Part shown: positions 1 through 64,000 of the stretch, piece after piece | Layout of the letters: each line of letters begins with the position of its first letter | Position numbering within the stretch: the stretch's first letter is position 1 | Virus record (IMG/VR): IMGVR_UViG_3300008116_000002 | From: a virus | Taxonomy: Duplodnaviria > Caudoviricetes | Strand: one strand, 5' to 3' | Length of the DNA stretch: 64,000 bases | Program-made: the position numbers and the translations under genes | Notes under the pieces: model-generated | Database searches by the model: none | The model's input: the letters and a program-made list of their open reading frames with translations, nothing else | What the model was told of the DNA's origin: nothing

Positions 1-1
1 T

Positions 2-1666
2 AATTATCAAGATTTCTCTGCTGCGGTTATTCCTAACTCTTCGATATTGACAGAAATAGATGTTACTTATTATATTGGTAGAAAAGATAAAATTTATGTA
101 ACAAACAATTTACAAAACTTTGATTCTCCCTATAACAAATTTTACTTAGAAATAGGTAAGGAAACTGCAAATCCTACTGATCCTGCGGACACTTCGGATC
201 TATCTAAATTAAGTATTGCAACTTTAGAAATTCCTCCTTACGTTACAAATTCGTTTGACGTAAAAGTTACATACGAAGATAATAAACGTTTTACTATGCG
301 AGACATCGCACAGCTTGAAAACTTAACTATTAGTTTAGATAAAGCTGTAAAACTTCAAGCTATAGAAATTGCTATTTTAAAATCCACAACAACAAATGAT
401 GACGGTGAGGCATTATTAAAAACAGGTATTTTAGTTGAAGATTTTAAAGACTTTAATTCCGCAGATTTAGCTAGTGGTTATTTTTCTGTAGCAATTGACA
501 CAGATGAGGGAGAATGTTTCCCAAATTTTGGTGCATGGAATTTGGATTTAGGATTGCTTGAAGACACAGATATTTTTATGTTCAATGATATTATAACTAA
601 GAAATATACTGAGGAGTTATATGTATCTAATTTGGAAGCTAATAATGAAATTTTTGTAAATCCAGGCGGCGTCAATGACGGTAAAGGTAGAGCAGAAATT
701 TCTAAGAAAAATAGTTTTAGAGTAAACATATTATTGGCAGGTGGCCTATTAATAGGTGGATATATTGCATATAAAACTGCAGCGGCTCTTACAGCAAAAG
801 CAACATTTGGCGCAGCAGTTACTGGATATACAGATTATGCTTTAATTGCTGCATACCAAGGAGAATCTACGTTAAGTATTGCATGGGGAGCGGCTAAGGA
901 GTTAGGATACGCAGTTCTTGATGCATTTAAATCTATAGATGGAATAATGTCTGTGGTTTCTTGGCCATATAAAGCAGCCAAATTAGGAGTGGAGTGGGTA
1001 TACAATGCTTTCACCGGAGGTGCTTCTAGTGTGGTACCGGGCACATATGCCGCTGGCACAGAATTAGGAGCGTCATTGTTTGGTGATGCTGCCTGGGCAT
1101 CCGCAAAAACAGGGTTTGAATTAGTTGGTAATGCTTTGAGTAATATTTTTAATCAGCCTATAGGGGTTACCGCAACTGAAGTATATAATGGTTTAGGGTT
1201 TATATCTTCAGGTGCAGTATCAGCTACATGGGGAGCATTGTCAATTGGCGCAGATTTTGTTGCAGCAAAAACAGCAGGCGTGCCTATCATAGGTGCAGCA
1301 ACAAAAGCTATTGCAGCAGGTGTAGCTAAGGCAACTTCATATTTGTTAGGCGCTCCCGTGTTAGTACAAGTTGCAGCAGTTGCCGCAATAGTTTATGTTG
1401 GAGCAAAAGTAGTTTCTTGGGTTTGGAAAGGATTGAAGAAATTATTTTCGGATGTAAACATGAAAGAGAAAATTATATTTAAGAAAAAAATGCCGAATGG
1501 TTTAAATCTATACGAATTTGAATATAAGAAAGAGTTTAAATCCATTGCGGGGTATGGTAGATACGAAGGATACATTGCACAAGAAGTGGAAAAGAGATAT
1601 CCAAAAGCAGTACAAATTGAAAGTAATGGTTATAAATCTGTAAATTATTCTTTAATAGGAACATAG
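2..1666 (+). CDS. 5'-truncated VrlC/DUF4815-like baseplate structural protein (N-terminal half), ending in a long Ala/Gly-rich hydrophobic segment and a C-terminal Peptidase_S74-like intramolecular chaperone
   Basis: Frame is open from nt 2 (track start 47 is an internal TTG). GILVEDFKDF...AIDTDEGECFPNF resembles DUF4815 proteins. C-terminal FSDVNMK...NGLNLYEFEY...GYIAQEVEKRYPKAV...GYKSVNY is the S74 pattern. Confidence 0.6.
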   Translation, partial: NYQDFSAAVIPNSSILTEIDVTYYIGRKDKIYVTNNLQNFDSPYNKFYLEIGKETANPTDPADTSDLSKLSIATLEIPPYVTNSFDVKVTYEDNKRFTMRDIAQLENLTISLDKAVKLQAIEIAILKSTTTNDDGEALLKTGILVEDFKDFNSADLASGYFSVAIDTDEGECFPNFGAWNLDLGLLEDTDIFMFNDIITKKYTEELYVSNLEANNEIFVNPGGVNDGKGRAEISKKNSFRVNILLAGGLLIGGYIAYKTAAALTAKATFGAAVTGYTDYALIAAYQGESTLSIAWGAAKELGYAVLDAFKSIDGIMSVVSWPYKAAKLGVEWVYNAFTGGASSVVPGTYAAGTELGASLFGDAAWASAKTGFELVGNALSNIFNQPIGVTATEVYNGLGFISSGAVSATWGALSIGADFVAAKTAGVPIIGAATKAIAAGVAKATSYLLGAPVLVQVAAVAAIVYVGAKVVSWVWKGLKKLFSDVNMKEKIIFKKKMPNGLNLYEFEYKKEFKSIAGYGRYEGYIAQEVEKRYPKAVQIESNGYKSVNYSLIGT

Positions 1667-1667
1667 C

Positions 1668-3401
1668 ATGGCGACAGAATCTAGTTCTGCAGTAACATCT
1701 TCCAGGGACACGGACATACCAGTTTTTGCTGGTTCGGAAATACTGTCCTTCGTTGTTTCAGAAATGCCCCCAGGCATAAAAATTTATACTTATGTAAATG
1801 GTATTAATCTTACTCCCTTTACTGGACCTGTTACTACGGGGGCAACAATAGGACAAGAGATTGTGACTGATCAATTAGGTAGTGCGCAAGGATATCTTTA
1901 TATACCTAGCACAGAAGGTCAGTATAAATTTCTTGCAGGTGAGATTAGATTGACGTTTGGCGATAGTCCAGACGGAATTCAAAATTGTAAATATACTTCT
2001 GAAACTACCTTAATGAATCATGGTTTGAGTCTTGTTGATACAGAACAAGGTGGGACAATTTCTTTAAGAAGAACTGAGAAATTTAGAACTTCAGTTTCGG
2101 GAAGTTCTGGAGAAGAGGATACTTCTTTAAACAGATTAAATCCGTTGTCCCAAAGTTTTACTGTTGATGAGGTAAGATATCCGTTAGGCGTTGTTGTTAC
2201 GGGCGTAGGATTATTTGTCAGTCAAAAAGATGATAAATTACCGCTTGGGGTAGAATTGCGTCCTATGGATAAAGGTGCGCCATCTACAACAGAGTATTTT
2301 TCCGGAACATCTGTATTTTTACCTCCCTCCAGTATACCAGAACCTCCTGAACCTGGAAAAAATATTACTCCTACAGATTTTACATTTAGACATCCAATCT
2401 ATCTAAAACCAGGGGAATATGCGTTTTCAGTTTTAACGAAGTCTAATAAGTACAAGTTATATAGTGCAACAACTGCAGATGGAAAGAAAGTAAAAAATCC
2501 TTTCGCTGGAAAATTATTTAAGGCGCAAAATACTGGAGGATGGGTTGGCGATGTCAATGAGGATTTAACTTTTTATCTAAGAAAAGCTAAATTTGATACA
2601 GGCACTATAACTTTTGAAATGATTACGCCTGACCTTGCAGAAATTGATTATAACAGGTTGCGTTTATTAAGTACAGAAGTTGGTTTAGGTGATACTGCAT
2701 ATGCAAGTTATAAATTACAAACTACTGAAGATAGTGCCACAAGAGATAAGACAGAGTTTCAACCAATTGTTCCGGGGGATACTGTAGATTTAACAGGCAG
2801 ACAAAGTGTAAAAAATGTAGGCGATATTAAACTTCAAATATCACTAACTACAAAAAGCGAAGATGTTTCCCCAATTTTAGATAGACAATTATTAAAAGCA
2901 CAAATATTTAGAAATAATATTACGGCTTATTCTAGTGACGTATCTGCCTCTGAATTAAAAGCTGGGCATGGATCTGCAAGATCAAGATATATTAGCAAAG
3001 TAGTGTCTTTAGCAGAAGGATTCGATTCTACGGGGTTAGAAGTTAGATTAGATGTTAATAGAAAAATTGGTACGGATATAGAAGTTTTTGGTAGAGTTTT
3101 ATCCAGAAAAGACAAAGCATTTGATACAGGTATTTTATCTAGACCATGGGTTCTTATGCCGTTAGTTTCTCCATCGTCAAAATCCTTTGCGGGAACTGAC
3201 GACGATTCTTTTACGCAAGAAATTTATAGACTTCTTGAACCCTCTTTAGAATATACTGTAAATAAAACTATAGCTACTGGAGTAATTGAGCCTGAGGATC
3301 ACGATGATTTTGCCCACTATCAAATAAAGATAATTTTTTATGCAAGTAATCCAGTATATTTACCAAAGATAAGAAAACTGGTAGCAACTTCTTTACTATA
3401 A
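1668..3401 (+). CDS. VrlC/DUF4815-like baseplate structural protein, C-terminal half
   Basis: PLSQSFTV...VTGVGLFVSQKDDKLPLGVELRPM, FRHPIYLKPGEYAF, W...NEDLTFYLRKAKF and IKIIFYASNPVYLPKIRKL match the C-terminal region of the giant T4-like myovirus VrlC-type proteins. Confidence 0.6.
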   Translation: MATESSSAVTSSRDTDIPVFAGSEILSFVVSEMPPGIKIYTYVNGINLTPFTGPVTTGATIGQEIVTDQLGSAQGYLYIPSTEGQYKFLAGEIRLTFGDSPDGIQNCKYTSETTLMNHGLSLVDTEQGGTISLRRTEKFRTSVSGSSGEEDTSLNRLNPLSQSFTVDEVRYPLGVVVTGVGLFVSQKDDKLPLGVELRPMDKGAPSTTEYFSGTSVFLPPSSIPEPPEPGKNITPTDFTFRHPIYLKPGEYAFSVLTKSNKYKLYSATTADGKKVKNPFAGKLFKAQNTGGWVGDVNEDLTFYLRKAKFDTGTITFEMITPDLAEIDYNRLRLLSTEVGLGDTAYASYKLQTTEDSATRDKTEFQPIVPGDTVDLTGRQSVKNVGDIKLQISLTTKSEDVSPILDRQLLKAQIFRNNITAYSSDVSASELKAGHGSARSRYISKVVSLAEGFDSTGLEVRLDVNRKIGTDIEVFGRVLSRKDKAFDTGILSRPWVLMPLVSPSSKSFAGTDDDSFTQEIYRLLEPSLEYTVNKTIATGVIEPEDHDDFAHYQIKIIFYASNPVYLPKIRKLVATSLL

Positions 3402-3402
3402 T

Positions 3403-3609
3403 ATGTCAGATAGATTTTTACAAATTGAAGATAATCCTGATTATATAAAGGATACTGAAAACAATGCCATTTTAAATACGAATATACATGCAGTTCATGA
3501 GTATAAACAAAAGAAAAAACAAACGGCAACTATTCGAAGAATGGAACAAGAAATAAATACATTGAAAGAAGAGTTATCTAAAATTAAAAATCATTTAAAT
3601 TTAAGTTAA
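3403..3609 (+). CDS. small conserved coiled-coil protein typically following VrlC-like genes
   Basis: 68 aa, YIKDTENNAILNTN followed by a coiled-coil C-terminus; tight spacing with neighbours. Confidence 0.55.
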   Translation: MSDRFLQIEDNPDYIKDTENNAILNTNIHAVHEYKQKKKQTATIRRMEQEINTLKEELSKIKNHLNLS

Positions 3610-3613
3610 AATC

Positions 3614-5233
3614 ATGCCATCACAAAGAAATTTTTCAAACGTAAATGTAGGTACCTCTCCTAATAGCGGAGATGGAGATCTTTTACGAGATGCATTTACA
3701 AAGGTAAATGAAAACTTTTATTCTTTGTATTCCGGAGGGCAATTTTTAGGGTTTCCTACAGATGGTAGACTTACTCCAGGATATACTTGGGCAAATGATA
3801 AAGATACAGGTATGTATCGTTTAGGTCCAGGTAGAATTGGATTTACTCTAAACGGGTCGGACTCTTTAAATTTAAATGAGGATGGTACTATTACATGGTT
3901 TAGCGCCCCCTTAGCTACGCAAGGATATGTTAATTCTCAGTTAACAAATTTTACCGGCGGAGTTAGTGCAGCTAATATCACAGTTGTTGTGGGTACAACC
4001 TCAGCGAATGTTACTGTAAATGGCGTTCCAGTGGTTTCTTCGTTACCCACTTTAGGCAACCACGAAGGTCGAATAGTATTTTTTAATGGTGATGTTTGGA
4101 TATTTACTGGTTATCCTACCGGCAATGGTGGAGGATTACCGGCAAACCCGGGAATCGCTAGATTGGCAGGATCGGATTATAGATGGGTGAGATTCAGAGG
4201 TGACAATGCGATTCCAATTGGTACAGTTAAACCAGAAACTGCGCCCGAGGGAACTATCTTTTATGAAACCGGCAATGCCAAACCATACCTATTTTTATCA
4301 GGTTCATGGAGAACTTTATCCAGCGTAATAACATCAAGTGCACCCTCTGGTTTAGAAGTGTTAGTTTCTTTACCGGCAACAGGTAGTCCAGATAATTATT
4401 CAGGAAGAACGGTTGTTGTTGGAAGCATTGCTTATATCTTCATAAGCGGTCAATGGAGAACTTTAAGTAGTTACGTATCAGGCGCGGGTGGTTCGGGTGG
4501 TATTAGTTTTGGAACTTCTTTACCTGCTACAGCAAACGTTGGAGAATTGTTTAGAGTAACGGCAGGTTCTGCGACACTTCCGGGATTATACATTTATGAT
4601 ACAACTTGGAAATCTATTCCTCAATATACCGCAAATACAGTAATTGCTAGAATTCCGACTCTTGCAGCTTTGCCAACAGATACAACTTATTATAATCCCG
4701 GCGATTTAGTTATTGTTGGTTCAGCAACATATATTTTAAATACGACAAAAACTTCTTGGGATTTCTTTACACCTAATAGCGGTTCGGGCACTATTACTGG
4801 CATTGCGCTAAACCCAAATCAAGTAGGTACTACAGAATTAGCTGCAAATGCAGTGACTGCCGCGAAGATTGCATCAAATACAATTATTAGTTCAAAACTA
4901 GTAAGTAATACTTTAACCACAAGAGAGTTTGCGGATAATTCCGTCACATCTGCAAAATTGGCAGCAAACTCTATAACAACAAGCAAAATTCAAGATAATT
5001 CTATTACTGGTGAAAAGATTGCCGCTAACACTATTAATGGTGCTAAAATAGTTTCTGGAACTATTGGTAGATCTCAGTTAGCACCAAATGTATTCACAGG
5101 TGTAACCGTTAGCGCAAATAATCTAGCTGAAATTTCGTTAAACTTAGGAACTATAACGTCGGGAGTTTTAAGATCATCAGATAATAGATTTGTAATAGAT
5201 TTGAATAATAAATCAATTAGAATAGAATTGTAA
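3614..5233 (+). CDS. tail fibre / baseplate-attached fibre protein
   Basis: N-terminal VGTSPNSGDGDLLRDAFTKVNENF is the gp9/gp10-type baseplate attachment motif; decapeptide repeats (NAVTAAKIAS, NSVTSAKLAA, NSITTSKIQD...) near the C-terminus. Confidence 0.7.
   Translation: MPSQRNFSNVNVGTSPNSGDGDLLRDAFTKVNENFYSLYSGGQFLGFPTDGRLTPGYTWANDKDTGMYRLGPGRIGFTLNGSDSLNLNEDGTITWFSAPLATQGYVNSQLTNFTGGVSAANITVVVGTTSANVTVNGVPVVSSLPTLGNHEGRIVFFNGDVWIFTGYPTGNGGGLPANPGIARLAGSDYRWVRFRGDNAIPIGTVKPETAPEGTIFYETGNAKPYLFLSGSWRTLSSVITSSAPSGLEVLVSLPATGSPDNYSGRTVVVGSIAYIFISGQWRTLSSYVSGAGGSGGISFGTSLPATANVGELFRVTAGSATLPGLYIYDTTWKSIPQYTANTVIARIPTLAALPTDTTYYNPGDLVIVGSATYILNTTKTSWDFFTPNSGSGTITGIALNPNQVGTTELAANAVTAAKIASNTIISSKLVSNTLTTREFADNSVTSAKLAANSITTSKIQDNSITGEKIAANTINGAKIVSGTIGRSQLAPNVFTGVTVSANNLAEISLNLGTITSGVLRSSDNRFVIDLNNKSIRIEL
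4817..5086 (+). repeat. about 9 tandem decapeptide repeats in the fibre protein (N-x-I/V-T-x-x-K-I/L-x-x)
   Basis: NQVGTTELAA/NAVTAAKIAS/NTIISSKLVS/NTLTTREFAD/NSVTSAKLAA/NSITTSKIQD/NSITGEKIAA/NTINGAKIVS/GTIGRSQLAP. Confidence 0.8.
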
Positions 5234-5234
5234 A

Positions 5235-5882
5235 ATGTTAGGTCATAATGTTTCTGATGAATTATTACAATTATTAGAAGTTGAGAAAAGATTAGAATTG
5301 ACTCAACGAGAGGGAAAACTTTTTAAAAGAGCAAATGATGAAAATACTGTAGCAGTATTATTGAAAAAAGATAATTCCGAAATATCTAAATTGACTTTAG
5401 AAGAAAGATCAGAAATGAATCACTCTAAAGTCATTTTCGTAACTATAGGGTCATCTAAAAACTTTTCAGAAGTTTTTATACCTAATAGATATTTTGAAGA
5501 TTTTAGTTATGAGGGAAGACCTTTTATACATGGGATGTTTGATTGTTACACGTTAGTCAGAGATTATTATAAAAGAAAATTTAATATCTTTTTACCAACT
5601 AATATACAAAGAGATTGGGAGTGGTGGAATAAAGGAGAGAATCTTTATTTAGAAAATGCTAAAAATTGTTTATTCGAGGAAGTAGAAGATATTAAAAAGC
5701 ATGATGTCTTACTTATGAAAATTAATAGTCCAGTACCAAATCATGCTGCAATTTATTTAGGGGAAGGAAAAATACTGCATCATATGGCTGGTAGATTTTC
5801 CACAATACAGAATTTAACTTTTTCCTACAAACAAAAAATTTCAATAATTTATAGAAATAATTTATTAAAAAATGTCAACTAA
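5235..5882 (+). CDS. NlpC/P60-domain protein, lambda gpK (tail assembly protein K)-like
   Basis: RPFIHGMFDCYTLVRDYY (catalytic Cys) and PNHAAIYLGEGKILHH (His residues). Confidence 0.8.
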   Translation: MLGHNVSDELLQLLEVEKRLELTQREGKLFKRANDENTVAVLLKKDNSEISKLTLEERSEMNHSKVIFVTIGSSKNFSEVFIPNRYFEDFSYEGRPFIHGMFDCYTLVRDYYKRKFNIFLPTNIQRDWEWWNKGENLYLENAKNCLFEEVEDIKKHDVLLMKINSPVPNHAAIYLGEGKILHHMAGRFSTIQNLTFSYKQKISIIYRNNLLKNVN

Positions 5883-6402
5883 TGTTTTATGGGCGGGTAC
5901 CGTATCTGGTAGAAAAATAGTTTCTATCTTTAATAATCCGGACGGACAAACCGGAAGTAATGTTCCTTTGAATAATCCTTTACCAAATTTAAATAGAATT
6001 TATTTTGATTCTAGATTTGAATATCTTAGTATAACTTCAAAAACAGAATTTATTCAAGCATATCCATCTATAGATGTAAATACTGATCCAAATAATAACA
6101 AAGGCAAAGAGGCTTCAGAATACCCAAAACAGGGAACCAATACTTACACTATATTTAGACATAATTTGGGATATCCTCCTGCCGTTGTAGTAATAGATTA
6201 CGATACGAGGGAATTAATAGGATCCAATATGTTTGTTCAAAATTTAGATAATAACTCTTATAGAACAGCGACTCTTATGGTAGATACTACAAACGTATAT
6301 TTGAAAGAAAAATATTTCGTACGAAGAGTAGGATTGCCCGCAATAACTAGAAGATATACTTTACTAATTTTTGAAAATACTGCACAGGTAACTTTAGTAT
6401 AA
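5872..6402 (+). CDS. hypothetical tail-associated protein
   Basis: 176 aa beta-rich ORF overlapping its neighbour in the tail module; HNLGYPP motif seen in fibre-tip proteins. Confidence 0.5.
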   Translation: MSTNVLWAGTVSGRKIVSIFNNPDGQTGSNVPLNNPLPNLNRIYFDSRFEYLSITSKTEFIQAYPSIDVNTDPNNNKGKEASEYPKQGTNTYTIFRHNLGYPPAVVVIDYDTRELIGSNMFVQNLDNNSYRTATLMVDTTNVYLKEKYFVRRVGLPAITRRYTLLIFENTAQVTLV

Positions 6403-6404
6403 TC

Positions 6405-7577
6405 ATGTCTAAATACTTAATTAATTTAACCGCAAATTTAGTCACTTTAGGTAATGTATTCACCACGGAAAGAAGTTATTTGTATAAAAATCCTGAACAA
6501 TATTACGCAGGATCATCTTTTGCATTCACTAAAACGTTGTATGTACCCGAACTTAGAGTATTTCAGGAAACGTTAGAAGGATTATCTATAACAAATTTTA
6601 CGCAAATTCCTTTGCGGGAAAGTTTACCTCCAGATATACCGTTTTCTGGACCTTTTTTGCAAAACTATTCTGCAGATGGCACTCTAAATACTTCATCATT
6701 CATTAACTTATTATTAATTGATAAGCCACCTCTTAGAACAGGATTTTTCGATTTTTATGTTAATGGATATATATTCTCAGGGCTTATAACTAAACTTACG
6801 CAGTATAAACATTATAATTGGCAACAGGATGGTTCTAAATATAGTTATATAGAGCAACCAGTACCATTAGGATATGGTATACAAATAAGTTCTAACCAAT
6901 TATATACTGCAGAACTAGAATCCGACGGAAGTTATTCTTTGTTCCCCACCCCCTTATTTTTATTTTTATCGAGTTTAACTGGAAATGAAGAAATACTTTC
7001 ATCTGCTTCTAACTTAGATCCAAACACATATACTAATAATATACCCGGGTTACCTGAAGGCACTACTTTAGATTCTTTTCCTATAAGTAATACTATAGGT
7101 TCCTTACCGATAAGTTTATTCTATATTTCTGAGGCAGATGCTTTAAGATATATTGCATCATATCCAAATCTAATAGAAAGTGTCGGAAATAGTCCTACTG
7201 TAGGACAACAACTTTATGCGTCTGCTACAAGTAACAAAGAAATAACGTTCGATCCAATTTCATATCTGAACAAATATTCTGACGTTAGGCAATTATATGG
7301 ATATGATACTTATGGTGCGACTGTACATTATATAACGATAGGGTATTATCAGGGAAGAACAATAGATAATGCTAGCTCAGAAAATACTTTAACTGGCGGT
7401 TTATATGATGAGCGAAATAGTGCTATTGATTTAACTAATAATTTAATAATTTGGCCTGAGGGTGAGACAATAGTTCCCTTGGGAGCCGGATTATCATACA
7501 AATATAATACGAGAACATATTTTTTAAATACCTCAGTTGAATTAGAAGGTAATTTAAAATATTTGGGAGTTCATTGA
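6405..7577 (+). CDS. hypothetical tail-associated protein with two YIASYxDL-type repeats
   Basis: 390 aa ORF; DALRYIASYPNLIESVG and FDPISYLNKYSDVRQLYG...HYITIGYYQGR. Confidence 0.5.
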   Translation: MSKYLINLTANLVTLGNVFTTERSYLYKNPEQYYAGSSFAFTKTLYVPELRVFQETLEGLSITNFTQIPLRESLPPDIPFSGPFLQNYSADGTLNTSSFINLLLIDKPPLRTGFFDFYVNGYIFSGLITKLTQYKHYNWQQDGSKYSYIEQPVPLGYGIQISSNQLYTAELESDGSYSLFPTPLFLFLSSLTGNEEILSSASNLDPNTYTNNIPGLPEGTTLDSFPISNTIGSLPISLFYISEADALRYIASYPNLIESVGNSPTVGQQLYASATSNKEITFDPISYLNKYSDVRQLYGYDTYGATVHYITIGYYQGRTIDNASSENTLTGGLYDERNSAIDLTNNLIIWPEGETIVPLGAGLSYKYNTRTYFLNTSVELEGNLKYLGVH

Positions 7578-8059
7578 TGAGTATTATTATAGAGAAAGAT
7601 AATTTTTTGATAACCGATGGTTTAGGTAAAACTAAATTTTCTTTAGATAGAAGAATTCCTCACATTATTTACAATTTACCTGGACTTAATACAATACCTA
7701 GAATTACAGAAGCAGACCCAACCGCATCTAATATTGAAAGAACTGATGAGATAATTCTTATCAATAATACGTTAATAAATACTGATGATTATTTTATTCT
7801 TCCATTTATATCTATAAATGGGGGATACGCAGATTCGGGCGATGCCGTAATTAATGCGACAGGATCAACTGTACTTAGAATCATAAAGCAGCCAAGTTCT
7901 GGAGAATTTTTAGGTTCTAGTATTTTAACTTTTAAAGTAGAACCTGAAACTTTAAAAATTGTATGTAAACATAGTTTCGAAAGAAAAGGATATACCAATA
8001 TAGAAGGGGATGACCCGATTGTTATATCCTACAGAGTATACTACGGGAGATTTTCATGA
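7574..8059 (+). CDS. hypothetical tail-associated protein
   Basis: 161 aa, overlapping start/stop with both neighbours. Confidence 0.5.
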   Translation: MMSIIIEKDNFLITDGLGKTKFSLDRRIPHIIYNLPGLNTIPRITEADPTASNIERTDEIILINNTLINTDDYFILPFISINGGYADSGDAVINATGSTVLRIIKQPSSGEFLGSSILTFKVEPETLKIVCKHSFERKGYTNIEGDDPIVISYRVYYGRFS

Positions 8060-8274
8060 CACTACAAGTGACGAATTTATCAGTTAACTATTTAGAAGAC
8101 TTTACTAAGATTACCTTAGAAGTTTATACGATGCAAGGTACCGTAGAAAAATTAAAAGATAAATTAATTCTAACACTGCCCGGTAAATATAATTCTATTA
8201 ACGATACTTTAATGGAAGAAGTCGAAAAAGAATTAGTAAAAAACGGATTTAATTACACACCTTTGGTAAACTAA
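8056..8274 (+). CDS. hypothetical protein (possible fibre assembly chaperone)
   Basis: 72 aa, ATGA overlap with the upstream gene, immediately before the tailspike. Confidence 0.45.
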   Translation: MTLQVTNLSVNYLEDFTKITLEVYTMQGTVEKLKDKLILTLPGKYNSINDTLMEEVEKELVKNGFNYTPLVN

Positions 8275-8276
8275 AA

Positions 8277-9848
8277 ATGGTTACACAAGTTAACAGCCTT
8301 GCCTCTCAACTAGCCTTTGTAGATAAAATACGAGGTAGAAGAAGATCTATAACTGAAACTATAAGATTAGTAAATTCTATTGCAGCAAACACTGCATACG
8401 TAGAACAATTTGGAGCAATCGGTAATGGCACCACAGATGATTCTGCTGCATTTCAATCAGCGATTGATAGTCTTGGTACTACCGGCGGAAAGATAATTTT
8501 ATCTAATGATAGGGTTTATCGTATAGCATCAAATATAACGATCAAACCAAGTTGCCATCTTGAAGGGCAACAAAATATGATTGGTAGTAATGGTTATAAT
8601 TATTTTACCAATTATAATGCAATAGGTGGTTCTATTCGCTTAGATTCTAGAGCAACTATTAATATGAGATCTGGCTCTAGTATAAGCAAGATGTTGATTA
8701 GGCAAAGTAATTTAAATTATCTAAGTCCTACTTCTTTTGCCGGAACAGCTATTACTATATCAGGATCCATAACTAATCTTGGTAATACTGCAATAGCCGC
8801 GGATGATACCAGTGTCAGCGATGTTATGATACTAGGATTTAATCAGGCGATTTTTGCGAATAACTCTCAGCGTTTGCGAGTTACCCAATGTAATATTGAT
8901 TCTAATAACGGTATCCTAGTTAATTCCGCATATGATGTGCCTGTTATTAATCGTGTACATTGCTGGCCTTTTGCAACTATAGCAGCAGTAGCCAGAGGGT
9001 GGGCACCGAATCCTGGTGGTAACGCATTGACCAGAGTTGGTACTGCGTACAAGTTTCAGAATACTGTAGATTGGGGTAAAATTACTGATAGTTTTTCGTA
9101 CGGATATCAACGAGGATTTTGGGTAGATAGTAGTAATAGTTGCGAACTTACAGGTTGCGGCGCCGATAATGTACCCGAAGCCGGAGCTGGAGGTACAGGC
9201 CAAAGTGGAGATATTGGATTCTTAGTTACAGGCGGTAGTACAGATACATTATTAACTAATTGCCAATCTGCAAGTAATGAAAAAGGGTTTTATATTAACA
9301 CGTTGAACAATCTACCCACTCAACTTACTAATTGCGTAGGTTGGTATAATAGAGACCATGGAGTACTAGTAGAAGGTGGCGATGTCACAGTACTTGGGGG
9401 AATTTATAGAAATAGTCAGTATGGAATTAAGGTTGATAGTGCTTCTAGTAATATAAATCTGCAGACAATTAGATTTAGCGATATTAGTACGAAACCTGTA
9501 TTTAGTGCGGGGCCTTCCATAATTATGGAAGGAATTCATTTTGAAAATTGGACCAACAGTTCTCCTGCAATTTTCCCAACATCTAATATCACTGTTCCTG
9601 TTAGCAATGTACTAACTATTCCGAATGAGGGCAAATTCTTTAACGTAACCAGTGCTAGCGGTTTGGGTAACGTACAATATGGATGGCCGGGTAGAACTGT
9701 AACTTTTAAATTTAATTCCAATATTATAGTGTTACAATCAACGGGCGATGCCGGAGGAATTAATTTGAAATCCACTGCAAATACTATGGTATTAACTAAC
9801 GGCACCTTAACGATAGTTAGTGACGGTACTTCTTGGTATGAAACCTAA
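8277..9848 (+). CDS. tailspike / right-handed beta-helix depolymerase (pectate-lyase-3-like)
   Basis: VEQFGAIGNGTTDDSAAFQSAID N-terminal motif followed by Gly/Asn-rich beta-helix repeats. Confidence 0.8.
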   Translation: MVTQVNSLASQLAFVDKIRGRRRSITETIRLVNSIAANTAYVEQFGAIGNGTTDDSAAFQSAIDSLGTTGGKIILSNDRVYRIASNITIKPSCHLEGQQNMIGSNGYNYFTNYNAIGGSIRLDSRATINMRSGSSISKMLIRQSNLNYLSPTSFAGTAITISGSITNLGNTAIAADDTSVSDVMILGFNQAIFANNSQRLRVTQCNIDSNNGILVNSAYDVPVINRVHCWPFATIAAVARGWAPNPGGNALTRVGTAYKFQNTVDWGKITDSFSYGYQRGFWVDSSNSCELTGCGADNVPEAGAGGTGQSGDIGFLVTGGSTDTLLTNCQSASNEKGFYINTLNNLPTQLTNCVGWYNRDHGVLVEGGDVTVLGGIYRNSQYGIKVDSASSNINLQTIRFSDISTKPVFSAGPSIIMEGIHFENWTNSSPAIFPTSNITVPVSNVLTIPNEGKFFNVTSASGLGNVQYGWPGRTVTFKFNSNIIVLQSTGDAGGINLKSTANTMVLTNGTLTIVSDGTSWYET

Positions 9849-9858
9849 GGTAAGATAA

Positions 9859-10191
9859 ATGGCTTCTACAAAAAATTTAGTAATAGATAAGGGAACTACT
9901 TTTGTCGAGTATATTAATTATTTAGACAATAGTAAAAATCCTATATCTTTACAAGGTTATACCGTTGCGGGTCAAATGCGCAGATCGTTTTACACGGCAA
10001 ATGCTATAACTTTCACTGCTAACATTGTTGATGCCGCAAATGGGAATGTTCAAATTTCTTTGACGGCGTCAGAAACAGCAAATATAAAAGATGGCAGATA
10101 TGTGTATGATGTTGAGGCAACAAGCAATGCTACGGTTAAAAGAATAATAGAAGGTTTGGTAACAGTATACCCCGGAGTTACAAATGTCTAA
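9859..10191 (+). CDS. small virion structural protein (BppU-N-like Ig fold) preceding gp13
   Basis: NLVIDKGTTF...GQMRRSF...GNVQISLTASET...GRYVYDVE...RIIEGLVTVYPGVT, a pattern common upstream of neck genes in T4-like phages. Confidence 0.6.
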   Translation: MASTKNLVIDKGTTFVEYINYLDNSKNPISLQGYTVAGQMRRSFYTANAITFTANIVDAANGNVQISLTASETANIKDGRYVYDVEATSNATVKRIIEGLVTVYPGVTNV

Positions 10192-10927
10192 GGTAACCAA
10201 CAGAGAACAATTAAGAGATTACTGCCTAAGAAGATTGGGTAGCCCTGTCATTGAAATTAACATTGACGATGATCAAATTGAAGATCGTATTGATGACGCA
10301 TTCCAATTCTACAGAGAATATCATTATGATGCAGTAGAATTAGTTTATTTGAAGCATGAAATTACTACAGAAAATTTAGCCAATGGCTATATTGAAATGA
10401 GCGATGCAGTTGTCGGAGTGAATAATATTTTTCCGTTTACTAATAAAACTACAGGAAATAATTTATTCAGCCTTCAATATCAAATTTTAATTAATGATCT
10501 TTACAGCCTAATGTCTACAGATTTAATTTATTATTATCAGGTTAAAAGACATATTGAACTATTGAGTCAGCTTTTATCAGGAACTAAACCGATTAGATTC
10601 AATCGTCATATGAATAGATTATTTGTAGATATGAGCTGGGATGATAATCTAGATGTAGGAGACTATATTATAGTAGAAGCATATCGAATCTTAGATCCCG
10701 AGACATATCGAGATGTTTACGATGATCGTTTCTTGAAGATGTATACTACTGCTTTAATTAAGAGACAATGGGGGGAGAATTTGAAGAAGTTCTCCGGAGT
10801 ACAACTCCCTGCAGGAGTAACAATTAATGCAGATAAAATTTATGACGAAGCAGTCGTTGAATTAAAACAGATTGAAGATGATATGCAGTCTAGCTTCGAA
10901 TTACCTGTGAACTTTTATACAGGATAA
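10184..10927 (+). CDS. gp13: neck protein gp13
   Basis: REQLRDYCLRRLGSPVIEINIDDDQIEDRIDDA...KRQWGENLKKFSGVQLPAGVTIN. Confidence 0.9.
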   Translation: MSKVTNREQLRDYCLRRLGSPVIEINIDDDQIEDRIDDAFQFYREYHYDAVELVYLKHEITTENLANGYIEMSDAVVGVNNIFPFTNKTTGNNLFSLQYQILINDLYSLMSTDLIYYYQVKRHIELLSQLLSGTKPIRFNRHMNRLFVDMSWDDNLDVGDYIIVEAYRILDPETYRDVYDDRFLKMYTTALIKRQWGENLKKFSGVQLPAGVTINADKIYDEAVVELKQIEDDMQSSFELPVNFYTG

Positions 10928-10949
10928 TTATTAACAGGGTACATAGCAG

Positions 10950-10978
10950 AGTCTAATACCTGGTCAATAGAAAGTCAA
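10950..10978 (-). promoter_or_regulatory. sigma70-type promoter on the minus strand (antisense to gp13)
   Basis: Reverse complement reads TTGACT (10978-10973) - 17 nt - TAGACT (10955-10950), inside the 58-nt gp13/gp14 intergenic gap. Confidence 0.55.
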
Positions 10979-10985
10979 TACTTTT

Positions 10986-11729
10986 ATGCCTACAGTTAAC
11001 CAATATTTTCAATCGGGAAGAAGTATTGGGGTTGCCTCTGAGCAAAACCTTTATGAGGATTTGATTATAGAATCCATGAAGATTTATGGGTTCGAGGTTT
11101 ACTATCTACCTAGAAAACCTGCAGGGTATGATGATATTCTAACTGAGAATACTGGAAATTATTATGAAAACGCATATCCCATTGAAATGTATATGGAAAA
11201 TGTACAGGGGTTTCAGGGCGAGGGCGAACTGCTAACTAAGTTTGGTTTGGAAATTAGAGATTCGGCAAATTTTGTAGTTGCAAGAAAACGATGGTCGGAA
11301 ACGATAGGTAGTACGGGCAACTCTATACTACCAGAAAGACCCGCTGAAGGAGATTTAATTTATTTTCCTTTAACCAAAGGTATTTTTGAGATACGAAAGG
11401 TTGATGGGCATGAACCTTTTTATCAGATAGGCAAGTTATACACATTCAAGTTATATTGCGAATTGATGCAGTTCTCCAATGAAAGATTTAATACAGGAGT
11501 TGCTGAGATAGATGAAATTGCTGCAGGATTTGATCTTGGTGTTGATAATTTTGAGTTGGTACAAGAAAATGACGAAAGTATATTGCTTGAAACTAATGAG
11601 TTAACACCTATGATACAAGAAGGATATACTTCAGATAAACCGTTTGTTCTTGCAGATAATGAAAAATTCGAAAAAGAAAAAGATTCGGTTTTAGATTTTA
11701 CTGAAAAAAATCCGTTTGGAGATATTTAA
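10986..11729 (+). CDS. gp14: neck protein gp14
   Basis: EQNLYEDLIIESMKIYGFEVYYLPR...YPIEMY...GEGELLTKFGLEIRD...PAEGDLIYFP. Confidence 0.9.
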   Translation: MPTVNQYFQSGRSIGVASEQNLYEDLIIESMKIYGFEVYYLPRKPAGYDDILTENTGNYYENAYPIEMYMENVQGFQGEGELLTKFGLEIRDSANFVVARKRWSETIGSTGNSILPERPAEGDLIYFPLTKGIFEIRKVDGHEPFYQIGKLYTFKLYCELMQFSNERFNTGVAEIDEIAAGFDLGVDNFELVQENDESILLETNELTPMIQEGYTSDKPFVLADNEKFEKEKDSVLDFTEKNPFGDI

Positions 11730-12475
11730 TGTTAGATCAAAGATACTATTGGGGAACAGTTAGAAAGGCAATCGTTGCGTTTGGTAATATGTTTAATAAT
11801 ATTACCATCGAAAAGAAGGGGCCTAATAATACAACTATTGTTCAAAGAGTACCCTTATCGTATTCTCCTAAACAAAAGTTTTTAGCAAGAATAAATCAAC
11901 AACCAAATGTTGATAAAGCTAGCATGCAGGTAATTTTGCCTCGCATGGGGTTTGAAATGGTTGCAATGGATTATGATCCTAACAGAAAAATTAGTCCCCT
12001 GCAACAAACTAGATCTCTAAGTGGTTCTACAACTGCAAGTACTCAGTATGCACCTACTCCTTATAATCTTACAGTTTTACTTTACATCTATGCAAGAAAT
12101 CAGGACGATGGTCTGCAAATAATAGAACAAATTTTACCGTATTTTAATCCTGATTATAATTTAACGTTAAAGGCAATACCCGAATTAAATATTCAGAATG
12201 ATCTACCTATACTTTTAAATACTATAGGATTTGAGGATGATTATGAGGGAGATTTTACTACAAGAAGATCTGTAACTTGGACGTTGGGATTTACTGTAAA
12301 ATTAAACTTCTATGGCCCTATTACCAAAACAGGAATCATCAAGAAAGTTATTGCAAATACTTTTGATAATAAGGATTTAACTAATCAAAGACAAAAAATT
12401 ACTGTACAAACTAATCCTAATACTGCAAATGTATCTGATGATTATAGTTATTTAGAAGTGTTTGAAGATTTTTAA
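11729..12475 (+). CDS. gp15: tail sheath stabiliser / tail terminator gp15
   Basis: VRKAIVAFGNMFNNI...VPLSYSPKQKFLAR...LPRMGFEM...QIIEQILPYFNP. Confidence 0.9.
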   Translation: MLDQRYYWGTVRKAIVAFGNMFNNITIEKKGPNNTTIVQRVPLSYSPKQKFLARINQQPNVDKASMQVILPRMGFEMVAMDYDPNRKISPLQQTRSLSGSTTASTQYAPTPYNLTVLLYIYARNQDDGLQIIEQILPYFNPDYNLTLKAIPELNIQNDLPILLNTIGFEDDYEGDFTTRRSVTWTLGFTVKLNFYGPITKTGIIKKVIANTFDNKDLTNQRQKITVQTNPNTANVSDDYSYLEVFEDF

Positions 12476-12477
12476 AA

Positions 12478-12903
12478 ATGAAAAACTTAAAAAAATTAGA
12501 TTCGTTATTTGACCTTGATCCGATGCCAGAATCATCTTCAGAATTAATTGTTCCTGAAAAAATGAATAGTAATAAATCATTGGATCAGGAGGATGACTAT
12601 CAACTAGCAAGACAAACTCTGAGAAAATTAATTCTAAAGGGGGATGATACTTTAGATAATTTAATAGAGTTATCTAAAAATTCTGAGACTCCGAGGCATT
12701 ACGAAGTTGCTGGACAGTTTATCAAAACATTATCTGATGTGTCTAAAGACTTACTTGCACTCCAAAAACAAGTTAAGGATTTAGAAGTACAAGATTCTCC
12801 TAACCATATTAATACTCAGAATAACGTAGTATTTGCGGGGTCAACTAATGATCTTATGAAACTGCTAGGCAAAAAAGATAATGGCAAGTCAATCGACCAA
12901 TAA
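12478..12903 (+). CDS. gp16: terminase small subunit gp16
   Basis: DDYQLARQTL...ETPRHYEV...NNVVFAGSTNDL; position before gp17. Confidence 0.88.
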   Translation: MKNLKKLDSLFDLDPMPESSSELIVPEKMNSNKSLDQEDDYQLARQTLRKLILKGDDTLDNLIELSKNSETPRHYEVAGQFIKTLSDVSKDLLALQKQVKDLEVQDSPNHINTQNNVVFAGSTNDLMKLLGKKDNGKSIDQ

Positions 12904-14557
12904 AAAGATTTCATACAACGGTAATCCAAATCTAAAACAAATTGGAACCGTAATATCCTATACCTCTGAGCAGGTTGCGGAATTAATGAAATGTATTTCG
13001 GATCCAATTTATTTTATAGAAACATATTGCCAAATTGTTTCTTTAGATAAGGGTTTAATCCCTTTTAAACTTTATGATTGCCAAAAACGAAAAGTAGATT
13101 TAATATTAAACAATCGTAGAGTTATATTAATGGAAGGTAGACAGCAGGGCAAAACAATTACGTCTGCTGCTTGTATACTTTGGTATACTTTATTCCAACC
13201 GAATAAAACGGTTGCTATTCTAGCCAACAAGTCTGCCGCTGCTCGAGAAGTTCTTTATCGTTATGAGATGATGTATGAACTTCTTCCTATGTGGATGCAA
13301 CAAGGTGTTAAGACATTTAACAAAGGTGATATTGAATTAGAAAATGGTTCAAGAATATTTACTGCGGCAACAAGTTCTTCGGGTATTCGAGGTAAATCTG
13401 TAAACTGGTTGTATATTGATGAAGCTGCAATTATTCCGAATAACGTAGCAGAGGACTTCTTCACTTCGGTTTATCCTGTAGTATCTGCGGGTGAAACTAC
13501 AAAAATTCTTCTAACATCTACTCCATTGGGATATAATCACTTCTGGAAATTCTGGAATGAAGCAGAGCAAGGGCTTAATGGATTCGTTCCAATGTTTATT
13601 CATTACAGCGAAATACCTGGCAGAGATGAAAAGTGGGCAGAAGAACAAAGATCTATTCTAGGTGAACTGAAATTTAATCAGGAAGTTCTATGTAAGTTCC
13701 TTGGATCATCTAACACACTTATCAATCCTGATACGATTGGTAGAATGTCACATAAACAACCTATTCACACCTATGAGGGTTTGTCTGTTTATGAGGAACC
13801 TGAGGAAGAACATATCTACATGCTAGTTGCAGATACTTCTAGAGGAGTCGGTGGAGATTATTGTGCATTCTCAGTAATGGATATCACTAAGTATCCATAT
13901 CGTGTAGTTGCAAAGTATAGAAATAATAGAATCAGTCCCTTATTATATCCGAATATAATTCATAAGGTTGCTAAGGATTTTAACAAAGCATATTGTTTAA
14001 TAGAAATAAACGACAACGGTCAGCAAGTCGCAGATTCTCTATATACCGATCTAGAATATGAAAATGTATTCTTTGTCGGAAGCAATTCAAAATCTGGGCA
14101 GTTTTTGTCCGGAGGGTTCTCACCTGGCGCTACACTTGGTGTAAGAACGACCAAACTGGTTAAGCGTTTAGGATGTACTGCCTTTAAGAGTCTCGTTGAA
14201 AATAATAAATTACTAATCCATGATGCAGATATAATTAGTGAGATATCTACGTTCATAGAAGTTCGTGGACTCTATAAAGCGGATGAGGGATATCACGATG
14301 ATCTGGTGATGACTCTGGTGCTATTTGCCTGGGCCACAAATGAGGCATTCTTTAAGGACTTGACGGATACTAATTTAAGAAAAATACTATATGAGGAACA
14401 GTTTAAACAAATTGAGGAGAATCTTACTCCATTTGGGGAACTAGATGAGGGTCCTACGGAGAGGACAACCGTAGAAATTGAAGCTGGGGATATGTGGTTC
14501 AAAGACGGTAGAGAAGATATGAATAAAACTATACTAAATTGGCTGGAAAAAGTCTAA
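12881..14557 (+). CDS. gp17: terminase large subunit gp17
   Basis: YNGNPNLK; Walker A region GRQQGKT; Walker B YIDEAA; nuclease motifs ADTSRG and HDDLVM. Confidence 0.97.
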   Translation: MASQSTNKKISYNGNPNLKQIGTVISYTSEQVAELMKCISDPIYFIETYCQIVSLDKGLIPFKLYDCQKRKVDLILNNRRVILMEGRQQGKTITSAACILWYTLFQPNKTVAILANKSAAAREVLYRYEMMYELLPMWMQQGVKTFNKGDIELENGSRIFTAATSSSGIRGKSVNWLYIDEAAIIPNNVAEDFFTSVYPVVSAGETTKILLTSTPLGYNHFWKFWNEAEQGLNGFVPMFIHYSEIPGRDEKWAEEQRSILGELKFNQEVLCKFLGSSNTLINPDTIGRMSHKQPIHTYEGLSVYEEPEEEHIYMLVADTSRGVGGDYCAFSVMDITKYPYRVVAKYRNNRISPLLYPNIIHKVAKDFNKAYCLIEINDNGQQVADSLYTDLEYENVFFVGSNSKSGQFLSGGFSPGATLGVRTTKLVKRLGCTAFKSLVENNKLLIHDADIISEISTFIEVRGLYKADEGYHDDLVMTLVLFAWATNEAFFKDLTDTNLRKILYEEQFKQIEENLTPFGELDEGPTERTTVEIEAGDMWFKDGREDMNKTILNWLEKV

Positions 14558-14568
14558 AAGCTGATAAT

Positions 14569-14576
14569 TATAAATA
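14569..14576 (+). promoter_or_regulatory. T4-type late promoter (TATAAATA) for gp18
   Basis: Exact TATAAATA in the gp17/gp18 intergenic gap; gp55 is encoded in the window. Confidence 0.85.
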
Positions 14577-14630
14577 AATAGAAATTCAAAATTATAGAGA
14601 TATATCTATAAAATTATCAAGGAGAAGAAG

Positions 14631-17285
14631 ATGGCATTTCAGCTTTCACCTGGCGTTTTAGTTACCGAAGAGGATAGAAGCACGGTAGTTCCTTCGGTCG
14701 CAACTACTGCTGGAGCATTTTCGGGAGCCTTTGTATGGGGGCCTGTTGGGGAAGTAACTACCGTAGATTCTGAGGGTAAGTTAGTAGAGATTTTTGGTAA
14801 ACCGAATGATACAACTGCGGGATATTTTTTCACTGCAGCAAACTTTTTGTCGTATGGAAATAATTTGCAAGTTGTACGCAATGTTAATAGGGCATCTGCA
14901 AGAAATGCAGTTTCGGAACCAAATGGTTCTGTAGGACCCGTAACTATAACATCCGCACCATATATTTTTACTAGTGCGGGCACAGTAACAGTAACATTTG
15001 AAGCTTCACCTACAGGAAATACTGCAACAGGAAATGTAACACTTACAGCGGAAGGACGACTTCTTTCAGTTGACATTTCGGAGCCAGGGTTTGGATATAG
15101 TACTCCTCCTACCGTATCTTTAACAGGGTTGAGTCCATCAGCGACAACTGCAGTTCTAGGTGGCGGAAGAGTTGAGGAGATTAATGTAGTAAATTCTGGT
15201 AACAACTATACTACACTATCTAATATCGTAATACAGAATCAAGATTCTACTTTTGCAAGTGCAAACTTAGATGTGCATTTTAAATTAAGAGACATTCAAA
15301 TTAGTAACGGTGGAACTAATTACGGCCCTGCTGAGACAGGGTGTAACGTAGTTATCAGCGGAGGCATTTTAGTTCCAGGTGGAGCTCATGCAACAGCAAC
15401 ACCGATCGTCACAGGAAATGTAATTACTGGTTTTACTATTACCAGCAGCGGCAATGGTTATATTAGTGCACCCAATGTCATCATCAATCGTTTAGATGGC
15501 AACACCGGAACAGAAGCAGTCCTTACTGCTAATTTAGGATATGGTATTATCAACAAAATTACTGTTCTAAACAAAGGTGCGGGCGGATATAATTTTACAC
15601 CTAACGTCACTATCAATAGAAATAACAGTTTAGGTGGAACTGTTGCAACTGCTAATGTGAGAATTGCAGCGCCAATTAATACCATTACCGTTAATGGTAA
15701 TGTTACTATTAACTATGTTCCAAATGTAACAATTATTCCTGCAGCTGGAGATTTGCAATATATTACAAGTAATGCTGCAGCGATTGCCTCTCTTGGGTAT
15801 AGTATAGCAAGTGTTAACGTAATAAACCCTGGTTCGGGCTATGATGATGCCCCAACTGTCTCAATCACAAGCCCTTCCGGAAACGCAAGCGCGACCGCAA
15901 GTGTAGTATTTGATGTACCATTAATTGAAAACTTCGATGATTGGTTATCCAATCATAGTACTGGTGGATTTAGTTACGGTACATTTGCTGCTAAATACCC
16001 AGGTACTTTAGGCAACGGAATTAGAGTTTCTATGGCGGATGTTGCCACATATGATGGCTGGACATTCGCAGGTCAATTCAATTCTGCTCCTCGAACATCT
16101 GCTAGCGTATCTGCAAAAGGTGGAACGGATGACGAATTACATGTGATAGTTATTGACGCATTTGGTACATGGACAGGTTCTCCGGGGGCAGTGCTTGAGA
16201 AATTCTCATTTTTATCTAAAGCTCAGGATGCGAAAAATTCGGACCAATCTACAAACTATTACAAGGATGTGATATCCAATCAATCTAAGTATATTTGGGT
16301 AATAGACCACCCATCTGATACGACGAATTGGGGTTCCAGTGGTGCAGTTAATTATGACACTCTTACTTCGGTTTCTAATAGGCTGTTATCTGGCGGGGTA
16401 TCTTCAGATGGCATATCTACCGCAAATGTTTTAGATGGATATAGTCTGTTCGCTAATGATGAATTATATGATGTTTCGTTGATTCCTATGGGACCAACAA
16501 CAATTGCTGCTGCAGTTAATCAGGTAATTAACATTGCTGAAACTAGAAGAGATTGTGTAGTATTCTCGTCTCCTCCATATACAGATGTTGTTAATACTAC
16601 AGGTCAAGCTACAAAAATTACCACATACAGAGATACTTTAACAAGTTCCTCATTTGCTGTTCTTGATTCGGGATGGAAGTATCAGTACGATAGATATAAT
16701 GACAAGTACAGATATGTTCCTCTGAATGGAGATGTTGCTGGTCTTTCCGCAAGAACAGACTATATTGCGGATCCTTGGTTCTCTCCTGCGGGATATAATC
16801 GCGGTGTAATTAAGAACGTAGTTAAATTGGCTTGGTCTCCATCAAAGAATGATAGAGATACTCTTTACAAGAAGGGTGTAAATCCTGTAGTAACATTCCC
16901 AGGACAAGGCACATTGTTATTTGGTGATAAGACTCTTCTAGCAAGACCAAGTGCTTTTGATAGAATCAACGTTCGCAGATTGTTTATTGTATTAGAGAAA
17001 GCAATTGCTACTGCATCGAAGTTCCAATTGTTCGAGTTTAATGATAGTTTCTCGCAGGCACAGTTTAGAAATCTAGTTGAGCCATTCTTAAGAGACGTAC
17101 AGGGACGTCGAGGTATTACAGATTTCCGTGTAGTATGTGATGATACAAATAACACACCTGCAGTAATTGATCGCAATGAATTTGTTGCAGACATTTTCAT
17201 TAAGCCTGCAAGAGCAATCAACTTTATCCAGTTGAATTTTATTGCTACAAGATCTGGTGTGTCTTTCGAAGAAGTAGGCGCTTAA
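14631..17285 (+). CDS. gp18: tail sheath protein gp18 with a ~330 aa internal repeat insertion
   Basis: MAFQLSPGV...FVWGP...YFFTAANFLSYGNNL; C-terminal WFSPAGYNRG, FDRINVRRLF, IKPARAINFIQLNF; 884 aa versus about 660 aa for T4 gp18. Confidence 0.97.
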   Translation: MAFQLSPGVLVTEEDRSTVVPSVATTAGAFSGAFVWGPVGEVTTVDSEGKLVEIFGKPNDTTAGYFFTAANFLSYGNNLQVVRNVNRASARNAVSEPNGSVGPVTITSAPYIFTSAGTVTVTFEASPTGNTATGNVTLTAEGRLLSVDISEPGFGYSTPPTVSLTGLSPSATTAVLGGGRVEEINVVNSGNNYTTLSNIVIQNQDSTFASANLDVHFKLRDIQISNGGTNYGPAETGCNVVISGGILVPGGAHATATPIVTGNVITGFTITSSGNGYISAPNVIINRLDGNTGTEAVLTANLGYGIINKITVLNKGAGGYNFTPNVTINRNNSLGGTVATANVRIAAPINTITVNGNVTINYVPNVTIIPAAGDLQYITSNAAAIASLGYSIASVNVINPGSGYDDAPTVSITSPSGNASATASVVFDVPLIENFDDWLSNHSTGGFSYGTFAAKYPGTLGNGIRVSMADVATYDGWTFAGQFNSAPRTSASVSAKGGTDDELHVIVIDAFGTWTGSPGAVLEKFSFLSKAQDAKNSDQSTNYYKDVISNQSKYIWVIDHPSDTTNWGSSGAVNYDTLTSVSNRLLSGGVSSDGISTANVLDGYSLFANDELYDVSLIPMGPTTIAAAVNQVINIAETRRDCVVFSSPPYTDVVNTTGQATKITTYRDTLTSSSFAVLDSGWKYQYDRYNDKYRYVPLNGDVAGLSARTDYIADPWFSPAGYNRGVIKNVVKLAWSPSKNDRDTLYKKGVNPVVTFPGQGTLLFGDKTLLARPSAFDRINVRRLFIVLEKAIATASKFQLFEFNDSFSQAQFRNLVEPFLRDVQGRRGITDFRVVCDDTNNTPAVIDRNEFVADIFIKPARAINFIQLNFIATRSGVSFEEVGA

Positions 17286-17300
17286 TAGGAGTATAAAGAA

Positions 17301-17888
17301 ATGGCAATCCCATTTAATGTAGATAGATTTAAAGCTGAACTAACGAACGGCGGAGCGAGGCCAAACCAATTCGCCGTTCAATTGACGTTCCCAAACTATG
17401 TTGTGGCAAGAGCAGCCGCTGTAAATAAAGCTCCGTTTTTAGTTACTGCTTCAGAATTACCTGGTCAATCGATTGGTGTGACTCCTGTTTATTACAGAGG
17501 TCGCCTAATTAAAATGGCAGGTGATAGAGAGTTTGCTCCATTCAGTTGCACAGTTCTAAACGATTCTAGCTTTACTATTAGAACAGCATTAGAACAATGG
17601 ATGAATGGTATTGAGAATTTAAGAAACAAAACTGGCGCATTACAGCCATCTCAATATCAGACAGATATGTTTATTTCTCAATTAGACAGAAATGGTGCAG
17701 TTCTGAAACAATATAAATTATACGGTGTATTCCCAACAGATATTGGTGCAGTACCATTAGACTTTGGTACTAATGATCAGATATCTTCTTTTGGTGTAAC
17801 GTTCCAATATCAGACTTTTGAGGCAACTAATACACCAGCAAGTCAATTGATAAACGCTATTACATCTTTAGGCGGAGTAGCGGTTTAA
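17301..17888 (+). CDS. gp19: tail tube protein gp19
   Basis: GGARPNQFAV...YRGRLIKMAGDREF...QLDRNG...FPTDIGAVPLD. Confidence 0.92.
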   Translation: MAIPFNVDRFKAELTNGGARPNQFAVQLTFPNYVVARAAAVNKAPFLVTASELPGQSIGVTPVYYRGRLIKMAGDREFAPFSCTVLNDSSFTIRTALEQWMNGIENLRNKTGALQPSQYQTDMFISQLDRNGAVLKQYKLYGVFPTDIGAVPLDFGTNDQISSFGVTFQYQTFEATNTPASQLINAITSLGGVAV

Positions 17889-17908
17889 TATTATAAAGTG
17901 ATTAAATA

Positions 17909-19441
17909 ATGGCCATTAAACTATTTGGTTTTACTATTGCTCGTGAAGACGAGGATATTGATAAAAAGAATCAGGCGTTTGCCACGCCTGTTCCTGACGA
18001 CGGTGCCACTACTATTCAAACCAGCGGATTTAATGCTGGAGGATATTTTGGTACCTATGTTGACATGGATGCCACTGCTAAATCTGAGGCAGAATTAATT
18101 ACCAGATATAGAGAGGCATCCGCATATTCTGATTGTTCCGCAGCAGTAGATGAAATTGTCACTGAGGCAATTGCCGCGGTGGATGACGAACAACCGGTGC
18201 AAATTAATCTTGACAATGTAGATGTTGCTGATGATATTAAAGAAACTATAGAAAATGAATTTGAGAAAATTCTGCAGCTCCTAGAATTTAATAATAAGGG
18301 CCATGACATTTTTAGAAGATGGTATATTGACGGAAGAATATATTATCAAAAAGTAATTGATATGAAAAACCCTAAGCGTGGGGTTATGGAACTAATTCAA
18401 TTAGATCCTAGAAAAATAAGAAAAATTAAAGAAGTAAAAAGAGAAAAAGATAAAGAAACTAATATAGATAAGATTAAATCTATAGAAGAATATTTTATCT
18501 ATAATGATAAAGGGATTAATTACAATCCTAATTTTTCTTATTCTTCAACAGTAAACCAAGGATTAAGAATTTCCACAGACTCGATAGCATATGCGCCATC
18601 TGGGTTAATGGATTTAGAAAAGAATGTAGTTGTTGGGCATTTGCATAAAGCAATTAAGCCTGTAAATCAATTAAAGATGATGGAAGATGCGGTAGTCATT
18701 TATAGATTGGCTAGAGCACCCGAAAGAAGAATATTTTATATTGATGTTGGTAATTTACCAAAGATTAAAGCCGAGCAGTATCTAAAAGATATTATGGCTC
18801 GCTATAGAAACAAGGTTGTTTACGACTCTAACACAGGTGAGATTAGAGACGATAGAAAATTTATGTCGATGCTTGAGGATTTTTGGTTACCGCGCAGAGA
18901 AGGTGGTAAAGGAACAGAAATTAGTACTTTGCCTGGTGGAGAAAGCTTAGGTCAAATTGATGATGTAAATTATTTTCAAAATAAATTATACCAGGCATTA
19001 AACGTTCCTGTTTCAAGAATGCAACCTCAGCAAGGCATTTCTTTTGGTAGAGCAACTGAGATAACAAGAGACGAATTAAAATTTGCCAAGTTTGTGTCAA
19101 GACTTCGCAAAAAGTTTAACGTAATATTTGACGACATTCTAAAAACTCAATTAGTTTTGAAGGGTGTTATAAATGAAAAAGACTGGGCAATTATTGGAGA
19201 AAAGATTCAATATAAGTATGCCCAGGATCAGTATTTTGAGGAAATGAAGGCTGCGGAAAATTATAGAAATCAAATCGATTTATTAAATTTAGCGCAACCA
19301 TACGTAGGAATATATTTTAGTCAAAGATTTATTATGAAAAATGTTTTAAGAATGTCTGATAAAGATATTCAAACTATGAAGTCGGAGATAGAAAATGAAC
19401 CACCTCCGCCTCAAATAAATACTGAGCAAACCGGACAATAA
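17909..19441 (+). CDS. gp20: portal protein gp20
   Basis: FRRWYIDGR, HKAIKPVNQLKMMEDAVVIYRLARAPERRIFYIDVGNLPK, EDFWLPRREGGKGTEI. Confidence 0.97.
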   Translation: MAIKLFGFTIAREDEDIDKKNQAFATPVPDDGATTIQTSGFNAGGYFGTYVDMDATAKSEAELITRYREASAYSDCSAAVDEIVTEAIAAVDDEQPVQINLDNVDVADDIKETIENEFEKILQLLEFNNKGHDIFRRWYIDGRIYYQKVIDMKNPKRGVMELIQLDPRKIRKIKEVKREKDKETNIDKIKSIEEYFIYNDKGINYNPNFSYSSTVNQGLRISTDSIAYAPSGLMDLEKNVVVGHLHKAIKPVNQLKMMEDAVVIYRLARAPERRIFYIDVGNLPKIKAEQYLKDIMARYRNKVVYDSNTGEIRDDRKFMSMLEDFWLPRREGGKGTEISTLPGGESLGQIDDVNYFQNKLYQALNVPVSRMQPQQGISFGRATEITRDELKFAKFVSRLRKKFNVIFDDILKTQLVLKGVINEKDWAIIGEKIQYKYAQDQYFEEMKAAENYRNQIDLLNLAQPYVGIYFSQRFIMKNVLRMSDKDIQTMKSEIENEPPPPQINTEQTGQ

Positions 19442-19450
19442 GGAGTTATA

Positions 19451-19750
19451 GTGGATAATCCAATTAGAAACATGGTAGATAATATTCTAGCAAACAAAGA
19501 AGCAGAAGCCTTGGGTAATTTTGAAGCTGCGATTGCGGATAAAATGAATGACGCCTTAGAAATTAGAAAGCAGGAAGTTGCTTCAAGCCTAGGTGAATCG
19601 AATCTAACAGACAAGATTAATAAGGTTGCAGAATTTATAGGTGACCTTGTTACAGGTGAGGCCGGTAGAAAAGCCGCAGAAAAAATGAACCAAAAGAAAG
19701 ATGATAAGCAGCCTGCACAACCAACTCAACAACCTGCAAAAAGCCAATGA
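19451..19750 (+). CDS. gp67: prohead core protein, gp67-like
   Basis: Position after gp20; FEAAIADKMNDALEIRKQEVA pattern; GTG start with an AGGAG Shine-Dalgarno. Confidence 0.65.
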   Translation: MDNPIRNMVDNILANKEAEALGNFEAAIADKMNDALEIRKQEVASSLGESNLTDKINKVAEFIGDLVTGEAGRKAAEKMNQKKDDKQPAQPTQQPAKSQ

Positions 19751-22002
19751 AATCATTTAATCGTTTAAGAGAAGAATCGCTGGAAGAAAAGTTAAAAGCA
19801 TCTGATCCTACAGGAAAATGGATCAGCGATTTTGTTCATAGCGATAATCCTAAATTTGCCGGCAAGAGCAAAAAAGAACGTATTCGTATGGCACTTGGTG
19901 CATCTTATGCTGCCAAACGACAGAACGAAGATAACAATCACATTGTAGAAGCAACACATCGCATTGGTTTAACAGTTACCGACCCTAACCATCCTATGGT
20001 CAGCAAGCGCAAAGAAACCATACAGAAGACTGTGCGTATGCCAGGTGAGGATCGAGAAAATGCCATCAAACGTGCCATTGCTCATTATCGTCGCAAGGGC
20101 TACAAGGTACATGATCATCACTACATTGGTACTGTGAATGAAGAAGTTGAACTTATTGAAAAATATACTGAAAACGATATTGCCAATGGCGGTACAGTTA
20201 TATACAAGCACCAAGGCAAACATTATATGAGCAAGGTGTCGCATAAAACCGGTGCTGGCGCTGGTACTAAAATTCATACTACATCTGCTCTGGGTCATGT
20301 TGTGCCTCTGCACCACGTAGTTTCAACAGATGCATCTGATTGGAACACTTATAAGAACAGACCTGTAAAAGAAGAAGTTGAACAGATTGATGAGTTAAAA
20401 AGATCTACTTTAGCTAGTTATGCCAACAAAGCAGAAAAATCATATCATTCAACTAGCGATGCTAAAACTAAAGCTAAGCGCGATGTTGGATTAGATAGAG
20501 CTGATAGAAAAATAGAAAAGAAAGATAATGCTAAAAATCCATTTAATGAAAATATAGAACAAATTGACGAGTTAAAAAGATCTACTCTCGCTAGTTATGC
20601 GGGTAAAGCAAGTAAAGAGGTTGCCAAATCTCAAAGCTATGCGGCCAAATTTAAAAAAGATTCAGAATTTGAAAGAGACGTTGGGCATCCTTCCAGAGCT
20701 CGTGTATTAGATAAAGAAAGAGATGTAGAATTAAAGCATGCAAAGAAAAGACAAGCTGGCTTTGATAAAGCTCTGACTCGTTTAGCTAAGGAAGAGTCAG
20801 AGCATATACAAGAGGGCGGTTTTGATATTCCAGAAATTCCAAGAGCACCGACCCCAAAGCCTGCACCAAAAGATAAAAATAAAATTGCTGAGGGTTCAAC
20901 ACAAGACAAGTTATATCAACAGCATCAAGCTATTCGCACTGCTAACAAAAGACCAAATCCTGAATATTATAAAGAGCTCGGAATGGCATATGATATTAAG
21001 GATGACAAAGAAAGAATGGCGAAACAAGCTGAAATTAAAAAGAAATATAAAGTAGAAGGCGCTCAATTAGATCAGTTAAAGACTATGCGAGATGATCCTA
21101 AGTGGCAAGAAAATCCTGAGCATAAAGCACAATTAGATAAACGATTTAAGATGGCTAAGGATAGAGCAGACTTAGACAAAGGCGAGGTTGTAGATCCTGC
21201 AGGTAAACCTGTACCCGTTCTTACTCCTGATAAGTTTAAAGAGAAAAATCCTAACTTTATGAAAGAGGAAGGTGATTATCCTCATCAGGGAGTTGGAGTG
21301 AGTAGAAGTATGCAAATGGCTGCGGACATTGCTCGCCAAAAAGCAAGAACTTCTATGATGCAATCCAAATATGGGAACGAGTTTCAGGATAAAGCAATTC
21401 CGGATTATGATGAAGATAAGATGGATTTAAAACCTGGAACCGCACCTGGTACATATCAGGCTACAGTTAGAATGAGAGAAAGAATGAAACAAGAAAGTTT
21501 CTCTTCTCTTAGAAATAAAATTGCTGAAGCTAAAAAAATGAAAGGTGAAGATCCTTGTTGGGATGACTACAAAATGATCGGAACCAAAACGAAAAATGGT
21601 AGAGAAGTTCCTAATTGTGTCCCGAAGGAAAGTGTAGCTGAAGGTAAAGAAGAACAAGAATATGATTATGAGGGAGACATGGCAATGTCTGATTTGCGTT
21701 CAATTTTACACAACGCAAAAACAGTACATGATATGTTAGAACCAAACACAAATATTCCTGAGTGGTGCCAGTCTAAAATTACTTTAGCAGAGGATTATAT
21801 TTCGACCGTGGCAAATTATATGAGAGGTGAGATGACCGAGGAAGCTATTCTTGAGGCATCTAAACCTGGACTATATGCAAATATTCATGCTAAGAGAAAA
21901 AGAATAGCAAAGGGATCCGGTGAGCGTATGAGAAAACCTGGTACCAAAGGAGCTCCTACTGCACAAGCATTTAAAGACTCAGCAAAGACAGCTAAAAAAT
22001 AA
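19747..22002 (+). CDS. large modular prohead-core / internal head protein (putative polyprotein)
   Basis: 751 aa, highly charged, between gp67 and gp68/gp21; many hydrophobic-X-E linkers separate unrelated short modules. Confidence 0.6.
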   Translation: MKSFNRLREESLEEKLKASDPTGKWISDFVHSDNPKFAGKSKKERIRMALGASYAAKRQNEDNNHIVEATHRIGLTVTDPNHPMVSKRKETIQKTVRMPGEDRENAIKRAIAHYRRKGYKVHDHHYIGTVNEEVELIEKYTENDIANGGTVIYKHQGKHYMSKVSHKTGAGAGTKIHTTSALGHVVPLHHVVSTDASDWNTYKNRPVKEEVEQIDELKRSTLASYANKAEKSYHSTSDAKTKAKRDVGLDRADRKIEKKDNAKNPFNENIEQIDELKRSTLASYAGKASKEVAKSQSYAAKFKKDSEFERDVGHPSRARVLDKERDVELKHAKKRQAGFDKALTRLAKEESEHIQEGGFDIPEIPRAPTPKPAPKDKNKIAEGSTQDKLYQQHQAIRTANKRPNPEYYKELGMAYDIKDDKERMAKQAEIKKKYKVEGAQLDQLKTMRDDPKWQENPEHKAQLDKRFKMAKDRADLDKGEVVDPAGKPVPVLTPDKFKEKNPNFMKEEGDYPHQGVGVSRSMQMAADIARQKARTSMMQSKYGNEFQDKAIPDYDEDKMDLKPGTAPGTYQATVRMRERMKQESFSSLRNKIAEAKKMKGEDPCWDDYKMIGTKTKNGREVPNCVPKESVAEGKEEQEYDYEGDMAMSDLRSILHNAKTVHDMLEPNTNIPEWCQSKITLAEDYISTVANYMRGEMTEEAILEASKPGLYANIHAKRKRIAKGSGERMRKPGTKGAPTAQAFKDSAKTAKK
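20380..20600 (+). repeat. two 44-bp direct repeats (20380-20423 and 20557-20600, 40/44 identical) encoding EQIDELKRSTLASYA
   Basis: gaacagattgatgagttaaaaagatctactttagctagttatgc versus gaacaaattgacgagttaaaaagatctactctcgctagttatgc. Confidence 0.9.
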
Positions 22003-22011
22003 GAGGTAATT

Positions 22012-22395
22012 ATGCCAGTAGTTAAAACAGTTCTTAAGAAAGTTAGGCAGCAAGCCGGTATTAAATTAATCGGTGACGGTACTGCTACTATTACTTCTTT
22101 GGATTTAAAATTAGCAGATGAAACTGTAGATCAACCTAATGTGAAGATAACAGTTACTGGCGCGATGTGGACTGCTCCAGGGCCGGTGCCAATTATTATG
22201 ACACGAGATGGTGTTGTTACTCAATACTTCAACGGCAATGATAATTGGTCAATGACTCAGACATTAGGATTTCCTGATACTGCAAATGCCAGTGCAAATA
22301 TTTCAGTTGCGATGCCTGCAAACTCTATGATTTACTTACACCTAACTAAGTTAGATGGATTTGACGAACCGAATCAACAAATTTTACCTAGGTAA
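22012..22395 (+). CDS. prohead core protein, gp68-like position
   Basis: 127 aa immediately upstream of gp21; assignment is mainly positional. Confidence 0.45.
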   Translation: MPVVKTVLKKVRQQAGIKLIGDGTATITSLDLKLADETVDQPNVKITVTGAMWTAPGPVPIIMTRDGVVTQYFNGNDNWSMTQTLGFPDTANASANISVAMPANSMIYLHLTKLDGFDEPNQQILPR

Positions 22396-22400
22396 GAACT

Positions 22401-23051
22401 ATGAAACTAATTAAAGAAACGGCGCATGAATTAAAATATCTTGTCGAAGAAAATAAAAACGGCGGCAAGAATGTTTTTATCGAAGGTATTTTTGCCCAAT
22501 CAGATAAAAAAAATAAAAATAACAGAACTTACGGCAAATCTATTATGGAGCGTGAGGTAGAAAAGTACCAAGAGCTTATCGGTCAAAAGAGATCGTTAGG
22601 TGAATTGGGACACCCTGATAATCCATCTATTAACCTACACCAGGTATCACATCTAATTACTTCTCTAAACATGGAAGGTAACGATGTAATTGGTAGAGCT
22701 AAAATTTTAGAAACACCTATGGGAACCATCGCAAAGAACTTAATTGAGAATGGTGTACAATTGGGTGTATCTACTAGAGGTTTGGGTTCGTTAAAAATGA
22801 ACTCGGAGGGCGTCAACGAAGTGCAGGATGATTTTCATCTAGCAACCGTTGATATTGTGGCTGACCCATCTGCCCCGGATGCTTTTGTACAAGGCATTAT
22901 GGAATCCGCAGAATGGATACTAGATAATGGCGTTTGGAAGGCGGTGCATATTGAAGCTGCCCAAAAACAAATTAGAAAGACTTCTAGTAAAAATCTAGAA
23001 GAGGAAAAATTAAAAATATTTGAGCAATTCTTATCTCATCTGTCTAGATAA
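22401..23051 (+). CDS. gp21: prohead core protease gp21
   Basis: FIEGIFAQS...KNKNNRTY...GELGHP...VSHLIT...GVSTRGLGS...DIVADPSAPDAFV. Confidence 0.96.
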   Translation: MKLIKETAHELKYLVEENKNGGKNVFIEGIFAQSDKKNKNNRTYGKSIMEREVEKYQELIGQKRSLGELGHPDNPSINLHQVSHLITSLNMEGNDVIGRAKILETPMGTIAKNLIENGVQLGVSTRGLGSLKMNSEGVNEVQDDFHLATVDIVADPSAPDAFVQGIMESAEWILDNGVWKAVHIEAAQKQIRKTSSKNLEEEKLKIFEQFLSHLSR

Positions 23052-23058
23052 CTAGAAT

Positions 23059-23066
23059 TATAAATA
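23059..23066 (+). promoter_or_regulatory. T4-type late promoter for gp22
   Basis: Exact TATAAATA in the gp21/gp22 gap. Confidence 0.85.
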
Positions 23067-23101
23067 ATGATTGAGTATATTCATACAGTTAGGAGACTCT
23101 A

Positions 23102-24265
23102 ATGTCAGTAGAAAGCAAAATTAAGGAATTGCTAGGACGCGTGGATGTGAAAGCTTCGTTGAACGAAGCCGAGCAAATGGGCGCATCTAGTGTAAGTAAA
23201 GATTCCTCAATCAGTCCTAAAAATAGTGGAGATTCTTCTTCGCCTAAACAGGGTGATTCCGAAGACGCATCCTACGAGGAAAGAAACGAAAAGGACGCCA
23301 ACCAGGGCGCAATTACAGCAAAGGGTATTTCTAAAAATACTATTGCTATGAAGGCACCTGTAGGAGACGCTCCTAACTTCACTACAGTTCAAGGCACACC
23401 GAACCTAGGTGCTGATTGGCCGGCTATTCCAATGAATTCAGGAATTCGCGAGGAAGAAGAAGTCGAGGAAGAAGAAATTATCATCGAAGATGATGAGGTA
23501 ACAGATGAAACTGTTGCTGAGGATACAGAAGAAAATCTGCAGGTAGATATTTCCGCAATCTTTGGCGAAGATCTTTCCGAAGAGTTTAAGCAAAAAGCAA
23601 GCTCCATTTTCGAAGCAGCAGTTATTGCTAAAGTAAATGACGAAATGGAAAGAGTAACTCAGGCTTTAGAAGAAAGATATTCTGCGGAGTTTGAAGAATA
23701 CAAAGAAGGTATTGTTGAGAAGGTTGACGCATACCTAAACTATGTAGTTGAGAACTACATGGAAGAAAACAAACTTGCAGTTGAACAGGGACTACGTACA
23801 GAAATCGCTGAAGATTTCATGGCTGGTCTCAAGGTACTCTTTAAAGAACATTACATTGAAGTGCCTGAAGAAAAATATGATGTGATAGGTGATCTACAGA
23901 GCAAGGTAACAGAGTTAGAAGAAGGTCTAAACTATCAACTAGAGCAAAACGTTTCTTTAAATGCAGAAGTAATTTCTCTAAGAAAAAATGCTATCGTTGC
24001 TGAAATGAGCAAAGATCTAGCACATACTGATGCTAAGAGACTGTCAAAGCTTCTAGAAGGCGTTGACTTCGATAACGAAGGACTTTACAAGGAAAAGGTT
24101 GCTGTTATTAAAGAAAATTATTTCTCAGTAACAGACATTAAAAAGCCATCAGAAATGATGACACAACCTTTACTGGAAGAAACTACCGTTCAAGAAAGCT
24201 TTGAATCTAACGATGCTGTATCTTCGTATGCTAAAGCCTTATCAAGAACAATTAAAAGAGTATAA
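23102..24265 (+). CDS. gp22: prohead scaffold protein gp22
   Basis: LSEEFKQKASSIFEAAV...VDAYLNYVVENYMEENKLAVEQGLRTEIAEDFMAGLKVLFKEHYIEVPEEKYDV. Confidence 0.93.
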   Translation: MSVESKIKELLGRVDVKASLNEAEQMGASSVSKDSSISPKNSGDSSSPKQGDSEDASYEERNEKDANQGAITAKGISKNTIAMKAPVGDAPNFTTVQGTPNLGADWPAIPMNSGIREEEEVEEEEIIIEDDEVTDETVAEDTEENLQVDISAIFGEDLSEEFKQKASSIFEAAVIAKVNDEMERVTQALEERYSAEFEEYKEGIVEKVDAYLNYVVENYMEENKLAVEQGLRTEIAEDFMAGLKVLFKEHYIEVPEEKYDVIGDLQSKVTELEEGLNYQLEQNVSLNAEVISLRKNAIVAEMSKDLAHTDAKRLSKLLEGVDFDNEGLYKEKVAVIKENYFSVTDIKKPSEMMTQPLLEETTVQESFESNDAVSSYAKALSRTIKRV

Positions 24266-24267
24266 CT

Positions 24268-24275
24268 TATAAATA
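24268..24275 (+). promoter_or_regulatory. T4-type late promoter for gp23
   Basis: Exact TATAAATA right after the gp22 stop. Confidence 0.85.
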
Positions 24276-24304
24276 CATATAAGTTGTAAAAAAAGGAGAA
24301 TCAA

Positions 24305-25597
24305 ATGTTTTTATCCGAGAACTATCAAAAGAAATGGGAAGCGATCCTAGATCACCCAGATCTTCCACAAATTAAAGATTCTTACAAGCGTGCTGTTACC
24401 GCAGTATTGCTAGAGAATCAGGAAAAGTCTTTACGTGAAGAGCGTCAAGCACTATTCGAAACCCCAGTAAATAACATCAGCGCAACTGATGGTATTCAAA
24501 AGTATGACCCAATTCTTATTGGTCTAGTACGTCGTGCAATGCCTAACCTAATGGCTTATGACATTTGCGGCGTTCAGCCAATGACAGGTCCTACTGGACT
24601 AATTTTTGCGATGAGATCGCTATACGGCGGAACAACAGATACACGTGCTAATACCAGCACTCGTACTGAAGCATTGTTCAACGAAGCTAACACAAGCTTC
24701 TCCGGCGATTTCACAAACGCAACAGGCAACAATCCAGTTGACGGCACATATAACATAGGTCGCCCAATTAGCACCGGCACAATGGAAGCTAAGAGTGACT
24801 ATGCTGAAATGTCGTTCTCGATCGATAAGACAACAGTTACTGCTAAGTCACGTGCATTAAAGGCTGAGTACACTGTTGAATTGGCACAAGACTTAAAAGC
24901 AATTCATGGTCTTGATGCTGAGGCAGAACTATCGAACATCCTCTCGCAAGAGTTTATGTTTGAAATCAACCGCGAGATTGTTCGTACAATCTACAAAGTT
25001 GCTAAAGCAGGTTCGCCATCGACAGCAACTGCTGGAACTTTCGACTTAGACATCGATTCAAACGGACGTTGGTCTGTTGAGCGTTTCAAAGGTCTTCTAT
25101 TCAATATCGAACGTGATGCTAACCACATTGCTCAAGATACTCGTAGAGGAAAAGGTAACTTCATCGTTTGCTCCGCAGACGTTGCAAGTGCATTAGCTAT
25201 GTCGGGCGTTCTAGATTACGCTCCAGCATTAAGCACAAACCTAAATGTCGACGACACTGGCAATACTTTCGCAGGTGTTCTAAACGGTCGCTATCGTGTT
25301 TACATCGACCCATATTCGGCTAACCTAGGTGCAAGCAACCAGTTCTACATGGTTGGTTACAAAGGCGCAAGCCCATATGATGCAGGTATGTTCTATTGCC
25401 CATATGTTCCTCTACAAATGGTACGTGCAATTGATCCTAACAGCTTCCAGCCAAAGATCGGCTTCAAGACACGTTACGGTCTAATTGCTAACCCATATGT
25501 AACATCGGCAAATGGTTTATCGGATTCGGATGCAGATAATTTTACTGCAGATCGTAACCAATACTACCGTCGTACAAAGGTTGTTAACCTAATGTAA
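24305..25597 (+). CDS. gp23: major capsid protein gp23
   Basis: LVRRAMPNLMAYDICGVQPMTGPTGLIFAMR, KSRALKAEYTVELAQDLKAIHGLDAE, YCPYVPLQM...FQPKIGFKTRYG. Confidence 0.98.
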   Translation: MFLSENYQKKWEAILDHPDLPQIKDSYKRAVTAVLLENQEKSLREERQALFETPVNNISATDGIQKYDPILIGLVRRAMPNLMAYDICGVQPMTGPTGLIFAMRSLYGGTTDTRANTSTRTEALFNEANTSFSGDFTNATGNNPVDGTYNIGRPISTGTMEAKSDYAEMSFSIDKTTVTAKSRALKAEYTVELAQDLKAIHGLDAEAELSNILSQEFMFEINREIVRTIYKVAKAGSPSTATAGTFDLDIDSNGRWSVERFKGLLFNIERDANHIAQDTRRGKGNFIVCSADVASALAMSGVLDYAPALSTNLNVDDTGNTFAGVLNGRYRVYIDPYSANLGASNQFYMVGYKGASPYDAGMFYCPYVPLQMVRAIDPNSFQPKIGFKTRYGLIANPYVTSANGLSDSDADNFTADRNQYYRRTKVVNLM

Positions 25598-25621
25598 TAA
25601 ACCGACGTTAAGATCGGACTT

Positions 25622-25647
25622 AAGGGGGAAGAAATTCCCCCTTTTTT
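25622..25647 (+). terminator. Rho-independent terminator after gp23
   Basis: AAGGGGGAA-GAAA-TTCCCCCTT stem-loop followed by a T run. Confidence 0.9.
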
Positions 25648-25662
25648 ATTGTATTACGCGGC

Positions 25663-25670
25663 TATAAATA
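25663..25670 (+). promoter_or_regulatory. T4-type late promoter for gp3 and downstream genes
   Basis: Exact TATAAATA just after the gp23 terminator. Confidence 0.85.
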
Positions 25671-25692
25671 ATAGTAATAAGTAAGGAGAAGT

Positions 25693-26280
25693 ATGGCGTT
25701 TACTGCAAATATTGGCGAAATTAAACAGAGCTTAGTAAGCAGCGTTGCAACAACGTATGATTATCTAAGACCAAACGCCTTTAGATTTAGTATTAAGGAT
25801 TTGCCAAGAACTTCCTTTACTTGTCAATCCGCAAATCTTCCAGATATGCAATTAGGATTTGCAACACAACCTACACCTTTTGTTGACATTCCTACAATAG
25901 GTGATAAAATAAACTTCGGAGAATTCACCATCAGATTTTTGGTTTCCGAGGATATGTCAAATTATTTAGAATTGTATCGTTGGTTATTAGCTCTTGGATT
26001 TCCAAATGATTATAATCAATTTAAAGCTTTTACCGAAAAACGGCCAAGTAGATTTCCATTTGTTACTAAATTAAATGGACAGGAAGAAGTTTTGGCATAC
26101 TCGGATGGTACTTTGACTATTTTAGACTCGACAAATAATCCTAAAGTTAATATAATATTTAAAAATCTGTTCCCTATATCATTGCAAAGTTTAGATTTTG
26201 ATATCGCATCACAAACCGTAGAATACTTTACTGCAATTGCCACATTTAAGTATACATTTTTCGAAGTAGAACCTTTATAA
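25693..26280 (+). CDS. gp3: tail completion / tube terminator gp3-like
   Basis: YLRPNAFRFSI...FTCQSANLP...GDKINFGEFTIRFLVSEDMSNYLELYRW...SDGTLTILDS. Confidence 0.8.
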   Translation: MAFTANIGEIKQSLVSSVATTYDYLRPNAFRFSIKDLPRTSFTCQSANLPDMQLGFATQPTPFVDIPTIGDKINFGEFTIRFLVSEDMSNYLELYRWLLALGFPNDYNQFKAFTEKRPSRFPFVTKLNGQEEVLAYSDGTLTILDSTNNPKVNIIFKNLFPISLQSLDFDIASQTVEYFTAIATFKYTFFEVEPL

Positions 26281-26295
26281 TAAATTGGAGTTATT

Positions 26296-27174
26296 ATGAA
26301 TAAAAAAGTAAAACCAATGCCGTTGCCTTCTATTCCTCAGTTGCCAAAAGCAGGAGAAGCACAGCAAGCTCAAAACCAGGGACGTCTTGAAGTAAAAATT
26401 GATGATTTGAGAAAAGAAAGAATTTTCATTGCAACTCCTTGCTATGGAGGCCAACTAACTGAGGCGTATTTTAGATCGACAATTCGACTTCTAACATTCT
26501 GCAATCAACATCAAATTCCTGTAGCATTCGGAACGATTGCAAATGAATCTTTAGTTACCCGTGCAAGAAATGTACTTGTAGCATATTTTCTACAAAGCAA
26601 CTTTACCCGCCTAATGTTCATTGATGCGGATATTGAATTTCAACTTGAAGATGTTATCAAGTTAATTGCACATGACAAAGATGTTGTTGTTGGTGCATAT
26701 CCTAAGAAAGGTGTTAATTGGCAGCGTATTCGTGAAAGCGTACGAGGAACACATGATTCTTTAGATGATAAGCAAATTGCTTCTTTTGGGAGTGACTATG
26801 CTATTAATTTTAAATTCATTAATCGTGATGCAAAACAGATTGCTATTGAGAACGGTCTAATTCGTTTACATGACGGTGCAACAGGCTTCATGATGATTAA
26901 GCGCGAAGTCATTGATAAAATGATTGAAGCATATCCTGAACTTAAATACAACAACGATCTAAATACTCCTAAAGAATTGGATCCCCACTTCTATGCTTTC
27001 TTCGACACAATGATCGATCCGAAAGACAAGCGTTATCTTTCTGAGGATTATACCTTCAGCCGTAGATGGCAAGACATCGGCGGAGAAATTTGGCTTGATC
27101 CTTCAATCTCCCTAAACCACTATGGTTCATTCAACTTCCAAGGTAATCCTTCGCAAATTATTCAAGTAGGATAA
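26296..27174 (+). CDS. GT-A fold glycosyltransferase-like protein
   Basis: IFIATPCYGG...ESLVTRARN...LMFIDADIEF (DxD)...ATGFMMIKR...YLSEDYTFSRRW. Confidence 0.7.
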   Translation: MNKKVKPMPLPSIPQLPKAGEAQQAQNQGRLEVKIDDLRKERIFIATPCYGGQLTEAYFRSTIRLLTFCNQHQIPVAFGTIANESLVTRARNVLVAYFLQSNFTRLMFIDADIEFQLEDVIKLIAHDKDVVVGAYPKKGVNWQRIRESVRGTHDSLDDKQIASFGSDYAINFKFINRDAKQIAIENGLIRLHDGATGFMMIKREVIDKMIEAYPELKYNNDLNTPKELDPHFYAFFDTMIDPKDKRYLSEDYTFSRRWQDIGGEIWLDPSISLNHYGSFNFQGNPSQIIQVG

Positions 27175-27175
27175 T

Positions 27176-27616
27176 ATGAAACTTACTGATCTGCAGCAAG
27201 CTTGGGCAGAGGATTGTAAAATAGATGAAATGAATCTTGGAAAGGAGTCCGCAAGGACTCCTAATCTACATTCTAAGTATTTAAATTATCTAACTTCTAC
27301 CCGGCTTAATTTAAGAAAAGCTGAATCAGATTATTTTAATATGAGGCGGCTTAAGTACAAATACTATCGGGGCGAACTTACTCAAGAAGAGCTTGTAGAT
27401 ACAGGATGGGTACAGTGGCAAGGAAACAAACCATTAAAAAATGAAATGGACGAGTTTCTGCAATGCGATAAAGACTTAATTGAATTGCAGGATAAAATTG
27501 AATATTTCAAAACAGTACTATATCAGTTGGAACAAATTATTCGTTCCTTAAATAGTAGAACATGGGATATTAAAAACTGCATCGAGTGGAACAAATTTAC
27601 TAGCGGTATGATTTAA
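27176..27616 (+). CDS. uvsY: recombination mediator UvsY
   Basis: WAEDCKID...PNLHSKYL...KYKYYRGEL...RTWDIKNCIEW; precedes uvsW. Confidence 0.88.
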   Translation: MKLTDLQQAWAEDCKIDEMNLGKESARTPNLHSKYLNYLTSTRLNLRKAESDYFNMRRLKYKYYRGELTQEELVDTGWVQWQGNKPLKNEMDEFLQCDKDLIELQDKIEYFKTVLYQLEQIIRSLNSRTWDIKNCIEWNKFTSGMI

Positions 27617-29103
27617 TGACAGCAGAAGATATCATAGTAGTTAAAAAAGACGAAGTACATGTAAAAGTTTATTGTGAGCCTTCTATTGCACAAGAACTTA
27701 ATGATTACTTCTCCTTTGATGTACCGGGAGCAAAATTTCATCCATTGTACAAATCTCGTATGTGGGATGGTAAGGTTAGATTGTTCTCAATGTTTACCAA
27801 AGAAATATATGCTGGTCTAAAAGATTATGTAGAGACATTTGCGAAGGAAAGAGAATATTCTTATAAAGATGCAGTAACTCCTGTATTCAAAGATCCTGTT
27901 ACATATGAAGATATAGAACAGTTCTGCAAAGAATTAAATCTCGCTTCTAGAGGACAACCTATCGAAATACGAGAATACCAAATAGAAGCGGTATATAGAG
28001 CTATTGCAGATGGAAGAAGATTATTGCTTTCACCAACTGGTTCAGGTAAGTCTTTAATCATATATTGCTTAATTCGATGGCATGAAAAGTTTGGTCGAAG
28101 ACAAGTAATTCTTGTTCCTACTACCTCATTAGTTGAACAGATGTATTCAGACTTTCAAGACTATTCTTCAATTAATGGTTGGAAGGCATCTAATCATTGC
28201 CATAGAATTTATGGTGGCCATGAAAAATCAAATGAGTTTGATGTAGTTATTAGTACATGGCAATCTTTATATAAATTACCAAAAAGTTTCTTTGAAGGGT
28301 TTCAAACAATATATGGCGACGAAGCTCATTTATTCAAGGCAAAGTCCTTAACCAGTATTCTAAATAAATGTACAGGTTCTCCTTACCGCATTGGCACAAC
28401 AGGAACTTTGGATGGAACTAAAACTCACAGATTAGTTCTTGAGGGAATATTTGGGCCTGTTCTAAAAGTCACAACAACAAAACAACTTATTTCTGATAAG
28501 ACTTTAGCTGATCTTAAAATTTTTAATATTATTTTAGAATATCCTGACGAAATAAAAAAAGCGGTTAAGAAGAATACCTATCAAGAAGAAATGGACTTTC
28601 TTGTTCAACATGAACCAAGAAATAAGTTTATACGAAATCTTGCATTGAAACAAACTAATAATACCTTAGTACTTTTTCAGTTTGTAGAAAAACACGGCAA
28701 AGCTCTTTTTGAAATGATACAACAAAAAGAGCCCGAAAGAAAAGTGTTTTTTGTATATGGTGGAACAGATGCAGAGCAAAGAGAGGAAATACGAGGATTG
28801 ACAGAGAAAGAAAAGAATGCTATTATTGTGGCATCATATGGAACATTTTCTACGGGGATAAATATTAAAAACCTACATAGCATAATTTTTGCTTCTCCTT
28901 CAAAGTCTCGTATACGTAATTTGCAATCTATTGGTCGAGGTTTGCGAACAAGTGAAAATAAAGAAGCTTGTACTTTATATGATATCGGTGATGATTTAAC
29001 TTGGAAAACGAAAAAGAATTATACCTTATTACATATGATAGAAAGAATTAAAATTTATAATGATGAACACTTCAATTATAAAATCATAAAGGTATCATTA
29101 TAA
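27616..29103 (+). CDS. uvsW: SF2 helicase UvsW
   Basis: SPTGSGKS, VPTTSLVEQM, GDEAHLFKAKS, IFASPSKSRIRNLQSIGRGLR. Confidence 0.96.
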   Translation: MTAEDIIVVKKDEVHVKVYCEPSIAQELNDYFSFDVPGAKFHPLYKSRMWDGKVRLFSMFTKEIYAGLKDYVETFAKEREYSYKDAVTPVFKDPVTYEDIEQFCKELNLASRGQPIEIREYQIEAVYRAIADGRRLLLSPTGSGKSLIIYCLIRWHEKFGRRQVILVPTTSLVEQMYSDFQDYSSINGWKASNHCHRIYGGHEKSNEFDVVISTWQSLYKLPKSFFEGFQTIYGDEAHLFKAKSLTSILNKCTGSPYRIGTTGTLDGTKTHRLVLEGIFGPVLKVTTTKQLISDKTLADLKIFNIILEYPDEIKKAVKKNTYQEEMDFLVQHEPRNKFIRNLALKQTNNTLVLFQFVEKHGKALFEMIQQKEPERKVFFVYGGTDAEQREEIRGLTEKEKNAIIVASYGTFSTGINIKNLHSIIFASPSKSRIRNLQSIGRGLRTSENKEACTLYDIGDDLTWKTKKNYTLLHMIERIKIYNDEHFNYKIIKVSL

Positions 29104-29603
29104 TGGAACAATCAAACGTCGTACTCATAAAATTAATAACAGGCGAAAATGTTGTCTGCGAAACAAATGAGGATTGCGATTCTTATATCGAAAAAAAGTT
29201 TATTGATATCTACAATCCTGTGTTGGTAAATGTTTTAAGAATGCCAAGGGGAACTAATCTTGTAGAATCCTATATTATGATGCCCTGGGTAGGATTCGCA
29301 AAAACAGATTTTTGTAGAATAGCTGCAGATAAAGTTATTACTTTAGTAGATGTAGAAGATGGTATACGAGATAACTATATAGATTTTGTAGAAAGACGTA
29401 AAGAAGAACAGGAGGAGGATTCTGAGGATGAAGGCGGTGTTAAGTTTTTAGAATCCCCAAATGAAACAGAAATGGAAATTGAAGAATTTCTTGAACAAGC
29501 CTTAGAAAAATTAGGAGATAACCTTGAAGAAGACGAAGAATACGATGGAAGAGAAGATTCCTATTTTGGAAGAGTTAGAAGAAGTACAAGAACTCTCCAC
29601 TAA
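29103..29603 (+). CDS. conserved hypothetical protein upstream of gp55 (Sm-like N-terminus, acidic tail)
   Basis: LIKLITGENVVC...NPV...MMPW pattern typical of the uvsW-gp55 spacer gene. Confidence 0.55.
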   Translation: MEQSNVVLIKLITGENVVCETNEDCDSYIEKKFIDIYNPVLVNVLRMPRGTNLVESYIMMPWVGFAKTDFCRIAADKVITLVDVEDGIRDNYIDFVERRKEEQEEDSEDEGGVKFLESPNETEMEIEEFLEQALEKLGDNLEEDEEYDGREDSYFGRVRRSTRTLH

Positions 29604-30150
29604 GCAACCTGCAGAGCCTGCTCATTATGTAGACAATAAAAAGTTTTTACAGGCTCTTATAGACTACAGAAAATTAATAGATGCAGCCAATGCTGCAGGT
29701 GAAGAAATTCCTAGAGTTCCTGATTATATAGGTGAGTGCTTTGTTAAGATTGCTACACACTTATCATATAAATCAAACTTCATTAATTACACTTTCCGAG
29801 ATGATATGATTTCGGACGGCATAGAAAATTGTTTAACTGCCGCCGCAAAATTTGATCCTTCAAAATCATCCAATCCATTTGCTTATTATACCCAAATCAT
29901 TTATTTTGCCTTTATTCGTAGAATACAAAAAGAGAAAAAGCATCAGGCGACTAAATACAAAATAATTGAAAACTTAGATTTAGATTCAATTATTCAACAA
30001 AATGATGACAGCGAATCTGCAAGACAATTGATAGAGTTTTTGAAAAAACAATTGGATGGAATCGATCCCGAAAAAAGAGAAACTCCTGCTCAAACCAAAG
30101 CTAGAAAAAAGAAACAGTCTGAACCATCTATGGACTTTTTGGATGAATAA
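29545..30150 (+). CDS. gp55: late-transcription sigma factor gp55
   Basis: HYVDNKKFLQAL...YIGECFVKIATHLSYKSNFINYTFRDDMISDGIENC...NPFAYYTQIIYFAFIRRIQKEKK; C-terminal SMDFLDE clamp-binding motif; ATG at 29545 preferred to the track start at 29524. Confidence 0.96.
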   Translation: MEEKIPILEELEEVQELSTKQPAEPAHYVDNKKFLQALIDYRKLIDAANAAGEEIPRVPDYIGECFVKIATHLSYKSNFINYTFRDDMISDGIENCLTAAAKFDPSKSSNPFAYYTQIIYFAFIRRIQKEKKHQATKYKIIENLDLDSIIQQNDDSESARQLIEFLKKQLDGIDPEKRETPAQTKARKKKQSEPSMDFLDE

Positions 30151-30153
30151 TAT

Positions 30154-30750
30154 ATGGATCATGATTTAGAATTTGAGAAGCAATATTGGAATACTTGCGT
30201 TAATACTTTTTATGAGGACAAGAAGCAGTATACATATGCTAGTTATATGGGATTAACTAGAATGTGGGATAGTTTTGATGTACAACATAAAACCATTCTG
30301 GATATTGGTGGCGGTCCTAGTAGTATGCTTTTGCGATGCGTAAATTTAAAAAAAGGAAAGATAGTAGATCCCATAGATTATCCGCAATGGACAAAAGATA
30401 GATATGCAATTCATAATGTAGATGTTGAAGTAAACTATGGTGAAAATATAAATGAAAAAGGTTGGGATGAGGTTTGGATATATAATTGTTTACAACATGT
30501 TGAAAGTCCAGAAAAAATATTATTGAATGCGTTGAAGGCGGGAAAATTACTAAGACTTTTTGAATGGATAAACATTCCTCCGCATCCCGGACATCCTCAC
30601 GAGTTGACTTCTTCACTATTTTATAATATACTTACGGATGTTACTAAAACTAAATACTCCAGTGTAGTGAATCTTTGGGACGAGCCTTCGGCTTGTTATG
30701 GTGAAGCTTTTTATGATGTTTTTGAATCGTTAATATATGAGCAAAATTAA
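30154..30750 (+). CDS. class I SAM-dependent methyltransferase
   Basis: ILDIGGGPSS SAM-binding motif; YNCLQHV...PEKIL. Confidence 0.75.
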   Translation: MDHDLEFEKQYWNTCVNTFYEDKKQYTYASYMGLTRMWDSFDVQHKTILDIGGGPSSMLLRCVNLKKGKIVDPIDYPQWTKDRYAIHNVDVEVNYGENINEKGWDEVWIYNCLQHVESPEKILLNALKAGKLLRLFEWINIPPHPGHPHELTSSLFYNILTDVTKTKYSSVVNLWDEPSACYGEAFYDVFESLIYEQN

Positions 30751-31591
30751 AGTATCTGAATTATTTTATTCTATCCAAGGTGAGGGGCGTTATATGGGCG
30801 TCCCTTCAATCTTTCTTAGAACCTTCGGTTGTAATTTTACATGCGATGGATTTGGTGTACCGAAAGGATTTGTAAATCATGCGCGAGACATTGTCGCCAA
30901 AGACGTTCATCTTTATAAGACTTATAAAGAGCTTCCTCTTGTATCCACTGGTTGTGATTCATACGCTAGTTGGGATCCTCGTTTCAAGCATCTTTCTCCC
31001 GTTCTATCTTGTGACAGTGTTGCCGAGGCAATTGTCGAACTACTTCCACACAAAGAGTGGAAAGACGAACATCTAGTTATTACGGGTGGAGAACCCTTAT
31101 TGGGTTGGCAAAAAGCATACCCACTATTGTTAGAGCATCCTAAGATGAAAAATTTGGATGAACTAACTTTTGAGACTAATGGTACTCAGCGTTTGAATCC
31201 TGAGTTAGAAGAATATCTATTTCAGGAATGGACTCGGTTTGGTCGAGACTATGATAAGTTAACTTTTTCAGTATCGCCTAAATTATCGGTATCGGGTGAA
31301 TCAAAAGAAGATGCTTTGAAACCTGAAGTAATTAAACAGTATCAGGATGTAGGATATACTTATCTAAAGTTTGTTGTGGCTTCGGAAGAGGATTTAAATG
31401 AAGCTGAAGAATGGATTGAGGAATATAAAAAGGCAGGCTTTAGTGGCCCAGTATATTTTATGCCGGTAGGTGGAGTCGAATCTGTTTACGTCTTAAATAA
31501 TAAGAAGGTGGCAGAGTTGGCGTTGAAAAGAGGTTATAGGTATTCTGATAGATTGCAGGTGCCTTTATTTAAAAATGAATGGGGCACTTAA
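30737..31591 (+). CDS. queE: 7-carboxy-7-deazaguanine synthase (radical SAM)
   Basis: ELFYSIQGEG...PSIFLRTFGCNFTC...CDS, VITGGEPL, FETNGT, SVSPKL, LKFVV, R(L)QV..F..EWGT. Confidence 0.9.
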   Translation: MSKIKVSELFYSIQGEGRYMGVPSIFLRTFGCNFTCDGFGVPKGFVNHARDIVAKDVHLYKTYKELPLVSTGCDSYASWDPRFKHLSPVLSCDSVAEAIVELLPHKEWKDEHLVITGGEPLLGWQKAYPLLLEHPKMKNLDELTFETNGTQRLNPELEEYLFQEWTRFGRDYDKLTFSVSPKLSVSGESKEDALKPEVIKQYQDVGYTYLKFVVASEEDLNEAEEWIEEYKKAGFSGPVYFMPVGGVESVYVLNNKKVAELALKRGYRYSDRLQVPLFKNEWGT

Positions 31592-31768
31592 ATGTATGAA
31601 ACTCATAAACGAACTTTTTTAAGAGCAGTAACTTGGAGAATAGTTGCTACTCTTGTTACTGCAATATGGACAGGATTAAGCGGAGCCATTATTATAAACA
31701 TTTTTATGACAGTGGCACACTATATACATGAACGGGCATGGCTCAAGGTGAAGTGGGGAAGATTTTAA
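31592..31768 (+). CDS. small membrane protein, DUF2061-like (58 aa; below the ORF-track cut-off)
   Basis: Manual translation MYETHKRTFLRAVTWRIVATLVTAIWTGLSGAIIINIFMTVAHYIHERAWLKVKWGRF; fills the queE/PRTase gap exactly. Confidence 0.75.
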   Translation: MYETHKRTFLRAVTWRIVATLVTAIWTGLSGAIIINIFMTVAHYIHERAWLKVKWGRF

Positions 31769-32194
31769 ATGAGATATTCTTTTCAGGAGTTTGATGAAGA
31801 TATACATTATCTAGTTAAACAAATAGAACAATCTTCAAAAAAATATGATTATGTGGTTGGTATTAAACGAGGTGGTCTAATACCCGCAGTTTGTATCTCT
31901 AATGCATTAAAGGTTCCATTATATAGTTTATCTTGGTCTACTAGAGATTTTCCATATAGTGATACTCATAATTCAGCTCTTGCCCCACTCTCAAAAATAC
32001 TTTTGGTAGATGATCTTTGTGATTCAGGCAAAACCTTAATTGGAATAAAAGAGTTATATTCCTTTTGCGATATTGACACGGCGGTGTTATTATATAATGT
32101 GGATCAAATCCATGTACCAACATACTATGCTAAAGAATTTAGTAGAAAAGAACAAAAAGAATTTATTGATTTCTGGTGGGAAGATTATAAATAA
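31769..32194 (+). CDS. type I phosphoribosyltransferase (Gpt-like)
   Basis: VVGIKRGGLIPA and the PRPP-binding loop ILLVDDLCDSGKTL; C-terminal IDFWWE. Confidence 0.85.
   Translation: MRYSFQEFDEDIHYLVKQIEQSSKKYDYVVGIKRGGLIPAVCISNALKVPLYSLSWSTRDFPYSDTHNSALAPLSKILLVDDLCDSGKTLIGIKELYSFCDIDTAVLLYNVDQIHVPTYYAKEFSRKEQKEFIDFWWEDYK
32186..32193 (+). promoter_or_regulatory. T4-type late promoter upstream of folE
   Basis: Exact TATAAATA overlapping the PRTase stop, about 60 nt before the folE ATG. Confidence 0.7.
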
Positions 32195-32197
32195 CTA

Positions 32198-32250
32198 TGT
32201 CACATAAAGGTGACAAATTTCTAAACTCATATCCGTGTAAGGAAGGATTC
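32198..32250 (+). promoter_or_regulatory. structured folE leader (candidate cis-regulatory RNA)
   Basis: TGTCAC-ATAAAG-GTGACA hairpin, then AAACTC and ATCC...GGAT pairing that covers the GGAAGGA Shine-Dalgarno. Confidence 0.35.
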
Positions 32251-32254
32251 AAAA

Positions 32255-32932
32255 ATGTCATATAACAAAACAAAAACTGACCCTGAACTTGGTGCAAGGG
32301 TACATGAACATCTTGTAAAGATGGGCGTGGAAACTCCCTCATTTAAAACAACACTAGACCGTAAAGATAAGATTGCAGAAATTGAAAAAAGTTTCAGTCA
32401 TATCATGCAGGTATTGGGTCTTGATTTAGACGACGATAGTCTAGCAGAAACTCCAAAGCGTGTTGCTAAGATGTACGTGAATGAAATTTTCTGGGGACTA
32501 GATTACGACGCATTCCCTAAGTGTACTACTGTTGATAATAAGATGCATTACAATGAAATGGTAGTAGAACGTAATGTCATTGTTCAAAGTAATTGCGAAC
32601 ATCACTTTGTAGTTATTGACGGTCTTGCTACAGTAGCATATGTACCTAATAAAAAAGTATTGGGACTAAGTAAAATTAATCGTATTGTGGAATACTTTAG
32701 TAAGCGTCCACAGATTCAGGAACGTCTAACAGAGCAAATTTTTCATGCACTAAGTTATATTCTTGAAACAGATGATGTCGCAGTAATGATTGATGCTCAG
32801 CATTACTGTGTAAAATCTCGAGGCGTAGAAGATACGGGCAGTTCGACAGTAACAGTTCGTCTCGGTGGTGGCTTTAAAACCGATCCTGCAGCAAGAAATG
32901 AATTTTTAAGTATTGCCCGAATGGGAAAATAA
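32255..32932 (+). CDS. folE: GTP cyclohydrolase I
   Basis: ETPKRVAKMY, SNCEHHF, LGLSKINRIVEYFSKRPQIQERLT, HYCVKSRGV. Confidence 0.96.
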   Translation: MSYNKTKTDPELGARVHEHLVKMGVETPSFKTTLDRKDKIAEIEKSFSHIMQVLGLDLDDDSLAETPKRVAKMYVNEIFWGLDYDAFPKCTTVDNKMHYNEMVVERNVIVQSNCEHHFVVIDGLATVAYVPNKKVLGLSKINRIVEYFSKRPQIQERLTEQIFHALSYILETDDVAVMIDAQHYCVKSRGVEDTGSSTVTVRLGGGFKTDPAARNEFLSIARMGK

Positions 32933-33445
32933 ATGACAGTTAATATTATGGTTGATCTGGAGACAATGTCTACTAGATCACACGCTGCGATTTGTTCAAT
33001 AGGTGCAGTAAAGTTTGAAGGTAAAGAGATTCTCGATACCTTTTACTGCACCATTGACTTACGAACCTGCAAAGATGTTGGATTGCATATATCTAAAGAA
33101 ACTGTGGAGTGGTGGTCAAAGCAAAACAAAGAAGCACTAAGAGCTTTAACTAAAGACACAATACCTTTGCAAGAAGCCTTAGATAAATTTGAGATTTGGT
33201 TAGGTCCTAAAAGTTTACCTGTCTGGGGGAATGGTGCAGTATTTGATAATACAATTCTTGCTAATGCATATTTTTATTCGGGTAGAGAACCTCCTTGGAA
33301 ATGTTGGGATGACAGATGTTATCGAACGGTTAAGAATTTATTCCATTGGATTCCTGCAGACGAGAGAGAAGGTGTTTATCATAATGCTTTAGATGATGCT
33401 ATGTATCAGACAAAACATTTAATAAAGATTTTAGGTGAAGAATGA
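32933..33445 (+). CDS. DEDDh 3'-5' exonuclease (DexA-like)
   Basis: MVDLETM, WGNGAVFD, HNALDDA. Confidence 0.8.
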   Translation: MTVNIMVDLETMSTRSHAAICSIGAVKFEGKEILDTFYCTIDLRTCKDVGLHISKETVEWWSKQNKEALRALTKDTIPLQEALDKFEIWLGPKSLPVWGNGAVFDNTILANAYFYSGREPPWKCWDDRCYRTVKNLFHWIPADEREGVYHNALDDAMYQTKHLIKILGEE

Positions 33446-34806
33446 ATACGTATCGTAAAAGAATTGCATTTTGCTTAAGTGATCAACATACTATCCCTCA
33501 TGGTGGCCTTGGTCAATTTGCTAAATCCTTCGTTGAGACTTTTACCCCTCTCGGATATAAGATCGATATCATCACAGACAAACCCACAACCAATTTAGAT
33601 TTTAAAAAATATTTAGAATCAGTTGGTGCTAACTTCGAATGGTGTCCTCAACCAATATCATATAGTAATCACACCAAAACATTTATGTTTGAAGATTCCT
33701 ATAACTTTGAGAAGATGGCATCGTTTAGAGATGCTATGATGCATGCTTTAAGTAGAAATCTCTATGACATTATTATCTGCAACACATTAGAATCTTTTCC
33801 CGCAATCTATTCGTTGAACCTACACAAAAATGTACAAATTATTTACTATACTCACAACGAAAGTATGGTATTTCTTGATGACAGAACTTGGAAGAATGAA
33901 TTTACAGAATCCTTTAACGAGGTGTTCAACGCATTGATGCGTGTTAAAGGCATTACTATAGGTACACAGACAGAGAGAAATTTAGTAGAATTAAATCATA
34001 ATGGTATTTTAAATTCAGAGTGTTTACCGATTCCAATGACTGAAACTAGTTTGTTGGAAGAAAATTTTAATATTAGAGAAGGTATTCTTTGGATCGGTCG
34101 TTGGGAGCCAAGAAAGAATCCTGATGAATATATTCGAGTAATTAAAGAAACAGGATTGCCTGCAAAAATTATTACCAATACAAATGGTGCAAAAAAGTTC
34201 GCAGCTGAACTAGATGCAATAGGCGCTAAATATGAGATGAAGGTTGGGGTGTATGGAAAAGAGAAATCTGATTTTCTAAGATCTGCTAGGATAGCATATA
34301 ACCCTGCTATTCGAGAAAGTTTTGGATTGGCATTTTGGGAAACGCTTGGACATATGCCAACCTTTGCTTTAGATGGTATGTCTTGGTTGAAAAATTTTAA
34401 TAGTACTTTTTACTTTGCCGAAAGTAAAAATGTAATGGTCAATAAAATTAAAGATGCCTACGAAAAATATTCTAATCCAAAAGATTGGTATGATACTGGA
34501 GCATTAGAATATGTTAAGAACATTAATAACGAAGGTATCAAAAAATGGATTGCCTGCTTTGATAGTTTTAAACCAACTCAATCAAATTCAGATAAAGCAA
34601 AAATTAATGAAGTGGAAACCACATCATATAAAGAGTTCATTATAAGTCTAGAAAGAAAGGCTTTGGCTATCGACGATGTCAAATCTGTATTGACAAACAA
34701 AGGAAAATTTAATATAATCTATACTGATGAGAACACTTATTTAACCAAAGATAAAGACTTTATACCAACCGAAAGAAGTAACTCCTTAGAAAGTTTATTT
34801 GTATGA
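33442..34806 (+). CDS. GT-B (GT4-like) glycosyltransferase with a C-terminal clamp-binding-like motif
   Basis: PHGGLGQF, ILWIGRWEPRKNP, RESFGLAFWE (E-x7-E); ends SLESLFV. Confidence 0.8.
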   Translation: MNTYRKRIAFCLSDQHTIPHGGLGQFAKSFVETFTPLGYKIDIITDKPTTNLDFKKYLESVGANFEWCPQPISYSNHTKTFMFEDSYNFEKMASFRDAMMHALSRNLYDIIICNTLESFPAIYSLNLHKNVQIIYYTHNESMVFLDDRTWKNEFTESFNEVFNALMRVKGITIGTQTERNLVELNHNGILNSECLPIPMTETSLLEENFNIREGILWIGRWEPRKNPDEYIRVIKETGLPAKIITNTNGAKKFAAELDAIGAKYEMKVGVYGKEKSDFLRSARIAYNPAIRESFGLAFWETLGHMPTFALDGMSWLKNFNSTFYFAESKNVMVNKIKDAYEKYSNPKDWYDTGALEYVKNINNEGIKKWIACFDSFKPTQSNSDKAKINEVETTSYKEFIISLERKALAIDDVKSVLTNKGKFNIIYTDENTYLTKDKDFIPTERSNSLESLFV

Positions 34807-36092
34807 GCAAACAATTAGAATATGTTATATCAGGTCCTGCATACTTAAGACTGGGTGCAGAGCAATGTAATGATCCTGAGACTTTAGACATGATTAATAG
34901 CATGATTCTAAATACTGTTCACAATAAAAATAACCATCAGTTTTCTCTTTTGTATAATGGATTTACAGAAAAGAACTTTGGAGCCAAATTACAAAAGTAC
35001 AGACCAGCAATTAAAAATATTCATGCAGACTCAGGCGGTCTGCAAATTATTACTAGGGGTCTACAAAATACTCCTGAGACAAGAGAAAAGGTTTATACGA
35101 ATCAAGGAACCTATGCAGACATAGGTATGGCATTTGACGAAATTCCTGTTAAGGCAACAACTTCATCTGGCACTAGTTCTAAGATTGATACTAAGCGTCG
35201 CTATGTAGATATAGAAAATTTTGATGCTTATGCAAAGCAAACAGGTAAGAATGTAAAAGATCAGATTGAAAAATTTGATGCTATGGGAAGTAAATGCCGA
35301 CCATTTGTTATTGTACAAGGATCGGGTCATGATACCTATGCTAGATGGTCTGAGTTATTATTAAAAGAAATACCACAAAATTTACACAACAGAATAGGCG
35401 GAGTTGCTATGGGATCCGCTGCTTTAGGCATGGGTCCTTTGGAAGATGTTAAACGAGCATTTTATGCAACGACTGTTCCTTTTGATAAACCTTTTCATCT
35501 ACACGTTCTTGGTGTAGGTGCATTAAAACGAATCCTTCCTTATCTATTGTTTAGTCAAACTGGTTTATATGAAGGCATAGATATTTCATATGACTCAACT
35601 ACACATTCTATGTCGCTGGACAATGGATTGTTTTATTTCTCATTTAGCAAAAAGAATGCGCCAGGTGATTATGGCGGATCATCTGTAAAAATGGGAAGGG
35701 CATATTCTAATATTTACAGAACAGTATCTGAAGAAATTAATTCTGTATGTGGTACATCATATGACCCCGAGGAGTATCACAAGTTAATGAATATTGCTGT
35801 TGGACAATATTTAGAAGAAGGCGGAAAGTTTATTGACATTATGAGAGCAAGATTGGGGTTTATTCTAACCAATGTACATAATTTTACATATGACGTTTCT
35901 AATCTAATGAATTCTAAAGAAGCATTTTTAAAATTCTGCAGAGAAAAGAATTGTGAAAACGAATATGCCACATTATTTGACGTAAAAACAATTGATGACT
36001 TCAATCATTGGGAATCTCAGGTAGGTAAATTTATGGATTCAGAGCCAGTGAATATTGTAGCACCATCTTCACTTGAGGAGTTATTTGCATGA
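34803..36092 (+). CDS. dpdA: TGT-fold 7-deazaguanine DNA transglycosylase (DpdA-like)
   Basis: HADSGGLQ (TGT DSGGFQ motif), MAFDEIP, FVIVQG, LHVLGVG, SYDSTTHS; embedded among folE/queD/queE; ends SLEELFA. Confidence 0.75.
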   Translation: MSKQLEYVISGPAYLRLGAEQCNDPETLDMINSMILNTVHNKNNHQFSLLYNGFTEKNFGAKLQKYRPAIKNIHADSGGLQIITRGLQNTPETREKVYTNQGTYADIGMAFDEIPVKATTSSGTSSKIDTKRRYVDIENFDAYAKQTGKNVKDQIEKFDAMGSKCRPFVIVQGSGHDTYARWSELLLKEIPQNLHNRIGGVAMGSAALGMGPLEDVKRAFYATTVPFDKPFHLHVLGVGALKRILPYLLFSQTGLYEGIDISYDSTTHSMSLDNGLFYFSFSKKNAPGDYGGSSVKMGRAYSNIYRTVSEEINSVCGTSYDPEEYHKLMNIAVGQYLEEGGKFIDIMRARLGFILTNVHNFTYDVSNLMNSKEAFLKFCREKNCENEYATLFDVKTIDDFNHWESQVGKFMDSEPVNIVAPSSLEELFA

Positions 36093-36484
36093 TTATTAGG
36101 CAAGACGTTAGACCCAATAAAATGATCTGGGTTACCTTTCGCAAAGAAGGTATTCATTGTTATCCCGCAGCAGCCACAGATCCTAATCTAGCAACAGGAG
36201 ACAAATATGATGTTTCGTTCCTTGCCAATCCTCATCGGCATATTTTTCATTTCAGGGTGTGGATCTCCATCACTCACAATGACCGTGATATCGAGTTCAT
36301 CCAATTCAAACGGTGGTTGGAATCATTGTATTCAGGGGAAGAAGATTGTTTGCGATTGGACTACAAATCATGCGAGATGATGTCAGATGAATTATATGAA
36401 AGAATAACACAAAGATATCCTAATAGAGAAGTTTGGATTGAAGTATCCGAAGATGGTGAGAATGGTTCTTTTATTAAATACTGA
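36089..36484 (+). CDS. QueD-paralog T-fold protein, DpdL-like (putative CDG decarboxylase)
   Basis: FLANPHRHIF = LxxxHRHxF in place of the QueD CxxxHGH; SCEMM..ELY...EVSEDGENG resembles the QueD C-terminus. Confidence 0.55.
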   Translation: MIIRQDVRPNKMIWVTFRKEGIHCYPAAATDPNLATGDKYDVSFLANPHRHIFHFRVWISITHNDRDIEFIQFKRWLESLYSGEEDCLRLDYKSCEMMSDELYERITQRYPNREVWIEVSEDGENGSFIKY

Positions 36485-36491
36485 GGTTTAA

Positions 36492-37670
36492 ATGAATAAA
36501 TTATATTACATGGGCTTAGAGCCTTACGAAGGTAGATATACTCTTCAGCTTCAACAATGGAATGAAGAAGTATTTAAACGTCGAGGCATTAATTATGAAA
36601 TTATTCATGGTGATACCTTAGATAATTCTAAAGCAATTGTCACGGGACAAGTATTAGATGCACATGGAAGAAGCTATTATTCTTTGACGCAGATGGCAAA
36701 GCTTGTTCAAAAGATGAAAGCGGGCGAAATAAGATATGATGATGTAATTTTCTTTGAGGATATGTTTACCCCCGGTATAGAAGCTCTTCCATATATTATG
36801 GATCAGTGTGGCTGGGAATATCAACCAAGAGTTTTTGTTCGTTGTCTAGCACAGACTATTGATCCTGATGACTTTCTTCATGTCTGGGATATGCAGGAGT
36901 GGATGGCACATTATGAGAAGATGGTAAATGTATGGGTAAACGGAGTTCTTGCTTCTAATGAAGAAATGGTAGCCCATATGAAAATTGCAGGTTGGAATGT
37001 TCCTATGTATAATATTTCTGGTCTTGCTTTTAGTAAAGATGAAGTTAGAAGTAGAGTTAAGGAAATTAAACCTTTTCAGGAAAGAAAAAATCGAGTTGTC
37101 TTTGCTGCAAGATTCGATCAAGAAAAACAACCTGATTTCTTTATGGATATTGTAGAACATTATGGGCCTAATTCTGATATAGAATTTGCAGTATTGTCAG
37201 GTGGCCCATTACGCAGCAATGATGAAAAATATTTAGAAAGAGCAAAGCAACTTCAGGCTACTAATTCTAATTTTAAAATTTATGAAAATTTGCAAAAGAA
37301 TGAATATTATGAAATTCTTGCAGATTCGAAAGTTCTATTTAATTGCGCACTACAGGATTGGGTAAGTAATACTGCATCAGAAGCAGACGCTCTAGGAACA
37401 AATTGTTTATTTCCTGCGTATAGATCATTCCCTGAGACTTTTGCTAATGATGCAGAATGCCTTTATATCCCTTGGTCAAAAGAAGACGCTACAAATAAAC
37501 TTGAATGTTTATTAGAATTTCCTAGAAGCAATATAGGTAAACTAGCAGATTGGACTTCAGGAACTATTGATAGATGTTTAGATATTATTCTTTCAAATCC
37601 TGCAGCAAATGAGTATAATAGAAATGTTAAAACATATCGAAACTTTTTAGCACAAAGTAAATATGAATAA
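36492..37670 (+). CDS. GT-B glycosyltransferase
   Basis: VVFAARFDQEKQPDFF, LQKNEYYEIL, ALQDWVSNTASEADALG. Confidence 0.75.
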   Translation: MNKLYYMGLEPYEGRYTLQLQQWNEEVFKRRGINYEIIHGDTLDNSKAIVTGQVLDAHGRSYYSLTQMAKLVQKMKAGEIRYDDVIFFEDMFTPGIEALPYIMDQCGWEYQPRVFVRCLAQTIDPDDFLHVWDMQEWMAHYEKMVNVWVNGVLASNEEMVAHMKIAGWNVPMYNISGLAFSKDEVRSRVKEIKPFQERKNRVVFAARFDQEKQPDFFMDIVEHYGPNSDIEFAVLSGGPLRSNDEKYLERAKQLQATNSNFKIYENLQKNEYYEILADSKVLFNCALQDWVSNTASEADALGTNCLFPAYRSFPETFANDAECLYIPWSKEDATNKLECLLEFPRSNIGKLADWTSGTIDRCLDIILSNPAANEYNRNVKTYRNFLAQSKYE

Positions 37671-38652
37671 TACTGTTATTGTAACGGGTGCCGCCGGTTA
37701 TATCGGTGGTACCATATGCGCTAAGCTCAAAGAAAAGGGGTATTCTGTTGTAGGTATAGATAGAAGAGAATTGCCCTCTCATCTATATCAATACATAGAC
37801 CATTTCCTTAAGGTAGATTTTACACATGAGTTTTCTTTAAGGCGTATTGACAGAAAACCGTTGGCGGTTATTCATTGCGCCGGAACAAGTTTAGTTGGTC
37901 CTAGTATTGAAAATCCAAGTGGTTATTATGACAATAATGTAGTTAAAACTTTAAAGTATATAGATTACATAAGATCTCATTCTCCATATACTAAATTTAT
38001 TTTTAGTAGTAGTGCATCTGTATATGGTAATCCGATGAGTTCAAAACCAATTACTGAAAATTTTGACACTAACCCGATCTCGCCATACGGTCAGTCTAAA
38101 TTGATGACTGAGATGATGCTAAAATCTTTTAAAAGTGCCTATGATTTAAAATATGTTTCATTCAGATATTTTAATGCGTGCGGTGCCTTAAGCGATGGCG
38201 CACATGGTCAGGATCCCGATGCAACGCATATATTTGCCAGACTCTTTGAATCAATAAAAAAAGAAACACAATTCTTTTTAAATGGCAAAGATTATGTAAC
38301 AAAGGATGGAACCTGCATACGAGATTATGTCCATGTAGAGGATATAGCCAATGCACACATAATAGCTATTGAAAAAAATATCGAAGGGATATATAATATA
38401 GGATCAGATACAGGTACGTCTAATCTAGAAATTATTAAACAGGTAGGTAAATTTTTCGGGAAACCTCTATCAATAGAGATTAAAGAACAAAGAATGGGGG
38501 ATCCCGCAATTTTAGTTGCAAGTGCTAAAAAGTTATCTGATGAAACAGGCTGGAAAGCAGAACATAGTATCAAAAAAATTATTAAAGATTTAAATGATTG
38601 GTATGACTCTGAAAACTATGCCAAGAGGACTAAGGCAATCATCCCTCTATAA
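37663..38652 (+). CDS. galE: UDP-glucose 4-epimerase
   Basis: VTGAAGYIGG, FSSSASVYG, YGQSK (YxxxK), FRYFNACG, DGTCIRDYVHVEDIA. Confidence 0.9.
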   Translation: MNNTVIVTGAAGYIGGTICAKLKEKGYSVVGIDRRELPSHLYQYIDHFLKVDFTHEFSLRRIDRKPLAVIHCAGTSLVGPSIENPSGYYDNNVVKTLKYIDYIRSHSPYTKFIFSSSASVYGNPMSSKPITENFDTNPISPYGQSKLMTEMMLKSFKSAYDLKYVSFRYFNACGALSDGAHGQDPDATHIFARLFESIKKETQFFLNGKDYVTKDGTCIRDYVHVEDIANAHIIAIEKNIEGIYNIGSDTGTSNLEIIKQVGKFFGKPLSIEIKEQRMGDPAILVASAKKLSDETGWKAEHSIKKIIKDLNDWYDSENYAKRTKAIIPL

Positions 38653-38667
38653 AGACTCTGCTTGCTG
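38624..38667 (+). ncRNA. candidate preQ1-class-I-like riboswitch aptamer (variant) upstream of queD
   Basis: P1 AGAGG(38624-28)/CCTCT(38644-48); loop ends GCAATCATC; 3' tail ATAAAGAC; loop AGGCA/GGCAA can pair with TGCTT/TTGCT downstream; SD AGGAG at 38682-86. Confidence 0.5.
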
Positions 38668-38693
38668 TCAAACTTGCTCATAGGAGACTAGAG

Positions 38694-39221
38694 ATGGCAA
38701 AATTTTATTCAACAAAAACTTATGGTAATGACAGAGGATTGTCATGTTGTTTCAGACAATGGCGTGCTACACATAGTCATTGTTCAACATTGCATGGTTA
38801 CTCAATTGGTATTAAACTCATATTTGAATGCGATACACTAGATGATAAAAATTGGTGTATGGACTTTGGTGGTCTTAAAGAATTCAAAGCATGGGCAGAT
38901 CATATGTTCGATCACACATTAGTTGTTGCAGAAGACGACCCGCTGTTAGATCGTTTTAAAGAAATGAGCGGCTGGAGTTCTAATCCAGAGCATGACGGCA
39001 ATCCTGAGCGAGTACAAGTAGAACCATATCGCAGATCGGGTGTTTGTGATCTACGTATTGTACCTTCTGTAGGATGTGAAATGTTTGCTAAACTATGCTA
39101 TGACAAAATGGCAGAACTGTTGGCATCAGGTAGTATGCGCTATCCAATCAATCCAAGCGTAAGAGTAAAATCTGTAGAAGTATTTGAACATGCAGGTAAC
39201 TCTGCTACATATGAAGGATAA
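38694..39221 (+). CDS. queD: 6-carboxy-5,6,7,8-tetrahydropterin synthase
   Basis: HSHCSTLHGY, WCMDFGGLK...FDHTL, GCEMFAK, SVEVFEHAGNSA. Confidence 0.9.
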   Translation: MAKFYSTKTYGNDRGLSCCFRQWRATHSHCSTLHGYSIGIKLIFECDTLDDKNWCMDFGGLKEFKAWADHMFDHTLVVAEDDPLLDRFKEMSGWSSNPEHDGNPERVQVEPYRRSGVCDLRIVPSVGCEMFAKLCYDKMAELLASGSMRYPINPSVRVKSVEVFEHAGNSATYEG

Positions 39222-39717
39222 AACAAATATAGCAAAAGGTGTCAATAGTAAGGATGAGAAGATAGGTGATTTGACTGTAGCATTTATTAATCAAAGCACT
39301 TCTGAATATCCCGTTACTGTTGGCACCGCAAAGTTTGAACCTGTTCCCGTAACTAAACAAAAAGATTTAATGTTGAATGTAGCTAGACTACATGCACAAC
39401 AAGAGTATGATAGAATAATGGAATTAGTTGCTGTGCTTCAAAAGCAAGCTAAGCAAATTATGAAGCGGCTGGAGTTTACAGATAAAGTCCATGCTGCAGA
39501 ATATAAGTTTCAAATTTATCATGGACAATGTTATTGGTTAGCCTTTGATCTTAATATTAAAAAATATATTTTACACCACTTAGGACCAAATGATTGGTCT
39601 ACTGGCACACCCGATAATTTACAATACGTTACTCGTGTCAAATGGTTAGGTGATCATACCTGGTTAGAAGTCGATGAACATGGAAATACAATAAATGAAA
39701 ATAGCGCTAGTTACTGA
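39211..39717 (+). CDS. DUF2452-like protein
   Basis: ARLHAQQEYDRIMELVAVLQKQA...AEYKFQIYHGQCYWL...LGPNDW; ATG at 39211 preferred to the track start at 39184. Confidence 0.55.
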   Translation: MKDKTNIAKGVNSKDEKIGDLTVAFINQSTSEYPVTVGTAKFEPVPVTKQKDLMLNVARLHAQQEYDRIMELVAVLQKQAKQIMKRLEFTDKVHAAEYKFQIYHGQCYWLAFDLNIKKYILHHLGPNDWSTGTPDNLQYVTRVKWLGDHTWLEVDEHGNTINENSASY

Positions 39718-40747
39718 TACACACTTTGGTGCAAGATCAGACTCCTTGGCATTTGATGCTTACTTCAAAAAGTTTTATCAAGAAGTATTTTTCCCAGAAT
39801 TAGATAAGAGAGGCATTGAAAAGATAATACATCTTGGAGATTGCTTTGATCGTCGCAAATATGTAAATTTTAATTCTTTGAAATCCTGCAGAGAGTATTT
39901 CTTCGATGAGGTAACTAAAAGAAATATTCAAATGGACATGATCGTAGGTAACCATGATACATTTTTTAAAAATACCAATGATGTAAATTCGCCTGATCTT
40001 TTACTAGGAGAATATAATAACATACTAGCATTTGATCGCCCGACGGAAGTAGATGGTATCGTTTACTTGCCTTGGTTGTGTGCAGATAATTATCATGAAG
40101 CAACTGATCTAATTAAGAAAACTAAATCAAAAGTTTGTTTCGGACATTTAGAAATTGCAGGTTTCGTAATGTTCAAAGGACAAAACACTCATGAATCGCA
40201 TGAAGGATTAGATCCCGGGATGTTTAAGAAATTTGATTTAGTATGCTCTGGTCATTACCACCACAAACATAGCAAAGGTAATATACATTATCTAGGTAAT
40301 CCCTATCAGATGTTTTGGAATGATCATGAAGATGATCGTGGATTCCATATATTTGATACTGAAACTTTAGAGTTAGAGTTTATTAAAAATCCTTTTTCTA
40401 TCTTTGAGAAATATTACTACGATGATGAGAAAGAGGATCCCGATTCTATAGATTCGGATGTGTTTGCTAAAAAATTAATTAAACTTATTGTTGTCAATAA
40501 AAAGGACTTCGTAAAATTTGATAGGTTTATAGAAAGAATATATTCAAAAGAACCTATTGAATTAAAAATTATTGAGGACTTTTCTGAATTCGAAGCCGAA
40601 GCACTAGACGAATCTATTGACTTAGAAGACACAATGACATTATTATCTAACTATGTAGATAGTGTAGAGACAGATGCCGATAGAGATAAAATAAAAGGTA
40701 TTCTGAGAACACTATACGTTGAAGCGCAGCACTATGAGGAAGCATGA
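39695..40747 (+). CDS. gp47: recombination nuclease subunit gp47 (Mre11/SbcD-like)
   Basis: TDTHFG, HLGDCFDRRK, IVGNHD, FGHLE, SGHYH, YLGNPYQ. Confidence 0.95.
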   Translation: MKIALVTDTHFGARSDSLAFDAYFKKFYQEVFFPELDKRGIEKIIHLGDCFDRRKYVNFNSLKSCREYFFDEVTKRNIQMDMIVGNHDTFFKNTNDVNSPDLLLGEYNNILAFDRPTEVDGIVYLPWLCADNYHEATDLIKKTKSKVCFGHLEIAGFVMFKGQNTHESHEGLDPGMFKKFDLVCSGHYHHKHSKGNIHYLGNPYQMFWNDHEDDRGFHIFDTETLELEFIKNPFSIFEKYYYDDEKEDPDSIDSDVFAKKLIKLIVVNKKDFVKFDRFIERIYSKEPIELKIIEDFSEFEAEALDESIDLEDTMTLLSNYVDSVETDADRDKIKGILRTLYVEAQHYEEA

Positions 40748-42462
40748 TAAAATTTAAAACTATTCGATGGAAAAACTTTTTATCTACTGGTTCACAATTC
40801 ACCGAAGTTAAATTAGATAGATCTACCACAACTCTTGTTGTGGGTGAAAACGGCGCAGGTAAAAGTACTATCCTAGATGCTCTGTGCTTTGTTCTTTTTA
40901 ACAAACCTTTTAGAAATATCAATAAGCCTCAGTTGATGAACAGCATCAACGGGAAGAATCTTCAAGTTGAGCTAGAGTTTAGTATTGGTCCAAAAGAATA
41001 TAAGGTAGTTCGAGGCATAAAGCCAGGTATCTTTGAAATTTATTCGCAGGGCGAATTGTTGAACCAAGATGCTGCAGCTAAAGATTACCAAAAGTATCTA
41101 GAAGATGGTATTCTAAAATTAAATTATAAATCATTTACTCAAATTGTTATACTTGGCAGCGCATCCTTTACTCCCTTTATGCAGTTACCACTAGGACATC
41201 GAAGAGAAATTATTGAGGATATTTTAGACATACAAATATTCACGGTAATGAACAGTGTTCTAAAAAATAAAATTGCAGATAATAAAGCCAAGATTACAGA
41301 CATAGAAACTAAAATAGAAATAGGCAAGAACAAGGTAAAGTTACAGCAAAGCTACATAAAAACACTTGAAGAAGATAAACAAAAGAAGGTAGAAGATGTA
41401 CGAAAACGAATATCTGAATCGACTGCGGAGATTACAAAACTCAATGGTGACGTTGCAATCGAGAAAGAAAAAGAGACTGGCCTTCAATCCTCTGTACTCG
41501 ATGCGAAGGAGAAGCGCAATAAGAGATCTGAAATGGAAGTTATCCTTAGAAAACTTACCGAAAAAATTAAGAATCAGGAAAAGAATATTGGGTTTTACGA
41601 GCAACATGATGTTTGCCCGACATGTAATCAAGGACTTGACGAACAACATAAACAAGAAGCGATCTCTACGCACACGCACAAGATTGAAGAAGTACAACTT
41701 GCCGTTGAATCTCTCTCCAAAGAACTTGAAGATATTGAAACTAGACTTGATGAGATTGCTGCAATCGAAGAAGAAATATCTCAATGTAAAGAAAATATCA
41801 TCGAGTATAACTCAAAGATAATTAGCGAACAAAACTATATAAAAAGACTGCAAGAGGAAATACAGGAAGAAACAGGTAACGTATCTAATATAGAAGATGA
41901 AAGAGCTACTTTAAAAACATTGGCGAAGGAAGTAGTAGTTTTATCTGAAGATAAAGGTAAGTTAGTTCAGGAAAAACATTACTATGATATTGCGAATATT
42001 CTGTTAAAAGATACAGGAATTAAAACAAAAATTATTCGACAGTATTTGCCCGTTATTAATAAACTGGTAAATAAGTATTTGACCGCAATGGATTTCTTTG
42101 TTCATTTTGAACTTGATGAAACATTCAACGAAACCATAAAGTCAAGACACAGAGATGATTTTTCCTACGCCTCATTTAGTGAGGGCGAAAAGCAAAGAAT
42201 AGATTTGGCATTGCTGTTCACTTGGAGAACTATTGCTAAAATGAAAAATTGCGCTAGCACAAATCTTTTATTGCTTGATGAGGTTTTTGATTCTTCTTTA
42301 GATGCAAACGGAACAGACTATGTAATGAACCTGATAAATACTTTAGGAGACGAGACTAATGTATTCGTCATTAGTCACAAAGGAGATCTTTTATTTGATA
42401 AATTCAGAAGTGTTATCAAATTTGAGAAACAACAAAATTTTTCTAGAATACAAGGAAATTAA
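40744..42462 (+). CDS. gp46: recombination ATPase subunit gp46 (Rad50/SbcC-like)
   Basis: GENGAGKST, zinc hook CPTC, FSEGEKQRIDLALL, LLDEVFDSSLD, ISHK. Confidence 0.96.
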   Translation: MIKFKTIRWKNFLSTGSQFTEVKLDRSTTTLVVGENGAGKSTILDALCFVLFNKPFRNINKPQLMNSINGKNLQVELEFSIGPKEYKVVRGIKPGIFEIYSQGELLNQDAAAKDYQKYLEDGILKLNYKSFTQIVILGSASFTPFMQLPLGHRREIIEDILDIQIFTVMNSVLKNKIADNKAKITDIETKIEIGKNKVKLQQSYIKTLEEDKQKKVEDVRKRISESTAEITKLNGDVAIEKEKETGLQSSVLDAKEKRNKRSEMEVILRKLTEKIKNQEKNIGFYEQHDVCPTCNQGLDEQHKQEAISTHTHKIEEVQLAVESLSKELEDIETRLDEIAAIEEEISQCKENIIEYNSKIISEQNYIKRLQEEIQEETGNVSNIEDERATLKTLAKEVVVLSEDKGKLVQEKHYYDIANILLKDTGIKTKIIRQYLPVINKLVNKYLTAMDFFVHFELDETFNETIKSRHRDDFSYASFSEGEKQRIDLALLFTWRTIAKMKNCASTNLLLLDEVFDSSLDANGTDYVMNLINTLGDETNVFVISHKGDLLFDKFRSVIKFEKQQNFSRIQGN

Positions 42463-42464
42463 TT

Positions 42465-43058
42465 ATGGCTGATACTTGGCAATTAGATGTACATACAGTA
42501 AACGCATATTGTTATTACAGTGGTGTGTTTGATAAGTTAATGGTTGATGATATAGTAAAAATGGGCGATGAGCTGTTACTAGGTGATGCACAGGTCGGCG
42601 GAGATTTTGCATCGGTTGGCGGCAAAAATGAAAAGATCAGAAAAACTACAATCGGCTGGGTACCTACTACTGAGCAAAATGCCTGGTTATATAGAATGTT
42701 AACCGATGCAGTTCAAAGAGCAAACAAAGAATGGTTTGGATTTGATCTTAATCATATTGAATCTTTACAATATTCTATCTACAATAAAGGTGACTTCTAT
42801 GATGCGCATGTAGACCATCACTATCAGGGCGTAGGACAGTATCCAAGAAAGTTAAGTTTTTCTATGCAGTTATCTGATCCTGAGGACTATAAAGGTGGCG
42901 ACGTTATGCTAATTACCTCACAGGACCCATTTCCTATTCCAAAAGAAAGAGGTACAATCACATTCTTCCCATCCTATACTTTGCATGAAGTTAAACCTGT
43001 TACAAAAGGAACTCGCAGAGCTTTAGTTGGTTGGGTACATGGGCCACGTTGGAAATGA
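42465..43058 (+). CDS. 2OG-Fe(II) oxygenase (prolyl-hydroxylase/PKHD-like)
   Basis: FYDAHVD (HxD), RKLSFSMQLS, FFPSYTLHEVKPVTKGTRRALVGW. Confidence 0.88.
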   Translation: MADTWQLDVHTVNAYCYYSGVFDKLMVDDIVKMGDELLLGDAQVGGDFASVGGKNEKIRKTTIGWVPTTEQNAWLYRMLTDAVQRANKEWFGFDLNHIESLQYSIYNKGDFYDAHVDHHYQGVGQYPRKLSFSMQLSDPEDYKGGDVMLITSQDPFPIPKERGTITFFPSYTLHEVKPVTKGTRRALVGWVHGPRWK

Positions 43059-43198
43059 CACTAGTTATAAATTTTTTAGCTTTTTTGCTGTTATTGACTT
43101 ATTCCATAAGTCAGGGTGATCTTTTTGGAATGCTTCTGAGTTCAATTGGCTTTTTAATTATGCACGTTTTATTAGAGGATCTAAAAGATGCCGACTAA
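43055..43198 (+). CDS. 47-aa two-helix membrane peptide (not in ORF track)
   Basis: ATGA overlap with the oxygenase stop; MTLVINFLAFLLLLTYSISQGDLFGMLLSSIGFLIMHVLLEDLKDAD. Confidence 0.45.
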   Translation: MTLVINFLAFLLLLTYSISQGDLFGMLLSSIGFLIMHVLLEDLKDAD

Positions 43199-43463
43199 AA
43201 TTCCTTTAGAGTATTTGGACTTAAATAATGATTTTGGCTTTACTGCGGTAAATGAAAATGAAGTGACCGAACCAATTCTAACAGAAGTCAAAACTTCTGT
43301 TGATTCGGAAACAAAACAAAAATTACAAACTCTTGAAAAATTAATTTTACCGCTTTTGGTAAACTTAATGAAGAATCCGGAAAAGGAATATATCCATTGG
43401 CCTAACAGGGTTCCGCTGATAGAGAAACAAATTGAAAAGATTTTGGCTATAACTAGGGCTTGA
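43188..43463 (+). CDS. conserved hypothetical T4-like protein
   Basis: 91 aa; DFGFTAV...LILPLLVNLMKNPEKEYIHWPNR. Confidence 0.6.
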   Translation: MPTKIPLEYLDLNNDFGFTAVNENEVTEPILTEVKTSVDSETKQKLQTLEKLILPLLVNLMKNPEKEYIHWPNRVPLIEKQIEKILAITRA

Positions 43464-43488
43464 CTTCTAACCTGTTAGGTGTTATAAT
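43460..43488 (+). promoter_or_regulatory. sigma70-type (early) promoter with extended -10
   Basis: TTGACT-17 nt-TATAAT with TGn before the -10. Confidence 0.8.
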
Positions 43489-43513
43489 ATAAAAAACCTG
43501 ACAGGAGACCTAG

Positions 43514-45694
43514 ATGCAAGATTCCAAATCACTACTAGCAAAACTTCTAGCAACCGAAAATATTACTGTAGAACATAAAAAGGTTTCTACAGCATACTTC
43601 GATACCAAAAATAGAGTCATGGTTCTTCCCATGTGGAAGTTTATGTCTTCTAGTCTTTATGATTTACTTCTAGGTCACGAAGTAGGTCACGCTTTGAATA
43701 CTCCCCCTGATGGCTGGCACGATCAAGTTACGGATAAAATGAAGAAAGGTTTTAAGACTTTTCTAAATGTTATTGAGGATGTCCGTATTGAAAAGCTTAT
43801 TCAAAATAAATTCCCTGGTCTAAAGACTTCTTTCCGAAAGGGTTATTCCGAATTGGTGGCTATGGACTTCTTTGGAATATCCAAAATGGCAGTCGACATA
43901 GATGAGCTTCCTTTGATTGATCGTATTAATTTGCATTACAAAGTTGGATCATATCTGAATGTTCATTTTGAAGACTCGGAAAAATACTATATTGATCGTC
44001 TTGACAAACTGAAAACTTGGGAAGAAGTTGTTCAAATTGCAACTGAATTGTATGAATATTCCAAAGACGAATCTAAGATGCGCGATCTCTGTGAGTTAGA
44101 AGACTTCGACGATGAAAACGAAGACGACGATATGGATGACGCTGAATGGGAAGAATCGGATGACCAAGGTAGTAACAAAACCAAAAATGGGCGTCAGTCT
44201 GGAACAGGTGAAGAATTTGATCCGGAGTCTTTAACCGACAAATATTTTAGGGCAAGAGAAAAAGAACTTTTGGATGATAAGGTTAAACCGTATGTCTATG
44301 CAAACTGCCCTAAACCCGATCTAGATAAAATTATTATTCCGCATAAGAAAATTGCTGAGAACTATGATAACTTTACTTACAGAAGTCCTGTGTATGATAG
44401 TGATATCTGCAAGTTAATGGCGCCGAACATAATTGAATCAACTAAGGAAAAATTGTATCAGAAGTTTTTGAATACTAATAAAAAATATATTTCGTATTTG
44501 GTTAAAGAATTTGAATTGCGAAAAAATGCAAATCAATTTGCCAGAGCAGCAATTTCGAAAACAGGTAAATTAGATATGAAAAAGGTTCATCAATATAAAC
44601 TAAACGATGATCTTTTCAAACGTATGACGACTGTACCAAAAGGCAAGTCGCATGGATTACTTATGTTCGTAGATTATTCGGGTTCTATGTCTGAGAACAT
44701 TGGACCAACTATTGAGCAAAGTATTGTGCTGGCAATATTCTGCCGAAAGGTTAATATCCCTTTTAGAGTGTATGCTTTTACAGATTCTACAGCCGGCGAT
44801 TTTTATAAAGAACTCGGCATATCTAGAGACGTTCACGGAAGGTTCCCCGATTCTGAAAGAAAATTTTCTAGAAACAGAGATGATATTCATTTAGATGATA
44901 TGTTTTTTAGACTTCGAGAATATCTATCTAGCGATATGTCTGGTCGAGAATTTAAGAATGCTATTCGTTATTGGCTTCTTGCGGGAGCTGCTTTTGGTAA
45001 TCGAAACTGGAGCAGAAACATGCATACTGATCTTGATAAGGAAGATCAAACTAGATACATCTTTAATAACGATTTTGAAAATTTGAATGGTACTCCTTTG
45101 AATGAAGCAATTGTTTCTGCGATTGAGATAGCAAAACAGTTTAAAACCAGTTATAAACTAGACGTTGTCAACACTGTATTTTTGACAGATGGCGACTCCA
45201 ATGATACAGGAATGAAATATGACAGCGACGAGCGCACTTCTTATCTCGATAAGTATAACGGCGATTATACTCTCATTGTTCGGGATCCTGAAACTAAGCT
45301 TGAAGGCAAGAAAGCTCCTAGGGCAGAAACGACAGTAGCATTGCTTGACTTACTTAAGAAAGTGGCGGGTGTAAATGTTATTGGTTTTCATATTGCAAAT
45401 TATTTTAACCAAGGCGTGGTTTTGGATCGATTGAGAAAGTTTGGTAAATATGATACGGACTTTCATAAAAAGTATAAAGAGGCTCGCCGTAATAAGGTTT
45501 ACATAATCAACGATGCGGGGTTTGATGACTATTACATTATTCCTGGAGGAAAGAATCTACAGATCAAAGATGATGAAATGGATGTTGATGCCAATGCAAA
45601 GAAATCAGAACTTAAAAATGCTTTCTTGAAAATGCAAAGAGGCAAGTCAATAAATCGAGTTCTTTTGAGTAGATTTGCTGAAAAAATTGCTTGA
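43514..45694 (+). CDS. VWA (CobT-like) protein with an N-terminal HExxH metallopeptidase-like domain
   Basis: LLGHEVGH, FLNVIEDVRIE; acidic linker; MIDAS VDYSGS...NGTPLNEA...FLTDGDS. Confidence 0.8.
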   Translation: MQDSKSLLAKLLATENITVEHKKVSTAYFDTKNRVMVLPMWKFMSSSLYDLLLGHEVGHALNTPPDGWHDQVTDKMKKGFKTFLNVIEDVRIEKLIQNKFPGLKTSFRKGYSELVAMDFFGISKMAVDIDELPLIDRINLHYKVGSYLNVHFEDSEKYYIDRLDKLKTWEEVVQIATELYEYSKDESKMRDLCELEDFDDENEDDDMDDAEWEESDDQGSNKTKNGRQSGTGEEFDPESLTDKYFRAREKELLDDKVKPYVYANCPKPDLDKIIIPHKKIAENYDNFTYRSPVYDSDICKLMAPNIIESTKEKLYQKFLNTNKKYISYLVKEFELRKNANQFARAAISKTGKLDMKKVHQYKLNDDLFKRMTTVPKGKSHGLLMFVDYSGSMSENIGPTIEQSIVLAIFCRKVNIPFRVYAFTDSTAGDFYKELGISRDVHGRFPDSERKFSRNRDDIHLDDMFFRLREYLSSDMSGREFKNAIRYWLLAGAAFGNRNWSRNMHTDLDKEDQTRYIFNNDFENLNGTPLNEAIVSAIEIAKQFKTSYKLDVVNTVFLTDGDSNDTGMKYDSDERTSYLDKYNGDYTLIVRDPETKLEGKKAPRAETTVALLDLLKKVAGVNVIGFHIANYFNQGVVLDRLRKFGKYDTDFHKKYKEARRNKVYIINDAGFDDYYIIPGGKNLQIKDDEMDVDANAKKSELKNAFLKMQRGKSINRVLLSRFAEKIA

Positions 45695-45719
45695 TTGTTT
45701 TTTGAAAAGGTGTTATAAT
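45691..45719 (+). promoter_or_regulatory. sigma70-type (early) promoter with extended -10
   Basis: TTGATT-17 nt-TATAAT; shares AGGTGTTATAAT with the promoter at 43460. Confidence 0.75.
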
Positions 45720-45752
45720 TAGATGTAGTCATTACTTGAGGAAGATTATATT

Positions 45753-46916
45753 ATGTCCAAGACGCATTATACTGAGCAACAACGTCAAGAATTGGTTAGC
45801 AAACTAATTGCTACTCATGGTAAAATTCTTGATAAAAAAGACATTCTAAATTTTTGTGAAAATAATAACCTGCCGAATCCGCATTTTTTGATTAGTCGTC
45901 GAGACATTAAGGTGGGGCGTTCATATGATTTGGGAAGATTTGATTCTTTTATTCCTGAAACTGCAGCTGCGTTGACAGCGCAAGTAGTTCCTCTGAAGCA
46001 ACCTAAAATGCATATGGTAGAAGATAGCACAGTTCCGGTCAAAGATTCTACTTATGTTCCTTTTGGTTTCTTTAAGCAACTCGAGCAAATTATCAGCTCA
46101 AAGACTTTCTATCCTGTTTTTATTACTGGTCTATCAGGCAACGGCAAGACTACTATGGTAGAACAGGTTGCTGCTAAGCTTAAACGAGAATGTATTCGAG
46201 TAAATATTAGTATTGAAACAGATGAAGACGATCTAATCGGCGGCAATACTCTGCAGGATGGTAATGTAATCTATCGTGAAGGCCCCGTTATTATGGCAAT
46301 GCGTCGGGGTGCAGTTTTGCTTATTGATGAAATTGATCGTGGTTCCAATAAGCTAATGTGTATGCAAAGTATTCTTGAGGGTAAGCCTTTGTTCAATAAA
46401 AAGACAGGCGAAGTAATTTATCCTGCTCCCGGATTTACTGTTATTGCAACTGCGAACACCAAAGGTCGGGGCACAGAAGATGGTCGATTTATTGCAGCAC
46501 AGATTCTAGATGAGGCTTTTCTAGAAAGATTCCCTATCACTGTTGAACAAGAGTATCCTTCGACTACTGTTGAGAAAAAAATTCTTCGTAACAAGATGAA
46601 TTTTTATGGTAAGCTAGATGAAGAGTTTCTTGAGATGTTAGTCAATTGGGCGGATATTATTCGTAAGACTTTCCAAGAAGGTGGTGTGGATGAGATTATT
46701 AGTACTCGTCGATTGGTAAATATTGCACAGGCGTATTCGATTTTTAATAATCGAGAAGATGCAATTAAGTATTGTATTAATCGATTTGACGATGATACCA
46801 AAACAGCATTTATGGATTTGTATGAAAAGATGTCCACTCCTGTAGAAGCAACCAGTGCTTTGCCGGAACAGGACGTAGCACAAGTAACAAATTTTGATGA
46901 TGATATTCCATTTTAA
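45753..46916 (+). CDS. MoxR/CobS-type AAA+ ATPase
   Basis: ITGLSGNGKT, LLIDEIDRG, ATANTKGRG, LDEAFLERF, ISTRRLV; ends NFDDDIPF. Confidence 0.9.
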   Translation: MSKTHYTEQQRQELVSKLIATHGKILDKKDILNFCENNNLPNPHFLISRRDIKVGRSYDLGRFDSFIPETAAALTAQVVPLKQPKMHMVEDSTVPVKDSTYVPFGFFKQLEQIISSKTFYPVFITGLSGNGKTTMVEQVAAKLKRECIRVNISIETDEDDLIGGNTLQDGNVIYREGPVIMAMRRGAVLLIDEIDRGSNKLMCMQSILEGKPLFNKKTGEVIYPAPGFTVIATANTKGRGTEDGRFIAAQILDEAFLERFPITVEQEYPSTTVEKKILRNKMNFYGKLDEEFLEMLVNWADIIRKTFQEGGVDEIISTRRLVNIAQAYSIFNNREDAIKYCINRFDDDTKTAFMDLYEKMSTPVEATSALPEQDVAQVTNFDDDIPF

Positions 46917-46931
46917 ATTTAATTAAAAATA

Positions 46932-46955
46932 AACGGCGCACTTCAGTGCGCTGTT
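46932..46955. terminator. 10-bp hairpin after the ATPase gene (possible terminator or processing stem)
   Basis: AACGGCGCAC-TTCA-GTGCGCTGTT; no T run on the + strand, A run upstream. Confidence 0.4.
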
Positions 46956-46964
46956 CCTACGTAT

Positions 46965-47795
46965 ATGCACACTGATGAAATTACATATGACGCCTTTATT
47001 CGAAGATGGTTCGGTAGGCTAGGTAACAATATACAGCAATTATCTAATGGCATTTACTTTTGTAAAAAAGAAAATGCTCACTTCACTTCCCCAGAACATC
47101 CTATGATCAATGCGATTGATCTATGTTTTGGTACAACAAAATATACTATTCCGGAAACTTCTCATAATTGGTTATTTTTCTTTAACGGACCAGAAGCAGA
47201 TTTTGTTTTTGATGTGGATGATTTAAATAAAAACAGAAAGAAAATTTGCGAGGATTTTATACTACCAAACTTAAAGGTAGATCAAACTAAAATAAAAGAA
47301 CCTTTACCTGACGATCACTTAATTATACACTTAAGAAGCGGTGATCTTTTTACTCATTGGCCAAGTACTCACCCTCAAAATCCTTTGGTTTATTACATGA
47401 GTTTACTTAACTTATTTGAATTCAATGCTACTGTCGTTTCCGAGGATGAGAGGCATCCTTTTATAGAAGTGTTCAAAAAATTAAGAGTGCCTGTAGAAGT
47501 ATTATCTGTGGAGGATACATATGCTAAGTTGTTGAGAGCTGTAAGTTTAGCTACCTCAGGTATAGGTAGTTTTCCTGTATCCGCTGCCCTTTGTTCTAAA
47601 AATATAAAAAGATTTTATTGTACAAATTTACATCAAGAATATAGTTTAAATCATTTTATGTTAAAAGAACATCTTGAAGTTTATGTAATGGATCTAGGTG
47701 ATAAATATATAAAAGTAGGTGAATGGAAATACTCCCCTGAAACCTTTGAGAAGTTTTATAATTATAACGAACATACATTATTTAGGAGACTATAA
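46965..47795 (+). CDS. GT11-like (alpha-1,2-fucosyltransferase-like) protein
   Basis: [11 protein letters not shown] and IIHLRSGD resemble the GT11 GGLGNQ and HVRRGD motifs. Confidence 0.55.
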
Positions 47796-47796
47796 T

Positions 47797-48810
47797 ATGG
47801 ACAAAAGAGTTGCCTTAATTACAGGCATTACCGGGCAAGACGGTTCTTATCTTGCAGAACTTCTTTTGGAAAAAGGTTATGAGGTACATGGCGTTATTCG
47901 TCGTAGTTCCTCAATCAATACTTCCCGCATAGATCATATCTATAGTAATTCAAATCTACATTTACACTATGGCGATGTAACTGATTCATTGTCCATAATG
48001 AATATTCTCAAAAAATATAATCCAACTGAAATTTATAATTTGGCAGCACAAAGTCATGTTAAGGTTTCTTTTGAAACTCCTGAATATACAGCAATGGTAG
48101 ATGGTCTTGGAACTTTAAAAATTCTTGAAGCTGTTAGAATTTTAAATATGGAAAAGACAACTAAAATTTACCAAGCATCGACTTCAGAATTATATGGTTT
48201 GGTGCAAGAAATTCCTCAGAAAGAAACTACTCCTTTTTATCCTAGATCTCCATATGGTGTAGCAAAGTTATATGCATATTGGATCGTAAAGAACTATCGT
48301 GAATCGTATAATATGTTTGCTTGTTCTGGTATTCTTTTCAACCATGAATCACCAAGACGAGGTTTTAATTTTGTAACTAAAAAGGTAGTTGATGGATTGG
48401 CGAATATCGGAGCAGGATTTCAAGATTGTTTGTACATGGGAAATCTAAATGCGAAAAGAGATTGGGGACATGCAAAAGACTATGTCAAGGCTATGTGGCT
48501 TATTCTACAACAGGACACTCCTGAAGATTTTGTCATAGCTACCGGCGAACAATATTCGGTTAAAGAATTTATTGAAAGATGTGCTCCCTATTATGGTATG
48601 AAGATCCGCTGGGAAGGCGAAGGACTTGACGAAGTCGGCATTAATGATTATACCGGCAAAGTAATTATTCGTGTTGACCCTAAGTATTTTAGACCGGCAG
48701 AAGTGGAAACTCTTCTCGGAGATGCCACAAAGGCAAAGAGTGTTCTAGGATGGACACCTGAATATTCTTTTGACGATCTAGTCAAAGAAATGTGTACACA
48801 ATTTAATTGA
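47797..48810 (+). CDS. gmd: GDP-mannose 4,6-dehydratase
   Basis: [60 protein letters not shown]; real ATG at 47797 after an AGGAG SD. Confidence 0.97.
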
Positions 48811-48817
48811 GGACAAT

Positions 48818-49444
48818 ATGTATCCTGAGTCATATCAAGAGGTAAATAGAAAAGTAACTGAAAGATACTTAAACTACAATAATGGTTTTTTTATTGAGGT
48901 TGGCGGTGCAGATGGCGTTACTCAAAGTAATACCCTACACCTAGAAAGGTATAAAAATTGGACGGGGGTTTTAGTTGAGCCAAATATTGAGGCGGCAAAA
49001 AAATGCCAAATGAACAGACCCAACTCTAAAGTCTTTAATTATGCTTTAGTTGCAGATGATTATCAAGACGAAGAATTAACCATGTTACATCGAGCTTGGT
49101 ATAATGGCGATCCTGGTCTAACTTCCTCCGCCCATAATTCTAGTATAAACGATATACCTGAATGGAATGGCTTTAATTACAAGTTTAATATACCTGCAAC
49201 AACTTTAACTAATGTGTTAGAAAACTTGAACATGGAAAATCAAACAATAGATTTTCTATCATTGGATGCGGAAGGATATGAATTAGAAATCTTAAAAGGG
49301 TTAGATATGAAAAGATTCTGTCCAAAAATTATTTTAATAGAATGGCATCTTGATCTGCAGGATGTTTTTAACGTGTTAGATTCTACACATAAACTGGAAG
49401 AACAGTTATCTAAACATGATTATGTTTTTATTCTAAAGGATTAA
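48818..49444 (+). CDS. FkbM-family methyltransferase
   Basis: FFIEVGGADG...SNT...GVLVEP...IDFLSLDAEGYELEILKG. Confidence 0.88.
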   Translation: MYPESYQEVNRKVTERYLNYNNGFFIEVGGADGVTQSNTLHLERYKNWTGVLVEPNIEAAKKCQMNRPNSKVFNYALVADDYQDEELTMLHRAWYNGDPGLTSSAHNSSINDIPEWNGFNYKFNIPATTLTNVLENLNMENQTIDFLSLDAEGYELEILKGLDMKRFCPKIILIEWHLDLQDVFNVLDSTHKLEEQLSKHDYVFILKD

Positions 49445-49446
49445 CT

Positions 49447-50412
49447 ATGGAAATGTATAAAAGTAGTAAAATATTTGTTGCGGGGCATAATGGATTGGTT
49501 GGTTCCGCAATTGTAAGAAAGTTACAAAACGAAGGATATACTAACTTAGTATTGAGGACTAAGGCTGAACTTGATCTTAGAAATCAAGATGCAGTTAAAG
49601 ACTTTTTTAAAATAGAAAAGCCTGAATTTGTATTTCTTGCTGCAGCAAAAGTCGGAGGTATTAATTATAACGCAGAATACCCTGCCGATTTTATCTATGA
49701 CAATTTGATGATACAAACAAATGTTATAGACACTGCATATAGAAACGGTGTAAAAAAATTATTGTTTCTGGGATCGGCTTGTATATACCCGAAAGTTACT
49801 CCTCAGCCAATTAAAGAAGAATATCTATTGACTGCTCCGTTGGAGCCGACAAATGAAGGATATGCTTTGGCAAAAATTACTGGTTTGAGAATGTGCGAAT
49901 ATTATAGAAAACAGTATGGGTTTAATGCAATTAGTTTAATGCCAGCAAATCTATATGGCACTAACGACAATTTTGATCCTGAAAAATGTCACGTTATTCC
50001 TGGGATGATTACTAAATTTAATGCAGCTAAAAAGAATAATACTGATGTAACATTCTGGGGTGACGGTACACCTACTAGAGAATTTTTGTTCGTAGATGAT
50101 TTAGCAGATGCTTGCTTATTTTTAATGCATAATTATAATGAAAGCGAATTTATTAATGTAGGTTCTGATGTAGAAATTGAGATTAAGGAACTATGTGAAA
50201 TTATAAGAAAAGAAATTGGGTTCGAAGGAAACATCATTTGGGATGAATCTAAACCAAACGGAACTCCTAGAAGAAAAATGGACAATACTAGATTGTTTAA
50301 TATGGGATGGAGACCGAAGATAGATTTTAATACCGGACTGGCACAAACAATTAATTGGTTTCTTACAGAAAAAGATCGTATAAAAACTCTTATGTCTAGG
50401 ATCCCAGGATGA
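49447..50412 (+). CDS. fcl: GDP-L-fucose synthase (WcaG; possibly acting as ColC)
   Basis: IFVAGHNGLVGSAI, AAAKVGGI, FLGSACIYPK, YALAK, PANLYG, HVIPG, PTREFLFVDDLA. Confidence 0.95.
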   Translation: MEMYKSSKIFVAGHNGLVGSAIVRKLQNEGYTNLVLRTKAELDLRNQDAVKDFFKIEKPEFVFLAAAKVGGINYNAEYPADFIYDNLMIQTNVIDTAYRNGVKKLLFLGSACIYPKVTPQPIKEEYLLTAPLEPTNEGYALAKITGLRMCEYYRKQYGFNAISLMPANLYGTNDNFDPEKCHVIPGMITKFNAAKKNNTDVTFWGDGTPTREFLFVDDLADACLFLMHNYNESEFINVGSDVEIEIKELCEIIRKEIGFEGNIIWDESKPNGTPRRKMDNTRLFNMGWRPKIDFNTGLAQTINWFLTEKDRIKTLMSRIPG

Positions 50413-51578
50413 AATGGCCTTTAATGGGTGAGACTATCACTTTGGGTGATAGATTAAAAATGGCACACTTTGCTTTGACCGCTCCTAAGTTTACCAACGG
50501 AGAAAAAGTAAAGAAGTTTGAAAAAGAATGGAACGAGTGGTTGGGATCTAAACATTCTTTGTATGTGTCTTCCGGAAGCACTGCAAACTTTTTATTGGTT
50601 GCTGCAGTAAAAGAATTATACGGTCTTAAGAATGGGGACAAAGTTCTTTTACCTGCATGCACATGGATGACAAATGTTGCACCTATCATGCAACTAGGCC
50701 TTGAACCAGTATTTTGCGATATTAATCTAGATAATTTTAGTTTCGATGTTGTGGACGTGGTAAAGCTATCGAAGAAGCATGATATTAAGATGATCTTCGT
50801 AACTCATCTGTTAGGTTTTTCTGCAAATAATGAAGCTTTAAGAACAATTTTTCCGAGAGCTATTATTATAGATGACATATGCGAATCACATGGATGTAAA
50901 GATGTATATGGTAAAAAGCATGGTTCGAATAGTTTAGGTGCAACATTTAGTTTCTATTTTGGTCACCATATGTCTACAATTGAAGGTGGAATGATTTCTA
51001 CTAACAATACTGATCTATATGATCTAATGAAACTAAAGAGAAGTCATGGTATGGCTAGAGAATCTCTTCGTTTCGACGAATATGCGAAAGCGTATCCAAA
51101 TATAGATAAGCAGTTTTTGTTCGTCACTGATGGATATAACTTTAGAAATCATGAAATATGTGCAGTGCTTGGTTCTTCCCAGCTAAAGCGGTTGGACAAA
51201 ATGATTAGTATTCGTAATAGAAATCACACTTTATTCACTAAAATTATTGACAAATATTCTAATCTCTTTTATAATATTAAAGATCATCCTAGCAATAGTA
51301 GTTTTTGTTTGCCCTTCATATGTAGGTCAAATGAGATTATGCTTGCAATGAAAGAGAAGTTTATTAAGTATGGTATTGAATATAGACCAGTTGTTTCAGG
51401 TAATCTTTTAGAGCAACCGTTCTTGGCTAATTATGTAATCGATACTGATAAACAAAGAACAAATGCAGACATTGTACATACGCAAGGTGTTTATGTAGGC
51501 AATAACCACTTTGTTACCGAAGAAGATATGAAATTTTTAGAAAAGGTCGTAGGAGAGATAAATGAATCGTTTAGGTGA
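50409..51578 (+). CDS. colD: DegT/DnrJ-family PLP enzyme, ColD-like GDP-4-keto-6-deoxymannose 3-dehydratase
   Basis: SSGSTAN, DDICESHG, FSFYFGHHMSTIEGGM with His at the usual Schiff-base Lys position; directly follows gmd/fcl. Confidence 0.7.
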   Translation: MKWPLMGETITLGDRLKMAHFALTAPKFTNGEKVKKFEKEWNEWLGSKHSLYVSSGSTANFLLVAAVKELYGLKNGDKVLLPACTWMTNVAPIMQLGLEPVFCDINLDNFSFDVVDVVKLSKKHDIKMIFVTHLLGFSANNEALRTIFPRAIIIDDICESHGCKDVYGKKHGSNSLGATFSFYFGHHMSTIEGGMISTNNTDLYDLMKLKRSHGMARESLRFDEYAKAYPNIDKQFLFVTDGYNFRNHEICAVLGSSQLKRLDKMISIRNRNHTLFTKIIDKYSNLFYNIKDHPSNSSFCLPFICRSNEIMLAMKEKFIKYGIEYRPVVSGNLLEQPFLANYVIDTDKQRTNADIVHTQGVYVGNNHFVTEEDMKFLEKVVGEINESFR

Positions 51579-51912
51579 ACTAATAGAACAAATTATTCAT
51601 GATACGGTAAATCGTGTATTAGAAGATGACCAGATGCCAGATTCTGAATATATTACAACAGATAATCTAGGTGAAATAATTGAGAAGCTAGCTATTATTC
51701 ATATTCGTATGTGGATGTTGGAAGATGCTATGCAGGCAGCGAAATCTGATGAGGAACTTGCCGATCTCAAAAGAAAGGTTGATATTTGTTTTAAGGTTAA
51801 GCGGCCTAAATATGTTCAAGCAATTAATCTTCTAGTAGATGATGCTATTAGAACAGGAAAGTCTTTGAGAGAAGATTCTGTAAAATTATATAAAGGCGTA
51901 GAGCATGGCTAA
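51562..51912 (+). CDS. hypothetical helical protein (DUF4254-like)
   Basis: LGEIIEKLAIIHIRMWMLED...KRKVDICF. Confidence 0.45.
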   Translation: MNRLGELIEQIIHDTVNRVLEDDQMPDSEYITTDNLGEIIEKLAIIHIRMWMLEDAMQAAKSDEELADLKRKVDICFKVKRPKYVQAINLLVDDAIRTGKSLREDSVKLYKGVEHG

Positions 51913-52903
51913 AATAATATTCTTTAATCACTATCATCGAGGCGATCTTTTAACTAGTAGAGAATTTGTTAGACAAATAACTAAAGAATTGCAGGATGTA
52001 GAATTTGCGTATATGCATTTTAATCATCCAAAATTAACTAGAGATTTAGATATTCCGAAAATAGGAGACCCCTCTTCTTTGGATCCAAAAACTCCTTTTT
52101 ATCAGGATGGGGATGACCTATATGTTAATACATGGATAGGTTGTTTCTGGGATATCTTTTGTCAGCATGGCGGCATTAATATGTTTTCTCTTTGGCATCA
52201 ATGGGAAAAAGTTTATGAAACAATTAATGCGGTGTTTGGTAGTAATTTGAAATTAAATTCGGAAAAAGAATATTATCTTCCAAGTATAGATTATTCCAGG
52301 TATAATTTAAAAAATGTAAATGCCTATTTAGAACAATCCAAAGATAGAAAAAAGATTCTATTATGTAATGGTGTTCCTAAATCTGGACAATCTTTCGCAG
52401 ACAATATGTCTAGTTTTATACATGAAACTGCAAAAAAATATTCTAATATAGATTTTATTTGTACGGAAAAATTTGAAAAAGTTTTAGATAATATTCTGTT
52501 TACAGATGATATTATCGGAGACAACGAGATTGAAGATAATAGAGCACCCTGGGAAGATAGACAAACTAATCTGTGTGATCTGTATGAGATTTCTTATCTA
52601 AGTACAAAATGCGAAGCTATTGTTGGTAAAAACTCTGGTCCTTTTGTATTTTGTGAAACTAAAGAAAATTATATGGATCCTGAGAAAAAATTCTTATCCT
52701 ATAATGTTAGTTGGGGTCCTGCATTTCATACTGAAAAGAAAAGTCCTACGGAAACTATGTCACATGGGCTAAAGTATAACTGCGATTATATGATACTTGC
52801 TATCGAAGGTCCTTACTTAGAAATAGGTAATTTGAATAATCTTACGGATGACGATAAAATTAATATACAAGTTTCATTAAATGAATTAGCACAGAGTCTA
52901 TGA
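51905..52903 (+). CDS. hypothetical, probable GT-B-like sugar transferase
   Basis: Context in the glycan island; HRGDLL N-terminus, VGKNSGPF C-terminal motif resembling GT9-type enzymes. Confidence 0.4.
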   Translation: MAKIIFFNHYHRGDLLTSREFVRQITKELQDVEFAYMHFNHPKLTRDLDIPKIGDPSSLDPKTPFYQDGDDLYVNTWIGCFWDIFCQHGGINMFSLWHQWEKVYETINAVFGSNLKLNSEKEYYLPSIDYSRYNLKNVNAYLEQSKDRKKILLCNGVPKSGQSFADNMSSFIHETAKKYSNIDFICTEKFEKVLDNILFTDDIIGDNEIEDNRAPWEDRQTNLCDLYEISYLSTKCEAIVGKNSGPFVFCETKENYMDPEKKFLSYNVSWGPAFHTEKKSPTETMSHGLKYNCDYMILAIEGPYLEIGNLNNLTDDDKINIQVSLNELAQSL

Positions 52904-53775
52904 AAAAAATAAAATTAGGATTTACTGATACTCACGAACACATTGCACAATTCTTTTCGAGTCTATTAGCTAATAGATTTGATGTAGAAATCGACAACGA
53001 GAATCCTGACTATCTAATTTTTGGTGATGAAAATTTTGGTAATCAAAATTTAAATTTTAATAAAAAAGATGTAGTTAAAATTTTCTATACAGGAGAGAAT
53101 CGTAGACCAGAAAATTATGATTGCCATTATGCAATATCTTTCGATCATAATTTTAATTCTTGGCATTATAGATTACCATTATTTGTAGTCTATATGTGGT
53201 CGTTAGATCAGATTCATAAGACTCCTTTTCAGTATTATCATATCCTTGGTAATTTCCCTGCAATGGAAAAGACTAGATTTGCTTCTTTTGTGGTTGGGAA
53301 TCCTGGGTGCAAAGAAAGAAACGAATTCTTTGAAAAGCTAAATGCAATTAAAAAGGTAGATAGCGGAGGCAAACTTTTTAATAACATTAACGCTTCATTA
53401 GATGGTGAAGAAGCAAAAATTAATTTCCTTGCAGAAAGAAAATTTAATATTTGCTTTGAGTCTATGTCCTATCCCGGATATGTAACTGAAAAGATTCTTC
53501 ATGCTTTTTATGCTAAGACTATTCCTATCTATTGGGGATCGACTACTGTAGAAAGTGATTTTAATTCTAGAGCATTTGTTAATGTACATGATTTTAGTTC
53601 TTTTGAAGAGGCAATCGATCATGTTATGATGCTAGACTCCAATGAAGATCTATACCAAAGAATGATTGCCGAGCCTGCTTTTGCATCTAATATACCCAGG
53701 GACTACGTAATTTTAAATAACTTTTTAAATTGGTTTGAATCTATTGTTTATAATAGAATTGATGCGAGAGAATAA
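52900..53775 (+). CDS. GT10 alpha-1,3/4-fucosyltransferase-like
   Basis: YTGENRRP, FASFVVGNP...RNEFF...KVDSGG..FNN, KFNICFES...GYVTEKI...TIPIYWG. Confidence 0.88.
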   Translation: MKKIKLGFTDTHEHIAQFFSSLLANRFDVEIDNENPDYLIFGDENFGNQNLNFNKKDVVKIFYTGENRRPENYDCHYAISFDHNFNSWHYRLPLFVVYMWSLDQIHKTPFQYYHILGNFPAMEKTRFASFVVGNPGCKERNEFFEKLNAIKKVDSGGKLFNNINASLDGEEAKINFLAERKFNICFESMSYPGYVTEKILHAFYAKTIPIYWGSTTVESDFNSRAFVNVHDFSSFEEAIDHVMMLDSNEDLYQRMIAEPAFASNIPRDYVILNNFLNWFESIVYNRIDARE

Positions 53776-54497
53776 TGAATATACAAACTTTTATTTTCAA
53801 TTGGCGTGGTCAATATGAAAAAACTATTGAAAAAGAAACACAACTAAAAGCCTTAGGAAAATCTCCTATCGTAATTAACAGCGACGATGCTTATAATAAT
53901 GTTGCAGGTTGGCATCACATTGGCGACGATTGTTACTTTGGTGAACAGTTTGCGAAGGCGGTGGAACTATTTACCGGAGATGTATTGTTCCATGTACAGG
54001 CAGATGCATCATATGATAATTGGGAACAGTTGTATGAGGATGCCGAAAAACATTTTGAGAAAACTGATTGGGGTATCTATGCGCCGAATGTAGATTATAC
54101 TTGGTATGATTCTTCGAGAACCGATATTACAAGTTTAGAGTTTCCCATACCCGGTTTAAAAATTGTAGCAAATACAGATTGTACTTGTTGGTTTATTCAC
54201 AAAGATATTATTGACTTATATAAGAAGCGTAATTTAAAATTAGAACAATATAAGATGGGATGGTCCTGGGATATAGTATTACCCGCTATTTGCTATATCA
54301 ATCAAAGACCAGTAATACGCGATTATAACCACACAGTAAAGCATCCGCAGGGAACTAATTATAACACGCAGCAAGCAGAAAAAGAAATGTGGGACTTATT
54401 TCAGTCTTTGCCGAAAGATTTACAAGAAGCCTTTAGTTATATCAAAGGCGACAGACAACAGTTAGCTAAATATTATGCAGAAGATTATATCATTTAG
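53775..54497 (+). CDS. hypothetical glycosyltransferase-like protein
   Basis: Context; HVQADA, GIYAP, DCTCWFI, GWSWD are GT-A-like elements. Confidence 0.4.
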   Translation: MNIQTFIFNWRGQYEKTIEKETQLKALGKSPIVINSDDAYNNVAGWHHIGDDCYFGEQFAKAVELFTGDVLFHVQADASYDNWEQLYEDAEKHFEKTDWGIYAPNVDYTWYDSSRTDITSLEFPIPGLKIVANTDCTCWFIHKDIIDLYKKRNLKLEQYKMGWSWDIVLPAICYINQRPVIRDYNHTVKHPQGTNYNTQQAEKEMWDLFQSLPKDLQEAFSYIKGDRQQLAKYYAEDYII

Positions 54498-55113
54498 CCT
54501 TTGGGGCGATTCCGCTAAGTATGGCGTAGGTGCTATACGAAACGCACAATTAGCACAAAAATATTTTCCTGATTGGAAGTGTGTTTTTTACTATGATTCC
54601 TCAGTGCCCGGAATTTATATTAGTGCCTTAAATGGTTTTAACAACGTTGAAACTATACAAATAACAGATGGGACATATGGGGCCTTTTGGAGATTATTTC
54701 AAATACAAAAAAATAGTATAACTTTAATTCGAGATACTGATTCTCGTTTATCTGAGAGAGAAAAAAATATTGTTAATGATTGGTTATCCACAAATAGAAA
54801 AGTTTGTATAATTCGAGATCATATACGGCATTACGATTTTCCTATTCTAACAGGTATGTTTGGAATTAAAGGTGAACTACCAGAACAAGCATATGAAGAT
54901 ATGAAAAAACACTGGAAAAATTTTAGTTACGCCTCAGAACAAATTTGGTTGGGGAATACTATATTTAGATTGCTTCCTGAGGAGTGCGAAGTTTATGGAA
55001 TTAAAGAAAAACTTTGGATGAGGGAAACATATTCTGCGCTAGGAAAAGATTTTATTGGACAAGCATATGATGAAAATGATAATGGTATCTATGAGGGGCA
55101 GTTAAATGACTAA
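54475..55113 (+). CDS. hypothetical glycosyltransferase-like protein
   Basis: KIISFSLWGDSAKY..GAIRN, IRDTDSRLSERE, ILTGMFG; glycan-island context. Confidence 0.5.
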   Translation: MQKIISFSLWGDSAKYGVGAIRNAQLAQKYFPDWKCVFYYDSSVPGIYISALNGFNNVETIQITDGTYGAFWRLFQIQKNSITLIRDTDSRLSEREKNIVNDWLSTNRKVCIIRDHIRHYDFPILTGMFGIKGELPEQAYEDMKKHWKNFSYASEQIWLGNTIFRLLPEECEVYGIKEKLWMRETYSALGKDFIGQAYDENDNGIYEGQLND

Positions 55114-55837
55114 ACGTGTCACTATAATTACTCCGACTACAGGAACTAAATATCTAGACGAATGTTTACTTTCAGTAAAAAATCAAACTTATACTAATCT
55201 ACAACACTTTATAGTTATAGATGGTCCTGATTATAATGAAAAAGCATTAAAAATTATATCCCCCTATAAAGATAAAACTATTCTAACACTTCCGGAAAAT
55301 ACGGGGGCAGGTGGCTACAATGGTCATCGAATATATGGTAGTATTCCATACATTCTAAATACTGATTATGTGATGTTTTTAGATGAAGATAATTGGTTAG
55401 AACCCAATCACGTAGAAAGCCTTGTTAATGTGATAGAACAAGGCAATGACTGGGCTTTTTCTTTAAGAAACATTTATGACAGCAATAGTAATTTTATTTG
55501 CACTGACGATTGCGAAAATCTCGGACTCTGGCCTACGTGCATATCTGAGCAAGAGCTCTTCGTCGACGTCGGAGCATACTTCCTCCCGACCTCAATAGCA
55601 ATTCAAATCTCTCCTCTATGGTATAGACGAGCGAGACACCCCGAAGAGCAGCCCGAAGTCGATAGAATTATAATGCAGGTTCTATTGCAATATGGATTTA
55701 AATATGATACCAATGGAAAGTATACTTTAAACTACAGAGTTGGAAATAGAACTGATTCTGTACAAAAGGATTTCTTTCTTTGGGGAAATGAAAAAATGAA
55801 ACAGAAATACAACGGAGAATATCCTTGGAGAAAATAA
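55106..55837 (+). CDS. GT2-family glycosyltransferase
   Basis: VTIITPT...SVKNQTY...VIDG...VMFLDEDNW (DxD). Confidence 0.85.
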   Translation: MTKRVTIITPTTGTKYLDECLLSVKNQTYTNLQHFIVIDGPDYNEKALKIISPYKDKTILTLPENTGAGGYNGHRIYGSIPYILNTDYVMFLDEDNWLEPNHVESLVNVIEQGNDWAFSLRNIYDSNSNFICTDDCENLGLWPTCISEQELFVDVGAYFLPTSIAIQISPLWYRRARHPEEQPEVDRIIMQVLLQYGFKYDTNGKYTLNYRVGNRTDSVQKDFFLWGNEKMKQKYNGEYPWRK

Positions 55838-55844
55838 AATAATT

Positions 55845-56513
55845 ATGAAAAAACCAGTTGTAATTTATTCCAGCGACGATAATCCAGATTATGTAGAGTT
55901 TGAACCAATCGTTAAAGAGTTTTGGGAAACTCTTGGGTTTGAACCGTATTATGCTAAAATTGGAAGTGAGGAATATCCTTTAATAGAAGGGGTCGAATCT
56001 TCATTGCAATCTCAGATTGTACGATTGTATGCGCCGAGACTATTTCCTAACAGAATAGTCTTGACGACAGATATAGACATGTTGCCCTTTGATAAAAATT
56101 ATTTTTTAGAAAAACTACCTCAAGCAAAAAATCAAATATCTATATTTTGCGCAGATAGCTACGAAGGCAAACGATATCCGATGTGTTATTTGGCAGCATA
56201 TGGTAAAACTTTTGAATCTATAGCTTTAGAAAAAAATGAAACGTGGGAACAATTTGTTATAAGATTACATAGTTTAAATTTAGGATGGAATACTGACGAA
56301 TTATACATGACAGAAAGAATCAATAATTCTTCTTTTAAAAAAATAAAATATTCTAGAGGTTGGTTACCAAACGGTGTAGCGAAAAATAGATTATGTAGAG
56401 TATTTTGGTATTGGGATGAATCTGAGAAATATTATGATGCACATTGCCCTAGGCCTTATTCCGCACATAAAGAACAAATTGATAGTTTACGATATTTTCT
56501 AACAACAGAATAA
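55845..56513 (+). CDS. hypothetical GT-A-like protein
   Basis: LTTDIDMLP (DxD), YPMCY, WNTDE; glycan-island context. Confidence 0.45.
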   Translation: MKKPVVIYSSDDNPDYVEFEPIVKEFWETLGFEPYYAKIGSEEYPLIEGVESSLQSQIVRLYAPRLFPNRIVLTTDIDMLPFDKNYFLEKLPQAKNQISIFCADSYEGKRYPMCYLAAYGKTFESIALEKNETWEQFVIRLHSLNLGWNTDELYMTERINNSSFKKIKYSRGWLPNGVAKNRLCRVFWYWDESEKYYDAHCPRPYSAHKEQIDSLRYFLTTE

Positions 56514-56515
56514 AT

Positions 56516-58096
56516 ATGAACACTAGTATATTAAGTATTTACGGGTCGCATGATGCATCCGCTACGTTTCTTGATAAAAATAATAAACTAAGAATTTTAG
56601 AATTAGAAAGATTCTCGGATATACGCTACGCAATGTTTAGTAAAAAATTTGATGATTGGCCTATCTGCGTAAAGGAAAAAGTCCGCGAGGATTTTCTCCT
56701 ACACATAAAATCAGAAATAAAAGAACAACCTACAACTATTATATTTGGTAGTTTAATAGATAAAGATTTGGAATTACTTAGAAAAATTTTTCCTACGTGT
56801 GAGAACTACGAACAATTTGATGCCCATCACCTATCTCATGCATATGGTTCCTATTTTCAATCTCCATTTAAGGATGCGTTAGTATTTACTGTTGACGGAG
56901 GTGGAAGTGATCTTGGGGCATATACCACTACTAAAGTATATGCCGCGAATGGTAATAATATTTTAGAAATTTTAAAACCTAACTTAGACTTTGGTAATAC
57001 GTATTCTTATATTGGAATACCTATTAGTGAAATTAGTCCTGGCAAGGATAACAATGACTTAGGAGTTTTTTTATCCTATGCAGGAAAAATAATGGGATTG
57101 TGCGCATATGGAAACATTAATGATAAATGGATTCCTGCGTTCGAAAGCTTTTATTTACACAGAGATATAAAAAGATTGGGTAGAGAAATAAATTTAGATT
57201 TAAGTTTAAATACTATTTCAGGACAACTTGGATATGATTTAGCGGCAACATCCCAGCATGTTTTTGAAAATCTTTTAATGGAGTTCATGCTAAATATTTT
57301 TTATCAAAATAAAAAGAATATTGTCATGACAGGAGGTTGTGCATTAAATGTTTTGTTCAATCAAAAGTTAAAAAAGATTTTAAATGCTGAAGGATATGAT
57401 TTATATGTACCTCCGAACCCTAATGATTGTGGACAATCATTAGGACAATATTTGTATAAGACAAAAGAGCATATTGAGCCGTTAGTCTATAGCGGCTTCG
57501 ATATACTTGATAGAGATAAGTTTGATTTATTTTTATCTAATGGTAAGTATTTTACCGAGGAATCTTCCCCGGAAAAAATAGTTAGTTTAATTAGTGAAGG
57601 AAAAATTGGAGGCATCATACAAGGATATTCCGAAGTTGGTCCCAGAGCTTTAGGAAATAGAAGTATTATCTGCGACCCATCTTTTAAGGATATGAAAGAT
57701 ATCCTAAATGCAAAAGTTAAGTTTAGAGAATGGTTTAGGCCATTTGCCCCGGTATGCAGAGAAGAGGATATGCATAAGTATTTTGATGATGCCTTTGCTT
57801 CACATTATATGAGCTATGCTCCTTTGGTTAAAAAGGAATACAGAGATAAACTTCCATCGATTACACACTATGATGGAACATCAAGATTACAAACTGTAAA
57901 TAGTAAACAGCATAAACTATTTTATGATATACTTTCTTGTATGCAAAATACTAAGAAAATACCAGTAATATTGAACACATCTTTTAATATTAAGGGAAGA
58001 CCTATACTAACTAAAATAGAAGACGCCTTTTATGTTTTAGATAATACTGAATTGGATTTTTTGGTGGTAGAAAATTTACTAGTATTTAAAAAATAA
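56516..58096 (+). CDS. carbamoyltransferase (NodU/CmcH family)
   Basis: HDASA, ELERF, HHLSHA, GKIMGLCAYG, GGCALNV, DCGQSLG, EVGPRALGNRSI, KFREWFRPFAP, LNTSFNIKGRP. Confidence 0.93.
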   Translation: MNTSILSIYGSHDASATFLDKNNKLRILELERFSDIRYAMFSKKFDDWPICVKEKVREDFLLHIKSEIKEQPTTIIFGSLIDKDLELLRKIFPTCENYEQFDAHHLSHAYGSYFQSPFKDALVFTVDGGGSDLGAYTTTKVYAANGNNILEILKPNLDFGNTYSYIGIPISEISPGKDNNDLGVFLSYAGKIMGLCAYGNINDKWIPAFESFYLHRDIKRLGREINLDLSLNTISGQLGYDLAATSQHVFENLLMEFMLNIFYQNKKNIVMTGGCALNVLFNQKLKKILNAEGYDLYVPPNPNDCGQSLGQYLYKTKEHIEPLVYSGFDILDRDKFDLFLSNGKYFTEESSPEKIVSLISEGKIGGIIQGYSEVGPRALGNRSIICDPSFKDMKDILNAKVKFREWFRPFAPVCREEDMHKYFDDAFASHYMSYAPLVKKEYRDKLPSITHYDGTSRLQTVNSKQHKLFYDILSCMQNTKKIPVILNTSFNIKGRPILTKIEDAFYVLDNTELDFLVVENLLVFKK

Positions 58097-58099
58097 ATT

Positions 58100-58915
58100 A
58101 TGAATGACTTCTTAAGCCATGTTCATTTTGCAAATTTAGCTGACTATGTTTTTGCAAGAAATATTTTTCCTGATACTCCCGGGGAAGGAATAATCACTGT
58201 AGGATTAAATACTAGTTTTAATATAAAGAGTGGGGATATTGTTTATTCCAAGTATGAATTTTTAGGCCCGTTACTAGAAATTTTATCTAGACAAAATTCT
58301 TTAACTGATCTAAAACTAATAAGTCATGAGAGCGATAGGGGAGTCACAAAAGAATTATTTGATCTTAAACCTACGTGTATAACTAAGTGGTATGCGCAAA
58401 ATGTAGAATATGAGCATAGGGATTTAATACCAATTCCTTTAGGATTATCTGCTAGTTATTATAGTAAAACCCATATGGTTTCTCCCCCCGAAAAAAAGTT
58501 TGACGGACCTAAAGAAACACTTCTTTATATAAACCATAGAATAGAAACTCATCCTACTTCTAGACAATGGATTTACGATCACTTTAAAAACGTAGATTGG
58601 TGTACTGTAGACTTACCAAATTTAAAAAAAGAAGAATATCTTAAAAGATTAGAAACTCATAAGTTTATTTTATGTCCAAGGGGAAATGGTGTCGATACTT
58701 GTAGATTGTGGGAATCTTTATATTATGGTATGATACCGATTGTTGAAGATCATTTAACATACAAAACTTTGGATGATTTGCCCGCAATAAGAGTCAAAAG
58801 TTTTAAGGACGTGAATAAAGATTTTCTTTTGAAAAAGGAAGAGGAATTTAAAAACAGAAAATTTAATTTGGATAAATTAAAGGCCTCGTGGTGGATAAAT
58901 TTAATTAGAAAGTAG
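58100..58915 (+). CDS. exostosin/GT47-like glycosyltransferase
   Basis: HKFILCPRGNGVDTCRLWESLYYGMIPIV. Confidence 0.75.
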   Translation: MNDFLSHVHFANLADYVFARNIFPDTPGEGIITVGLNTSFNIKSGDIVYSKYEFLGPLLEILSRQNSLTDLKLISHESDRGVTKELFDLKPTCITKWYAQNVEYEHRDLIPIPLGLSASYYSKTHMVSPPEKKFDGPKETLLYINHRIETHPTSRQWIYDHFKNVDWCTVDLPNLKKEEYLKRLETHKFILCPRGNGVDTCRLWESLYYGMIPIVEDHLTYKTLDDLPAIRVKSFKDVNKDFLLKKEEEFKNRKFNLDKLKASWWINLIRK

Positions 58916-58923
58916 AAAATGAA

Positions 58924-59580
58924 ATGCAAAATTTTACTATAGATTATAGCGGAAACTGGGATTCGGAGTATTCTAAAATTATAAAGAACTCTGTAAAAAA
59001 AGCTTTAGACAATGATACTAAATTGTCTAATGAAATTTTTCAGATGCCAGGATATTCGAATGTTTACAATAGGATTATTTTAAATACTATAGTTGAACAG
59101 ACTTCAGATGCAAGATATTTGGAAATAGGTTGTTGGCAAGGATCGACAACATGTTCTGCAATTTACAAAAATACAGTTAAAGTTGTTTGTATAGATAATT
59201 TTTCTGAACCAGATCTTGGTATCGCAACTGAAAAAATTTTAATTGAGAACTTAGAAAAATATAAGAATGAAAATGCTTATTATCAATTTATAAATTCTGA
59301 TTTTAGAAATGTGGATTATACAACCTTAGAAAAACATAACATCTATCTGTATGATGGCGCACATGAAAAAACAGATCACTATGATTCCTTAGTTTATCCG
59401 TTAGCTGCATTAGAAGACACATTCATTCTTATTGTTGATGATTGGAATTGGAGTCATGTTAGAGAGGGAACTTTAGATTCTATATCTGATAATAAACTTA
59501 ATATAGTGTCTGATATTCGAGTTATATCAGACACCATAAAATGGAACAACGGTTATTATATGGCAGTTATTCAAAAATAA
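58924..59580 (+). CDS. class I SAM methyltransferase (Methyltransf_24-like)
   Basis: [34 protein letters not shown]. Confidence 0.8.
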
Positions 59581-59581
59581 T

Positions 59582-60526
59582 ATGAAAAAAATATTAGTGA
59601 CAGGTGGTGCAGGATTTTTAGGTTCGCATTTATGCGAAAAACTTTTAAATCAAGGACATCATGTTTTATGTGTGGACAATTATTTTACCGGCTCTAGAAA
59701 AAACATTGAACATCTGTTAGATTTTAAAAATTTTGAAATTATTAGACAAGATATTTGTTTTCCGCTGTACGTAGAGGTTGATGAGATTTATAATTTGGCT
59801 TGCCCTGCTAGCCCACCTCTTTATCAAACAGATCCAATACAAACTCTAAAAACTAGTGTGTTGGGAGCTTATAATTTATTAGGATTAGCTAAAAGAACTA
59901 AAGCTAAAATATTACAAGCTAGTACAAGTGAAATTTATGGTGACCCCAAGGTTCATCCTCAAGACGAAGAATATTGGGGAAATGTTAATCCAATAGGCAT
60001 TCGCAGTTGTTATGACGAGGGAAAGCGCGCTGCAGAAACTCTTTTTATGGACTATCACAGAATACATAATGTTAAAGTGAAAATTATAAGAATATTTAAT
60101 ACGTATGGTCCAAGAATGGCAGAGAATGACGGTAGAGTAGTTAGTAATTTTATTGTTCAAGCGCTACGTGGTCAGGATATTACCATATATGGAAAGGGAA
60201 ATCAAACCAGAAGTTTTTGTTACGTAGATGATTTGCTAGAAGGTATGATGCTAACTATGGAAAAAACCAAAGCAGATTTTGTCGGTCCCCTAAACTTAGG
60301 AAATCCAAATGAGATATCAATACTAGATCTAAGTAAAAAGATTATAGAATTAACTAATTCTAAAAGTAAAATAGTTTTTAAACCTTTGCCTTTAGATGAT
60401 CCAAGACAAAGGCAACCAAATATAGACAAAGCAAAAGAAGTTTTGGATTGGAAACCCCACACTAAAATAGAAGATGGTTTATTGAAAACAATACAGTACT
60501 TTAAAAATATTGAGAGGAAGATATAA
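59582..60526 (+). CDS. UDP-glucuronate decarboxylase (UDP-xylose synthase)
   Basis: [62 protein letters not shown]. Confidence 0.92.
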
Positions 60527-60527
60527 A

Positions 60528-60806
60528 ATGATAGAATATAAGTATAATGAGGGTGAGCTATTAAAACAATTTAAAGAATATATCGATGCAACTTATAATC
60601 AACACTATTCTATGAATAGGTATCAGGCTACCGAATTTATTATTGATAATGGACATGGTGTAGGATTTACCGCAGGCAATGTCATGAAATATGTTCAAAG
60701 ATACGGAAAGAAAGCCGGAAGGAATAGACAAGACTTGCTAAAGGTGTTACACTATGCATTAATGCTGTTGTATGTGCATGACATTGAAACTAAGGAGACT
60801 AAATAA
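60528..60806 (+). CDS. conserved hypothetical protein preceding gp45 (DUF3310-like)
   Basis: YKYNEGELL...YIDATYNQHY...GNVMKYVQRYGKK...DLLKVLHYA; ATG at 60528. Confidence 0.6.
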   Translation: MIEYKYNEGELLKQFKEYIDATYNQHYSMNRYQATEFIIDNGHGVGFTAGNVMKYVQRYGKKAGRNRQDLLKVLHYALMLLYVHDIETKETK

Positions 60807-61462
60807 TGCAGATTAGTAATGATACAATTCAAGTTCTAAAGAACTTTGCTACTATTAATTCGAATCTTATGATTCGAAAAGGTAAACGTTTGGCAACAAT
60901 TAGTACAGCAAAAAACATTTTTGCTAAAGCGGAAGTTGCTGAAGAGTTCCCTGTAGAGCTTGCAATCTATGATTTGAATTCCCTTCTTGCTCTATTGACA
61001 TTGATGGAAAATCAAAATGTAGAATTCGGTGAAAAGAGCCTAACCATTTCTAAAGACAATGGTAAGTTTGAATATTTCTATGCATCGCAAAATGTGATTG
61101 TAGCTGCCCCTGAAAAGGATATTGAACTTGATACACATTATCAGTTTAAGCTTACCTCAGAAGATGTGAACATGATTATGAAAGCGGCTGCTATTACAGG
61201 CGCGCCGACTATTTCTATTGTTAGTAAAAATGGTACAGTTAATCTAACAGTAGGTGATCGTAAGAATGATACGGCAAATAATTATAAGAAAACGATTGGC
61301 TCAAGTGAAGAAACTTTCGATTGCCACATGGCAGTAGAAAACTTTAAGGTCATCCCTGATGCATATAATGTAATTATTTCTAAGAAGAAAGCATTCTTAT
61401 TCAAGAGTGAAACTAAATCTACTGAGTATTTTATTGCAATGGAAACCGATTCTGTAGTTTAA
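60806..61462 (+). CDS. gp45: sliding clamp gp45
   Basis: TIQVLKNFATINSNL...AIYDLNSLL...ENFKVIPDAYNV.IS...YFIAME. Confidence 0.93.
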   Translation: MQISNDTIQVLKNFATINSNLMIRKGKRLATISTAKNIFAKAEVAEEFPVELAIYDLNSLLALLTLMENQNVEFGEKSLTISKDNGKFEYFYASQNVIVAAPEKDIELDTHYQFKLTSEDVNMIMKAAAITGAPTISIVSKNGTVNLTVGDRKNDTANNYKKTIGSSEETFDCHMAVENFKVIPDAYNVIISKKKAFLFKSETKSTEYFIAMETDSVV

Positions 61463-61488
61463 TAGTTATATAATATTATGGAGTTGTC

Positions 61489-62430
61489 ATGGAATATCGT
61501 GAAGATGAATTTCTCTGGGTTGAAAAGTTTCGTCCCAGAAAATTAGATGATTGTATTCTCCCACCTAGCCAGAAGAAAGTTTTTCAGGAAATGCTGGCAA
61601 AGGGGGAGATACAAAATATGCTTTTGTGTGGCGGAGCTGGCATGGGCAAGACTACTGTTGCAAGAGCATTGTGTGAAGAACTACAAACTGATTACATTGT
61701 CATTAATGGTTCGGAAGAATCTGGTATTGATGTTCTTCGTACAAAAATTAAACAGTTTGCGTCGGCGGTTTCTTTTAGCGGCAAGCCAAAGGTTGTAATT
61801 TTAGATGAGGCAGACTATCTAAATCCAAATTCTACACAACCTGCTCTTAGAGCTTTTATTGAAGAATTTTCTTCAAATTGCAGATTTATTCTTACTTGTA
61901 ACTTTAAGAATAGAATCATTCCTCCCCTACATTCGAGAACTGCGGTTATTGAATTTAAATTACCTAAGACAGAAAAACCTAAAATTGCTGCAGCATTTTT
62001 TAAACGAGTAAATGAAATACTTGAGATTGAAAAGGTAGAAGCAGATGGAAAGGTAATTGCAAAGGTAATTGAAAAGCATTTCCCTGATTATCGCAGAATT
62101 TTAAATGAACTTCAGAGATACAGCGGTTCAGGTAAAATCGATGAGGGCATCTTTACTAGTCTAGGTGAAAGCAATATGCAAGAGCTTATTGCAACACTAA
62201 AGGATAAAGACTGGAAGAAGATGCGAACCTGGGTGGTCAATAATATTGATAATGACCCACAGACAATTTTTAGAAAAATGTATGATACTTTATGCGATGA
62301 AGTAGTTCAGATTCCTCAATTAGTATTATTACTTGCCGACTATCAGTATAAGTCTGCTTTCTGTGCAGACCAAGAAATCAATCTTGTTGCTTGCCTTACA
62401 GAAATTATGGCAGCAGTGGAGTTTAAATGA
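61489..62430 (+). CDS. gp44: clamp loader large subunit gp44
   Basis: LWVEKFRP, GGAGMGKTT, INGSEE, ILDEADYL, FILTCN, FPDYRRILNELQRY. Confidence 0.96.
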   Translation: MEYREDEFLWVEKFRPRKLDDCILPPSQKKVFQEMLAKGEIQNMLLCGGAGMGKTTVARALCEELQTDYIVINGSEESGIDVLRTKIKQFASAVSFSGKPKVVILDEADYLNPNSTQPALRAFIEEFSSNCRFILTCNFKNRIIPPLHSRTAVIEFKLPKTEKPKIAAAFFKRVNEILEIEKVEADGKVIAKVIEKHFPDYRRILNELQRYSGSGKIDEGIFTSLGESNMQELIATLKDKDWKKMRTWVVNNIDNDPQTIFRKMYDTLCDEVVQIPQLVLLLADYQYKSAFCADQEINLVACLTEIMAAVEFK

Positions 62431-63428
62431 ATAAAATATTAGTAACCGGCGGTGCGGGATTTATTGCACATCATATCATAGAAGATCTATTAGTAAATAC
62501 TAACTGTAAAATTGTTACTGTAGATAGTTTAGATTTTTCTGGTAATCTAAATCGTTTATCTGATATGCTAAAGAATAGACAAGATTTGTCTAATAGAATT
62601 GAATATCTGTATCACGATATACGAGCAGAAATTAATCCTACTTTGGCCAAACAAATAGGGGATGTTGATTATATACTGCACCTCGCAGCGGGCAGTCATG
62701 TTGATAGAAGTATTAAAGATCCTCTAAGTTTCGTTTATACGAATGTAGTTGGAACTTGTAATATTCTTAACTTTGCGAGAACTCAAAAAAATCTAAAAAG
62801 ATTTTTATATTTTAGCACAGATGAAATTTTTGGCCCAGCACTAAAAGACACAAATTTTTCAGAATATTCTAGATACAATTCTAGCAATCCTTATAGTGCA
62901 ACTAAGGCGGGCGGGGAAGAACTTGCGGTAGCATTTCATAACACTTATAATATGCCAGTGTATATTACGCATTGTATGAATGTATTTGGTGAGAGGCAGC
63001 AAGCAGGCGCATTTATTCCGTTATGCATAAGAAAAATATTAAACAACGAAAAACTTACTATACATTCAGATGTAACTTTAACTAAATCTCCAATTAGGCA
63101 TTACATATATGTAAAAGAGGTTGCGAGTGCTATTAGATTTCTTTTAGAAAACAATTTTACCAGTAATGATAGTTTAATAAAGGTTCCGAAGTTTAATATT
63201 ACGGGCAGAGACGAAATTCAAATACTTGAATTGTCTAAAACCATTGCTAAATTATTAAATAAAGAATTGCAGTATGAAATGACTTATACCCAAAGACCAG
63301 GTGGAGATATGGGATATTCTTTATCAGGCAATCTTTTAAAATCTCTTGGGTGGGAAGCCAAAAGTAATTTTTCAGATCATATTGAAAAAGTTGTAAATTG
63401 GTATGTGGATAATAAAGCCTGGCTATGA
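62427..63428 (+). CDS. rfbB: dTDP-glucose 4,6-dehydratase-like SDR
   Basis: [48 protein letters not shown]. Confidence 0.85.
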   Translation: MNKILVTGGAGFIAHHIIEDLLVNTNCKIVTVDSLDFSGNLNRLSDMLKNRQDLSNRIEYLYHDIRAEINPTLAKQIGDVDYILHLAAGSHVDRSIKDPLSFVYTNVVGTCNILNFARTQKNLKRFLYFSTDEIFGPALKDTNFSEYSRYNSSNPYSATKAGGEELAVAFHNTYNMPVYITHCMNVFGERQQAGAFIPLCIRKILNNEKLTIHSDVTLTKSPIRHYIYVKEVASAIRFLLENNFTSNDSLIKVPKFNITGRDEIQILELSKTIAKLLNKELQYEMTYTQRPGGDMGYSLSGNLLKSLGWEAKSNFSDHIEKVVNWYVDNKAWL

Positions 63429-63628
63429 GAAAGAAAACTATGAATGATTTCGAAGTACATGAACTTGGAACAACGAAAGAAATTCAATTAAGCAGAGCAC
63501 TTGCTCGTGCTATTCATGATAATGAAGATCGTATTCGTTCCTATAATGTTATGCCAGTTGATGTTTGGAACGCTTATGTCGCACTTAGAAAACATTACGA
63601 CTGGCAAATTGAAAATGAAAAAATGTGA
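63425..63628 (+). CDS. hypothetical protein
   Basis: 67 aa, ATGA overlap with the upstream gene. Confidence 0.5.
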   Translation: MRKKTMNDFEVHELGTTKEIQLSRALARAIHDNEDRIRSYNVMPVDVWNAYVALRKHYDWQIENEKM

Positions 63629-63645
63629 ACGAGATAGTATATTAC

Positions 63646-63653
63646 TATAAATA
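63646..63653 (+). promoter_or_regulatory. T4-type late promoter motif
   Basis: Exact TATAAATA in the intergenic gap, 5 nt before the next ATG. Confidence 0.55.
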
Positions 63654-63658
63654 CTGAT

Positions 63659-63892
63659 ATGATTGAGACTCCGTTCCCCTTTCCTATAAGTTCTACTCAA
63701 GATGTCTATAGAACAAGAGCTGTGCCTGCATCTGACGGTACTCACATAAGACACACCGTTATTACTGAAACTAGTTATCCTGAAGGTAACAGTACTAGAA
63801 AAGTTGAGACTTATTCCGTTACAGTATACGATGCTACAGGTAGATTAAATTCTTATCTGTTTGGTTATGATAATGTGAACAGATTAGTATAG
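63659..63892 (+). CDS. hypothetical protein
   Basis: 77 aa ORF filling the gap before gp62; no obvious SD. Confidence 0.4.
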   Translation: MIETPFPFPISSTQDVYRTRAVPASDGTHIRHTVITETSYPEGNSTRKVETYSVTVYDATGRLNSYLFGYDNVNRLV

Positions 63893-63902
63893 TGAGAATA
63901 TT

Positions 63903-64000
63903 ATGAGTTTATTTGGTGAACCGACAGCGCCCGTTGTCGAAGAAACATACAAGTCCCCAGCAATTACCCCGTTTGAGTTTATCAACGCTATTCATCATAG
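63903..64000 (+). CDS. gp62: clamp loader small subunit gp62, 3'-truncated by the window end
   Basis: MSLFGEPTAPVVEETYKSPAITPFEFINAIHH resembles the gp62 N-terminal (S/T)PF(D/E)FINAI motif; expected position after gp44. Confidence 0.65.
   Translation, partial: MSLFGEPTAPVVEETYKSPAITPFEFINAIHH

Follow-up and report, generated by a model that had tools for sequence, protein, structure and literature searches.

A glycosyltransferase gene (GT2) adjoins the gene of DpdL, the predicted decarboxylase of 7-carboxy-7-deazaguanine (CDG), in every testable viral locus, and one such pair lies in a QueC-less 7-deazaguanine gene cluster of an abundant uncultured freshwater T4-like phage, analysed here as a window of 64,000 nucleotides (the whole stretch of DNA). 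Judged from the genes, 7-deazaguanine-type (dDG-type) DNA that is further glycosylated is the best reading of this cluster, and we put it forward tentatively.

Gene content of the 55-47 interval

All 12 ORFs listed in an earlier reading of the sequence alone were found at their coordinates on the plus strand (Table 1), and the gene cluster is real. Positions 30154-39221 form a single co-directional run of mostly overlapping genes between T4 genes 55 and 47, with QueE, DUF2061, an XGPRT-like phosphoribosyltransferase (PRTase), FolE, an exonuclease, GT1, a TGT-fold DpdA, DpdL, GT2, GalE and QueD; the order 55, a-gt, 47 that had been stated for T4 also holds. By their ORF coordinates the methyltransferase-like and QueE genes overlap by 14 nt. 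The QueE/DUF2061, DUF2061/PRTase and FolE/exonuclease junctions abut, exonuclease/GT1, GT1/DpdA and DpdA/DpdL each overlap by 4 nt, DpdL and GT2 are separated by 7 nt, and GT2 overlaps GalE by 8 nt. Of the related contigs, 22 extend 6 kb or more to both sides of DpdL, and all of these keep QueE, FolE, the exonuclease, DpdA, DpdL, GT2, GalE and QueD, a synteny beyond chance.

Table 1. Genes of the co-directional run and the matches behind their assignment
Feature	Coordinates	Strand	Evidence
SAM-methyltransferase-like protein	30154..30750	+	phrog_3603 (unnamed PHROG); DIGGGP SAM-type motif only
QueE-like radical-SAM 7-carboxy-7-deazaguanine synthase	30737..31591	+	phrog_2076 E 2.6e-54, 185 bits
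DUF2061-like small membrane protein, 58 aa	31592..31768	+	PF09834 E 1.4e-4, weak: 22.6 bits, below the 23.1 cut-off
Xanthine/guanine-type (XGPRT-like) phosphoribosyltransferase	31769..32194	+	PF00156 E 5e-12; NF006613 E 1e-9
GTP cyclohydrolase I FolE	32255..32932	+	NF006824 322.5 bits, above the 202-bit cut-off
Rv2179c-like 3'-5' exonuclease	32933..33445	+	PF16473 E 1e-46
GT1, GT4-like GT-B glycosyltransferase with extra C-terminal domain	33442..34806	+	AF2 fold
DpdA2-like DNA-guanine transglycosylase (TGT fold)	34803..36092	+	phrog_10773; TIGR00430 E 1e-5
DpdL, T-fold predicted CDG decarboxylase	36089..36484	+	LANPHRHIF motif
GT2, GT4-like retaining-type GT-B glycosyltransferase	36492..37670	+	PF00534 27.2 bits, above cut-off
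UDP-glucose 4-epimerase GalE, putative donor supply for GT2	37663..38652	+	TIGR01179 288.9 bits, above the 262.3 cut-off
Phage-type QueD (CPH4 synthase)	38694..39221	+	PF01242 E 1.6e-16; phrog_2389

The 7-deazaguanine pathway without QueC that had been proposed stands, with FolE, QueD, QueE, a DpdL carrying the published motif and a DpdA-family transglycosylase. The QueE-like gene gives partial matches to the TIGR QueE model and is kept throughout group A (22 of 22 loci). QueD carries the variant motif CSTLHGY, and the FRQW...HC..LHGY variant is common to QueD of phiST, ACP17, BUCT-ZZ01 and the present phage. The LANPHRHIF of DpdL fits the published motif LxxxHRHxF (PMC10516641), and the protein shares 32% identity with phiST CGPG_00067. 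As had been noted, neither queC nor queF is visible in the window: PP-loop (QueC) and QueF motifs were found in no frame. Beyond the window, a search for QueC in a complete syntenic relative (G001; 222 kb, rated 100% complete) did not find it.

The TGT-like protein (429 aa) contains the motifs DSGGLQ and LHVLGVG. A TGT-like gene of Schizotequatrovirus, which sits between queF, folE and queC, is a full-length homologue (29% identity, E 1e-57), and the ACP17 homologue is 34.5% identical. Assignment to DpdA3 was ruled out, and the protein is DpdA2-like.

As for the accessory genes, some deazaguanine clusters outside this lineage also have DUF2061 (42-86% identity). The PRTase, whose nearest NCBIfam family is xanthine PRTase, has the PRPP loop LLVDDLCDSGKT, and 50 of the 72 DpdL loci with good flanks give a PRT match. 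The Rv2179c-like exonuclease belongs to all 22 group A loci and to none of groups B or C. The methyltransferase-like gene, which had been counted as a cluster member, is not conserved with the cluster and is missing from all related loci. It had no match in Pfam or NCBIfam, its only phage homologues are in Synechococcus phage ACG-2014f, adjoining a GT gene, and the protein is probably outside the system.

Linkage of GT2 to DpdL

The sequence-only reading had proposed looking for co-occurrence of its glycosyltransferase families with dpdA across phages. For GT2 a co-occurrence was found with DpdL: a GT2-family gene adjoins DpdL in all 145 testable viral contigs, which are nearest relatives retrieved by searches and thus not independent samples. 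DpdL lies within 5 kb in all 78 testable loci fetched by GT2, and a GT2-family gene, usually 100-300 nt off, in all 67 fetched by DpdL. All five distant relatives of GT2 (31-39% identity) lie beside a DpdL-like gene, and those loci with enough visible sequence also carry FolE, QueE or PTPS. Besides, the pair occurs with differing gene orders in seven groups of cultured phages, the carriers, which belong to different lineages, being BUCT-ZZ01, ACP17, BUDD and X1, the PA5oct group, Phosso and BCSR5. DpdL without GT2 is found in phiST, RHph_I1_18, Ahp1, D479, Bakedbeans, Roos and MA9V-3 (entire records searched, with positive controls included), and GT2 therefore looks like an optional later step of the deazaguanine pathway.

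The AF2 model of GT2 (pLDDT 95.6) matches BshA, MshA, PimA, SPS and BGluT with Z of 23-27. It speaks against our reading that the closest solved folds use small acceptors (malate, inositol phosphate, ergothioneine, tetrahydrobiopterin) and that T4 alpha-glucosyltransferase ranks only 29th (Z 20.7). Compared with the small-acceptor GT4 enzymes BshA, MshA, PimA, SenB, LmbT and BGluT (Z 23-27 over about 310-350 residues), GT2 has in common the Arg/Lys pair that binds phosphate and a conserved Glu in the C-terminal domain, but identity is only 10-14%. At the donor site R207 and K212 are invariant, with E297 nearly so, and the acceptor domain keeps many positions unchanged or almost unchanged among relatives of 22-84% identity; the N-terminal invariant set (E10, R15, Y16, T17, D56, R60, D90, D124, D127) is not that of the GT4 enzymes. 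By its model and conserved residues, GT2 looks catalytically competent. GalE accompanies 42 of 42 long-type GT2 genes versus 0 of 30 short-type ones.

GT1 gives only sub-threshold Pfam matches. Its AF2 model (pLDDT 88.5) was matched by Foldseek to SPS, TarM, MshA and BshA (E about 1e-11), and it shares 40% identity with a neighbour in BUCT-ZZ01. GT1 is common in group A loci (20 of 22), rare in group B (2 of 20) and absent from group C (0 of 30). Thus, of the two glycosyltransferases and GalE that had been tied to the pathway, GT2 with GalE holds, while GT1 is lineage-restricted and untied to it. A separate island of sugar-nucleotide and glycosyltransferase genes (13 kb) lies at 47.7-60.5 kb of the window, which carries further sugar genes as well. 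The island offers GT1 another job and so weakens the case for it; GT1 and GalE could serve this island instead.

Proposed pathway and known systems

In the pathway we propose, FolE, phage-type QueD and QueE would convert GTP to CDG, by chemistry established for these families. DpdL would remove the carboxyl group to give 7-deazaguanine (DG), a published prediction that accords with the absence of QueC. The DpdA2-like transglycosylase would then swap guanine in DNA for the deazapurine, a reaction validated in relatives. Both CDG and DG had been named as the inserted base; DG is the likelier and CDG less likely, because DpdL is present. The released guanine may be returned to GMP by the XGPRT-like enzyme (salvage to GMP/GTP), feeding FolE again. 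Going by gene linkage, GT2 would put a hexose from a GalE-made donor of UDP-galactose type on the deazaguanine, either within DNA or prior to insertion, and GT1, a candidate second sugar transferase, might conceivably add another. As a counterpoint, C7 of 7-deazaguanine has no hydroxyl or amine, so the sugar would have to be joined by a C-glycosidic bond or through N2 or O6, and we know of no precedent for these in DNA.

The dDG system of Cellulophaga phage phiST consists of FolE, QueD, QueE, DpdL and DpdA3 (Cui, Hutinet et al., NAR 2023, PMC10516641). Like the present cluster it has FolE, QueE, an HGY-variant QueD, an LxxxHRHxF DpdL, a TGT-superfamily base-exchange enzyme and no QueC. Its DpdA3, however, is 259 aa long without detectable similarity to the 429-aa protein here, and phiST has MazG-like and P-loop genes instead of GT2, GT1, GalE and PRTase. 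Vibrio phages nt-1, KVP40 and PG216 (DpdA2; dPreQ0, dG+), which are also T4-like, have a transglycosylase homologous over its full length, but they carry QueC, QueF and an ArcS-like gene and lack DpdL and GT2; their published modification levels are low. Glucosylation of hmC in T4 by a-gt and b-gt is likewise a base modification followed by optional UDP-sugar transfer by a GT-B enzyme, from a gene in the same slot, genes 55 to 47, whereas the base here is a purine without hydroxymethyl acceptor.

In Pseudomonas jumbo phage PA5oct (Wroclawvirus; candidate modified G), a single block holds DpdL (57% identity), QueE and a GT2-family gene, and the phage also carries a TGT-like gene. It differs in a short-type GT2, the lack of GalE and GT1, and a TGT-like enzyme of a different 540-aa form. 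PA5oct DNA is resistant to five restriction enzymes with G-containing sites, and nucleases targeting hypermodified DNA sense it (PMC12191111), an experimental hint for a modified base.

Alternative readings and meaning

The DNA may instead contain plain dDG as in phiST, with the GTs and GalE doing other work, e.g. on virion protein or host surface glycans, and located here since the 55-47 interval is a hyperplastic region. We consider this unlikely, even if phiST itself has DpdL without a GT and plain dDG, the window holds the 13-kb glycan island and further sugar genes, GT1 is untied to the pathway, the methyltransferase-like gene accompanies a GT in cyanophages not retrieved by the DpdA, DpdL and GT2 searches, and dDG has no obvious acceptor atom. 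It leaves unexplained the strong conservation of the GT2 acceptor domain and the GT2-DpdL adjacency in all 145 loci (nearest relatives), in the five more distant ones and in cultured phages that are unrelated and have their genes in other orders. It is rather improbable, too, that the acceptor of GT2 is a small molecule in free form, be it CDG, DG, a pterin intermediate or a nucleotide made by the PRTase, and the product an unincorporated metabolite or a transient intermediate of base synthesis. The best GT2 folds are small-molecule GT4 enzymes, including UDP-glucose:tetrahydrobiopterin glucosyltransferase (Z 23.6), and FolE, a PTPS-family enzyme and PRTase share the cluster. ACP17 DpdA and DpdL alone were also insufficient for dDG in E. 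coli, for which the authors considered that further enzymes were perhaps required (PMC10516641). However, the fold matches are of a general GT4 kind with no preference for pterin enzymes, phiST forms dDG without GT2, and the TGT-fold base-exchange enzyme and QueE in every cluster point to a deazapurine bound for nucleic acid.

T4-like phages glycosylate hmC, and the 55-47 interval that contains the cluster here contains the alpha-glucosyltransferase gene in T4, so the sugar might sit on another DNA base, such as a hydroxymethylated pyrimidine, with the deazaguanine pathway merely co-located. This is very improbable, as neither GT1 nor GT2 is similar in sequence to T4 a-gt, GT2 tracks DpdL and no pyrimidine-modifying gene, and the complete relative has no gene of the thymidylate-synthase/dCMP-hydroxymethylase family (no PF00303 member). 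Glycosylated queuosine occurs in eukaryotic tRNA, and the ancestral role of the TGT fold is in tRNA modification. The TGT-like enzyme might modify phage or host tRNA, with the sugar on a tRNA deazaguanine much as in galactosyl- and mannosyl-queuosine. We give this little credence: the nearest characterised relatives are DNA enzymes, nt-1 DpdA2 inserts preQ0 into plasmid DNA (PMC10516641), phiST and CP220 have all DNA G replaced, PA5oct DNA is restriction-resistant at G-containing sites, and the window, without QueC- or QueF-type motifs, offers no evident queuosine route.

In conclusion, the adjacency of GT2 and DpdL in every GT2-bearing lineage checked indicates that the phage DNA may bear an undescribed sugar-carrying purine. 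A glycosylated 7-deazaguanine had been thought new to phage DNA, and no such base appears in the literature searched. If glycosylated dDG-type DNA is indeed made, the bulky major-groove adduct would protect it from restriction enzymes and from modification-dependent nucleases and glycosylases.

Genomic setting and precursor genes of the cluster

The window is part of the genome of a T4-like myovirus, in which structural genes and tail fibre genes lie upstream of the cluster, and UvsY, UvsW and a gp55-like sigma factor lie between the structural genes and the cluster. The twelve cluster ORFs are all on the + strand, most neighbouring pairs abutting or overlapping by 4-14 nt, and are followed by a DUF2452 gene, gp47 and gp46. 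Comparison with T4 agreed with the sequence-only reading that this is the same 55-47 interval that holds the T4 alpha-glucosyltransferase gene. The gene families claimed for the cluster were borne out by profile matches, motifs and structural models, with details refined, except for the role given to the first ORF as a methyltransferase of the system. This protein has a SAM-type DIGGGP motif and no Pfam or NCBIfam match, and its only homologues among cultured phages are from Synechococcus phage ACG-2014f, where the gene adjoins a glycosyltransferase. None of the related loci has it, and we leave it out of the system. Megablast with the entire cluster as query gave no match among cultured phages. 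The stretch itself recurs with hardly any change in metagenomes of fresh water and lakes, from at least 14 studies. Promoter and terminator counts in the cluster region were not above those of shuffled sequence.

Features of the window and of related viral contigs (L-numbers)
Feature	Sequence	Position	Remark
Large terminase	window	12881	
Tail sheath	window	14631	
Portal	window	17909	
Major head protein	window	24305	
292-aa protein	window	26296-27174	before uvsY; weak Anp1 (mannosyltransferase) match, E 2e-5, below cut-off
SAM-type protein	window	30154-30750	
DUF2061-like membrane protein	window	31592-31768	
GT1 (GT-B glycosyltransferase)	window	33442-34806	
Sigma-70 consensus	window	34690-34718	perfect TTGACA-17-TATAAT within the GT1 3' end, 85 nt before the dpdA start
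DpdA (TGT-fold transglycosylase)	window	34803-36092	
DpdL	window	36089-36484	131 aa
GT2 (GT-B glycosyltransferase)	window	36492-37670	
GalE	window	37663-38652	
QueD variant	window	38694-39221	
QueD variant	L090	5352-5981	
QueD variant	L002	7024-7557	
2OG-Fe(II) oxygenase	window	42465-43058	immediately after gp46; could be an ordinary T4-like auxiliary gene or a base/sugar hydroxylase
Sugar-nucleotide and glycosyltransferase island	window	47719-60526	around the clamp-loader gene; GDP-mannose 4,6-dehydratase, FkbM methyltransferase, epimerase/reductase, DegT aminotransferase, GT10 fucosyltransferase, family-2 GT, carbamoyltransferase, GT47-like protein, Methyltransf_24, dehydratase
Same island, further part	window	62427-63428	one more dehydratase
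TGT-like protein (PA5oct EST35_0316)	L088	5215-6837	
TGT-like protein	L083	4965-6506	
TGT-like protein	L093	3126-4832	
Added sugar-nucleotide genes, group B	L083	16463-19219	
Added sugar-nucleotide genes, group B	L084	10075-10659	
DpdL fusion, Bakedbeans	L172	6212-7363	383 aa
DpdL fusion, MA9V-3	L177	6395-7276	293 aa
Distant DpdL, GT2 and radical-SAM trio	L182	5668-7858	resolvase and RES-domain gene on the same contig

For the precursor pathway, FolE passed the NF006824 cut-off (322.5 against 202 bits), and the QueE-like radical SAM protein matched phrog_2076 (E 2.6e-54), with TIGR QueE models matching partially and below their cut-offs. The QueD-family (PTPS) protein matched PF01242 and phrog_2389, and reads CSTLHGY at the CxxxHGH motif. 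The form FRQW...HC..LHGY is common to the QueD proteins of the window, Cellulophaga phage phiST, ACP17 and BUCT-ZZ01, and in the phage proteins listed in the table HGY replaces HGH while FRQW replaces the first zinc histidine region. The HGY form is a conserved active-site variant, and it is presumably active, because phiST, which has the same variant, makes the 7-deazaguanine deoxynucleoside (dDG).

The phosphoribosyltransferase of the cluster is nearest to xanthine/guanine enzymes and was found in 50 of 72 well-flanked loci. Besides, GalE scored above its curated cut-off and an Rv2179c-like exonuclease was assigned, while the DUF2061 match was weak. Small membrane proteins of this DUF2061-like kind (58-68 aa) recur with 42-86% identity in deazaguanine clusters of unrelated lineages, on contigs L058, L100, L108, L122 and L157.

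No queC or queF had been seen in the window, and a scan of all its frames for the QueC-type PP-loop motif (SGGxDS) and the QueF motif likewise found none. To extend the queC search beyond the window, we used G001, a 222-kb syntenic relative rated 100% complete, as a proxy for the remainder of the genome, and PF06508 (QueC) had no match there. The absence of QueC from both sequences fits the DpdL branch leading to dDG.

DpdA, DpdL and the two glycosyltransferases

The dpdA-like assignment held at the level of the TGT superfamily, as the protein keeps the DSGG(L/F)Q (here DSGGLQ) and GVG motifs and matches TIGR00430 (E 1e-5), and its subfamily could be refined. DpdA3 was ruled out, there being no similarity to the 259-aa phiST DpdA3 (CGPG_00065). 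A full-length alignment was obtained with the TGT-like gene of Schizotequatrovirus (29% identity, E 1e-57), which is of the DpdA2 type and sits between queF, folE and queC. On sequence grounds the window transglycosylase is thus classed as DpdA2-like; in E. coli, the DpdA2 of nt-1 was found to place preQ0 in DNA (PMC10516641). Loci with DpdL and GT2 that lack the DpdA2-like enzyme have a TGT-like protein of 510-570 aa with DSGGFQ and HFLG(L/T)G motifs instead; this family probably represents another DpdA subfamily, as yet unnamed. Its members from PA5oct and the locus groups B and C described below had no Pfam match, and neither had the proteins that follow DpdL in phages lacking GT2.

The small protein after DpdA contains LANPHRHIF and so fits LxxxHRHxF, the motif that stands where QueD has CxxxHGH and that defines DpdL, a predicted decarboxylase of 7-carboxy-7-deazaguanine (CDG) (Cui, Hutinet et al., PMC10516641). 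Residues H49, R50, H51 and F53 are invariant among 12 homologues, and identity to phiST DpdL is 32%. Searched against PDB sequences, DpdA and the DpdL profile had marginal matches or none. DpdL also occurs as the C-terminal domain of longer proteins in Vibrio phage Bakedbeans and Chryseobacterium phage MA9V-3. The N-terminal part of these fusions had no Pfam match, and this partner may hint at the real reaction of DpdL.

GT2 passed the Pfam Glycos_transf_1 cut-off, and its predicted model (pLDDT 95.6) has the two-Rossmann-domain GT-B fold, by which we predict it to be a GT4-like retaining glycosyltransferase. The model matched sucrose-phosphate synthase (SPS; Z 27.1), BshA (26.1) and tetrahydrobiopterin glucosyltransferase (23.6), as well as PimA, LmbT and SenB, and these fold neighbours act on small molecules. 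Among 70 homologues (22-84% identity), neither R207 nor K212 of the donor site varies and E297 hardly does; the N-domain residues E10, R15, Y16, T17, D56, R60, D90, D124 and D127 likewise show no variation or almost none. The conservation of this N-domain set suggests that the homologues share one specific acceptor. GT1 had sub-threshold Pfam matches only; its model (pLDDT 88.5) shows a GT4-like GT-B fold with an additional C-terminal domain, similar to SPS and MshA in Foldseek (E about 1e-11). A complex prediction for GT2 with DpdL scored 0.00, which gives no answer and weighs neither way.

Linkage of GT2 to DpdL across phages

Close relatives of GT2 number in the thousands in metagenomes, and its family comprises 859 clusters at 50% identity (E up to 0.001). 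We fetched 80 viral contigs by GT2 and 80 by the DpdL profile and scored them with purpose-built HMMs. DpdL lay within 5 kb of GT2 in all 78 GT2 loci with room upstream, and a GT2-family gene was found, usually 100-300 nt away, in all 67 DpdL loci with room downstream, both sets being nearest relatives and hence non-independent. We distinguish three groups among these loci: group A is syntenic with the window and has the DpdA2-like enzyme, group B has a long GT2 and GalE with the 510-570-aa TGT-like protein, and group C has a short GT2 of 355-366 aa without GalE. GalE accompanied 42 of 42 long-type GT2 genes versus none of 30 short-type ones. In group B jumbo-phage clusters, more sugar-nucleotide genes (cytidylyltransferase-like, HIT, second epimerase, DegT) are interleaved among FolE, the phosphoribosyltransferase and PTPS, which suggests a more elaborate sugar there.

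Among distant GT2 relatives (31-39% identity) chosen from an exhaustive search, all five had a DpdL-like neighbour and three adjoined FolE, radical-SAM or PTPS genes; their contigs include carriers of a family-A polymerase and one with a resolvase. The latter, L182, also carries a RES-domain gene, so plasmids or bacterial islands may also carry the DpdL/GT2 module.

Among cultured phages, the freshwater cyanophage BUCT-ZZ01 has the cluster closest to this one, with nearly the same gene order. Its cluster includes QueE, the phosphoribosyltransferase, QueD, FolE, GT1 (40% identity), DpdA (37%), DpdL (34-36%) and GT2 (65%), the last being the best-conserved gene. In other cultured phages the order is DpdA, GT2, DpdL (ACP17), GT2, DpdA, DpdL (BUDD), TGT-like protein, GT2, DpdL (PA5oct) or DpdL, GT2 (Phosso), and in BCSR5 DpdL and GT2 are 3 kb apart. 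GT2 was absent from the whole records of the DpdL carriers phiST, RHph_I1_18, Ahp1, D479, Bakedbeans, Roos and MA9V-3, in a search whose positive controls responded. The proposed co-occurrence of these glycosyltransferases with the dpdA system held for GT2 in one direction: GT2 tracks DpdL in all testable loci, but DpdL is also found without GT2. Since GT2 implies DpdL and the reverse does not hold, GT2 behaves in these comparisons as an optional later step. DpdL would have the same job in phages with and without GT2, because the window's DpdL is closer to that of RHph_I1_18, which lacks GT2 (60% identity), than to that of BUCT-ZZ01, which has it.

Candidate acceptors and a proposed pathway

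The location of the cluster brings to mind glycosylation of hydroxymethylcytosine as in T4, whose alpha-glucosyltransferase gene occupies the same slot. However, the likeness of that enzyme to GT2 is a generic GT-B one (Z 20.7, rank 29 for the GT2 model), and BLASTP of GT1 and GT2 against it showed no sequence similarity (E above 0.8). T4 also has a dCMP hydroxymethylase, which was not found among the scanned window ORFs, and complete G001 had no match to PF00303, the thymidylate-synthase/dCMP-hydroxymethylase family. Because G001 lacks any gene of this family, a T4-style hydroxymethylpyrimidine acceptor is unlikely, and we dropped T4-like glycosylation of hydroxymethylcytosine. The sugar island of the window offers another place for the sugar enzymes: GT1 could belong to its biology instead and, less plausibly, so could GalE. 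The earlier idea that the phage both inserts CDG or a deazaguanine and glycosylates its DNA is partly supported, for the pathway and for the tie of GT2 to DpdL, with the part of GT1 less certain.

For glycosylation of a deazaguanine, the route would be as follows. FolE, QueD and QueE convert GTP to CDG, as established for these enzyme families. DpdL is predicted to decarboxylate CDG to 7-deazaguanine and DpdA to swap this for guanine in DNA, and in phiST DNA dG is fully replaced by dDG (PMC10516641). The XGPRT-like enzyme may salvage guanine freed by base exchange into the GTP pool feeding FolE. GT2 would then glycosylate the deazaguanine, in DNA or before insertion, with a UDP-galactose-type donor supplied via GalE, and a second sugar may come from GT1 in the window lineage. 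A role for GT2 in making dDG itself was dropped, since phiST, which lacks GT2, makes dDG. An acceptor atom is not obvious in dDG, and the linkage would need to be either a C-glycosidic one or one via N2 or O6. Tentatively, and at somewhat less than an even chance, we propose that guanine in the DNA of the window lineage, of PA5oct-like and ACP17-like phages and of many jumbo phages is a hexose-bearing 7-deazaguanine, possibly C-linked (C7/C8), and here perhaps a disaccharide via GT1.

Two phages lend indirect experimental support. In E. coli, ACP17 DpdA and DpdL gave no dDG (PMC10516641); the expressed pair left out the intervening GT2-family gene. The authors of the PA5oct study infer a modified G in its DNA (PMC12191111). 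A sugar-bearing deazapurine would account for the failed ACP17 reconstitution, and also for PA5oct-type DNA being sensed as hypermodified. A glycosylated 7-deazaguanine had been thought new to phage DNA, and our literature search, which covered DpdA, DpdL, glycosylated 7-deazaguanine, ACP17, PA5oct and BUCT-ZZ01, agreed, giving no description of one and no mention of the GT2 family.

To our knowledge, the groups carried by the eight published phage 7-deazaguanine derivatives are all small, and every DNA glycosylation that we know of sits on a pyrimidine. If the proposal is true, natural DNA would have its first glycosylated purine, the work of a GT4-like family with a deazapurine acceptor. Given the nearly unchanged stretches in lake metagenomes of those studies, the base would be environmentally common, and a sugar-bearing deazapurine would add a novel class to the DNA bases found in nature and would probably involve novel enzyme chemistry.

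Follow-up and report, generated by a model that had tools for sequence, protein, structure and literature searches.

What could two consecutive enzymes, a glycosyltransferase and a DNA guanine transglycosylase, gain from ending in nearly the same short peptide? This question is raised by a 64,000-nucleotide stretch of viral DNA (the whole of which is called here the window), where the glycosyltransferase GT1 (454 aa) ends in ...ERSNSLESLFV and the DpdA protein encoded by the following gene (429 aa) ends in ...VAPSSLEELFA. A first-pass annotation had pointed out both ends, together with the ...SEPSMDFLDE terminus of the late sigma factor gp55, and all three were read directly in the corresponding ORFs (Table 1). 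Among the ~75 plus-strand ORFs of at least 60 aa in the window, such an end peptide is found only in these three proteins.

Table 1. Coordinates of the features discussed in the text, with the basis for each assignment.
Feature	Coordinates	Strand	Basis
gp55 late sigma factor	29524..30150	+	phrog_234, E 8.7e-60
gp55 end PSMDFLDE, known type of clamp-binding end	30124..30147	+	sequence read
QueE-like radical SAM enzyme, 7-deazaguanine synthesis	30737..31591	+	phrog_2076, E 2.6e-54
FolE, GTP cyclohydrolase I	32255..32932	+	Pfam PF01227, E 1.5e-61
GT1, GT-B glycosyltransferase, GT4 type	33442..34806	+	weak Pfam matches, AlphaFold model, Foldseek
GT1 C-terminal peptide SLESLFV, putative gp45-docking tail	34783..34803	+	homologue conservation, varied synonymous codons
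DpdA2-type DNA guanine transglycosylase, TGT fold	34803..36092	+	phrog_10773, E 9.8e-96
DpdA variable linker between fold and tail, about residues 409-422	36027..36068	+	free variation among homologues
DpdA C-terminal peptide SLEELFA, putative gp45-docking tail	36069..36089	+	homologue conservation, complex model with gp45
DpdL-like QueD paralogue (LANPHRHIF), without tail	36089..36484	+	phrog_17812
GT2, second GT-B glycosyltransferase, without tail	36492..37670	+	Pfam Glycos_transf_1, E 3.3e-6; end ...AQSKYE
QueD, PTPS family	38694..39221	+	Pfam PF01242, E 1.6e-16
gp45 sliding clamp, proposed docking partner	60806..61462	+	phrog_223, E 2.7e-64; Pfam gp45-slide_C
gp44, clamp-loader large subunit	61489..62430	+	phrog_168, E 4.4e-118
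gp62 start, clamp-loader small subunit, runs off window	63903..63998	+	MSLF start like T4 gp62

In phage T4, gp43, gp55 and gp33 have tails that act as clamp-binding epitopes, can be exchanged for one another and are located behind divergent linkers (PMC2988020). T4 gp43 ends in ...KASLDFLFG and T4 gp55 in ...SPSLDFLYEAND (NC_000866); the S-L-E-x-L-F-x of the window aligns position for position with the former, and the end region of the latter, SLDFLYEAND, was also set against the window tails. As in the T4 epitopes, the peptides are placed at the extreme C-terminus, are hydrophobic and acidic, follow the S-L-(D/E)-x-L-F pattern and are preceded by a divergent flexible linker. Also as in T4, the phage encodes the gp45 clamp and the gp44/62 loader, although gp62 is represented by its start only (the first 32 codons lie inside the window); in the relative G001, a gp62 homologue is found about 4 kb upstream of gp43. 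There are two differences: the fourth position of the peptide is F in T4 but E, D, S or G in the window phage and its relatives, and its carriers here are a base-exchange enzyme and a glycosyltransferase rather than a polymerase or transcription factors. Very probably, the DpdA and GT1 tails are gp45-docking peptides of the polymerase type, by which modification enzymes would be held on the clamp at new DNA, and a physical link between DNA modification and replication is probable in this phage.

From its sequence, DpdA is classed as a DNA guanine transglycosylase of the DpdA2 type, a subfamily defined on phage nt-1 (PMC6884629), and base exchange is its predicted activity; DNA is the demonstrated substrate of enzymes of the DpdA family (PMC6884629, PMC10516641). 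In tblastn searches it matched the DpdA genes of KVP40, Stenotrophomonas, ACP17 and BUCT-ZZ01 (E 1e-43 to 2e-88), including KVP40.0122 and a further 47 records from Vibrio phages at E about 1e-48 and 96% coverage, while its match to TIGR00430 Tgt (E 1e-5) is far under the family cut-off. The predicted structure (pLDDT 90.9, falling to 65 in the last block) resembles the Z. mobilis TGT in Foldseek (E 1.3e-9, probability 1.0, TM about 0.5), and D76, S77, G78, G79, L80, Q81 and a SYDST motif are invariant in the homologues. Genes for FolE, QueD, QueE and the DpdL-like protein, whose HRH element corresponds to the LxxxHRHxF signature motif of DpdL (PMC10516641), all lie within 5 kb of DpdA. The Vibrio phage DpdA2 enzymes of nt-1 and VH7D are similar in homology (E about 1e-48 against the orthologue in KVP40), in the TGT fold and in adjoining FolE, QueD and QueE; compared with those clusters, the window adds the DpdL-like gene, two glycosyltransferases and a GalE-like epimerase, and no QueC was seen in it.

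GT1 is organised as a GT-B region (residues 1-375) and a small C-terminal alpha/beta domain (about 387-435), from which a floppy linker leads to the tail. Its Pfam matches, Glycos_transf_1 and Glyco_transf_4, are both weak and under the cut-off; the AlphaFold model has a pLDDT of 91.1, falling to 70 and 50 over the final 14 residues, and both this model and Foldseek show the two Rossmann domains of a GT-B fold. Sucrose-phosphate synthase, MshA, BshA and WaaG lead the Foldseek matches (E 1e-13 to 1e-10). No Pfam match was obtained to the T4 alpha-GT (PF11440), the beta-GT (PF09198) or TAGT (PF20691), and the known phage DNA glucosyltransferases are absent from its top 50 fold matches. GT2, which had been described as lacking the tail, indeed ends without it. 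In eight relatives, the position of GT1 is taken by an unrelated 300-aa protein, a probable glycosyltransferase, that ends in SSLESLFL. Atlas features of this protein point to TAGT, but neither Pfam nor a PF20691 search of its contig confirmed this identity, and comparison with the T6 TAGT gave nothing by blastp or hhalign; its membership in the TAGT family of DNA glucosyltransferases is no more than a lead. Both GT1 and its replacement may be considered candidate DNA glycosyltransferases of new families.

The first-pass annotation had proposed conservation of the tails in homologues as a check. An end of the form L-(E/D)-x-(L/F)-F followed by 0-1 residue was seen in 117 of 120 homologues of DpdA (40-97% identity) and in 119 of 120 of GT1 (46-100% identity). 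The fuller consensus P-x-(S/T)-L-(E/D)-x-L-F with a single further residue fits 117 of 120 close DpdA homologues, and L-E-x-L-F with a single further residue fits 119 of 120 GT1 homologues. In both families, the linker ahead of the tail is divergent while the tail is fixed. In a wider survey of DpdA2, based on representatives of 50%-identity clusters (144 full-length), a loose end, [LIVMF]xx[LFMWI][FLWMIY] with at most three further residues, is present in 124 of the 144, as compared with 26 of 264 ORFs of at least 100 aa in the genome of a related phage; the strict motif gave 55/144 and 4/264, three of these four ORFs being gp43, DpdA and GT1. When the complete genomes of three relatives were scanned, the strict tail was confined to gp43, DpdA, GT1, a gp26-like protein and an ORF that probably matches by chance. 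A 112-aa ORF of G001 that matches the strict motif with KLEKLF was taken as a chance occurrence. The DpdA tail is also retained in lineages without GT1, and a megablast search of the locus against cultured phages gave no match. Neither of the two tails is due to chance.

Conservation of this kind could nevertheless derive from the nucleotides rather than from the peptide, or from a C-terminal degradation signal, and we consider either origin highly improbable. The stop codons of both genes do overlap the next ATG (ATGA; the TGA of GT1 is at 34804-34806), and GAGGAG at 36075-36080, inside the DpdA tail codons, is a possible Shine-Dalgarno sequence for the DpdL-like gene. However, the conserved tail residues are encoded across homologues by several synonymous codons (five for L, two for E and two for F), and therefore selection acts on the tail peptide; on this evidence, the maintenance of the tails by overlapping start or ribosome-binding signals was rejected. 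Moreover, BUCT-ZZ01 keeps the tail though a gap follows the gene, and gp43 carries the same peptide in another genomic context. Against a degradation signal, the established role of the tail in gp43 is that of a clamp-binding epitope and not of a degron (PMC2988020).

Comparison with the C-terminus of gp43, another of the checks suggested from the start, was made in related phages, as the gene for gp43 in this phage is situated past the end of the window, and it revealed polymerases that end in the same peptide. In G001 and G002, gp43 ends in ATLEGLFG and DpdA in SSLEELFG and SSLEDLFA; the respective pairs are PSLDDLFE and TTLDELFE in ACP17, SSLEDLFGW and NSLDDLFG in Ps15, and SSLESLFG and QSLEELFG in BUDD, and in G006-G012 gp43 (S/T)LEDLF is found alongside DpdA (S/N)LE(E/D)LF. 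The gp43-type peptide is present on the polymerase of every relative examined, both cultured and metagenomic. Additionally, in the two lineages where gp43 ends in FF and DpdA has kept an intact tail, FF is also found at the ends of DpdA and GT1 (for the gp43, DpdA and GT1 set, TLDDFFS, SLDSFFD and SLEDFFND in BUCT-ZZ01 and SLDDFF, DLEDFF and NLDAFFG in G004). It might be argued that the shared peptide binds another replisome protein, or that DpdA and GT1 bind each other through it, and T4 biochemistry does offer two alternative gp45 sites for such peptides (PMC2988020), which leaves the details of docking uncertain. We regard such other partners as very unlikely: all lineages examined have one and the same peptide on gp43 and on these enzymes, with covariation between them, the established partner of gp43 is gp45, and mutual binding is at odds with the retention of the DpdA tail where GT1 is missing.

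Docking on gp45 is also favoured by modelling, which had been suggested as a further check and was carried out for the DpdA tail. The gp45 trimer was modelled with DpdA 385-429 in three runs, with three controls; 806 gp45 homologues were found. The ipSAE was 0.62 in the three runs and 0.00 in the best control, a score that the predictor may owe to having learned the solved RB69 complex of clamp and peptide. In calibration, the ipSAE mark was reached by 58/80 solved complexes and 2/110 mismatched pairs, with alignments that differ from the own-made ones used here. Agreement of contacts between runs was at least 45%, and the partner pLDDT was at least 43. In the model, DpdA 419-428 contacts residues 32, 35-39, 102-108, 194-196 and 209-214 of a single gp45 protomer, with L424, L427 and F428 in its pocket. 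As in the RB69 complex of gp45 and the polymerase peptide, the predicted site is a hydrophobic patch located on that face of gp45 which bears its C-terminus. The fit of DpdA to gp45 is thus a predicted docking, and it also speaks against a different partner, as the score falls to zero once gp45 is replaced. The initial proposal that both enzymes are loaded on newly replicated DNA via gp45 has therefore been strengthened, as regards docking, by conservation, by the match to gp43 and by this model; binding itself, the loading on new DNA and the acceptor of GT1 are parts that we infer. Further support is provided by the non-homologous enzyme that carries the same tail at the GT1 position, by the near-uniqueness of the tail and by the codon evidence.

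A mechanism can be proposed from these observations. Each enzyme would consist of a folded catalytic body and a variable flexible linker followed by (S/T)-L-E-x-L-F-x, and the two leucines and the phenylalanine would enter a hydrophobic pocket that one gp45 protomer offers on its C-face, to which both of its domains contribute together with the interdomain connector and the C-terminal strand. Clamps are set on DNA at primer ends by the gp44/62 loader and stay on the finished duplex, and a clamp-bound DpdA would therefore be held on fresh phage DNA. There, it could slide on DNA, swapping guanines for the 7-deazaguanine base that FolE, QueD, QueE and the DpdL-like protein would supply. As the trimer has three pockets, GT1 could share the clamp of DpdA. 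Activity would then depend on the clamp and be timed behind the fork, and GT1 would have DNA as its acceptor. By contrast, the tail would be dispensable for catalysis, since the DpdA2 of nt-1 and VH7D are active in E. coli without the phage clamp (PMC10516641, from which their activity is taken, whereas the absence of the tail was read in the KVP40 DpdA2, even though KVP40 gp43 carries one).

By analogy, a clamp-bound modification enzyme would not be wholly new, given the precedent of the T4 alpha-glucosyltransferase, which co-purifies with gp45 in pull-downs (PMC13216743, where Sommer et al. 2004 is confirmed). Both cases involve a T4-type DNA-modifying glycosyltransferase on the clamp, with a proposed coupling of modification to replication. 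The T4 enzyme, however, has no gp43-type tail (it ends in ...KEQFDIITK), belongs to another glycosyltransferase family and acts on hydroxymethylcytosine, while in the window the docking peptide is explicit and common to the base-exchange enzyme. In T4, clamp binding is not the main determinant of modification levels and, although alpha-GT binds gp45, promoter strength sets its share of modification (PMC13216743). This observation agrees with the view that the tails bind gp45 for something other than processive modification, such as timing or localising the enzymes, vying for clamps with gp43 or gp55, or placing GT1 at the replication factory, where its substrate would be a small molecule (for instance a pterin or a free base) instead of DNA. 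For the last variant, it may be added that tetrahydrobiopterin glucosyltransferase ranks 49th among the structural matches of GT1, that its generic GT4 fold, unlike that of known DNA glucosyltransferases, counts against DNA as the acceptor, and that the likely base, 7-deazaguanine or CDG, would present no obvious sugar acceptor. Conversely, the retention of the tail by a non-homologous glycosyltransferase in the place of GT1 points to a need for the clamp, hence for DNA, and the action of DpdA family enzymes on DNA counts in the same direction. We consider a non-processive role unlikely and prefer the reading in which both enzymes work on new DNA from the clamp.

Eukaryotic DNMT1 binds PCNA through a PIP box. 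It would be similar to the proposed arrangement in that a DNA-modifying enzyme on the replication clamp modifies new DNA soon after synthesis, and different in that the proteins are unrelated, the motif and the clamp are others and the modification is methylation. Literature searches that combined DpdA with the sliding clamp, or clamp-binding motifs with phage DNA modification, returned nothing relevant. The modification of phage genomes with 7-deazaguanines is regarded as post-replicative (PMC10516641). The clamp tail of DpdA2 would offer a testable answer to how the bases of a whole genome may be exchanged quickly, ahead of host nucleases. Additionally, systems that bear the tail may need gp45 and its loader for reconstitution; one example is the ACP17 pair of DpdA and DpdL, from which no product was obtained in E. 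coli (PMC10516641). The known clients of the T4 clamp (polymerase, transcription factors and alpha-GT) would also be joined by further ones.

More tentatively, clamp docking might be general and repeatedly evolved in viral 7-deazaguanine machinery, the clamp serving as a "toolbelt" on new DNA, an extension that is possible but to which we give clearly less weight than to docking in the window phage. At least two unrelated glycosyltransferases beside DpdA2 would have gained a gp43-type tail independently. If true, such a toolbelt might account for the failure or poor performance of some DpdA systems that are expressed without the clamp of their phage. The DpdA1 of 9g was missed by the PF01702 (TGT) search and was taken from the record annotation; in 9g-like siphoviruses, DpdA1 ends in Q-x-(L/F)-F, like the bacterial beta-clamp motif, and its gene adjoins that of a DnaN-like clamp.

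The window phage is of the T4 type. Between gp55 and gp47/gp46 it has a co-oriented gene cluster that includes FolE, QueD and QueE as well as a protein bearing the DpdL signature LxxxHRHxF; no QueC was found in the window cluster. Given this set of genes, the base inserted by the transglycosylase DpdA is probably 7-deazaguanine or 7-carboxy-7-deazaguanine. DpdA and the GT-B glycosyltransferase GT1 end in ...PSSLEELFA (36069-36089) and ...SNSLESLFV (34783-34803), exactly where the first-pass annotation had placed these ends, and gp55 ends in ...PSMDFLDE, as it had also stated. Such ends are restricted to these proteins among approximately 75 plus-strand ORFs of the window and, as claimed, the second glycosyltransferase (GT2) lacks one; the sliding clamp (gp45) and its loader (gp44/62) were also located, gp62 by its first codons only. 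Sequence evidence from independent lines, together with one structural model that predicts binding, supports the proposal that the tails dock on the clamp, making DpdA and GT1 putative clients of gp45. While gp44 and gp62 are adjacent in T4, in the window phage a gene for a nucleotide-sugar epimerase/dehydratase lies between them, along with two small ORFs. Elsewhere in the window, the last residues of an AAA ATPase of the MoxR/CbbQ type, NFDDDIPF, resemble the C-terminal tail of bacterial SSB.

Location of the genes and regions discussed, in the window unless another record is named
Feature	Record or place	Coordinates
gp55	window	29524-30150
phrog_3603 protein	cluster	
QueE	cluster	30737-31591
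Small phosphoribosyltransferase	cluster, between QueE and FolE	
FolE	cluster	32255-32932
Rv2179c-like exonuclease	cluster, between FolE and GT1	
GT1, GT-B glycosyltransferase	cluster	33442-34806
DpdA-type transglycosylase	cluster	34803-36092
DpdL-like QueD paralogue	cluster	36089-36484
GT2, second glycosyltransferase	cluster	36492-37670
GalE-like epimerase	cluster, between GT2 and QueD	
QueD	cluster	38694-39221
gp47/gp46	window	39695-42462
MoxR/CbbQ-type ATPase	window	45753-46916
gp45	window	60806-61462
gp44	window	61489-62430
Genes inserted between gp44 and gp62	window	62427-63892
gp62, first codons	window	63903
300-aa replacement protein	L035; also L031-L034, L055, L063, L240-L247	9102-10004 (L035)
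KVP40 DpdA2	L090	2992-4371
pf16 DpdA	L092	2995-4317
gp26-like protein	ACP17	88633-89394
gp26-like protein	BUCT-ZZ01	7844-8554
gp26-like protein	G001	129246-129935
9g dpdA1/clamp region	L108, NC_024146; relatives L109-L125	36-3960

Both tails are conserved in homologues, a check that the annotation had suggested. P-x-(S/T)-L-(E/D)-x-L-F, followed by no more than one residue, terminates 117 of the best 120 database homologues of DpdA (40-97% identity), in which the preceding 10-15 residues vary freely, and L-E-x-L-F plus one residue terminates 119 of the best 120 for GT1 (46-100% identity). A profile search over 1.84 billion cluster representatives sampled 149 diverse members of DpdA2, the subfamily of the window DpdA, and a hydrophobic-acidic end of the tail form was present in 124 of the 144 that were full-length; in one related complete genome, 26 of 264 ORFs of at least 100 aa have such an end. 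As the conserved L, E and F are each encoded by two to five synonymous codons across homologues, selection acts on the peptide; the same variation largely rules out that the tail was kept by an overlapping start codon or by the GAGGAG within the DpdA tail codons.

The C-terminal ends of T4 gp43 (the DNA polymerase) and gp55 read ...KASLDFLFG and ...SPSLDFLYEAND in the T4 record, and those of gp43, gp55 and gp33 have been described as highly similar, interchangeable clamp-binding epitopes that follow divergent linkers (PMC2988020). Because gp43 of the window phage sits just past the window end, polymerase tails were taken from relatives, and there the comparison, which the annotation had proposed for the phage's own gp43, revealed the same type of peptide on polymerase and modification enzymes.

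C-terminal ends of gp43, DpdA and GT1 in relatives
Source	gp43	DpdA	GT1
G001, complete IMG/VR genome, DpdA 83% identical to that of the window phage	ATLEGLFG	SSLEELFG	TLESLFA
G002, complete IMG/VR genome, DpdA 83% identical to that of the window phage	ATLEGLFG	SSLEDLFA	
G003	ATLEGLFS	SLEDLFA	
Acidovorax phage ACP17	PSLDDLFE	TTLDELFE	no GT1
Stenotrophomonas phage Ps15	SSLEDLFGW	NSLDDLFG	no GT1
Xanthomonas phage BUDD	SSLESLFG	QSLEELFG	GT1-like gene elsewhere, untailed
Five further metagenomic lineages (G006-G012)	(S/T)LEDLF	(S/N)LE(E/D)LF	none seen at locus
Synechococcus phage BUCT-ZZ01	STLDDFFS	ASLDSFFD	GSLEDFFND
G004	GSLDDFF	DLEDFF	NLDAFFG

In BUCT-ZZ01 and G004, FF replaces LF on gp43 and likewise on DpdA and GT1; thus, the tails of the modification enzymes track that of their own phage's polymerase. 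There are three exceptions: the DpdA2 of KVP40 is untailed (...EFPAFKEQE; gp43 ends in TLESFFG), the DpdA of pf16 has a degenerate tail (TLDLMCA; gp43, SLEDFFS), and all ends are unusual in G005 (L127, L208), where VLLDFG on gp43, SLELEF on DpdA and ISFDDIF on GT1 may represent the docking peptide in a shifted form.

Six-frame scans of the complete genomes of three relatives showed that the tail is also rare. Of 699 ORFs in G001 (222 kb), four end in L[DE]x[LFM]F plus up to three residues, namely gp43, DpdA, GT1 and a small ORF that is probably a chance match. With the slightly wider [LIM][DE]x[LFM]F, again with up to three residues, gp43, DpdA and GT1 were recovered from BUCT-ZZ01, and gp43 and DpdA from ACP17, in both cases together with a gp26-like zinc-ribbon protein. 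This conserved protein, about 240 aa long and with a CxxC zinc ribbon towards its C-terminus, ends in GLDDFFV, GLETFFA or GLQNFFV; annotated in ACP17 as a gp26-like baseplate hub chaperone, it is an apparently structural protein with a clamp-tail-like end.

GT1 is missing in eight close relatives, where an unrelated 300-aa protein, encoded between the exonuclease gene and dpdA, occupies its position and ends in ...KSSLESLFL. Therefore, three unrelated enzymes of the locus bear the same tail. The only detectable cultured-phage relatives of this protein are two annotated glycosyltransferase genes (E 1e-9 and 6e-8). Language-model (Atlas) features suggest the TAGT family of DNA glucosyltransferases, a membership not confirmed by Pfam, a PF20691 search or hhalign.

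The DpdA model (pLDDT 90.9) has a TGT fold (Foldseek E 1e-9, probability 1.0), and that of GT1 (m66bbf039d13a, pLDDT 91.1) is a GT4-type GT-B enzyme in which a small extra alpha/beta domain (387-435, about 50 residues) lies between body and tail; in both, confidence drops at the linker and tail. The complex modelling that the annotation had called for favoured docking: three runs of the gp45 trimer with DpdA residues 385-429 gave ipSAE values of 0.62, 0.61 and 0.62 against 0.00 for the best of three controls, although the model may recall the solved RB69 complex and the score expresses likeness, not binding. In the calibration of the tool, 58 of 80 solved complexes attained the mark, compared with 2 of 110 mismatched pairs. 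The runs had at least 45% of contacts in common, with a partner pLDDT of at least 43. Confident contacts involve DpdA residues 419-428, chiefly L424, L427 and F428, and residues 32, 35-39, 102-108, 194-196 and 209-214 of a single protomer, in a predicted pocket to which the two domains contribute along with the connector and the C-terminal strand; this agrees with the RB69 clamp-peptide complex as described in PMC2988020.

Under the proposed mechanism, gp44/62 would load clamps at primer ends, and those remaining on completed duplex would keep DpdA and GT1 on new phage DNA, on which they could slide; as the trimer has three pockets, a glycosyltransferase could share a clamp with DpdA. The GT1 fold is generic, and its matches include a tetrahydrobiopterin glucosyltransferase of cyanobacterial origin; a small-molecule acceptor, for instance of pterin type, is therefore a possible alternative to DNA for this enzyme.

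The docking peptide is of an already known kind, and a DNA glycosyltransferase bound to the clamp is known from T4, whose alpha-GT binds gp45 (Sommer et al. 2004, PMC13216743) and co-purifies with it (PMC13216743). T4 alpha-GT lacks a tail of the gp43 type. The share of alpha-glucosylation in T4 is not set by clamp binding (PMC13216743). Our literature search found no paper tying DpdA or 7-deazaguanine modification to a clamp; what would be new here is that a base-exchange enzyme and the glycosyltransferases accompanying it have putative clamp tails of the polymerase type. Expression of ACP17 dpdA and dpdL in E. coli gave no product, and less than 0.1% of G is modified by the DpdA2 enzymes of Vibrio phages (PMC10516641). 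The ACP17 DpdA is tailed and, as noted, that of KVP40 is not; the pattern is consistent with the clamp contributing to efficiency, as a correlation only.

In the 9g-like siphoviruses (phage 9g and 17 relatives), dpdA1, which encodes the DpdA1 type, directly adjoins a polymerase gene and a DnaN-like clamp gene. Their DpdA1 proteins end in LQDLFDE, LHDLFD, QELF, QRLF, PGLF or QGFF. The bacterial beta-clamp motif is QL(S/D)LF, which we take the Q-x-(L/F)-F end to resemble, and, judging from these sequences, docking on a clamp may be a general trait of viral DpdA. The 9g-type clamp has a match to phrog_947 and a weak one to TIGR00663 (E 1e-5).

Follow-up and report, generated by a model that had tools for sequence, protein, structure and literature searches.

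PreQ1 class I riboswitches (RF00522; types I to III, e.g., B. subtilis queC, T. tengcongensis, and E. coli yhhQ) are small H-type pseudoknots. Their P1 has 5 bp with a closing G-C pair, a C immediately precedes its 3′ strand, and an A-rich stretch lies past it; these RNAs are located before 7-deazaguanine pathway genes, where they can exert translational control. Among their defining features, the specificity C is preceded by U (type I) or A (types II and III), a conserved U, doubled to UU in types I and III, lies right after the P1 5′ strand and contacts the ligand, and an A-rich L3 connects P1 to P2 without interruption and reads the ligand through its last A (PMC11625349, PMC10622847). The preQ1 classes described in PMC11625349 occlude the Shine-Dalgarno (SD) sequence or act on transcription. 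Here, we describe a pseudoknot of similar topology between galE and queD of a freshwater T4-like phage, a well-supported candidate for an unpublished, phage-specific riboswitch that, judging by its predicted alternative folds, is probably an ON switch.

The DNA analyzed (the window) is the whole 64,000-nucleotide stretch of IMG/VR record IMGVR_UViG_3300008116_000002 (Duplodnaviria; Caudoviricetes). An earlier inspection of this DNA (the sequence-only reading) had proposed a variant preQ1-I-like riboswitch in front of queD, and the P1, the 15-nt hairpin loop that it closes in the window, the tail, the SD, and the queD ATG were all confirmed as then described. The pseudoknot occupies 43 nt (38624-38666), with a 13-nt L3 made of an A-rich 8-mer followed by UCUGC (Table 1). 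The downstream protein was assigned to the PTPS/QueD family, with a TIGR03367 score below the cutoff. When a 101-nt segment (38610-38710) was folded as a single sequence, its stability was not above that of shuffles (z = 0.61), so support for the element comes from comparison and not from thermodynamics.

Table 1. Features of the queD leader and of neighboring pathway genes in the window
Feature	Position	Strand	Remarks
QueE-like radical SAM gene	30737-31591		
Small phosphoribosyltransferase	31769-32194		
FolE	32255-32932		
DpdA-like protein, 429 aa	34803-36092		Weak Tgt similarity
DpdL-like protein, 131 aa	36089-36484		Contains LANPHRHIF, which fits LxxxHRHxF
galE-like epimerase gene	37663-38652	+	PF01370, E 2.5e-53; last 9 codons and stop inside the putative aptamer
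P1 5′ strand, AGAGG	38624-38628	+	Within last galE codons; pairs with 38644-48
L1, ACUAA	38629-38633	+	Base 1 variable in family; C38630 and U38631 invariant (alignments)
P2 5′ strand, GGCAA, in hairpin loop	38634-38638	+	Pairs with 38662-66
L2, UCAUC	38639-38643	+	C38643 invariant, directly 5′ of P1 3′ strand
P1 3′ strand, CCUCU	38644-38648	+	Covariation with P1 5′ strand
A-rich first part of L3, AUAAAGAC	38649-38656	+	Holds galE stop UAA (38650-52)
UCUGC block, 3′ end of L3	38657-38661	+	Invariant save one UCCGC
P2 3′ strand, UUGCU	38662-38666	+	Covariation with P2 5′ strand
Predicted start-codon-sequestering helix, 5′ strand UUGCUGUC	38662-38669	+	Covers whole P2 3′ strand; MFE fold, duplex
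Conserved AAACUUGCUC element of type a platform	38670-38679	+	Alignment of type a leaders; not in other platform types
queD SD, AGGAG	38682-38686	+	Conserved in relatives
Predicted sequestering helix, 3′ strand GAUGGCAA	38693-38700	+	Includes queD AUG (38694-96)
queD-like gene, PTPS/QueD family, 175 aa	38694-39221	+	Putative regulated gene; PF01242, E 1.6e-16; phrog_2389, E 8.5e-36

The pseudoknot is kept upstream of queD in more than 120 distinct sequences from uncultured phage contigs, and the 80 loci listed by a QueD protein scan of IMG/VR (78-95% identity) carry the same element in their leaders. The family consensus consists of a 5-bp P1, an L1 starting N-C-U, an L2 of UCA(U/A/C)C, a spacing of exactly 8 A-rich nt between P1 and UCUGC, and a hairpin-loop stretch whose pairing with the nucleotides immediately 3′ of the invariant UCUGC forms P2 (4 to 7 bp across the family and 5 bp in the window). 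P1 was found as AGAGG/CCUCU, UGCGG/CCGCA, AGUGG/CCACU, AGCGG/CCGCU, AGUCG/CGACU, and AUCGG/CCGAU; P2 was found as GGCAU/AUGUC, GGCG/CGCC, GACGC/GCGUG(U)C, GACA/UGUC, GACUU/AAGUC, and GGUG/CACC, beside GGCAA/UUGCU in the window. L3 invariance in the larger sequence set stems in part from its collection by pattern search; the 54 leaders retrieved through QueD are free of this bias, and all of them (54/54) have A at L3 positions 3, 5, and 7.

The sequence-only reading had suggested aligning queD leaders of relatives and looking for covariation, and such alignments revealed it in both P1 and P2. In a MAFFT alignment of 49 distinct sequences, P1 was 99.6% and P2 82.6% paired, 11 of 12 pairs had changes on both sides, and the observed values were reached by 0 of 500 shuffles (slid controls, 34-51% paired). 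A set of 97 distinct sequences, aligned with a covariance model that contains P1 only, gave 98.8% (P1) and 78.2% (P2) pairing, changes on both sides in 12 of 14 pairs, and again 0 of 500 shuffles at the observed value (slid controls, 25-46%). Double (compensatory) changes were present in 4/5 P1 pairs and 7/7 aligned P2 columns. A leave-one-out covariance model (53 relatives, window excluded) recovered positions 38622-38670 of the window at 49.6 bits (E about 1e-14), with the next best match in the 64 kb at 9.4 bits. By covariation and by this score, the element in the window is real, far beyond chance, and the covarying P2 register is GGCAA 38634-38/UUGCU 38662-66. Two registers had been put forward: the first is the one that covaries, and the second (38674-78) was found without comparative support, its UUGCU lying within the conserved CAAACUUGCU element that occurs in only one platform type. 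Beyond a U-C mismatch, C38640-G38660 and A38641-U38659 might extend P2. These bases are almost invariant, and the only variant (relative L074, UCGAC with UCCGC) turns the A-U pair into G-C, one apparent compensatory event that is suggestive only.

A hairpin arising by chance from the last galE codons, which the sequence-only reading had allowed for, has the coding status of P1, the loop, and part of L3 in the window in its favor. The galE stop codon lies inside L3, a layout common to three diverged relatives (L090, L109, and L150) whose GalE proteins are only 58-63% identical. In the wider family, however, an upstream frame ends inside the motif in only 5 of 126 relatives, most of which carry it in a noncoding leader behind a promoter, and the galE overlaps use two different reading frames, which means that the tail of the protein is set by the RNA rather than the other way round. 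With the covariation and the leave-one-out score, these observations refute a chance origin, to which we assign a negligible probability. Of 124 relatives, 34 have a sigma-70-like promoter ahead of P1, and in 27 of these the −10 element ends 7 to 9 nt before P1; a T4-late-like TAAATA lies within 35 nt in 44 of the 124. From these promoter positions, P1 usually begins the mRNA in relatives (predicted 5′ end). The window has no sigma-70-like or T4-late-like site within 60 nt of P1; its nearest good sigma-70 match (38369-38397) is inside galE.

In every lineage, the translation start region offers a pairing partner for the P2 3′ strand, with at least four different platforms among the leaders. 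Types a (UGUCAUC/GAUGGCA), b (GCCAUUG/CAAUGGC), and d (AGUCAUC/GAUGACU) target the AUG, and type c (CCUAUG/CAUAGG) targets the SD; in type d, a different second codon is matched by a changed strand. For each of 126 distinct leaders, duplex energies were used to find the strongest pairing of the 13 nt that follow UCUGC with the region from the SD to AUG+8; simple counting of consecutive pairs undercounts P2 helices with an inner mismatch. A sequestering duplex was found in 126/126 leaders; 104 of these duplexes cover the AUG and 23 the SD (22 with the SD alone and 1 with both), and 106/126 begin 1 to 2 positions after UCUGC. Their mean energy was −8.9 kcal/mol, compared with −7.3 after permutation of partners between leaders and −4.5 after shuffling of the strands. 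RNAalifold returned P1 plus the sequestering helix for 24 type a leaders, and the helix of the window (duplex energy, −9.7 kcal/mol) is part of its MFE fold. Neither by eye nor with RNAalifold was a consistent partner found for the CAAACUU(G/A)CU element.

The loop GGCAA has the same letters as the GGCAA after the AU of the start codon, so that both compete for one strand, and P2 and the predicted sequestering helix are mutually exclusive in every lineage. Without ligand, the sequestering helix would form and queD would not be translated; a ligand that stabilizes the pseudoknot would withdraw the P2 3′ strand from that helix, expose the start site, and turn translation ON. Because the two folds are incompatible, pseudoknot formation should free the AUG or SD. 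ON logic of this kind would be unusual for a biosynthetic gene and is deduced from secondary structure only. It runs against the negative feedback on QueD put forward in the sequence-only reading, since the platform would expose the AUG or SD upon pseudoknot formation and not hide the SD, which lies 16 nt 3′ of the P2 3′ strand. No terminator was found at the queD leader of the window.

A structure that works without any ligand, be it a 5′-end stabilizer, a sensor of temperature or Mg, or a fold that holds queD translation at a fixed low level, would suit the many relatives with P1 at the predicted mRNA 5′ end, where hairpins can slow decay, and two competing folds could serve as a thermometer. 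Such a device needs neither some 15 invariant unpaired bases nor precise competition with a start helix in four platforms built independently, however, and a ligand-free stabilizer or thermometer is the less likely account, one that we rate as quite doubtful.

For the riboswitch reading, the galE overlap has a consequence specific to this layout. A ribosome that ends galE translation at 38650-52 would lie over UCUGC and the strand shared by P2 and the sequestering helix, so galE translation should open the queD start, probably irrespective of ligand, and couple galE to queD. As the element of the window sits within a translated region, ribosomes on galE should unfold it, and ligand control may be weak there. 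One metatranscriptome fragment spans 38568-38708 (sparse cover, no transcript start, and DNA carry-over possible), and the leader of one relative is present in RNA contigs; these fragments weakly suggest transcription across the galE-queD junction.

The sequence-only reading had likened the element to preQ1-I, and the H-type topology that it described is conserved, covarying, and specific to queD. As in preQ1-I, P1 has 5 bp and a closing G-C pair. The putative specificity C, next to the 5′ end of the P1 3′ strand, does not vary among the 54 QueD-retrieved leaders, and the base before it across 126 leaders is U in 92, A in 17, and C in 17. Class membership is another matter. The first L1 base, at the place of the ligand-contacting U of preQ1-I, is A in 52, C in 34, and U in 40 of the 126 leaders, with an invariant C and U next; the A-rich 8-nt segment (A at 3, 5, and 7) is set apart from P2 by the invariant UCUGC, giving an L3 of 13 nt; and P2 contains no SD. 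An Infernal search with the Rfam preQ1-I model, which had been named as a check, gave no RF00522 match at an E value of ≤10 on 38560-38760. On five related records the best RF00522 score was 17 bits (gathering score, 39 bits), with no match at a queD leader (E ≤ 10). Searches with all Rfam 15 families, at gathering in the window and at an E value of ≤10 on 38560-38760 and on 16 related loci, gave nothing apart from matches to miRNA, snoRNA, and lncRNA models at chance level. The motif resembles preQ1-I in architecture and is not a recognizable member of it.

The pathway encoded around queD bears on the same question. The window encodes a glycosyltransferase, GalE, and QueD in addition to the pathway genes of Table 1, and LxxxHRHxF is the signature of DpdL, a proposed CDG decarboxylase (PMC10516641). 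Full-length QueC was not found in 16 long related records (3 of them 98-100% complete), of which 13 have a QueE-like gene; the end point of the phage pathway is therefore very likely CDG or 7-deazaguanine and not preQ0 or preQ1. This agrees with the earlier suggestion that the pathway does not make preQ1, and for a phage with FolE, QueD, and QueE-like, DpdL-like, and DpdA-like proteins and no QueC, preQ1 is an unlikely ligand. A diverged preQ1-I member, with preQ1 or preQ0 as its ligand and repression of queD in the bacterial manner, would account for the shared topology, the 5-bp P1, the invariant C, the A-rich stretch, and the queuosine-pathway gene. Set against it are the silent Rfam models, the variable base after the P1 5′ strand, the longer L3 with UCUGC, an SD outside P2 with a platform that reads ON, and phages that, lacking QueC, would make neither preQ0 nor preQ1; we consider it improbable.

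A shifted ligand specificity, as the sequence-only reading had envisaged, is plausible given the absent QueC. Our guess is a compound with a guanine-like face that the invariant C would read. If the logic is ON, the most sensible ligands would be the QueD substrate H2NTP or another pterin, in a feed-forward arrangement at the branch from folate metabolism, or guanine released by DpdA; CDG and 7-deazaguanine are further guesses, and a pathway product would fit if the switch logic is other than ON. All of these candidates would share a guanine-like face readable by cytosine.

A model search of related phage records found a single copy of the motif in each, always before queD. In IMG/VR, a degenerate motif pattern matched at least 120 stretches. 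Of the 80 matches listed, 77 are true by the model (37-68 bits) and at least 73 have a QueD homologue downstream, some only about 30-40% identical to the window protein; the remaining matches, without a QueD call, are artifacts of a crude open reading frame finder or false pattern matches. The same pattern applied to 596 Gb of bacterial and archaeal genomes gave mostly chance matches: among the 80 listed, the single real nonviral instance lay on a 5.5-kb contig (L252) from a Bacteroidetes metagenome-assembled genome (MAG), and five others reported by the model reached at most 20.3 bits (negative control). The motif was not found in four cultured phages with QueD homologues (Flavobacterium phage immuto, Chryseobacterium phage MA9V-3, Stenotrophomonas phage Mendera, and Burkholderia phage BCSR5; best score, 11 bits, not upstream of queD). 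Searches with blastn gave no close relative of the galE-queD region among GenBank phages and, for two leaders, chance matches only, in coding regions. A literature search found no publication on a queD, phage, or 7-deazaguanine riboswitch of this kind. Uncultured freshwater T4-like and jumbo phages carry the motif in abundance, and Rfam does not contain it.

T4-like phages control translation through protein-bound leaders, among them the gene 32 pseudoknot and the RegA operators. With this precedent, the element could be an operator through which a protein or other trans factor (QueD itself, a repressor of the RegA kind, or a further phage protein) would stabilize one of the two folds and time queD translation during infection, with no small molecule involved, and covariation with invariant loop bases would fit a protein site equally well. 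The element is very small, though, and its invariant bases cluster at the P1/P2 junction, as in pseudoknot aptamers; moreover, it persists before QueD proteins at about 30-40% identity and amid different neighbor genes, which leaves no obvious co-conserved partner gene. An operator is in our judgment unlikely. We favor a cis-acting translational riboswitch of a new, phage-specific class, with a probability of roughly 0.6; that it senses a small molecule, and in which direction it switches, we infer from the architecture of the leader. A fuller version of this reading would make it a new phage class (one 5.5-kb MAG contig aside), the first known to control a DNA-hypermodification pathway, in which QueD is switched ON by a guanine-faced metabolite other than preQ1 (H2NTP from the phage FolE, DpdA-released guanine, or CDG/7-deazaguanine); we see the odds of that as even.

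The motif stands at the branch point from which GTP-derived pterin goes into 7-deazaguanine DNA modification, a system directed against restriction. Should a ligand be found, it would reveal how the timing or dose of DNA hypermodification is set by a phage, add a new pseudoknot aptamer beside preQ1-I with the opposite output, and provide a compact ON switch (about 75 nt) usable as a tool.

Among known systems, the adenine riboswitch of Vibrio vulnificus add is a translational ON switch with a three-way junction aptamer. As proposed for the phage motif, switches of the add type use ligand-stabilized folding to release the SD or AUG from a helix by withdrawing one of its strands; unlike in add, the phage aptamer would be a pseudoknot, and GGCAA recurs in its loop and in the sequestered partner, which mimics that loop. 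SAM-II/SAM-V, guanidine-III, and fluoride riboswitches have a similar size and H-type topology, and SAM-V also occurs in aquatic metagenomes, but none of their Rfam models matched and their conserved bases and gene association are different. The T4 gene 32 leader likewise controls translation through an H-type pseudoknot placed at the start of a T4-like phage mRNA; that pseudoknot nucleates binding of its own product, whereas the queD motif has a predicted, competing start-codon helix built in. The preQ1 classes described in PMC11625349 occlude the SD or act on transcription, opposite in output to the ON reading proposed here. Riboswitches are, to our knowledge, rare in phages, and the known ones belong to bacterial classes. 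Aquatic (marine) T4-like phages carry glutamine (glnA) riboswitches for their own genes (PMC9004378), a known bacterial class borrowed by phages, whereas the queD motif is viral, plus the one MAG contig among the matches listed.

Extra copies of the leader motif occurred in related loci (table). The high-scoring second copy, in loci L013 and L014, is preceded by a late-promoter-like box (TATAAATA) and followed by a gene encoding a 312-amino-acid radical SAM protein (CxxxCxxC) that is not QueE. Two close relatives, L124 and L136, have the order phosphoribosyltransferase-motif-queD without the two-gene insert, and in L013 and L014 an inserted cassette was apparently accompanied by a duplication of the leader. 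The degenerate copy in locus L100 has a mismatch in P1, and UUCGC replaces UCUGC. Among the 80 pattern matches listed from bacterial genome assemblies, the sole true motif was on a 5.5-kb contig of a Bacteroidetes MAG (CAIJZG010000002.1; L252), probably a phage contig binned into the MAG, which is possibly a hint to the host.

Coordinates of features near the motif and in related loci
Feature	Position	Detail
Small phosphoribosyltransferase gene	window 31769-32194; L013:776-1324	
131-amino-acid ORF	window 36089-36484	contains LANPHRHIF
Sigma-70-type promoter match within galE	window 38369-38397	TTGAAA, 17 nt, TATAAT; 11/12, near consensus
CAAACUU(G/A)CU, kept in type a leaders (alignment A3)	window 38670-38679	between P2 3' strand and SD
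QueD-like protein	window 38694-39221	CSTLHGY
DUF2452 (PF10504) ORF	window 39184-39717	overlaps queD end
Second motif copy	L013:1345-1396 (also L014)	51.5 bits
Degenerate motif copy	L100:6-54	23 bits; 1 kb upstream of intact copy
folE-motif-queD	G004 (L052) 123436-124012	folE end ~40 nt upstream of motif

The promoter match lies 226 nt upstream of P1 and could serve queD as an internal promoter. In type a leaders, where the P2 3' strand can pair with the queD AUG, the second codon is GCA when the conserved element has UUGCU and mostly GCG when it has UCGCU, with exceptions; a consistent pairing partner for the element was sought in these leaders, and none was found.

The DUF2452 ORF may be translationally coupled to queD; just 2 of ~160 related loci have a homologue of it after queD. 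The small phosphoribosyltransferase, which may act on a deazapurine base, is recurrently encoded beside queD, queE, and folE genes (17 to 20 related loci). The related genome G004 aside, other relatives have folE tens of kilobases from the motif.

The QueD-like protein of the window and its close relative in L013 share CSTLHGY at the site of the canonical QueD CxxxHGH, with Tyr in place of the second zinc histidine. LANPHRHIF fits the LxxxHRHxF signature of DpdL, a proposed CDG decarboxylase (PMC10516641), and its ORF adjoins a DpdA-like gene, which suggests that the phage DNA bears 7-deazaguanine (dDG) or a derivative.

Follow-up and report, generated by a model that had tools for sequence, protein, structure and literature searches.

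A CobS-type MoxR ATPase of a phage carries an SSB-like C-terminal tip, a probable docking peptide

Introduction

Marine T4-like cyanophages share 25 core genes, among them cobS, whose link to cobalamin has been speculative since 2005 (PMC1079782, PMC3037559). Genes related to cobS are also abundant in uncultured aquatic phages. In this study, we analysed such a gene in a 64-kb stretch of DNA from a virus of the Caudoviricetes (IMG/VR record IMGVR_UViG_3300008116_000002; 64,000 nucleotides, referred to as the window in the following). The encoded ATPase ends in NFDDDIPF, which is identical in seven of eight residues, the upstream Phe included, to the C-terminal tip DFDDDIPF of E. coli SSB (SSB-Ct). 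The SSB C-terminal octapeptide is highly conserved in all eubacteria; its I-P-F end is needed for function, and the Asp side chains and the upstream Phe raise affinity (PMC10143822). A report of an SSB-like tail on a CobS or MoxR ATPase was not found in the literature that we searched. The locus raises the question whether the tip of this motor protein is a docking peptide of the SSB type, and at which proteins it might be aimed.

Results

Identity and domain organization of the ATPase

The gene and its parts are as follows.

45753–46916, plus strand: phage CobS-type MoxR AAA+ ATPase of 387 aa (P0001), assigned by Pfam, PHROG, a solved CobS and fold
45774–45950, plus strand: small N-terminal domain, residues 8–66, with viral relatives only (AF2 model, pLDDT about 80–84)
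46035–46835, plus strand: AAA+ core and helical lid, residues 95–361 (AF2 helices; alignment to CobS 35–312)
46836–46889, plus strand: variable disordered linker, residues 362–379 (pLDDT, column entropy)
46890–46916, plus strand: SSB-Ct-like tip NFDDDIPF and stop (codons AAT TTT GAT GAT GAT ATT CCA TTT TAA)

An initial annotation of this DNA, made from the letters alone, had described a MoxR ATPase that ends in an SSB mimic. The label MoxR proved to be correct. P0001 matches AAA_5 (4e-18) and the CbbQ_C lid (9e-7) in Pfam, and PHROG 249 at 2e-115, a family labelled 'porphyrin biosynthesis' that carries the CobS annotation in cyanophages. The solved cobaltochelatase CobS (PDB 9ujv) aligns with P0001 over CobS residues 35–312 (E 4.8e-26). 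An AlphaFold2 (AF2) model of P0001 reached a mean pLDDT of 84.5, and its best Foldseek matches were CbbQ and NorQ (E 1e-19, TM 0.84–0.88 by target). The family alignment of 146 relatives shows no variation at the Walker A (G129/G131/K132), Walker B, sensor and arginine positions, among them E193, N235, R259 and R319. P0001 thus combines an AAA_5-type core, a CbbQ_C helical lid and an adjacent partner with a MIDAS vWA domain, as expected for a MoxR-type AAA+ ATPase.

A stretch that is disordered in the AF2 model (residues 65–89) connects the small N-terminal domain with the ATPase core. An Atlas structure search with this domain retrieved viral clusters only, for the most part CobS-like ATPases, and no known fold or family besides these viral look-alikes. 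Pfam gave no SSB or OB-fold match for P0001, and the fold is that of an AAA+ protein. P0001 lacks the OB-fold of PF00436 and is thus not a member of the bacterial SSB family; its likeness to SSB is confined to the tip.

The tip and its disordered linker

NFDDDIPF lies where the initial annotation had placed it, and the codons and the preceding residues (...KMSTPVEATSALPEQDVAQVT) agree as well. The flexible linker that it had described was also confirmed by AF2: the final helix stops at residue 361, the last 26 residues are disordered, and the mean pLDDT of 10-residue blocks is 47–55 over residues 361–387. The tail has low confidence throughout, and back-docking of the tail on the ATPase was not seen in this model. 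At the extreme C-terminus, an acidic run is followed by [I/L/V]-P-F-COOH on a disordered, poorly conserved linker, which is what characterizes an SSB-Ct-type motif. The resemblance to the SSB tail noted in the initial annotation is therefore real, and it concerns a selected C-terminal motif on the disordered linker of a ring ATPase.

Evidence for this selection comes from a set of 121 close homologues, composed of the query and its 120 closest database relatives (70–98% identity). An acidic-[I/V]-P-F end, with one or two acidic residues before I/V-P-F, is present in 116 of the 121. Counted from the C-terminus, column entropy is 0 bits for F and P and 0.7–1.1 bits for I/V, E/D, D/E and D, against 2.4–3.4 bits in the linker upstream of these last six positions, and the length of the linker also varies among homologues. 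The resulting conservation ranking (F = P > I/V > acidic) fits the residues known to matter in SSB-Ct (PMC10143822). In related IMG/VR loci the Pro of the tip is encoded by CCA, CCT or CCG and the Phe by TTT or TTC; since both codons vary synonymously, it is the peptide that is under selection rather than the DNA. We also collected all stop-to-stop ORFs of at least 60 aa from the window, 24 IMG/VR relatives and a few isolate and gp32 loci. Only 13 of these 1404 ORFs end in PF, and every one is a CobS orthologue. The CobS tail is more than a product of chance.

Some relatives carry 60–150 additional residues, Pro/Ala-rich in part, ahead of the acidic-[I/V]PF tip. Such long extensions were considered as OB-fold or SSB domains, i.e., as CobS-SSB fusions, and this idea was rejected: none of ten extensions had a Pfam match, and those read were mostly of low complexity. 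The Pro/Ala-rich extensions recall the linker of SSB.

Distribution of the tip in the family

A broader family set of 150 diverse members was obtained from a search of 1.84 billion cluster representatives. A terminal F is present in 52 of them (35%), a terminal PF in 30 (20%) and a terminal [ILVM]PF in 11, and all three frequencies far exceed the expectation from amino acid frequencies. Many members have xPF or F alone at the end, with few acidic residues. Averaged over the 150 representatives, the last 20 residues have a charge of −2; acidic disordered tails are near-general and are also found without PF.

In a family tree computed without the tail, the protein of the window falls into a well-supported clade in which 54 of 56 rows have an [I/V]PF tip. 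Ends of this type also occur outside the clade; supported branches demand at least five changes, and xPF and plain aromatic ends are scattered over the tree. Seven homologues from cultured phages, namely the six cyanophages S-PM2, S-CAM7, P-SSM2, S-SSM4, S-H38 and S-SCSM2R and the Pelagibacter phage Mosig, have acidic tails and no PF, and no entry of the cultured-phage collection gave an alignment that reached the terminal F. One subclade of about 74% identity has lost the tip and ends in ...SSPQI; PF in another reading frame was not found in this subclade. The tip is thus a feature of the clade and not of the family as a whole, a lineage-specific and strongly selected add-on to an acidic disordered tail. 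Because it is absent from the examined cyanophage and pelagiphage homologues and was lost in one subclade, it is dispensable for the core job of the family. Conservation across phage homologues, which the initial annotation had named as a check of its idea, accordingly holds within the clade and for a fifth of the family representatives, and breaks down in the cultured phages and in the tip-less subclade.

One explanation for this pattern, that cyanophage CobS has no tip because the SSB of cyanobacteria has none, was rejected, since All4779, an SSB of cyanobacteria, carries an acidic tail of nearly the same sequence (PMC3976300). For the same reason, and because the SSB tip is common to all eubacteria (PMC10143822), the proteobacterial host at which the initial annotation had hinted is unsupported.

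A conserved partner gene within the replication-recombination block

The following features surround the gene.

39695–42462, plus strand: recombination nuclease genes gp47 (SbcD-like) and gp46 (SbcC-like), upstream (PHROG 100, 1e-103; PHROG 77, 2e-182)
43460–43488, plus strand: putative sigma-70-like promoter before the partner gene, TTGACT-17-TATAAT, TG-extended (11/12, consensus match only)
43514–45694, plus strand: CobT-like partner of 726 aa (P0002) with HExxH N-domain, acidic linker and vWA domain with MIDAS (PHROG 459 'peptidase', 3e-190)
45691–45719, plus strand: putative sigma-70-like promoter before CobS, TTGATT-17-TATAAT, TG-extended (10/12, consensus match only)
60806–62430, plus strand: gp45 sliding clamp and gp44 clamp loader, downstream (PHROG 223, 3e-64; PHROG 168, 4e-118)

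A CobT-like protein is encoded immediately upstream of CobS in all 19 related loci that have enough upstream sequence, and is thus an obligate partner. Its HExxH residues (H55, E56, H59) and the MIDAS residues of its vWA domain (D387, S389, S391, T527 and D559; D-x-S-x-S...T...D) are invariant in the partner alignment, and the linker between HExxH and vWA is variable and very acidic. Judged from its sequence, P0002 has the architecture of bacterial CobT.

In bacterial CobST, the M48-like N-domain of CobT binds the last lid helices of CobS, and a finger of the vWA domain enters the CobS ring (bioRxiv 10.64898/2026.07.21.739949, 10.64898/2026.10.09.757910); alpha10 of the CobS small domain touches the M48C domain of CobT (bioRxiv 10.64898/2026.07.21.739949). 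The final helix of the P0001 model, residues 347–361, is the counterpart of the lid helix to which the CobT N-domain binds, and the phage tail starts directly after it. A complex prediction with alignments for the tail (residues 355–387) and the full partner gave a score of 0.00, which weighs neither way on binding. Partner columns showed no co-variation with the presence of PF in eight tip-bearing versus four tip-less loci, a small sample and therefore a weak test.

In the window, gp47 and gp46 are followed by a 2OG-Fe(II) oxygenase gene, the partner gene and CobS, and then, after about 14 kb occupied by other ORFs, by gp45 and gp44; the order in S-PM2 is gp47-gp46-peptidase-CobS-gp45-gp44. 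The CobS/partner pair is thus located inside a replication-recombination gene block.

Comparison with other phage tails

In two related contigs, gp32 (the phage SSB) ends in ...YFEKLAED and ...YFSKLAEEE, unlike the CobS tip. The polymerase of two relatives ends in ...RSLFD and ...SLKGFFT, whereas the CobS proteins of the same contigs end in NEEIPF and RDEVPF. Two DNA-modification proteins of the window have clamp-type ends (...SLESLFV and ...SLEELFA). The clamp-type tails of the lineage thus read S-L-x-x-[L/F]-F plus 0–1 residue and contain no Pro. With its invariant Pro, its acidic residues and no Ser-Leu, the CobS tip does not look like a gp45 clamp tail of the T4 type.

To see the tip in a wider context, IMG/VR was scanned for DNA that encodes DDDIPF followed by a stop, which gave at least 118 loci. 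Among the matches listed were 111 ORFs of at least 60 aa. According to Pfam, these 111 include 33 SSB, three SSB_1 and two DUF669 proteins, together with four SF2 helicases, one DnaB_C protein, one ERF annealing protein, one TIR-domain protein and two Pam3 gp34-like proteins; about 60 had no match. Prophage DUF669 proteins were described to mimic the DDDIPF tip, and a route to host proteins was proposed for them (PMC13687109). Together, the IMG/VR carriers and the DUF669 report make the borrowing of the SSB tip by proteins of mobile elements a real phenomenon, and the range of carriers suggests that it is widespread in phages.

Discussion

The tip of the phage CobS protein is very probably a functional docking peptide of some kind. 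By analogy with SSB-Ct, we favour the reading that it plugs into the SSB-recognition pockets of genome-maintenance proteins such as ExoI, chi, RecQ, PriA and RecO, tethering the ATPase to them or competing for them, and we put this somewhat below even odds (about 45%). The predicted succession of a folded domain, a disordered linker and an acidic tip is the layout of an SSB tail and speaks for this reading. So do the match with the E. coli tip, the pattern of selection, the contrast with the gp32 and clamp-type tails, the confinement of PF ends to CobS among neighbouring ORFs, the gene context and the portability of the tip in phages. Against it stand the absence of the tip from the cultured phages examined and its loss in one subclade; in addition, the xPF and F ends with few acidic residues in other family members might reflect a partner specific to the family that prefers an aromatic residue at the C-terminus, and not SSB mimicry. 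Sequestration of SSB partners and an anti-defence role, as suggested in the initial annotation, are hypotheses.

In this reading, the gene encodes the ring-forming MoxR ATPase of a phage CobS/CobT-like motor-adaptor pair, and within the clade each subunit ends in a disordered linker of about 18–25 residues followed by [D/E][D/E][D/E]-[I/V]-P-F-COOH. As in SSB-Ct, the terminal Phe and its carboxylate would enter a basic-rimmed hydrophobic pocket, with the acidic residues placed along a basic ridge. The presumed targets are host enzymes that recognise SSB and serve in replication, restart, recombination or repair; phage enzymes of this kind may be among them. A hexameric ring is expected from the analogy to CobS and NorQ, and six tips per ring might provide an avidity comparable to that of the four tips of the SSB tetramer. 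Probably, the ATPase/vWA remodeller would either be recruited in this way to SSB-partner proteins at sites of replication or repair, or compete for them with host SSB; the captured proteins would then be substrates of the ATPase and its vWA/MIDAS partner. One might even imagine that the pair, long classed as a vitamin B12 'auxiliary metabolic gene', remodels and perhaps proteolyses members of the SSB interactome, in that the six tips find host restart and repair enzymes and the partner strips, inactivates or cuts them, and that the SSB tip is more broadly a portable address label that directs many non-SSB phage proteins, such as helicases, annealing proteins and a TIR protein, to the host fork. 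We regard this extended scenario as unlikely.

Instead of addressing SSB partners, the tip might dock on a protein of the phage itself, so that its likeness to SSB-Ct would be convergent. Candidates are the CobT-like partner, which offers two carboxylate-liking sites (the HExxH cleft and the MIDAS), and gp46/47, the polymerase or the helicase loader. The position of the tail right after the CobT-binding lid helix means that the tip can reach the partner, and the invariance of the HExxH and MIDAS residues and the family-wide scatter of F and PF ends without strong acidity would fit such a target. It is also equally precedented, because the acidic, Phe-ending tail of T7 gp2.5 contacts the polymerase of its own phage (references in PMC12339929). 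However, cultured cyanophages keep the same partner without PF, which argues that the tip is an add-on aimed elsewhere than at partner pairing. Moreover, no partner column tracks the tip in the 12 paired loci, weak as this test is, and since the gp32 tail is different, SSB-Ct pockets are not expected in phage proteins. Overall, a target within the phage appears rather unlikely. A role of the acidic tail in self-regulation would be a further alternative: it might fold onto a basic surface of the ring or pore or mimic nucleic acid and thereby control the activity or assembly of the ATPase, much like the SSB tip acting on the DNA-binding fold of SSB itself. In favour of this, a disordered tail of net acidic charge is found in nearly all members of the family, with or without PF. 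Charge alone, however, leaves the invariant terminal Pro-Phe unexplained, and with the tail not docked back in the AF2 model we consider self-regulation improbable.

In T4-like phages, proteins usually address the clamp through a hydrophobic or aromatic C-terminal tail. As a gp45 sliding-clamp tail, comparable to those of T4-family polymerases and late-transcription factors, the tip would place the motor on clamp-loaded DNA. Clamp-type tails do occur on other proteins of the window, and CobS adjoins gp45/gp44 in relatives such as S-PM2, but the differences in sequence between the clamp tails of this lineage and the CobS tip described above make this very improbable. Finally, the protein could be a true cobaltochelatase CobS that boosts cobalamin synthesis of the host, with the tail helping it to join host CobN or CobT. 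This has in its favour the sequence kinship with the solved CobS and the historical annotation, which its own authors called speculative (PMC1079782, PMC3037559). The solved bacterial CobS (328 aa), however, has 16 residues past the aligned core as compared with 28 in P0001, the 64-kb window contains no CobN-sized ORF (the largest has 884 aa), and the gene is placed among replication genes. A role in cobalamin synthesis is hence hardly credible.

The tip gains weight from its carrier: cobS belongs to the core genes of T4-like cyanophages, and its role in cobalamin synthesis was always speculative. An SSB-type address peptide, together with the fixed place between recombination nuclease and clamp genes, could shift cobS from 'metabolism' to 'DNA transactions or host takeover'. 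SSB-tip mimicry by prophage DUF669 proteins was already known; new is a MoxR-vWA motor that bears an SSB-type address peptide, and with it an AAA+ motor joins the small list of non-SSB carriers of the SSB tip.

Like SSB-Ct, the CobS tip stands at the extreme C-terminus, consists of an acidic run and I/V-P-F-COOH, follows a disordered linker and is displayed by a homo-oligomer; unlike in SSB, its carrier is an AAA+ ring ATPase and has no OB-fold, and the linker is shorter (about 18–25 residues). The phage pair resembles CobS-CobT of the aerobic cobaltochelatase, in which a MoxR ATPase is likewise combined with a protein made of an M48-like N-domain, a disordered acidic linker and a vWA-MIDAS domain. 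An additional viral domain at the N-terminus and a long tipped tail set the phage ATPase apart from bacterial CobS, and in contrast to cobaltochelatase the pair is found in a context of DNA replication and recombination, with no CobN seen in the window. A ring ATPase with a target-gripping MIDAS adaptor is also common to CbbQ-CbbO (the Rubisco activase), NorQ-NorD, RavA-ViaA and Rea1/Midasin, of which CbbQ and NorQ are the closest folds to phage CobS. To our knowledge, none of these four systems carries an SSB-like C-terminal address peptide. The hexameric helicase-primase gp4 of T7 also has an acidic, Phe-terminated tail. The tails of T7 gp2.5 and gp4 share with CobS an acidic disordered docking tail with an essential terminal Phe, and gp4 is a hexameric NTPase as well; the T7 tails, by contrast, contact basic patches on the polymerase of T7 itself, lack an I-P-F tip and belong to carriers unrelated to MoxR. 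In the prophage DUF669 proteins with their DDDIPF end, too, a protein of a mobile element copies the host SSB tip, presumably to reach SSB partners; the DUF669 carriers are proteins of the ssDNA-binding type, whereas the carrier of the CobS tip is an ATPase motor.

Phage proteins with a DDDIPF end

Exact DDDIPF-stop ends, such as the one that closes the MoxR-type ATPase CobS, are common on non-SSB phage ORFs among the IMG/VR matches listed. The scan for this exact end returned at least 118 loci (L037-L154) and, at a length of 60 aa and above, at least 111 ORFs, and a Pfam SSB domain was detected in only 33 of the 111 DDDIPF-ending ORFs of that length among the matches listed. Other Pfam assignments among these matches included:

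SF2 helicases: four (e.g. L075, L122, L114)
ERF annealing protein: one (L055)
CAP12/Pycsar-type TIR protein: one (L065)
DnaB_C match: one
Pam3 gp34-like proteins: two

For about 60 of the 111 ORFs the Pfam search gave no match, and within this Pfam-less group a 73-aa family recurs among the matches listed (L061, L072, L110, L045).

Within the window, only one ORF besides CobS has an acidic C-terminus whose last residue is F, a tail sheath stabiliser homologue; three further ORFs carry tails of another kind:

11729-12475, tail sheath stabiliser homologue (PHROG 227), acidic, Phe-terminated end ...DDYSYLEVFEDF
29524-30150, ORF ending ...SMDFLDE
33442-34806, ORF ending ...SLESLFV, adjoining the next
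34803-36092, ORF ending ...SLEELFA

The last three ends belong to the clamp-binding type of tail known from T4-like phages, and polymerases of related loci (L031, L033) end similarly (...RSLFD, ...SLKGFFT).

CobS, its partner and the downstream region

In several contigs of the tip-less subclade, CobS relatives at about 74% identity, an exact 84-bp tandem duplication was found (L005, L007, L009, L015, L020; about 7000-7155). It doubles the last lid helix and the linker, the DDTKSAFMDLYQKM... stretch being present twice before the ...SSPQI end; L008, of the same subclade, has one copy of the unit. At the other end of the protein, the N-terminal domain (residues 8-66, window 45774-45950) is missing from solved bacterial CobS; its look-alikes in the ESM Atlas were viral only, including free-standing proteins of 65-170 aa. 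In the CobT-like partner encoded directly upstream (window 43514-45694), HExxH and E88/D89 are invariant across 13 diverged phages, so this 'peptidase' domain may be competent for catalysis and not just serve for docking.

Downstream of CobS lies:

46936-46951, GC-rich hairpin GCGCAC-TTCA-GTGCGC, 20 nt past the stop

The terminator scan scored this hairpin for the minus strand only, where a T-run follows. By eye, several of the ORFs beyond it (46965-60526) appear to encode nucleotide-sugar enzymes; 47719-48810 and 49447-50412, for instance, resemble the GDP-mannose dehydratase and GDP-fucose synthase types. Together the + strand ORFs of this region form an insertion of about 14 kb between CobS and the gp45 sliding clamp, whereas in cyanophage S-PM2 CobS adjoins gp45.
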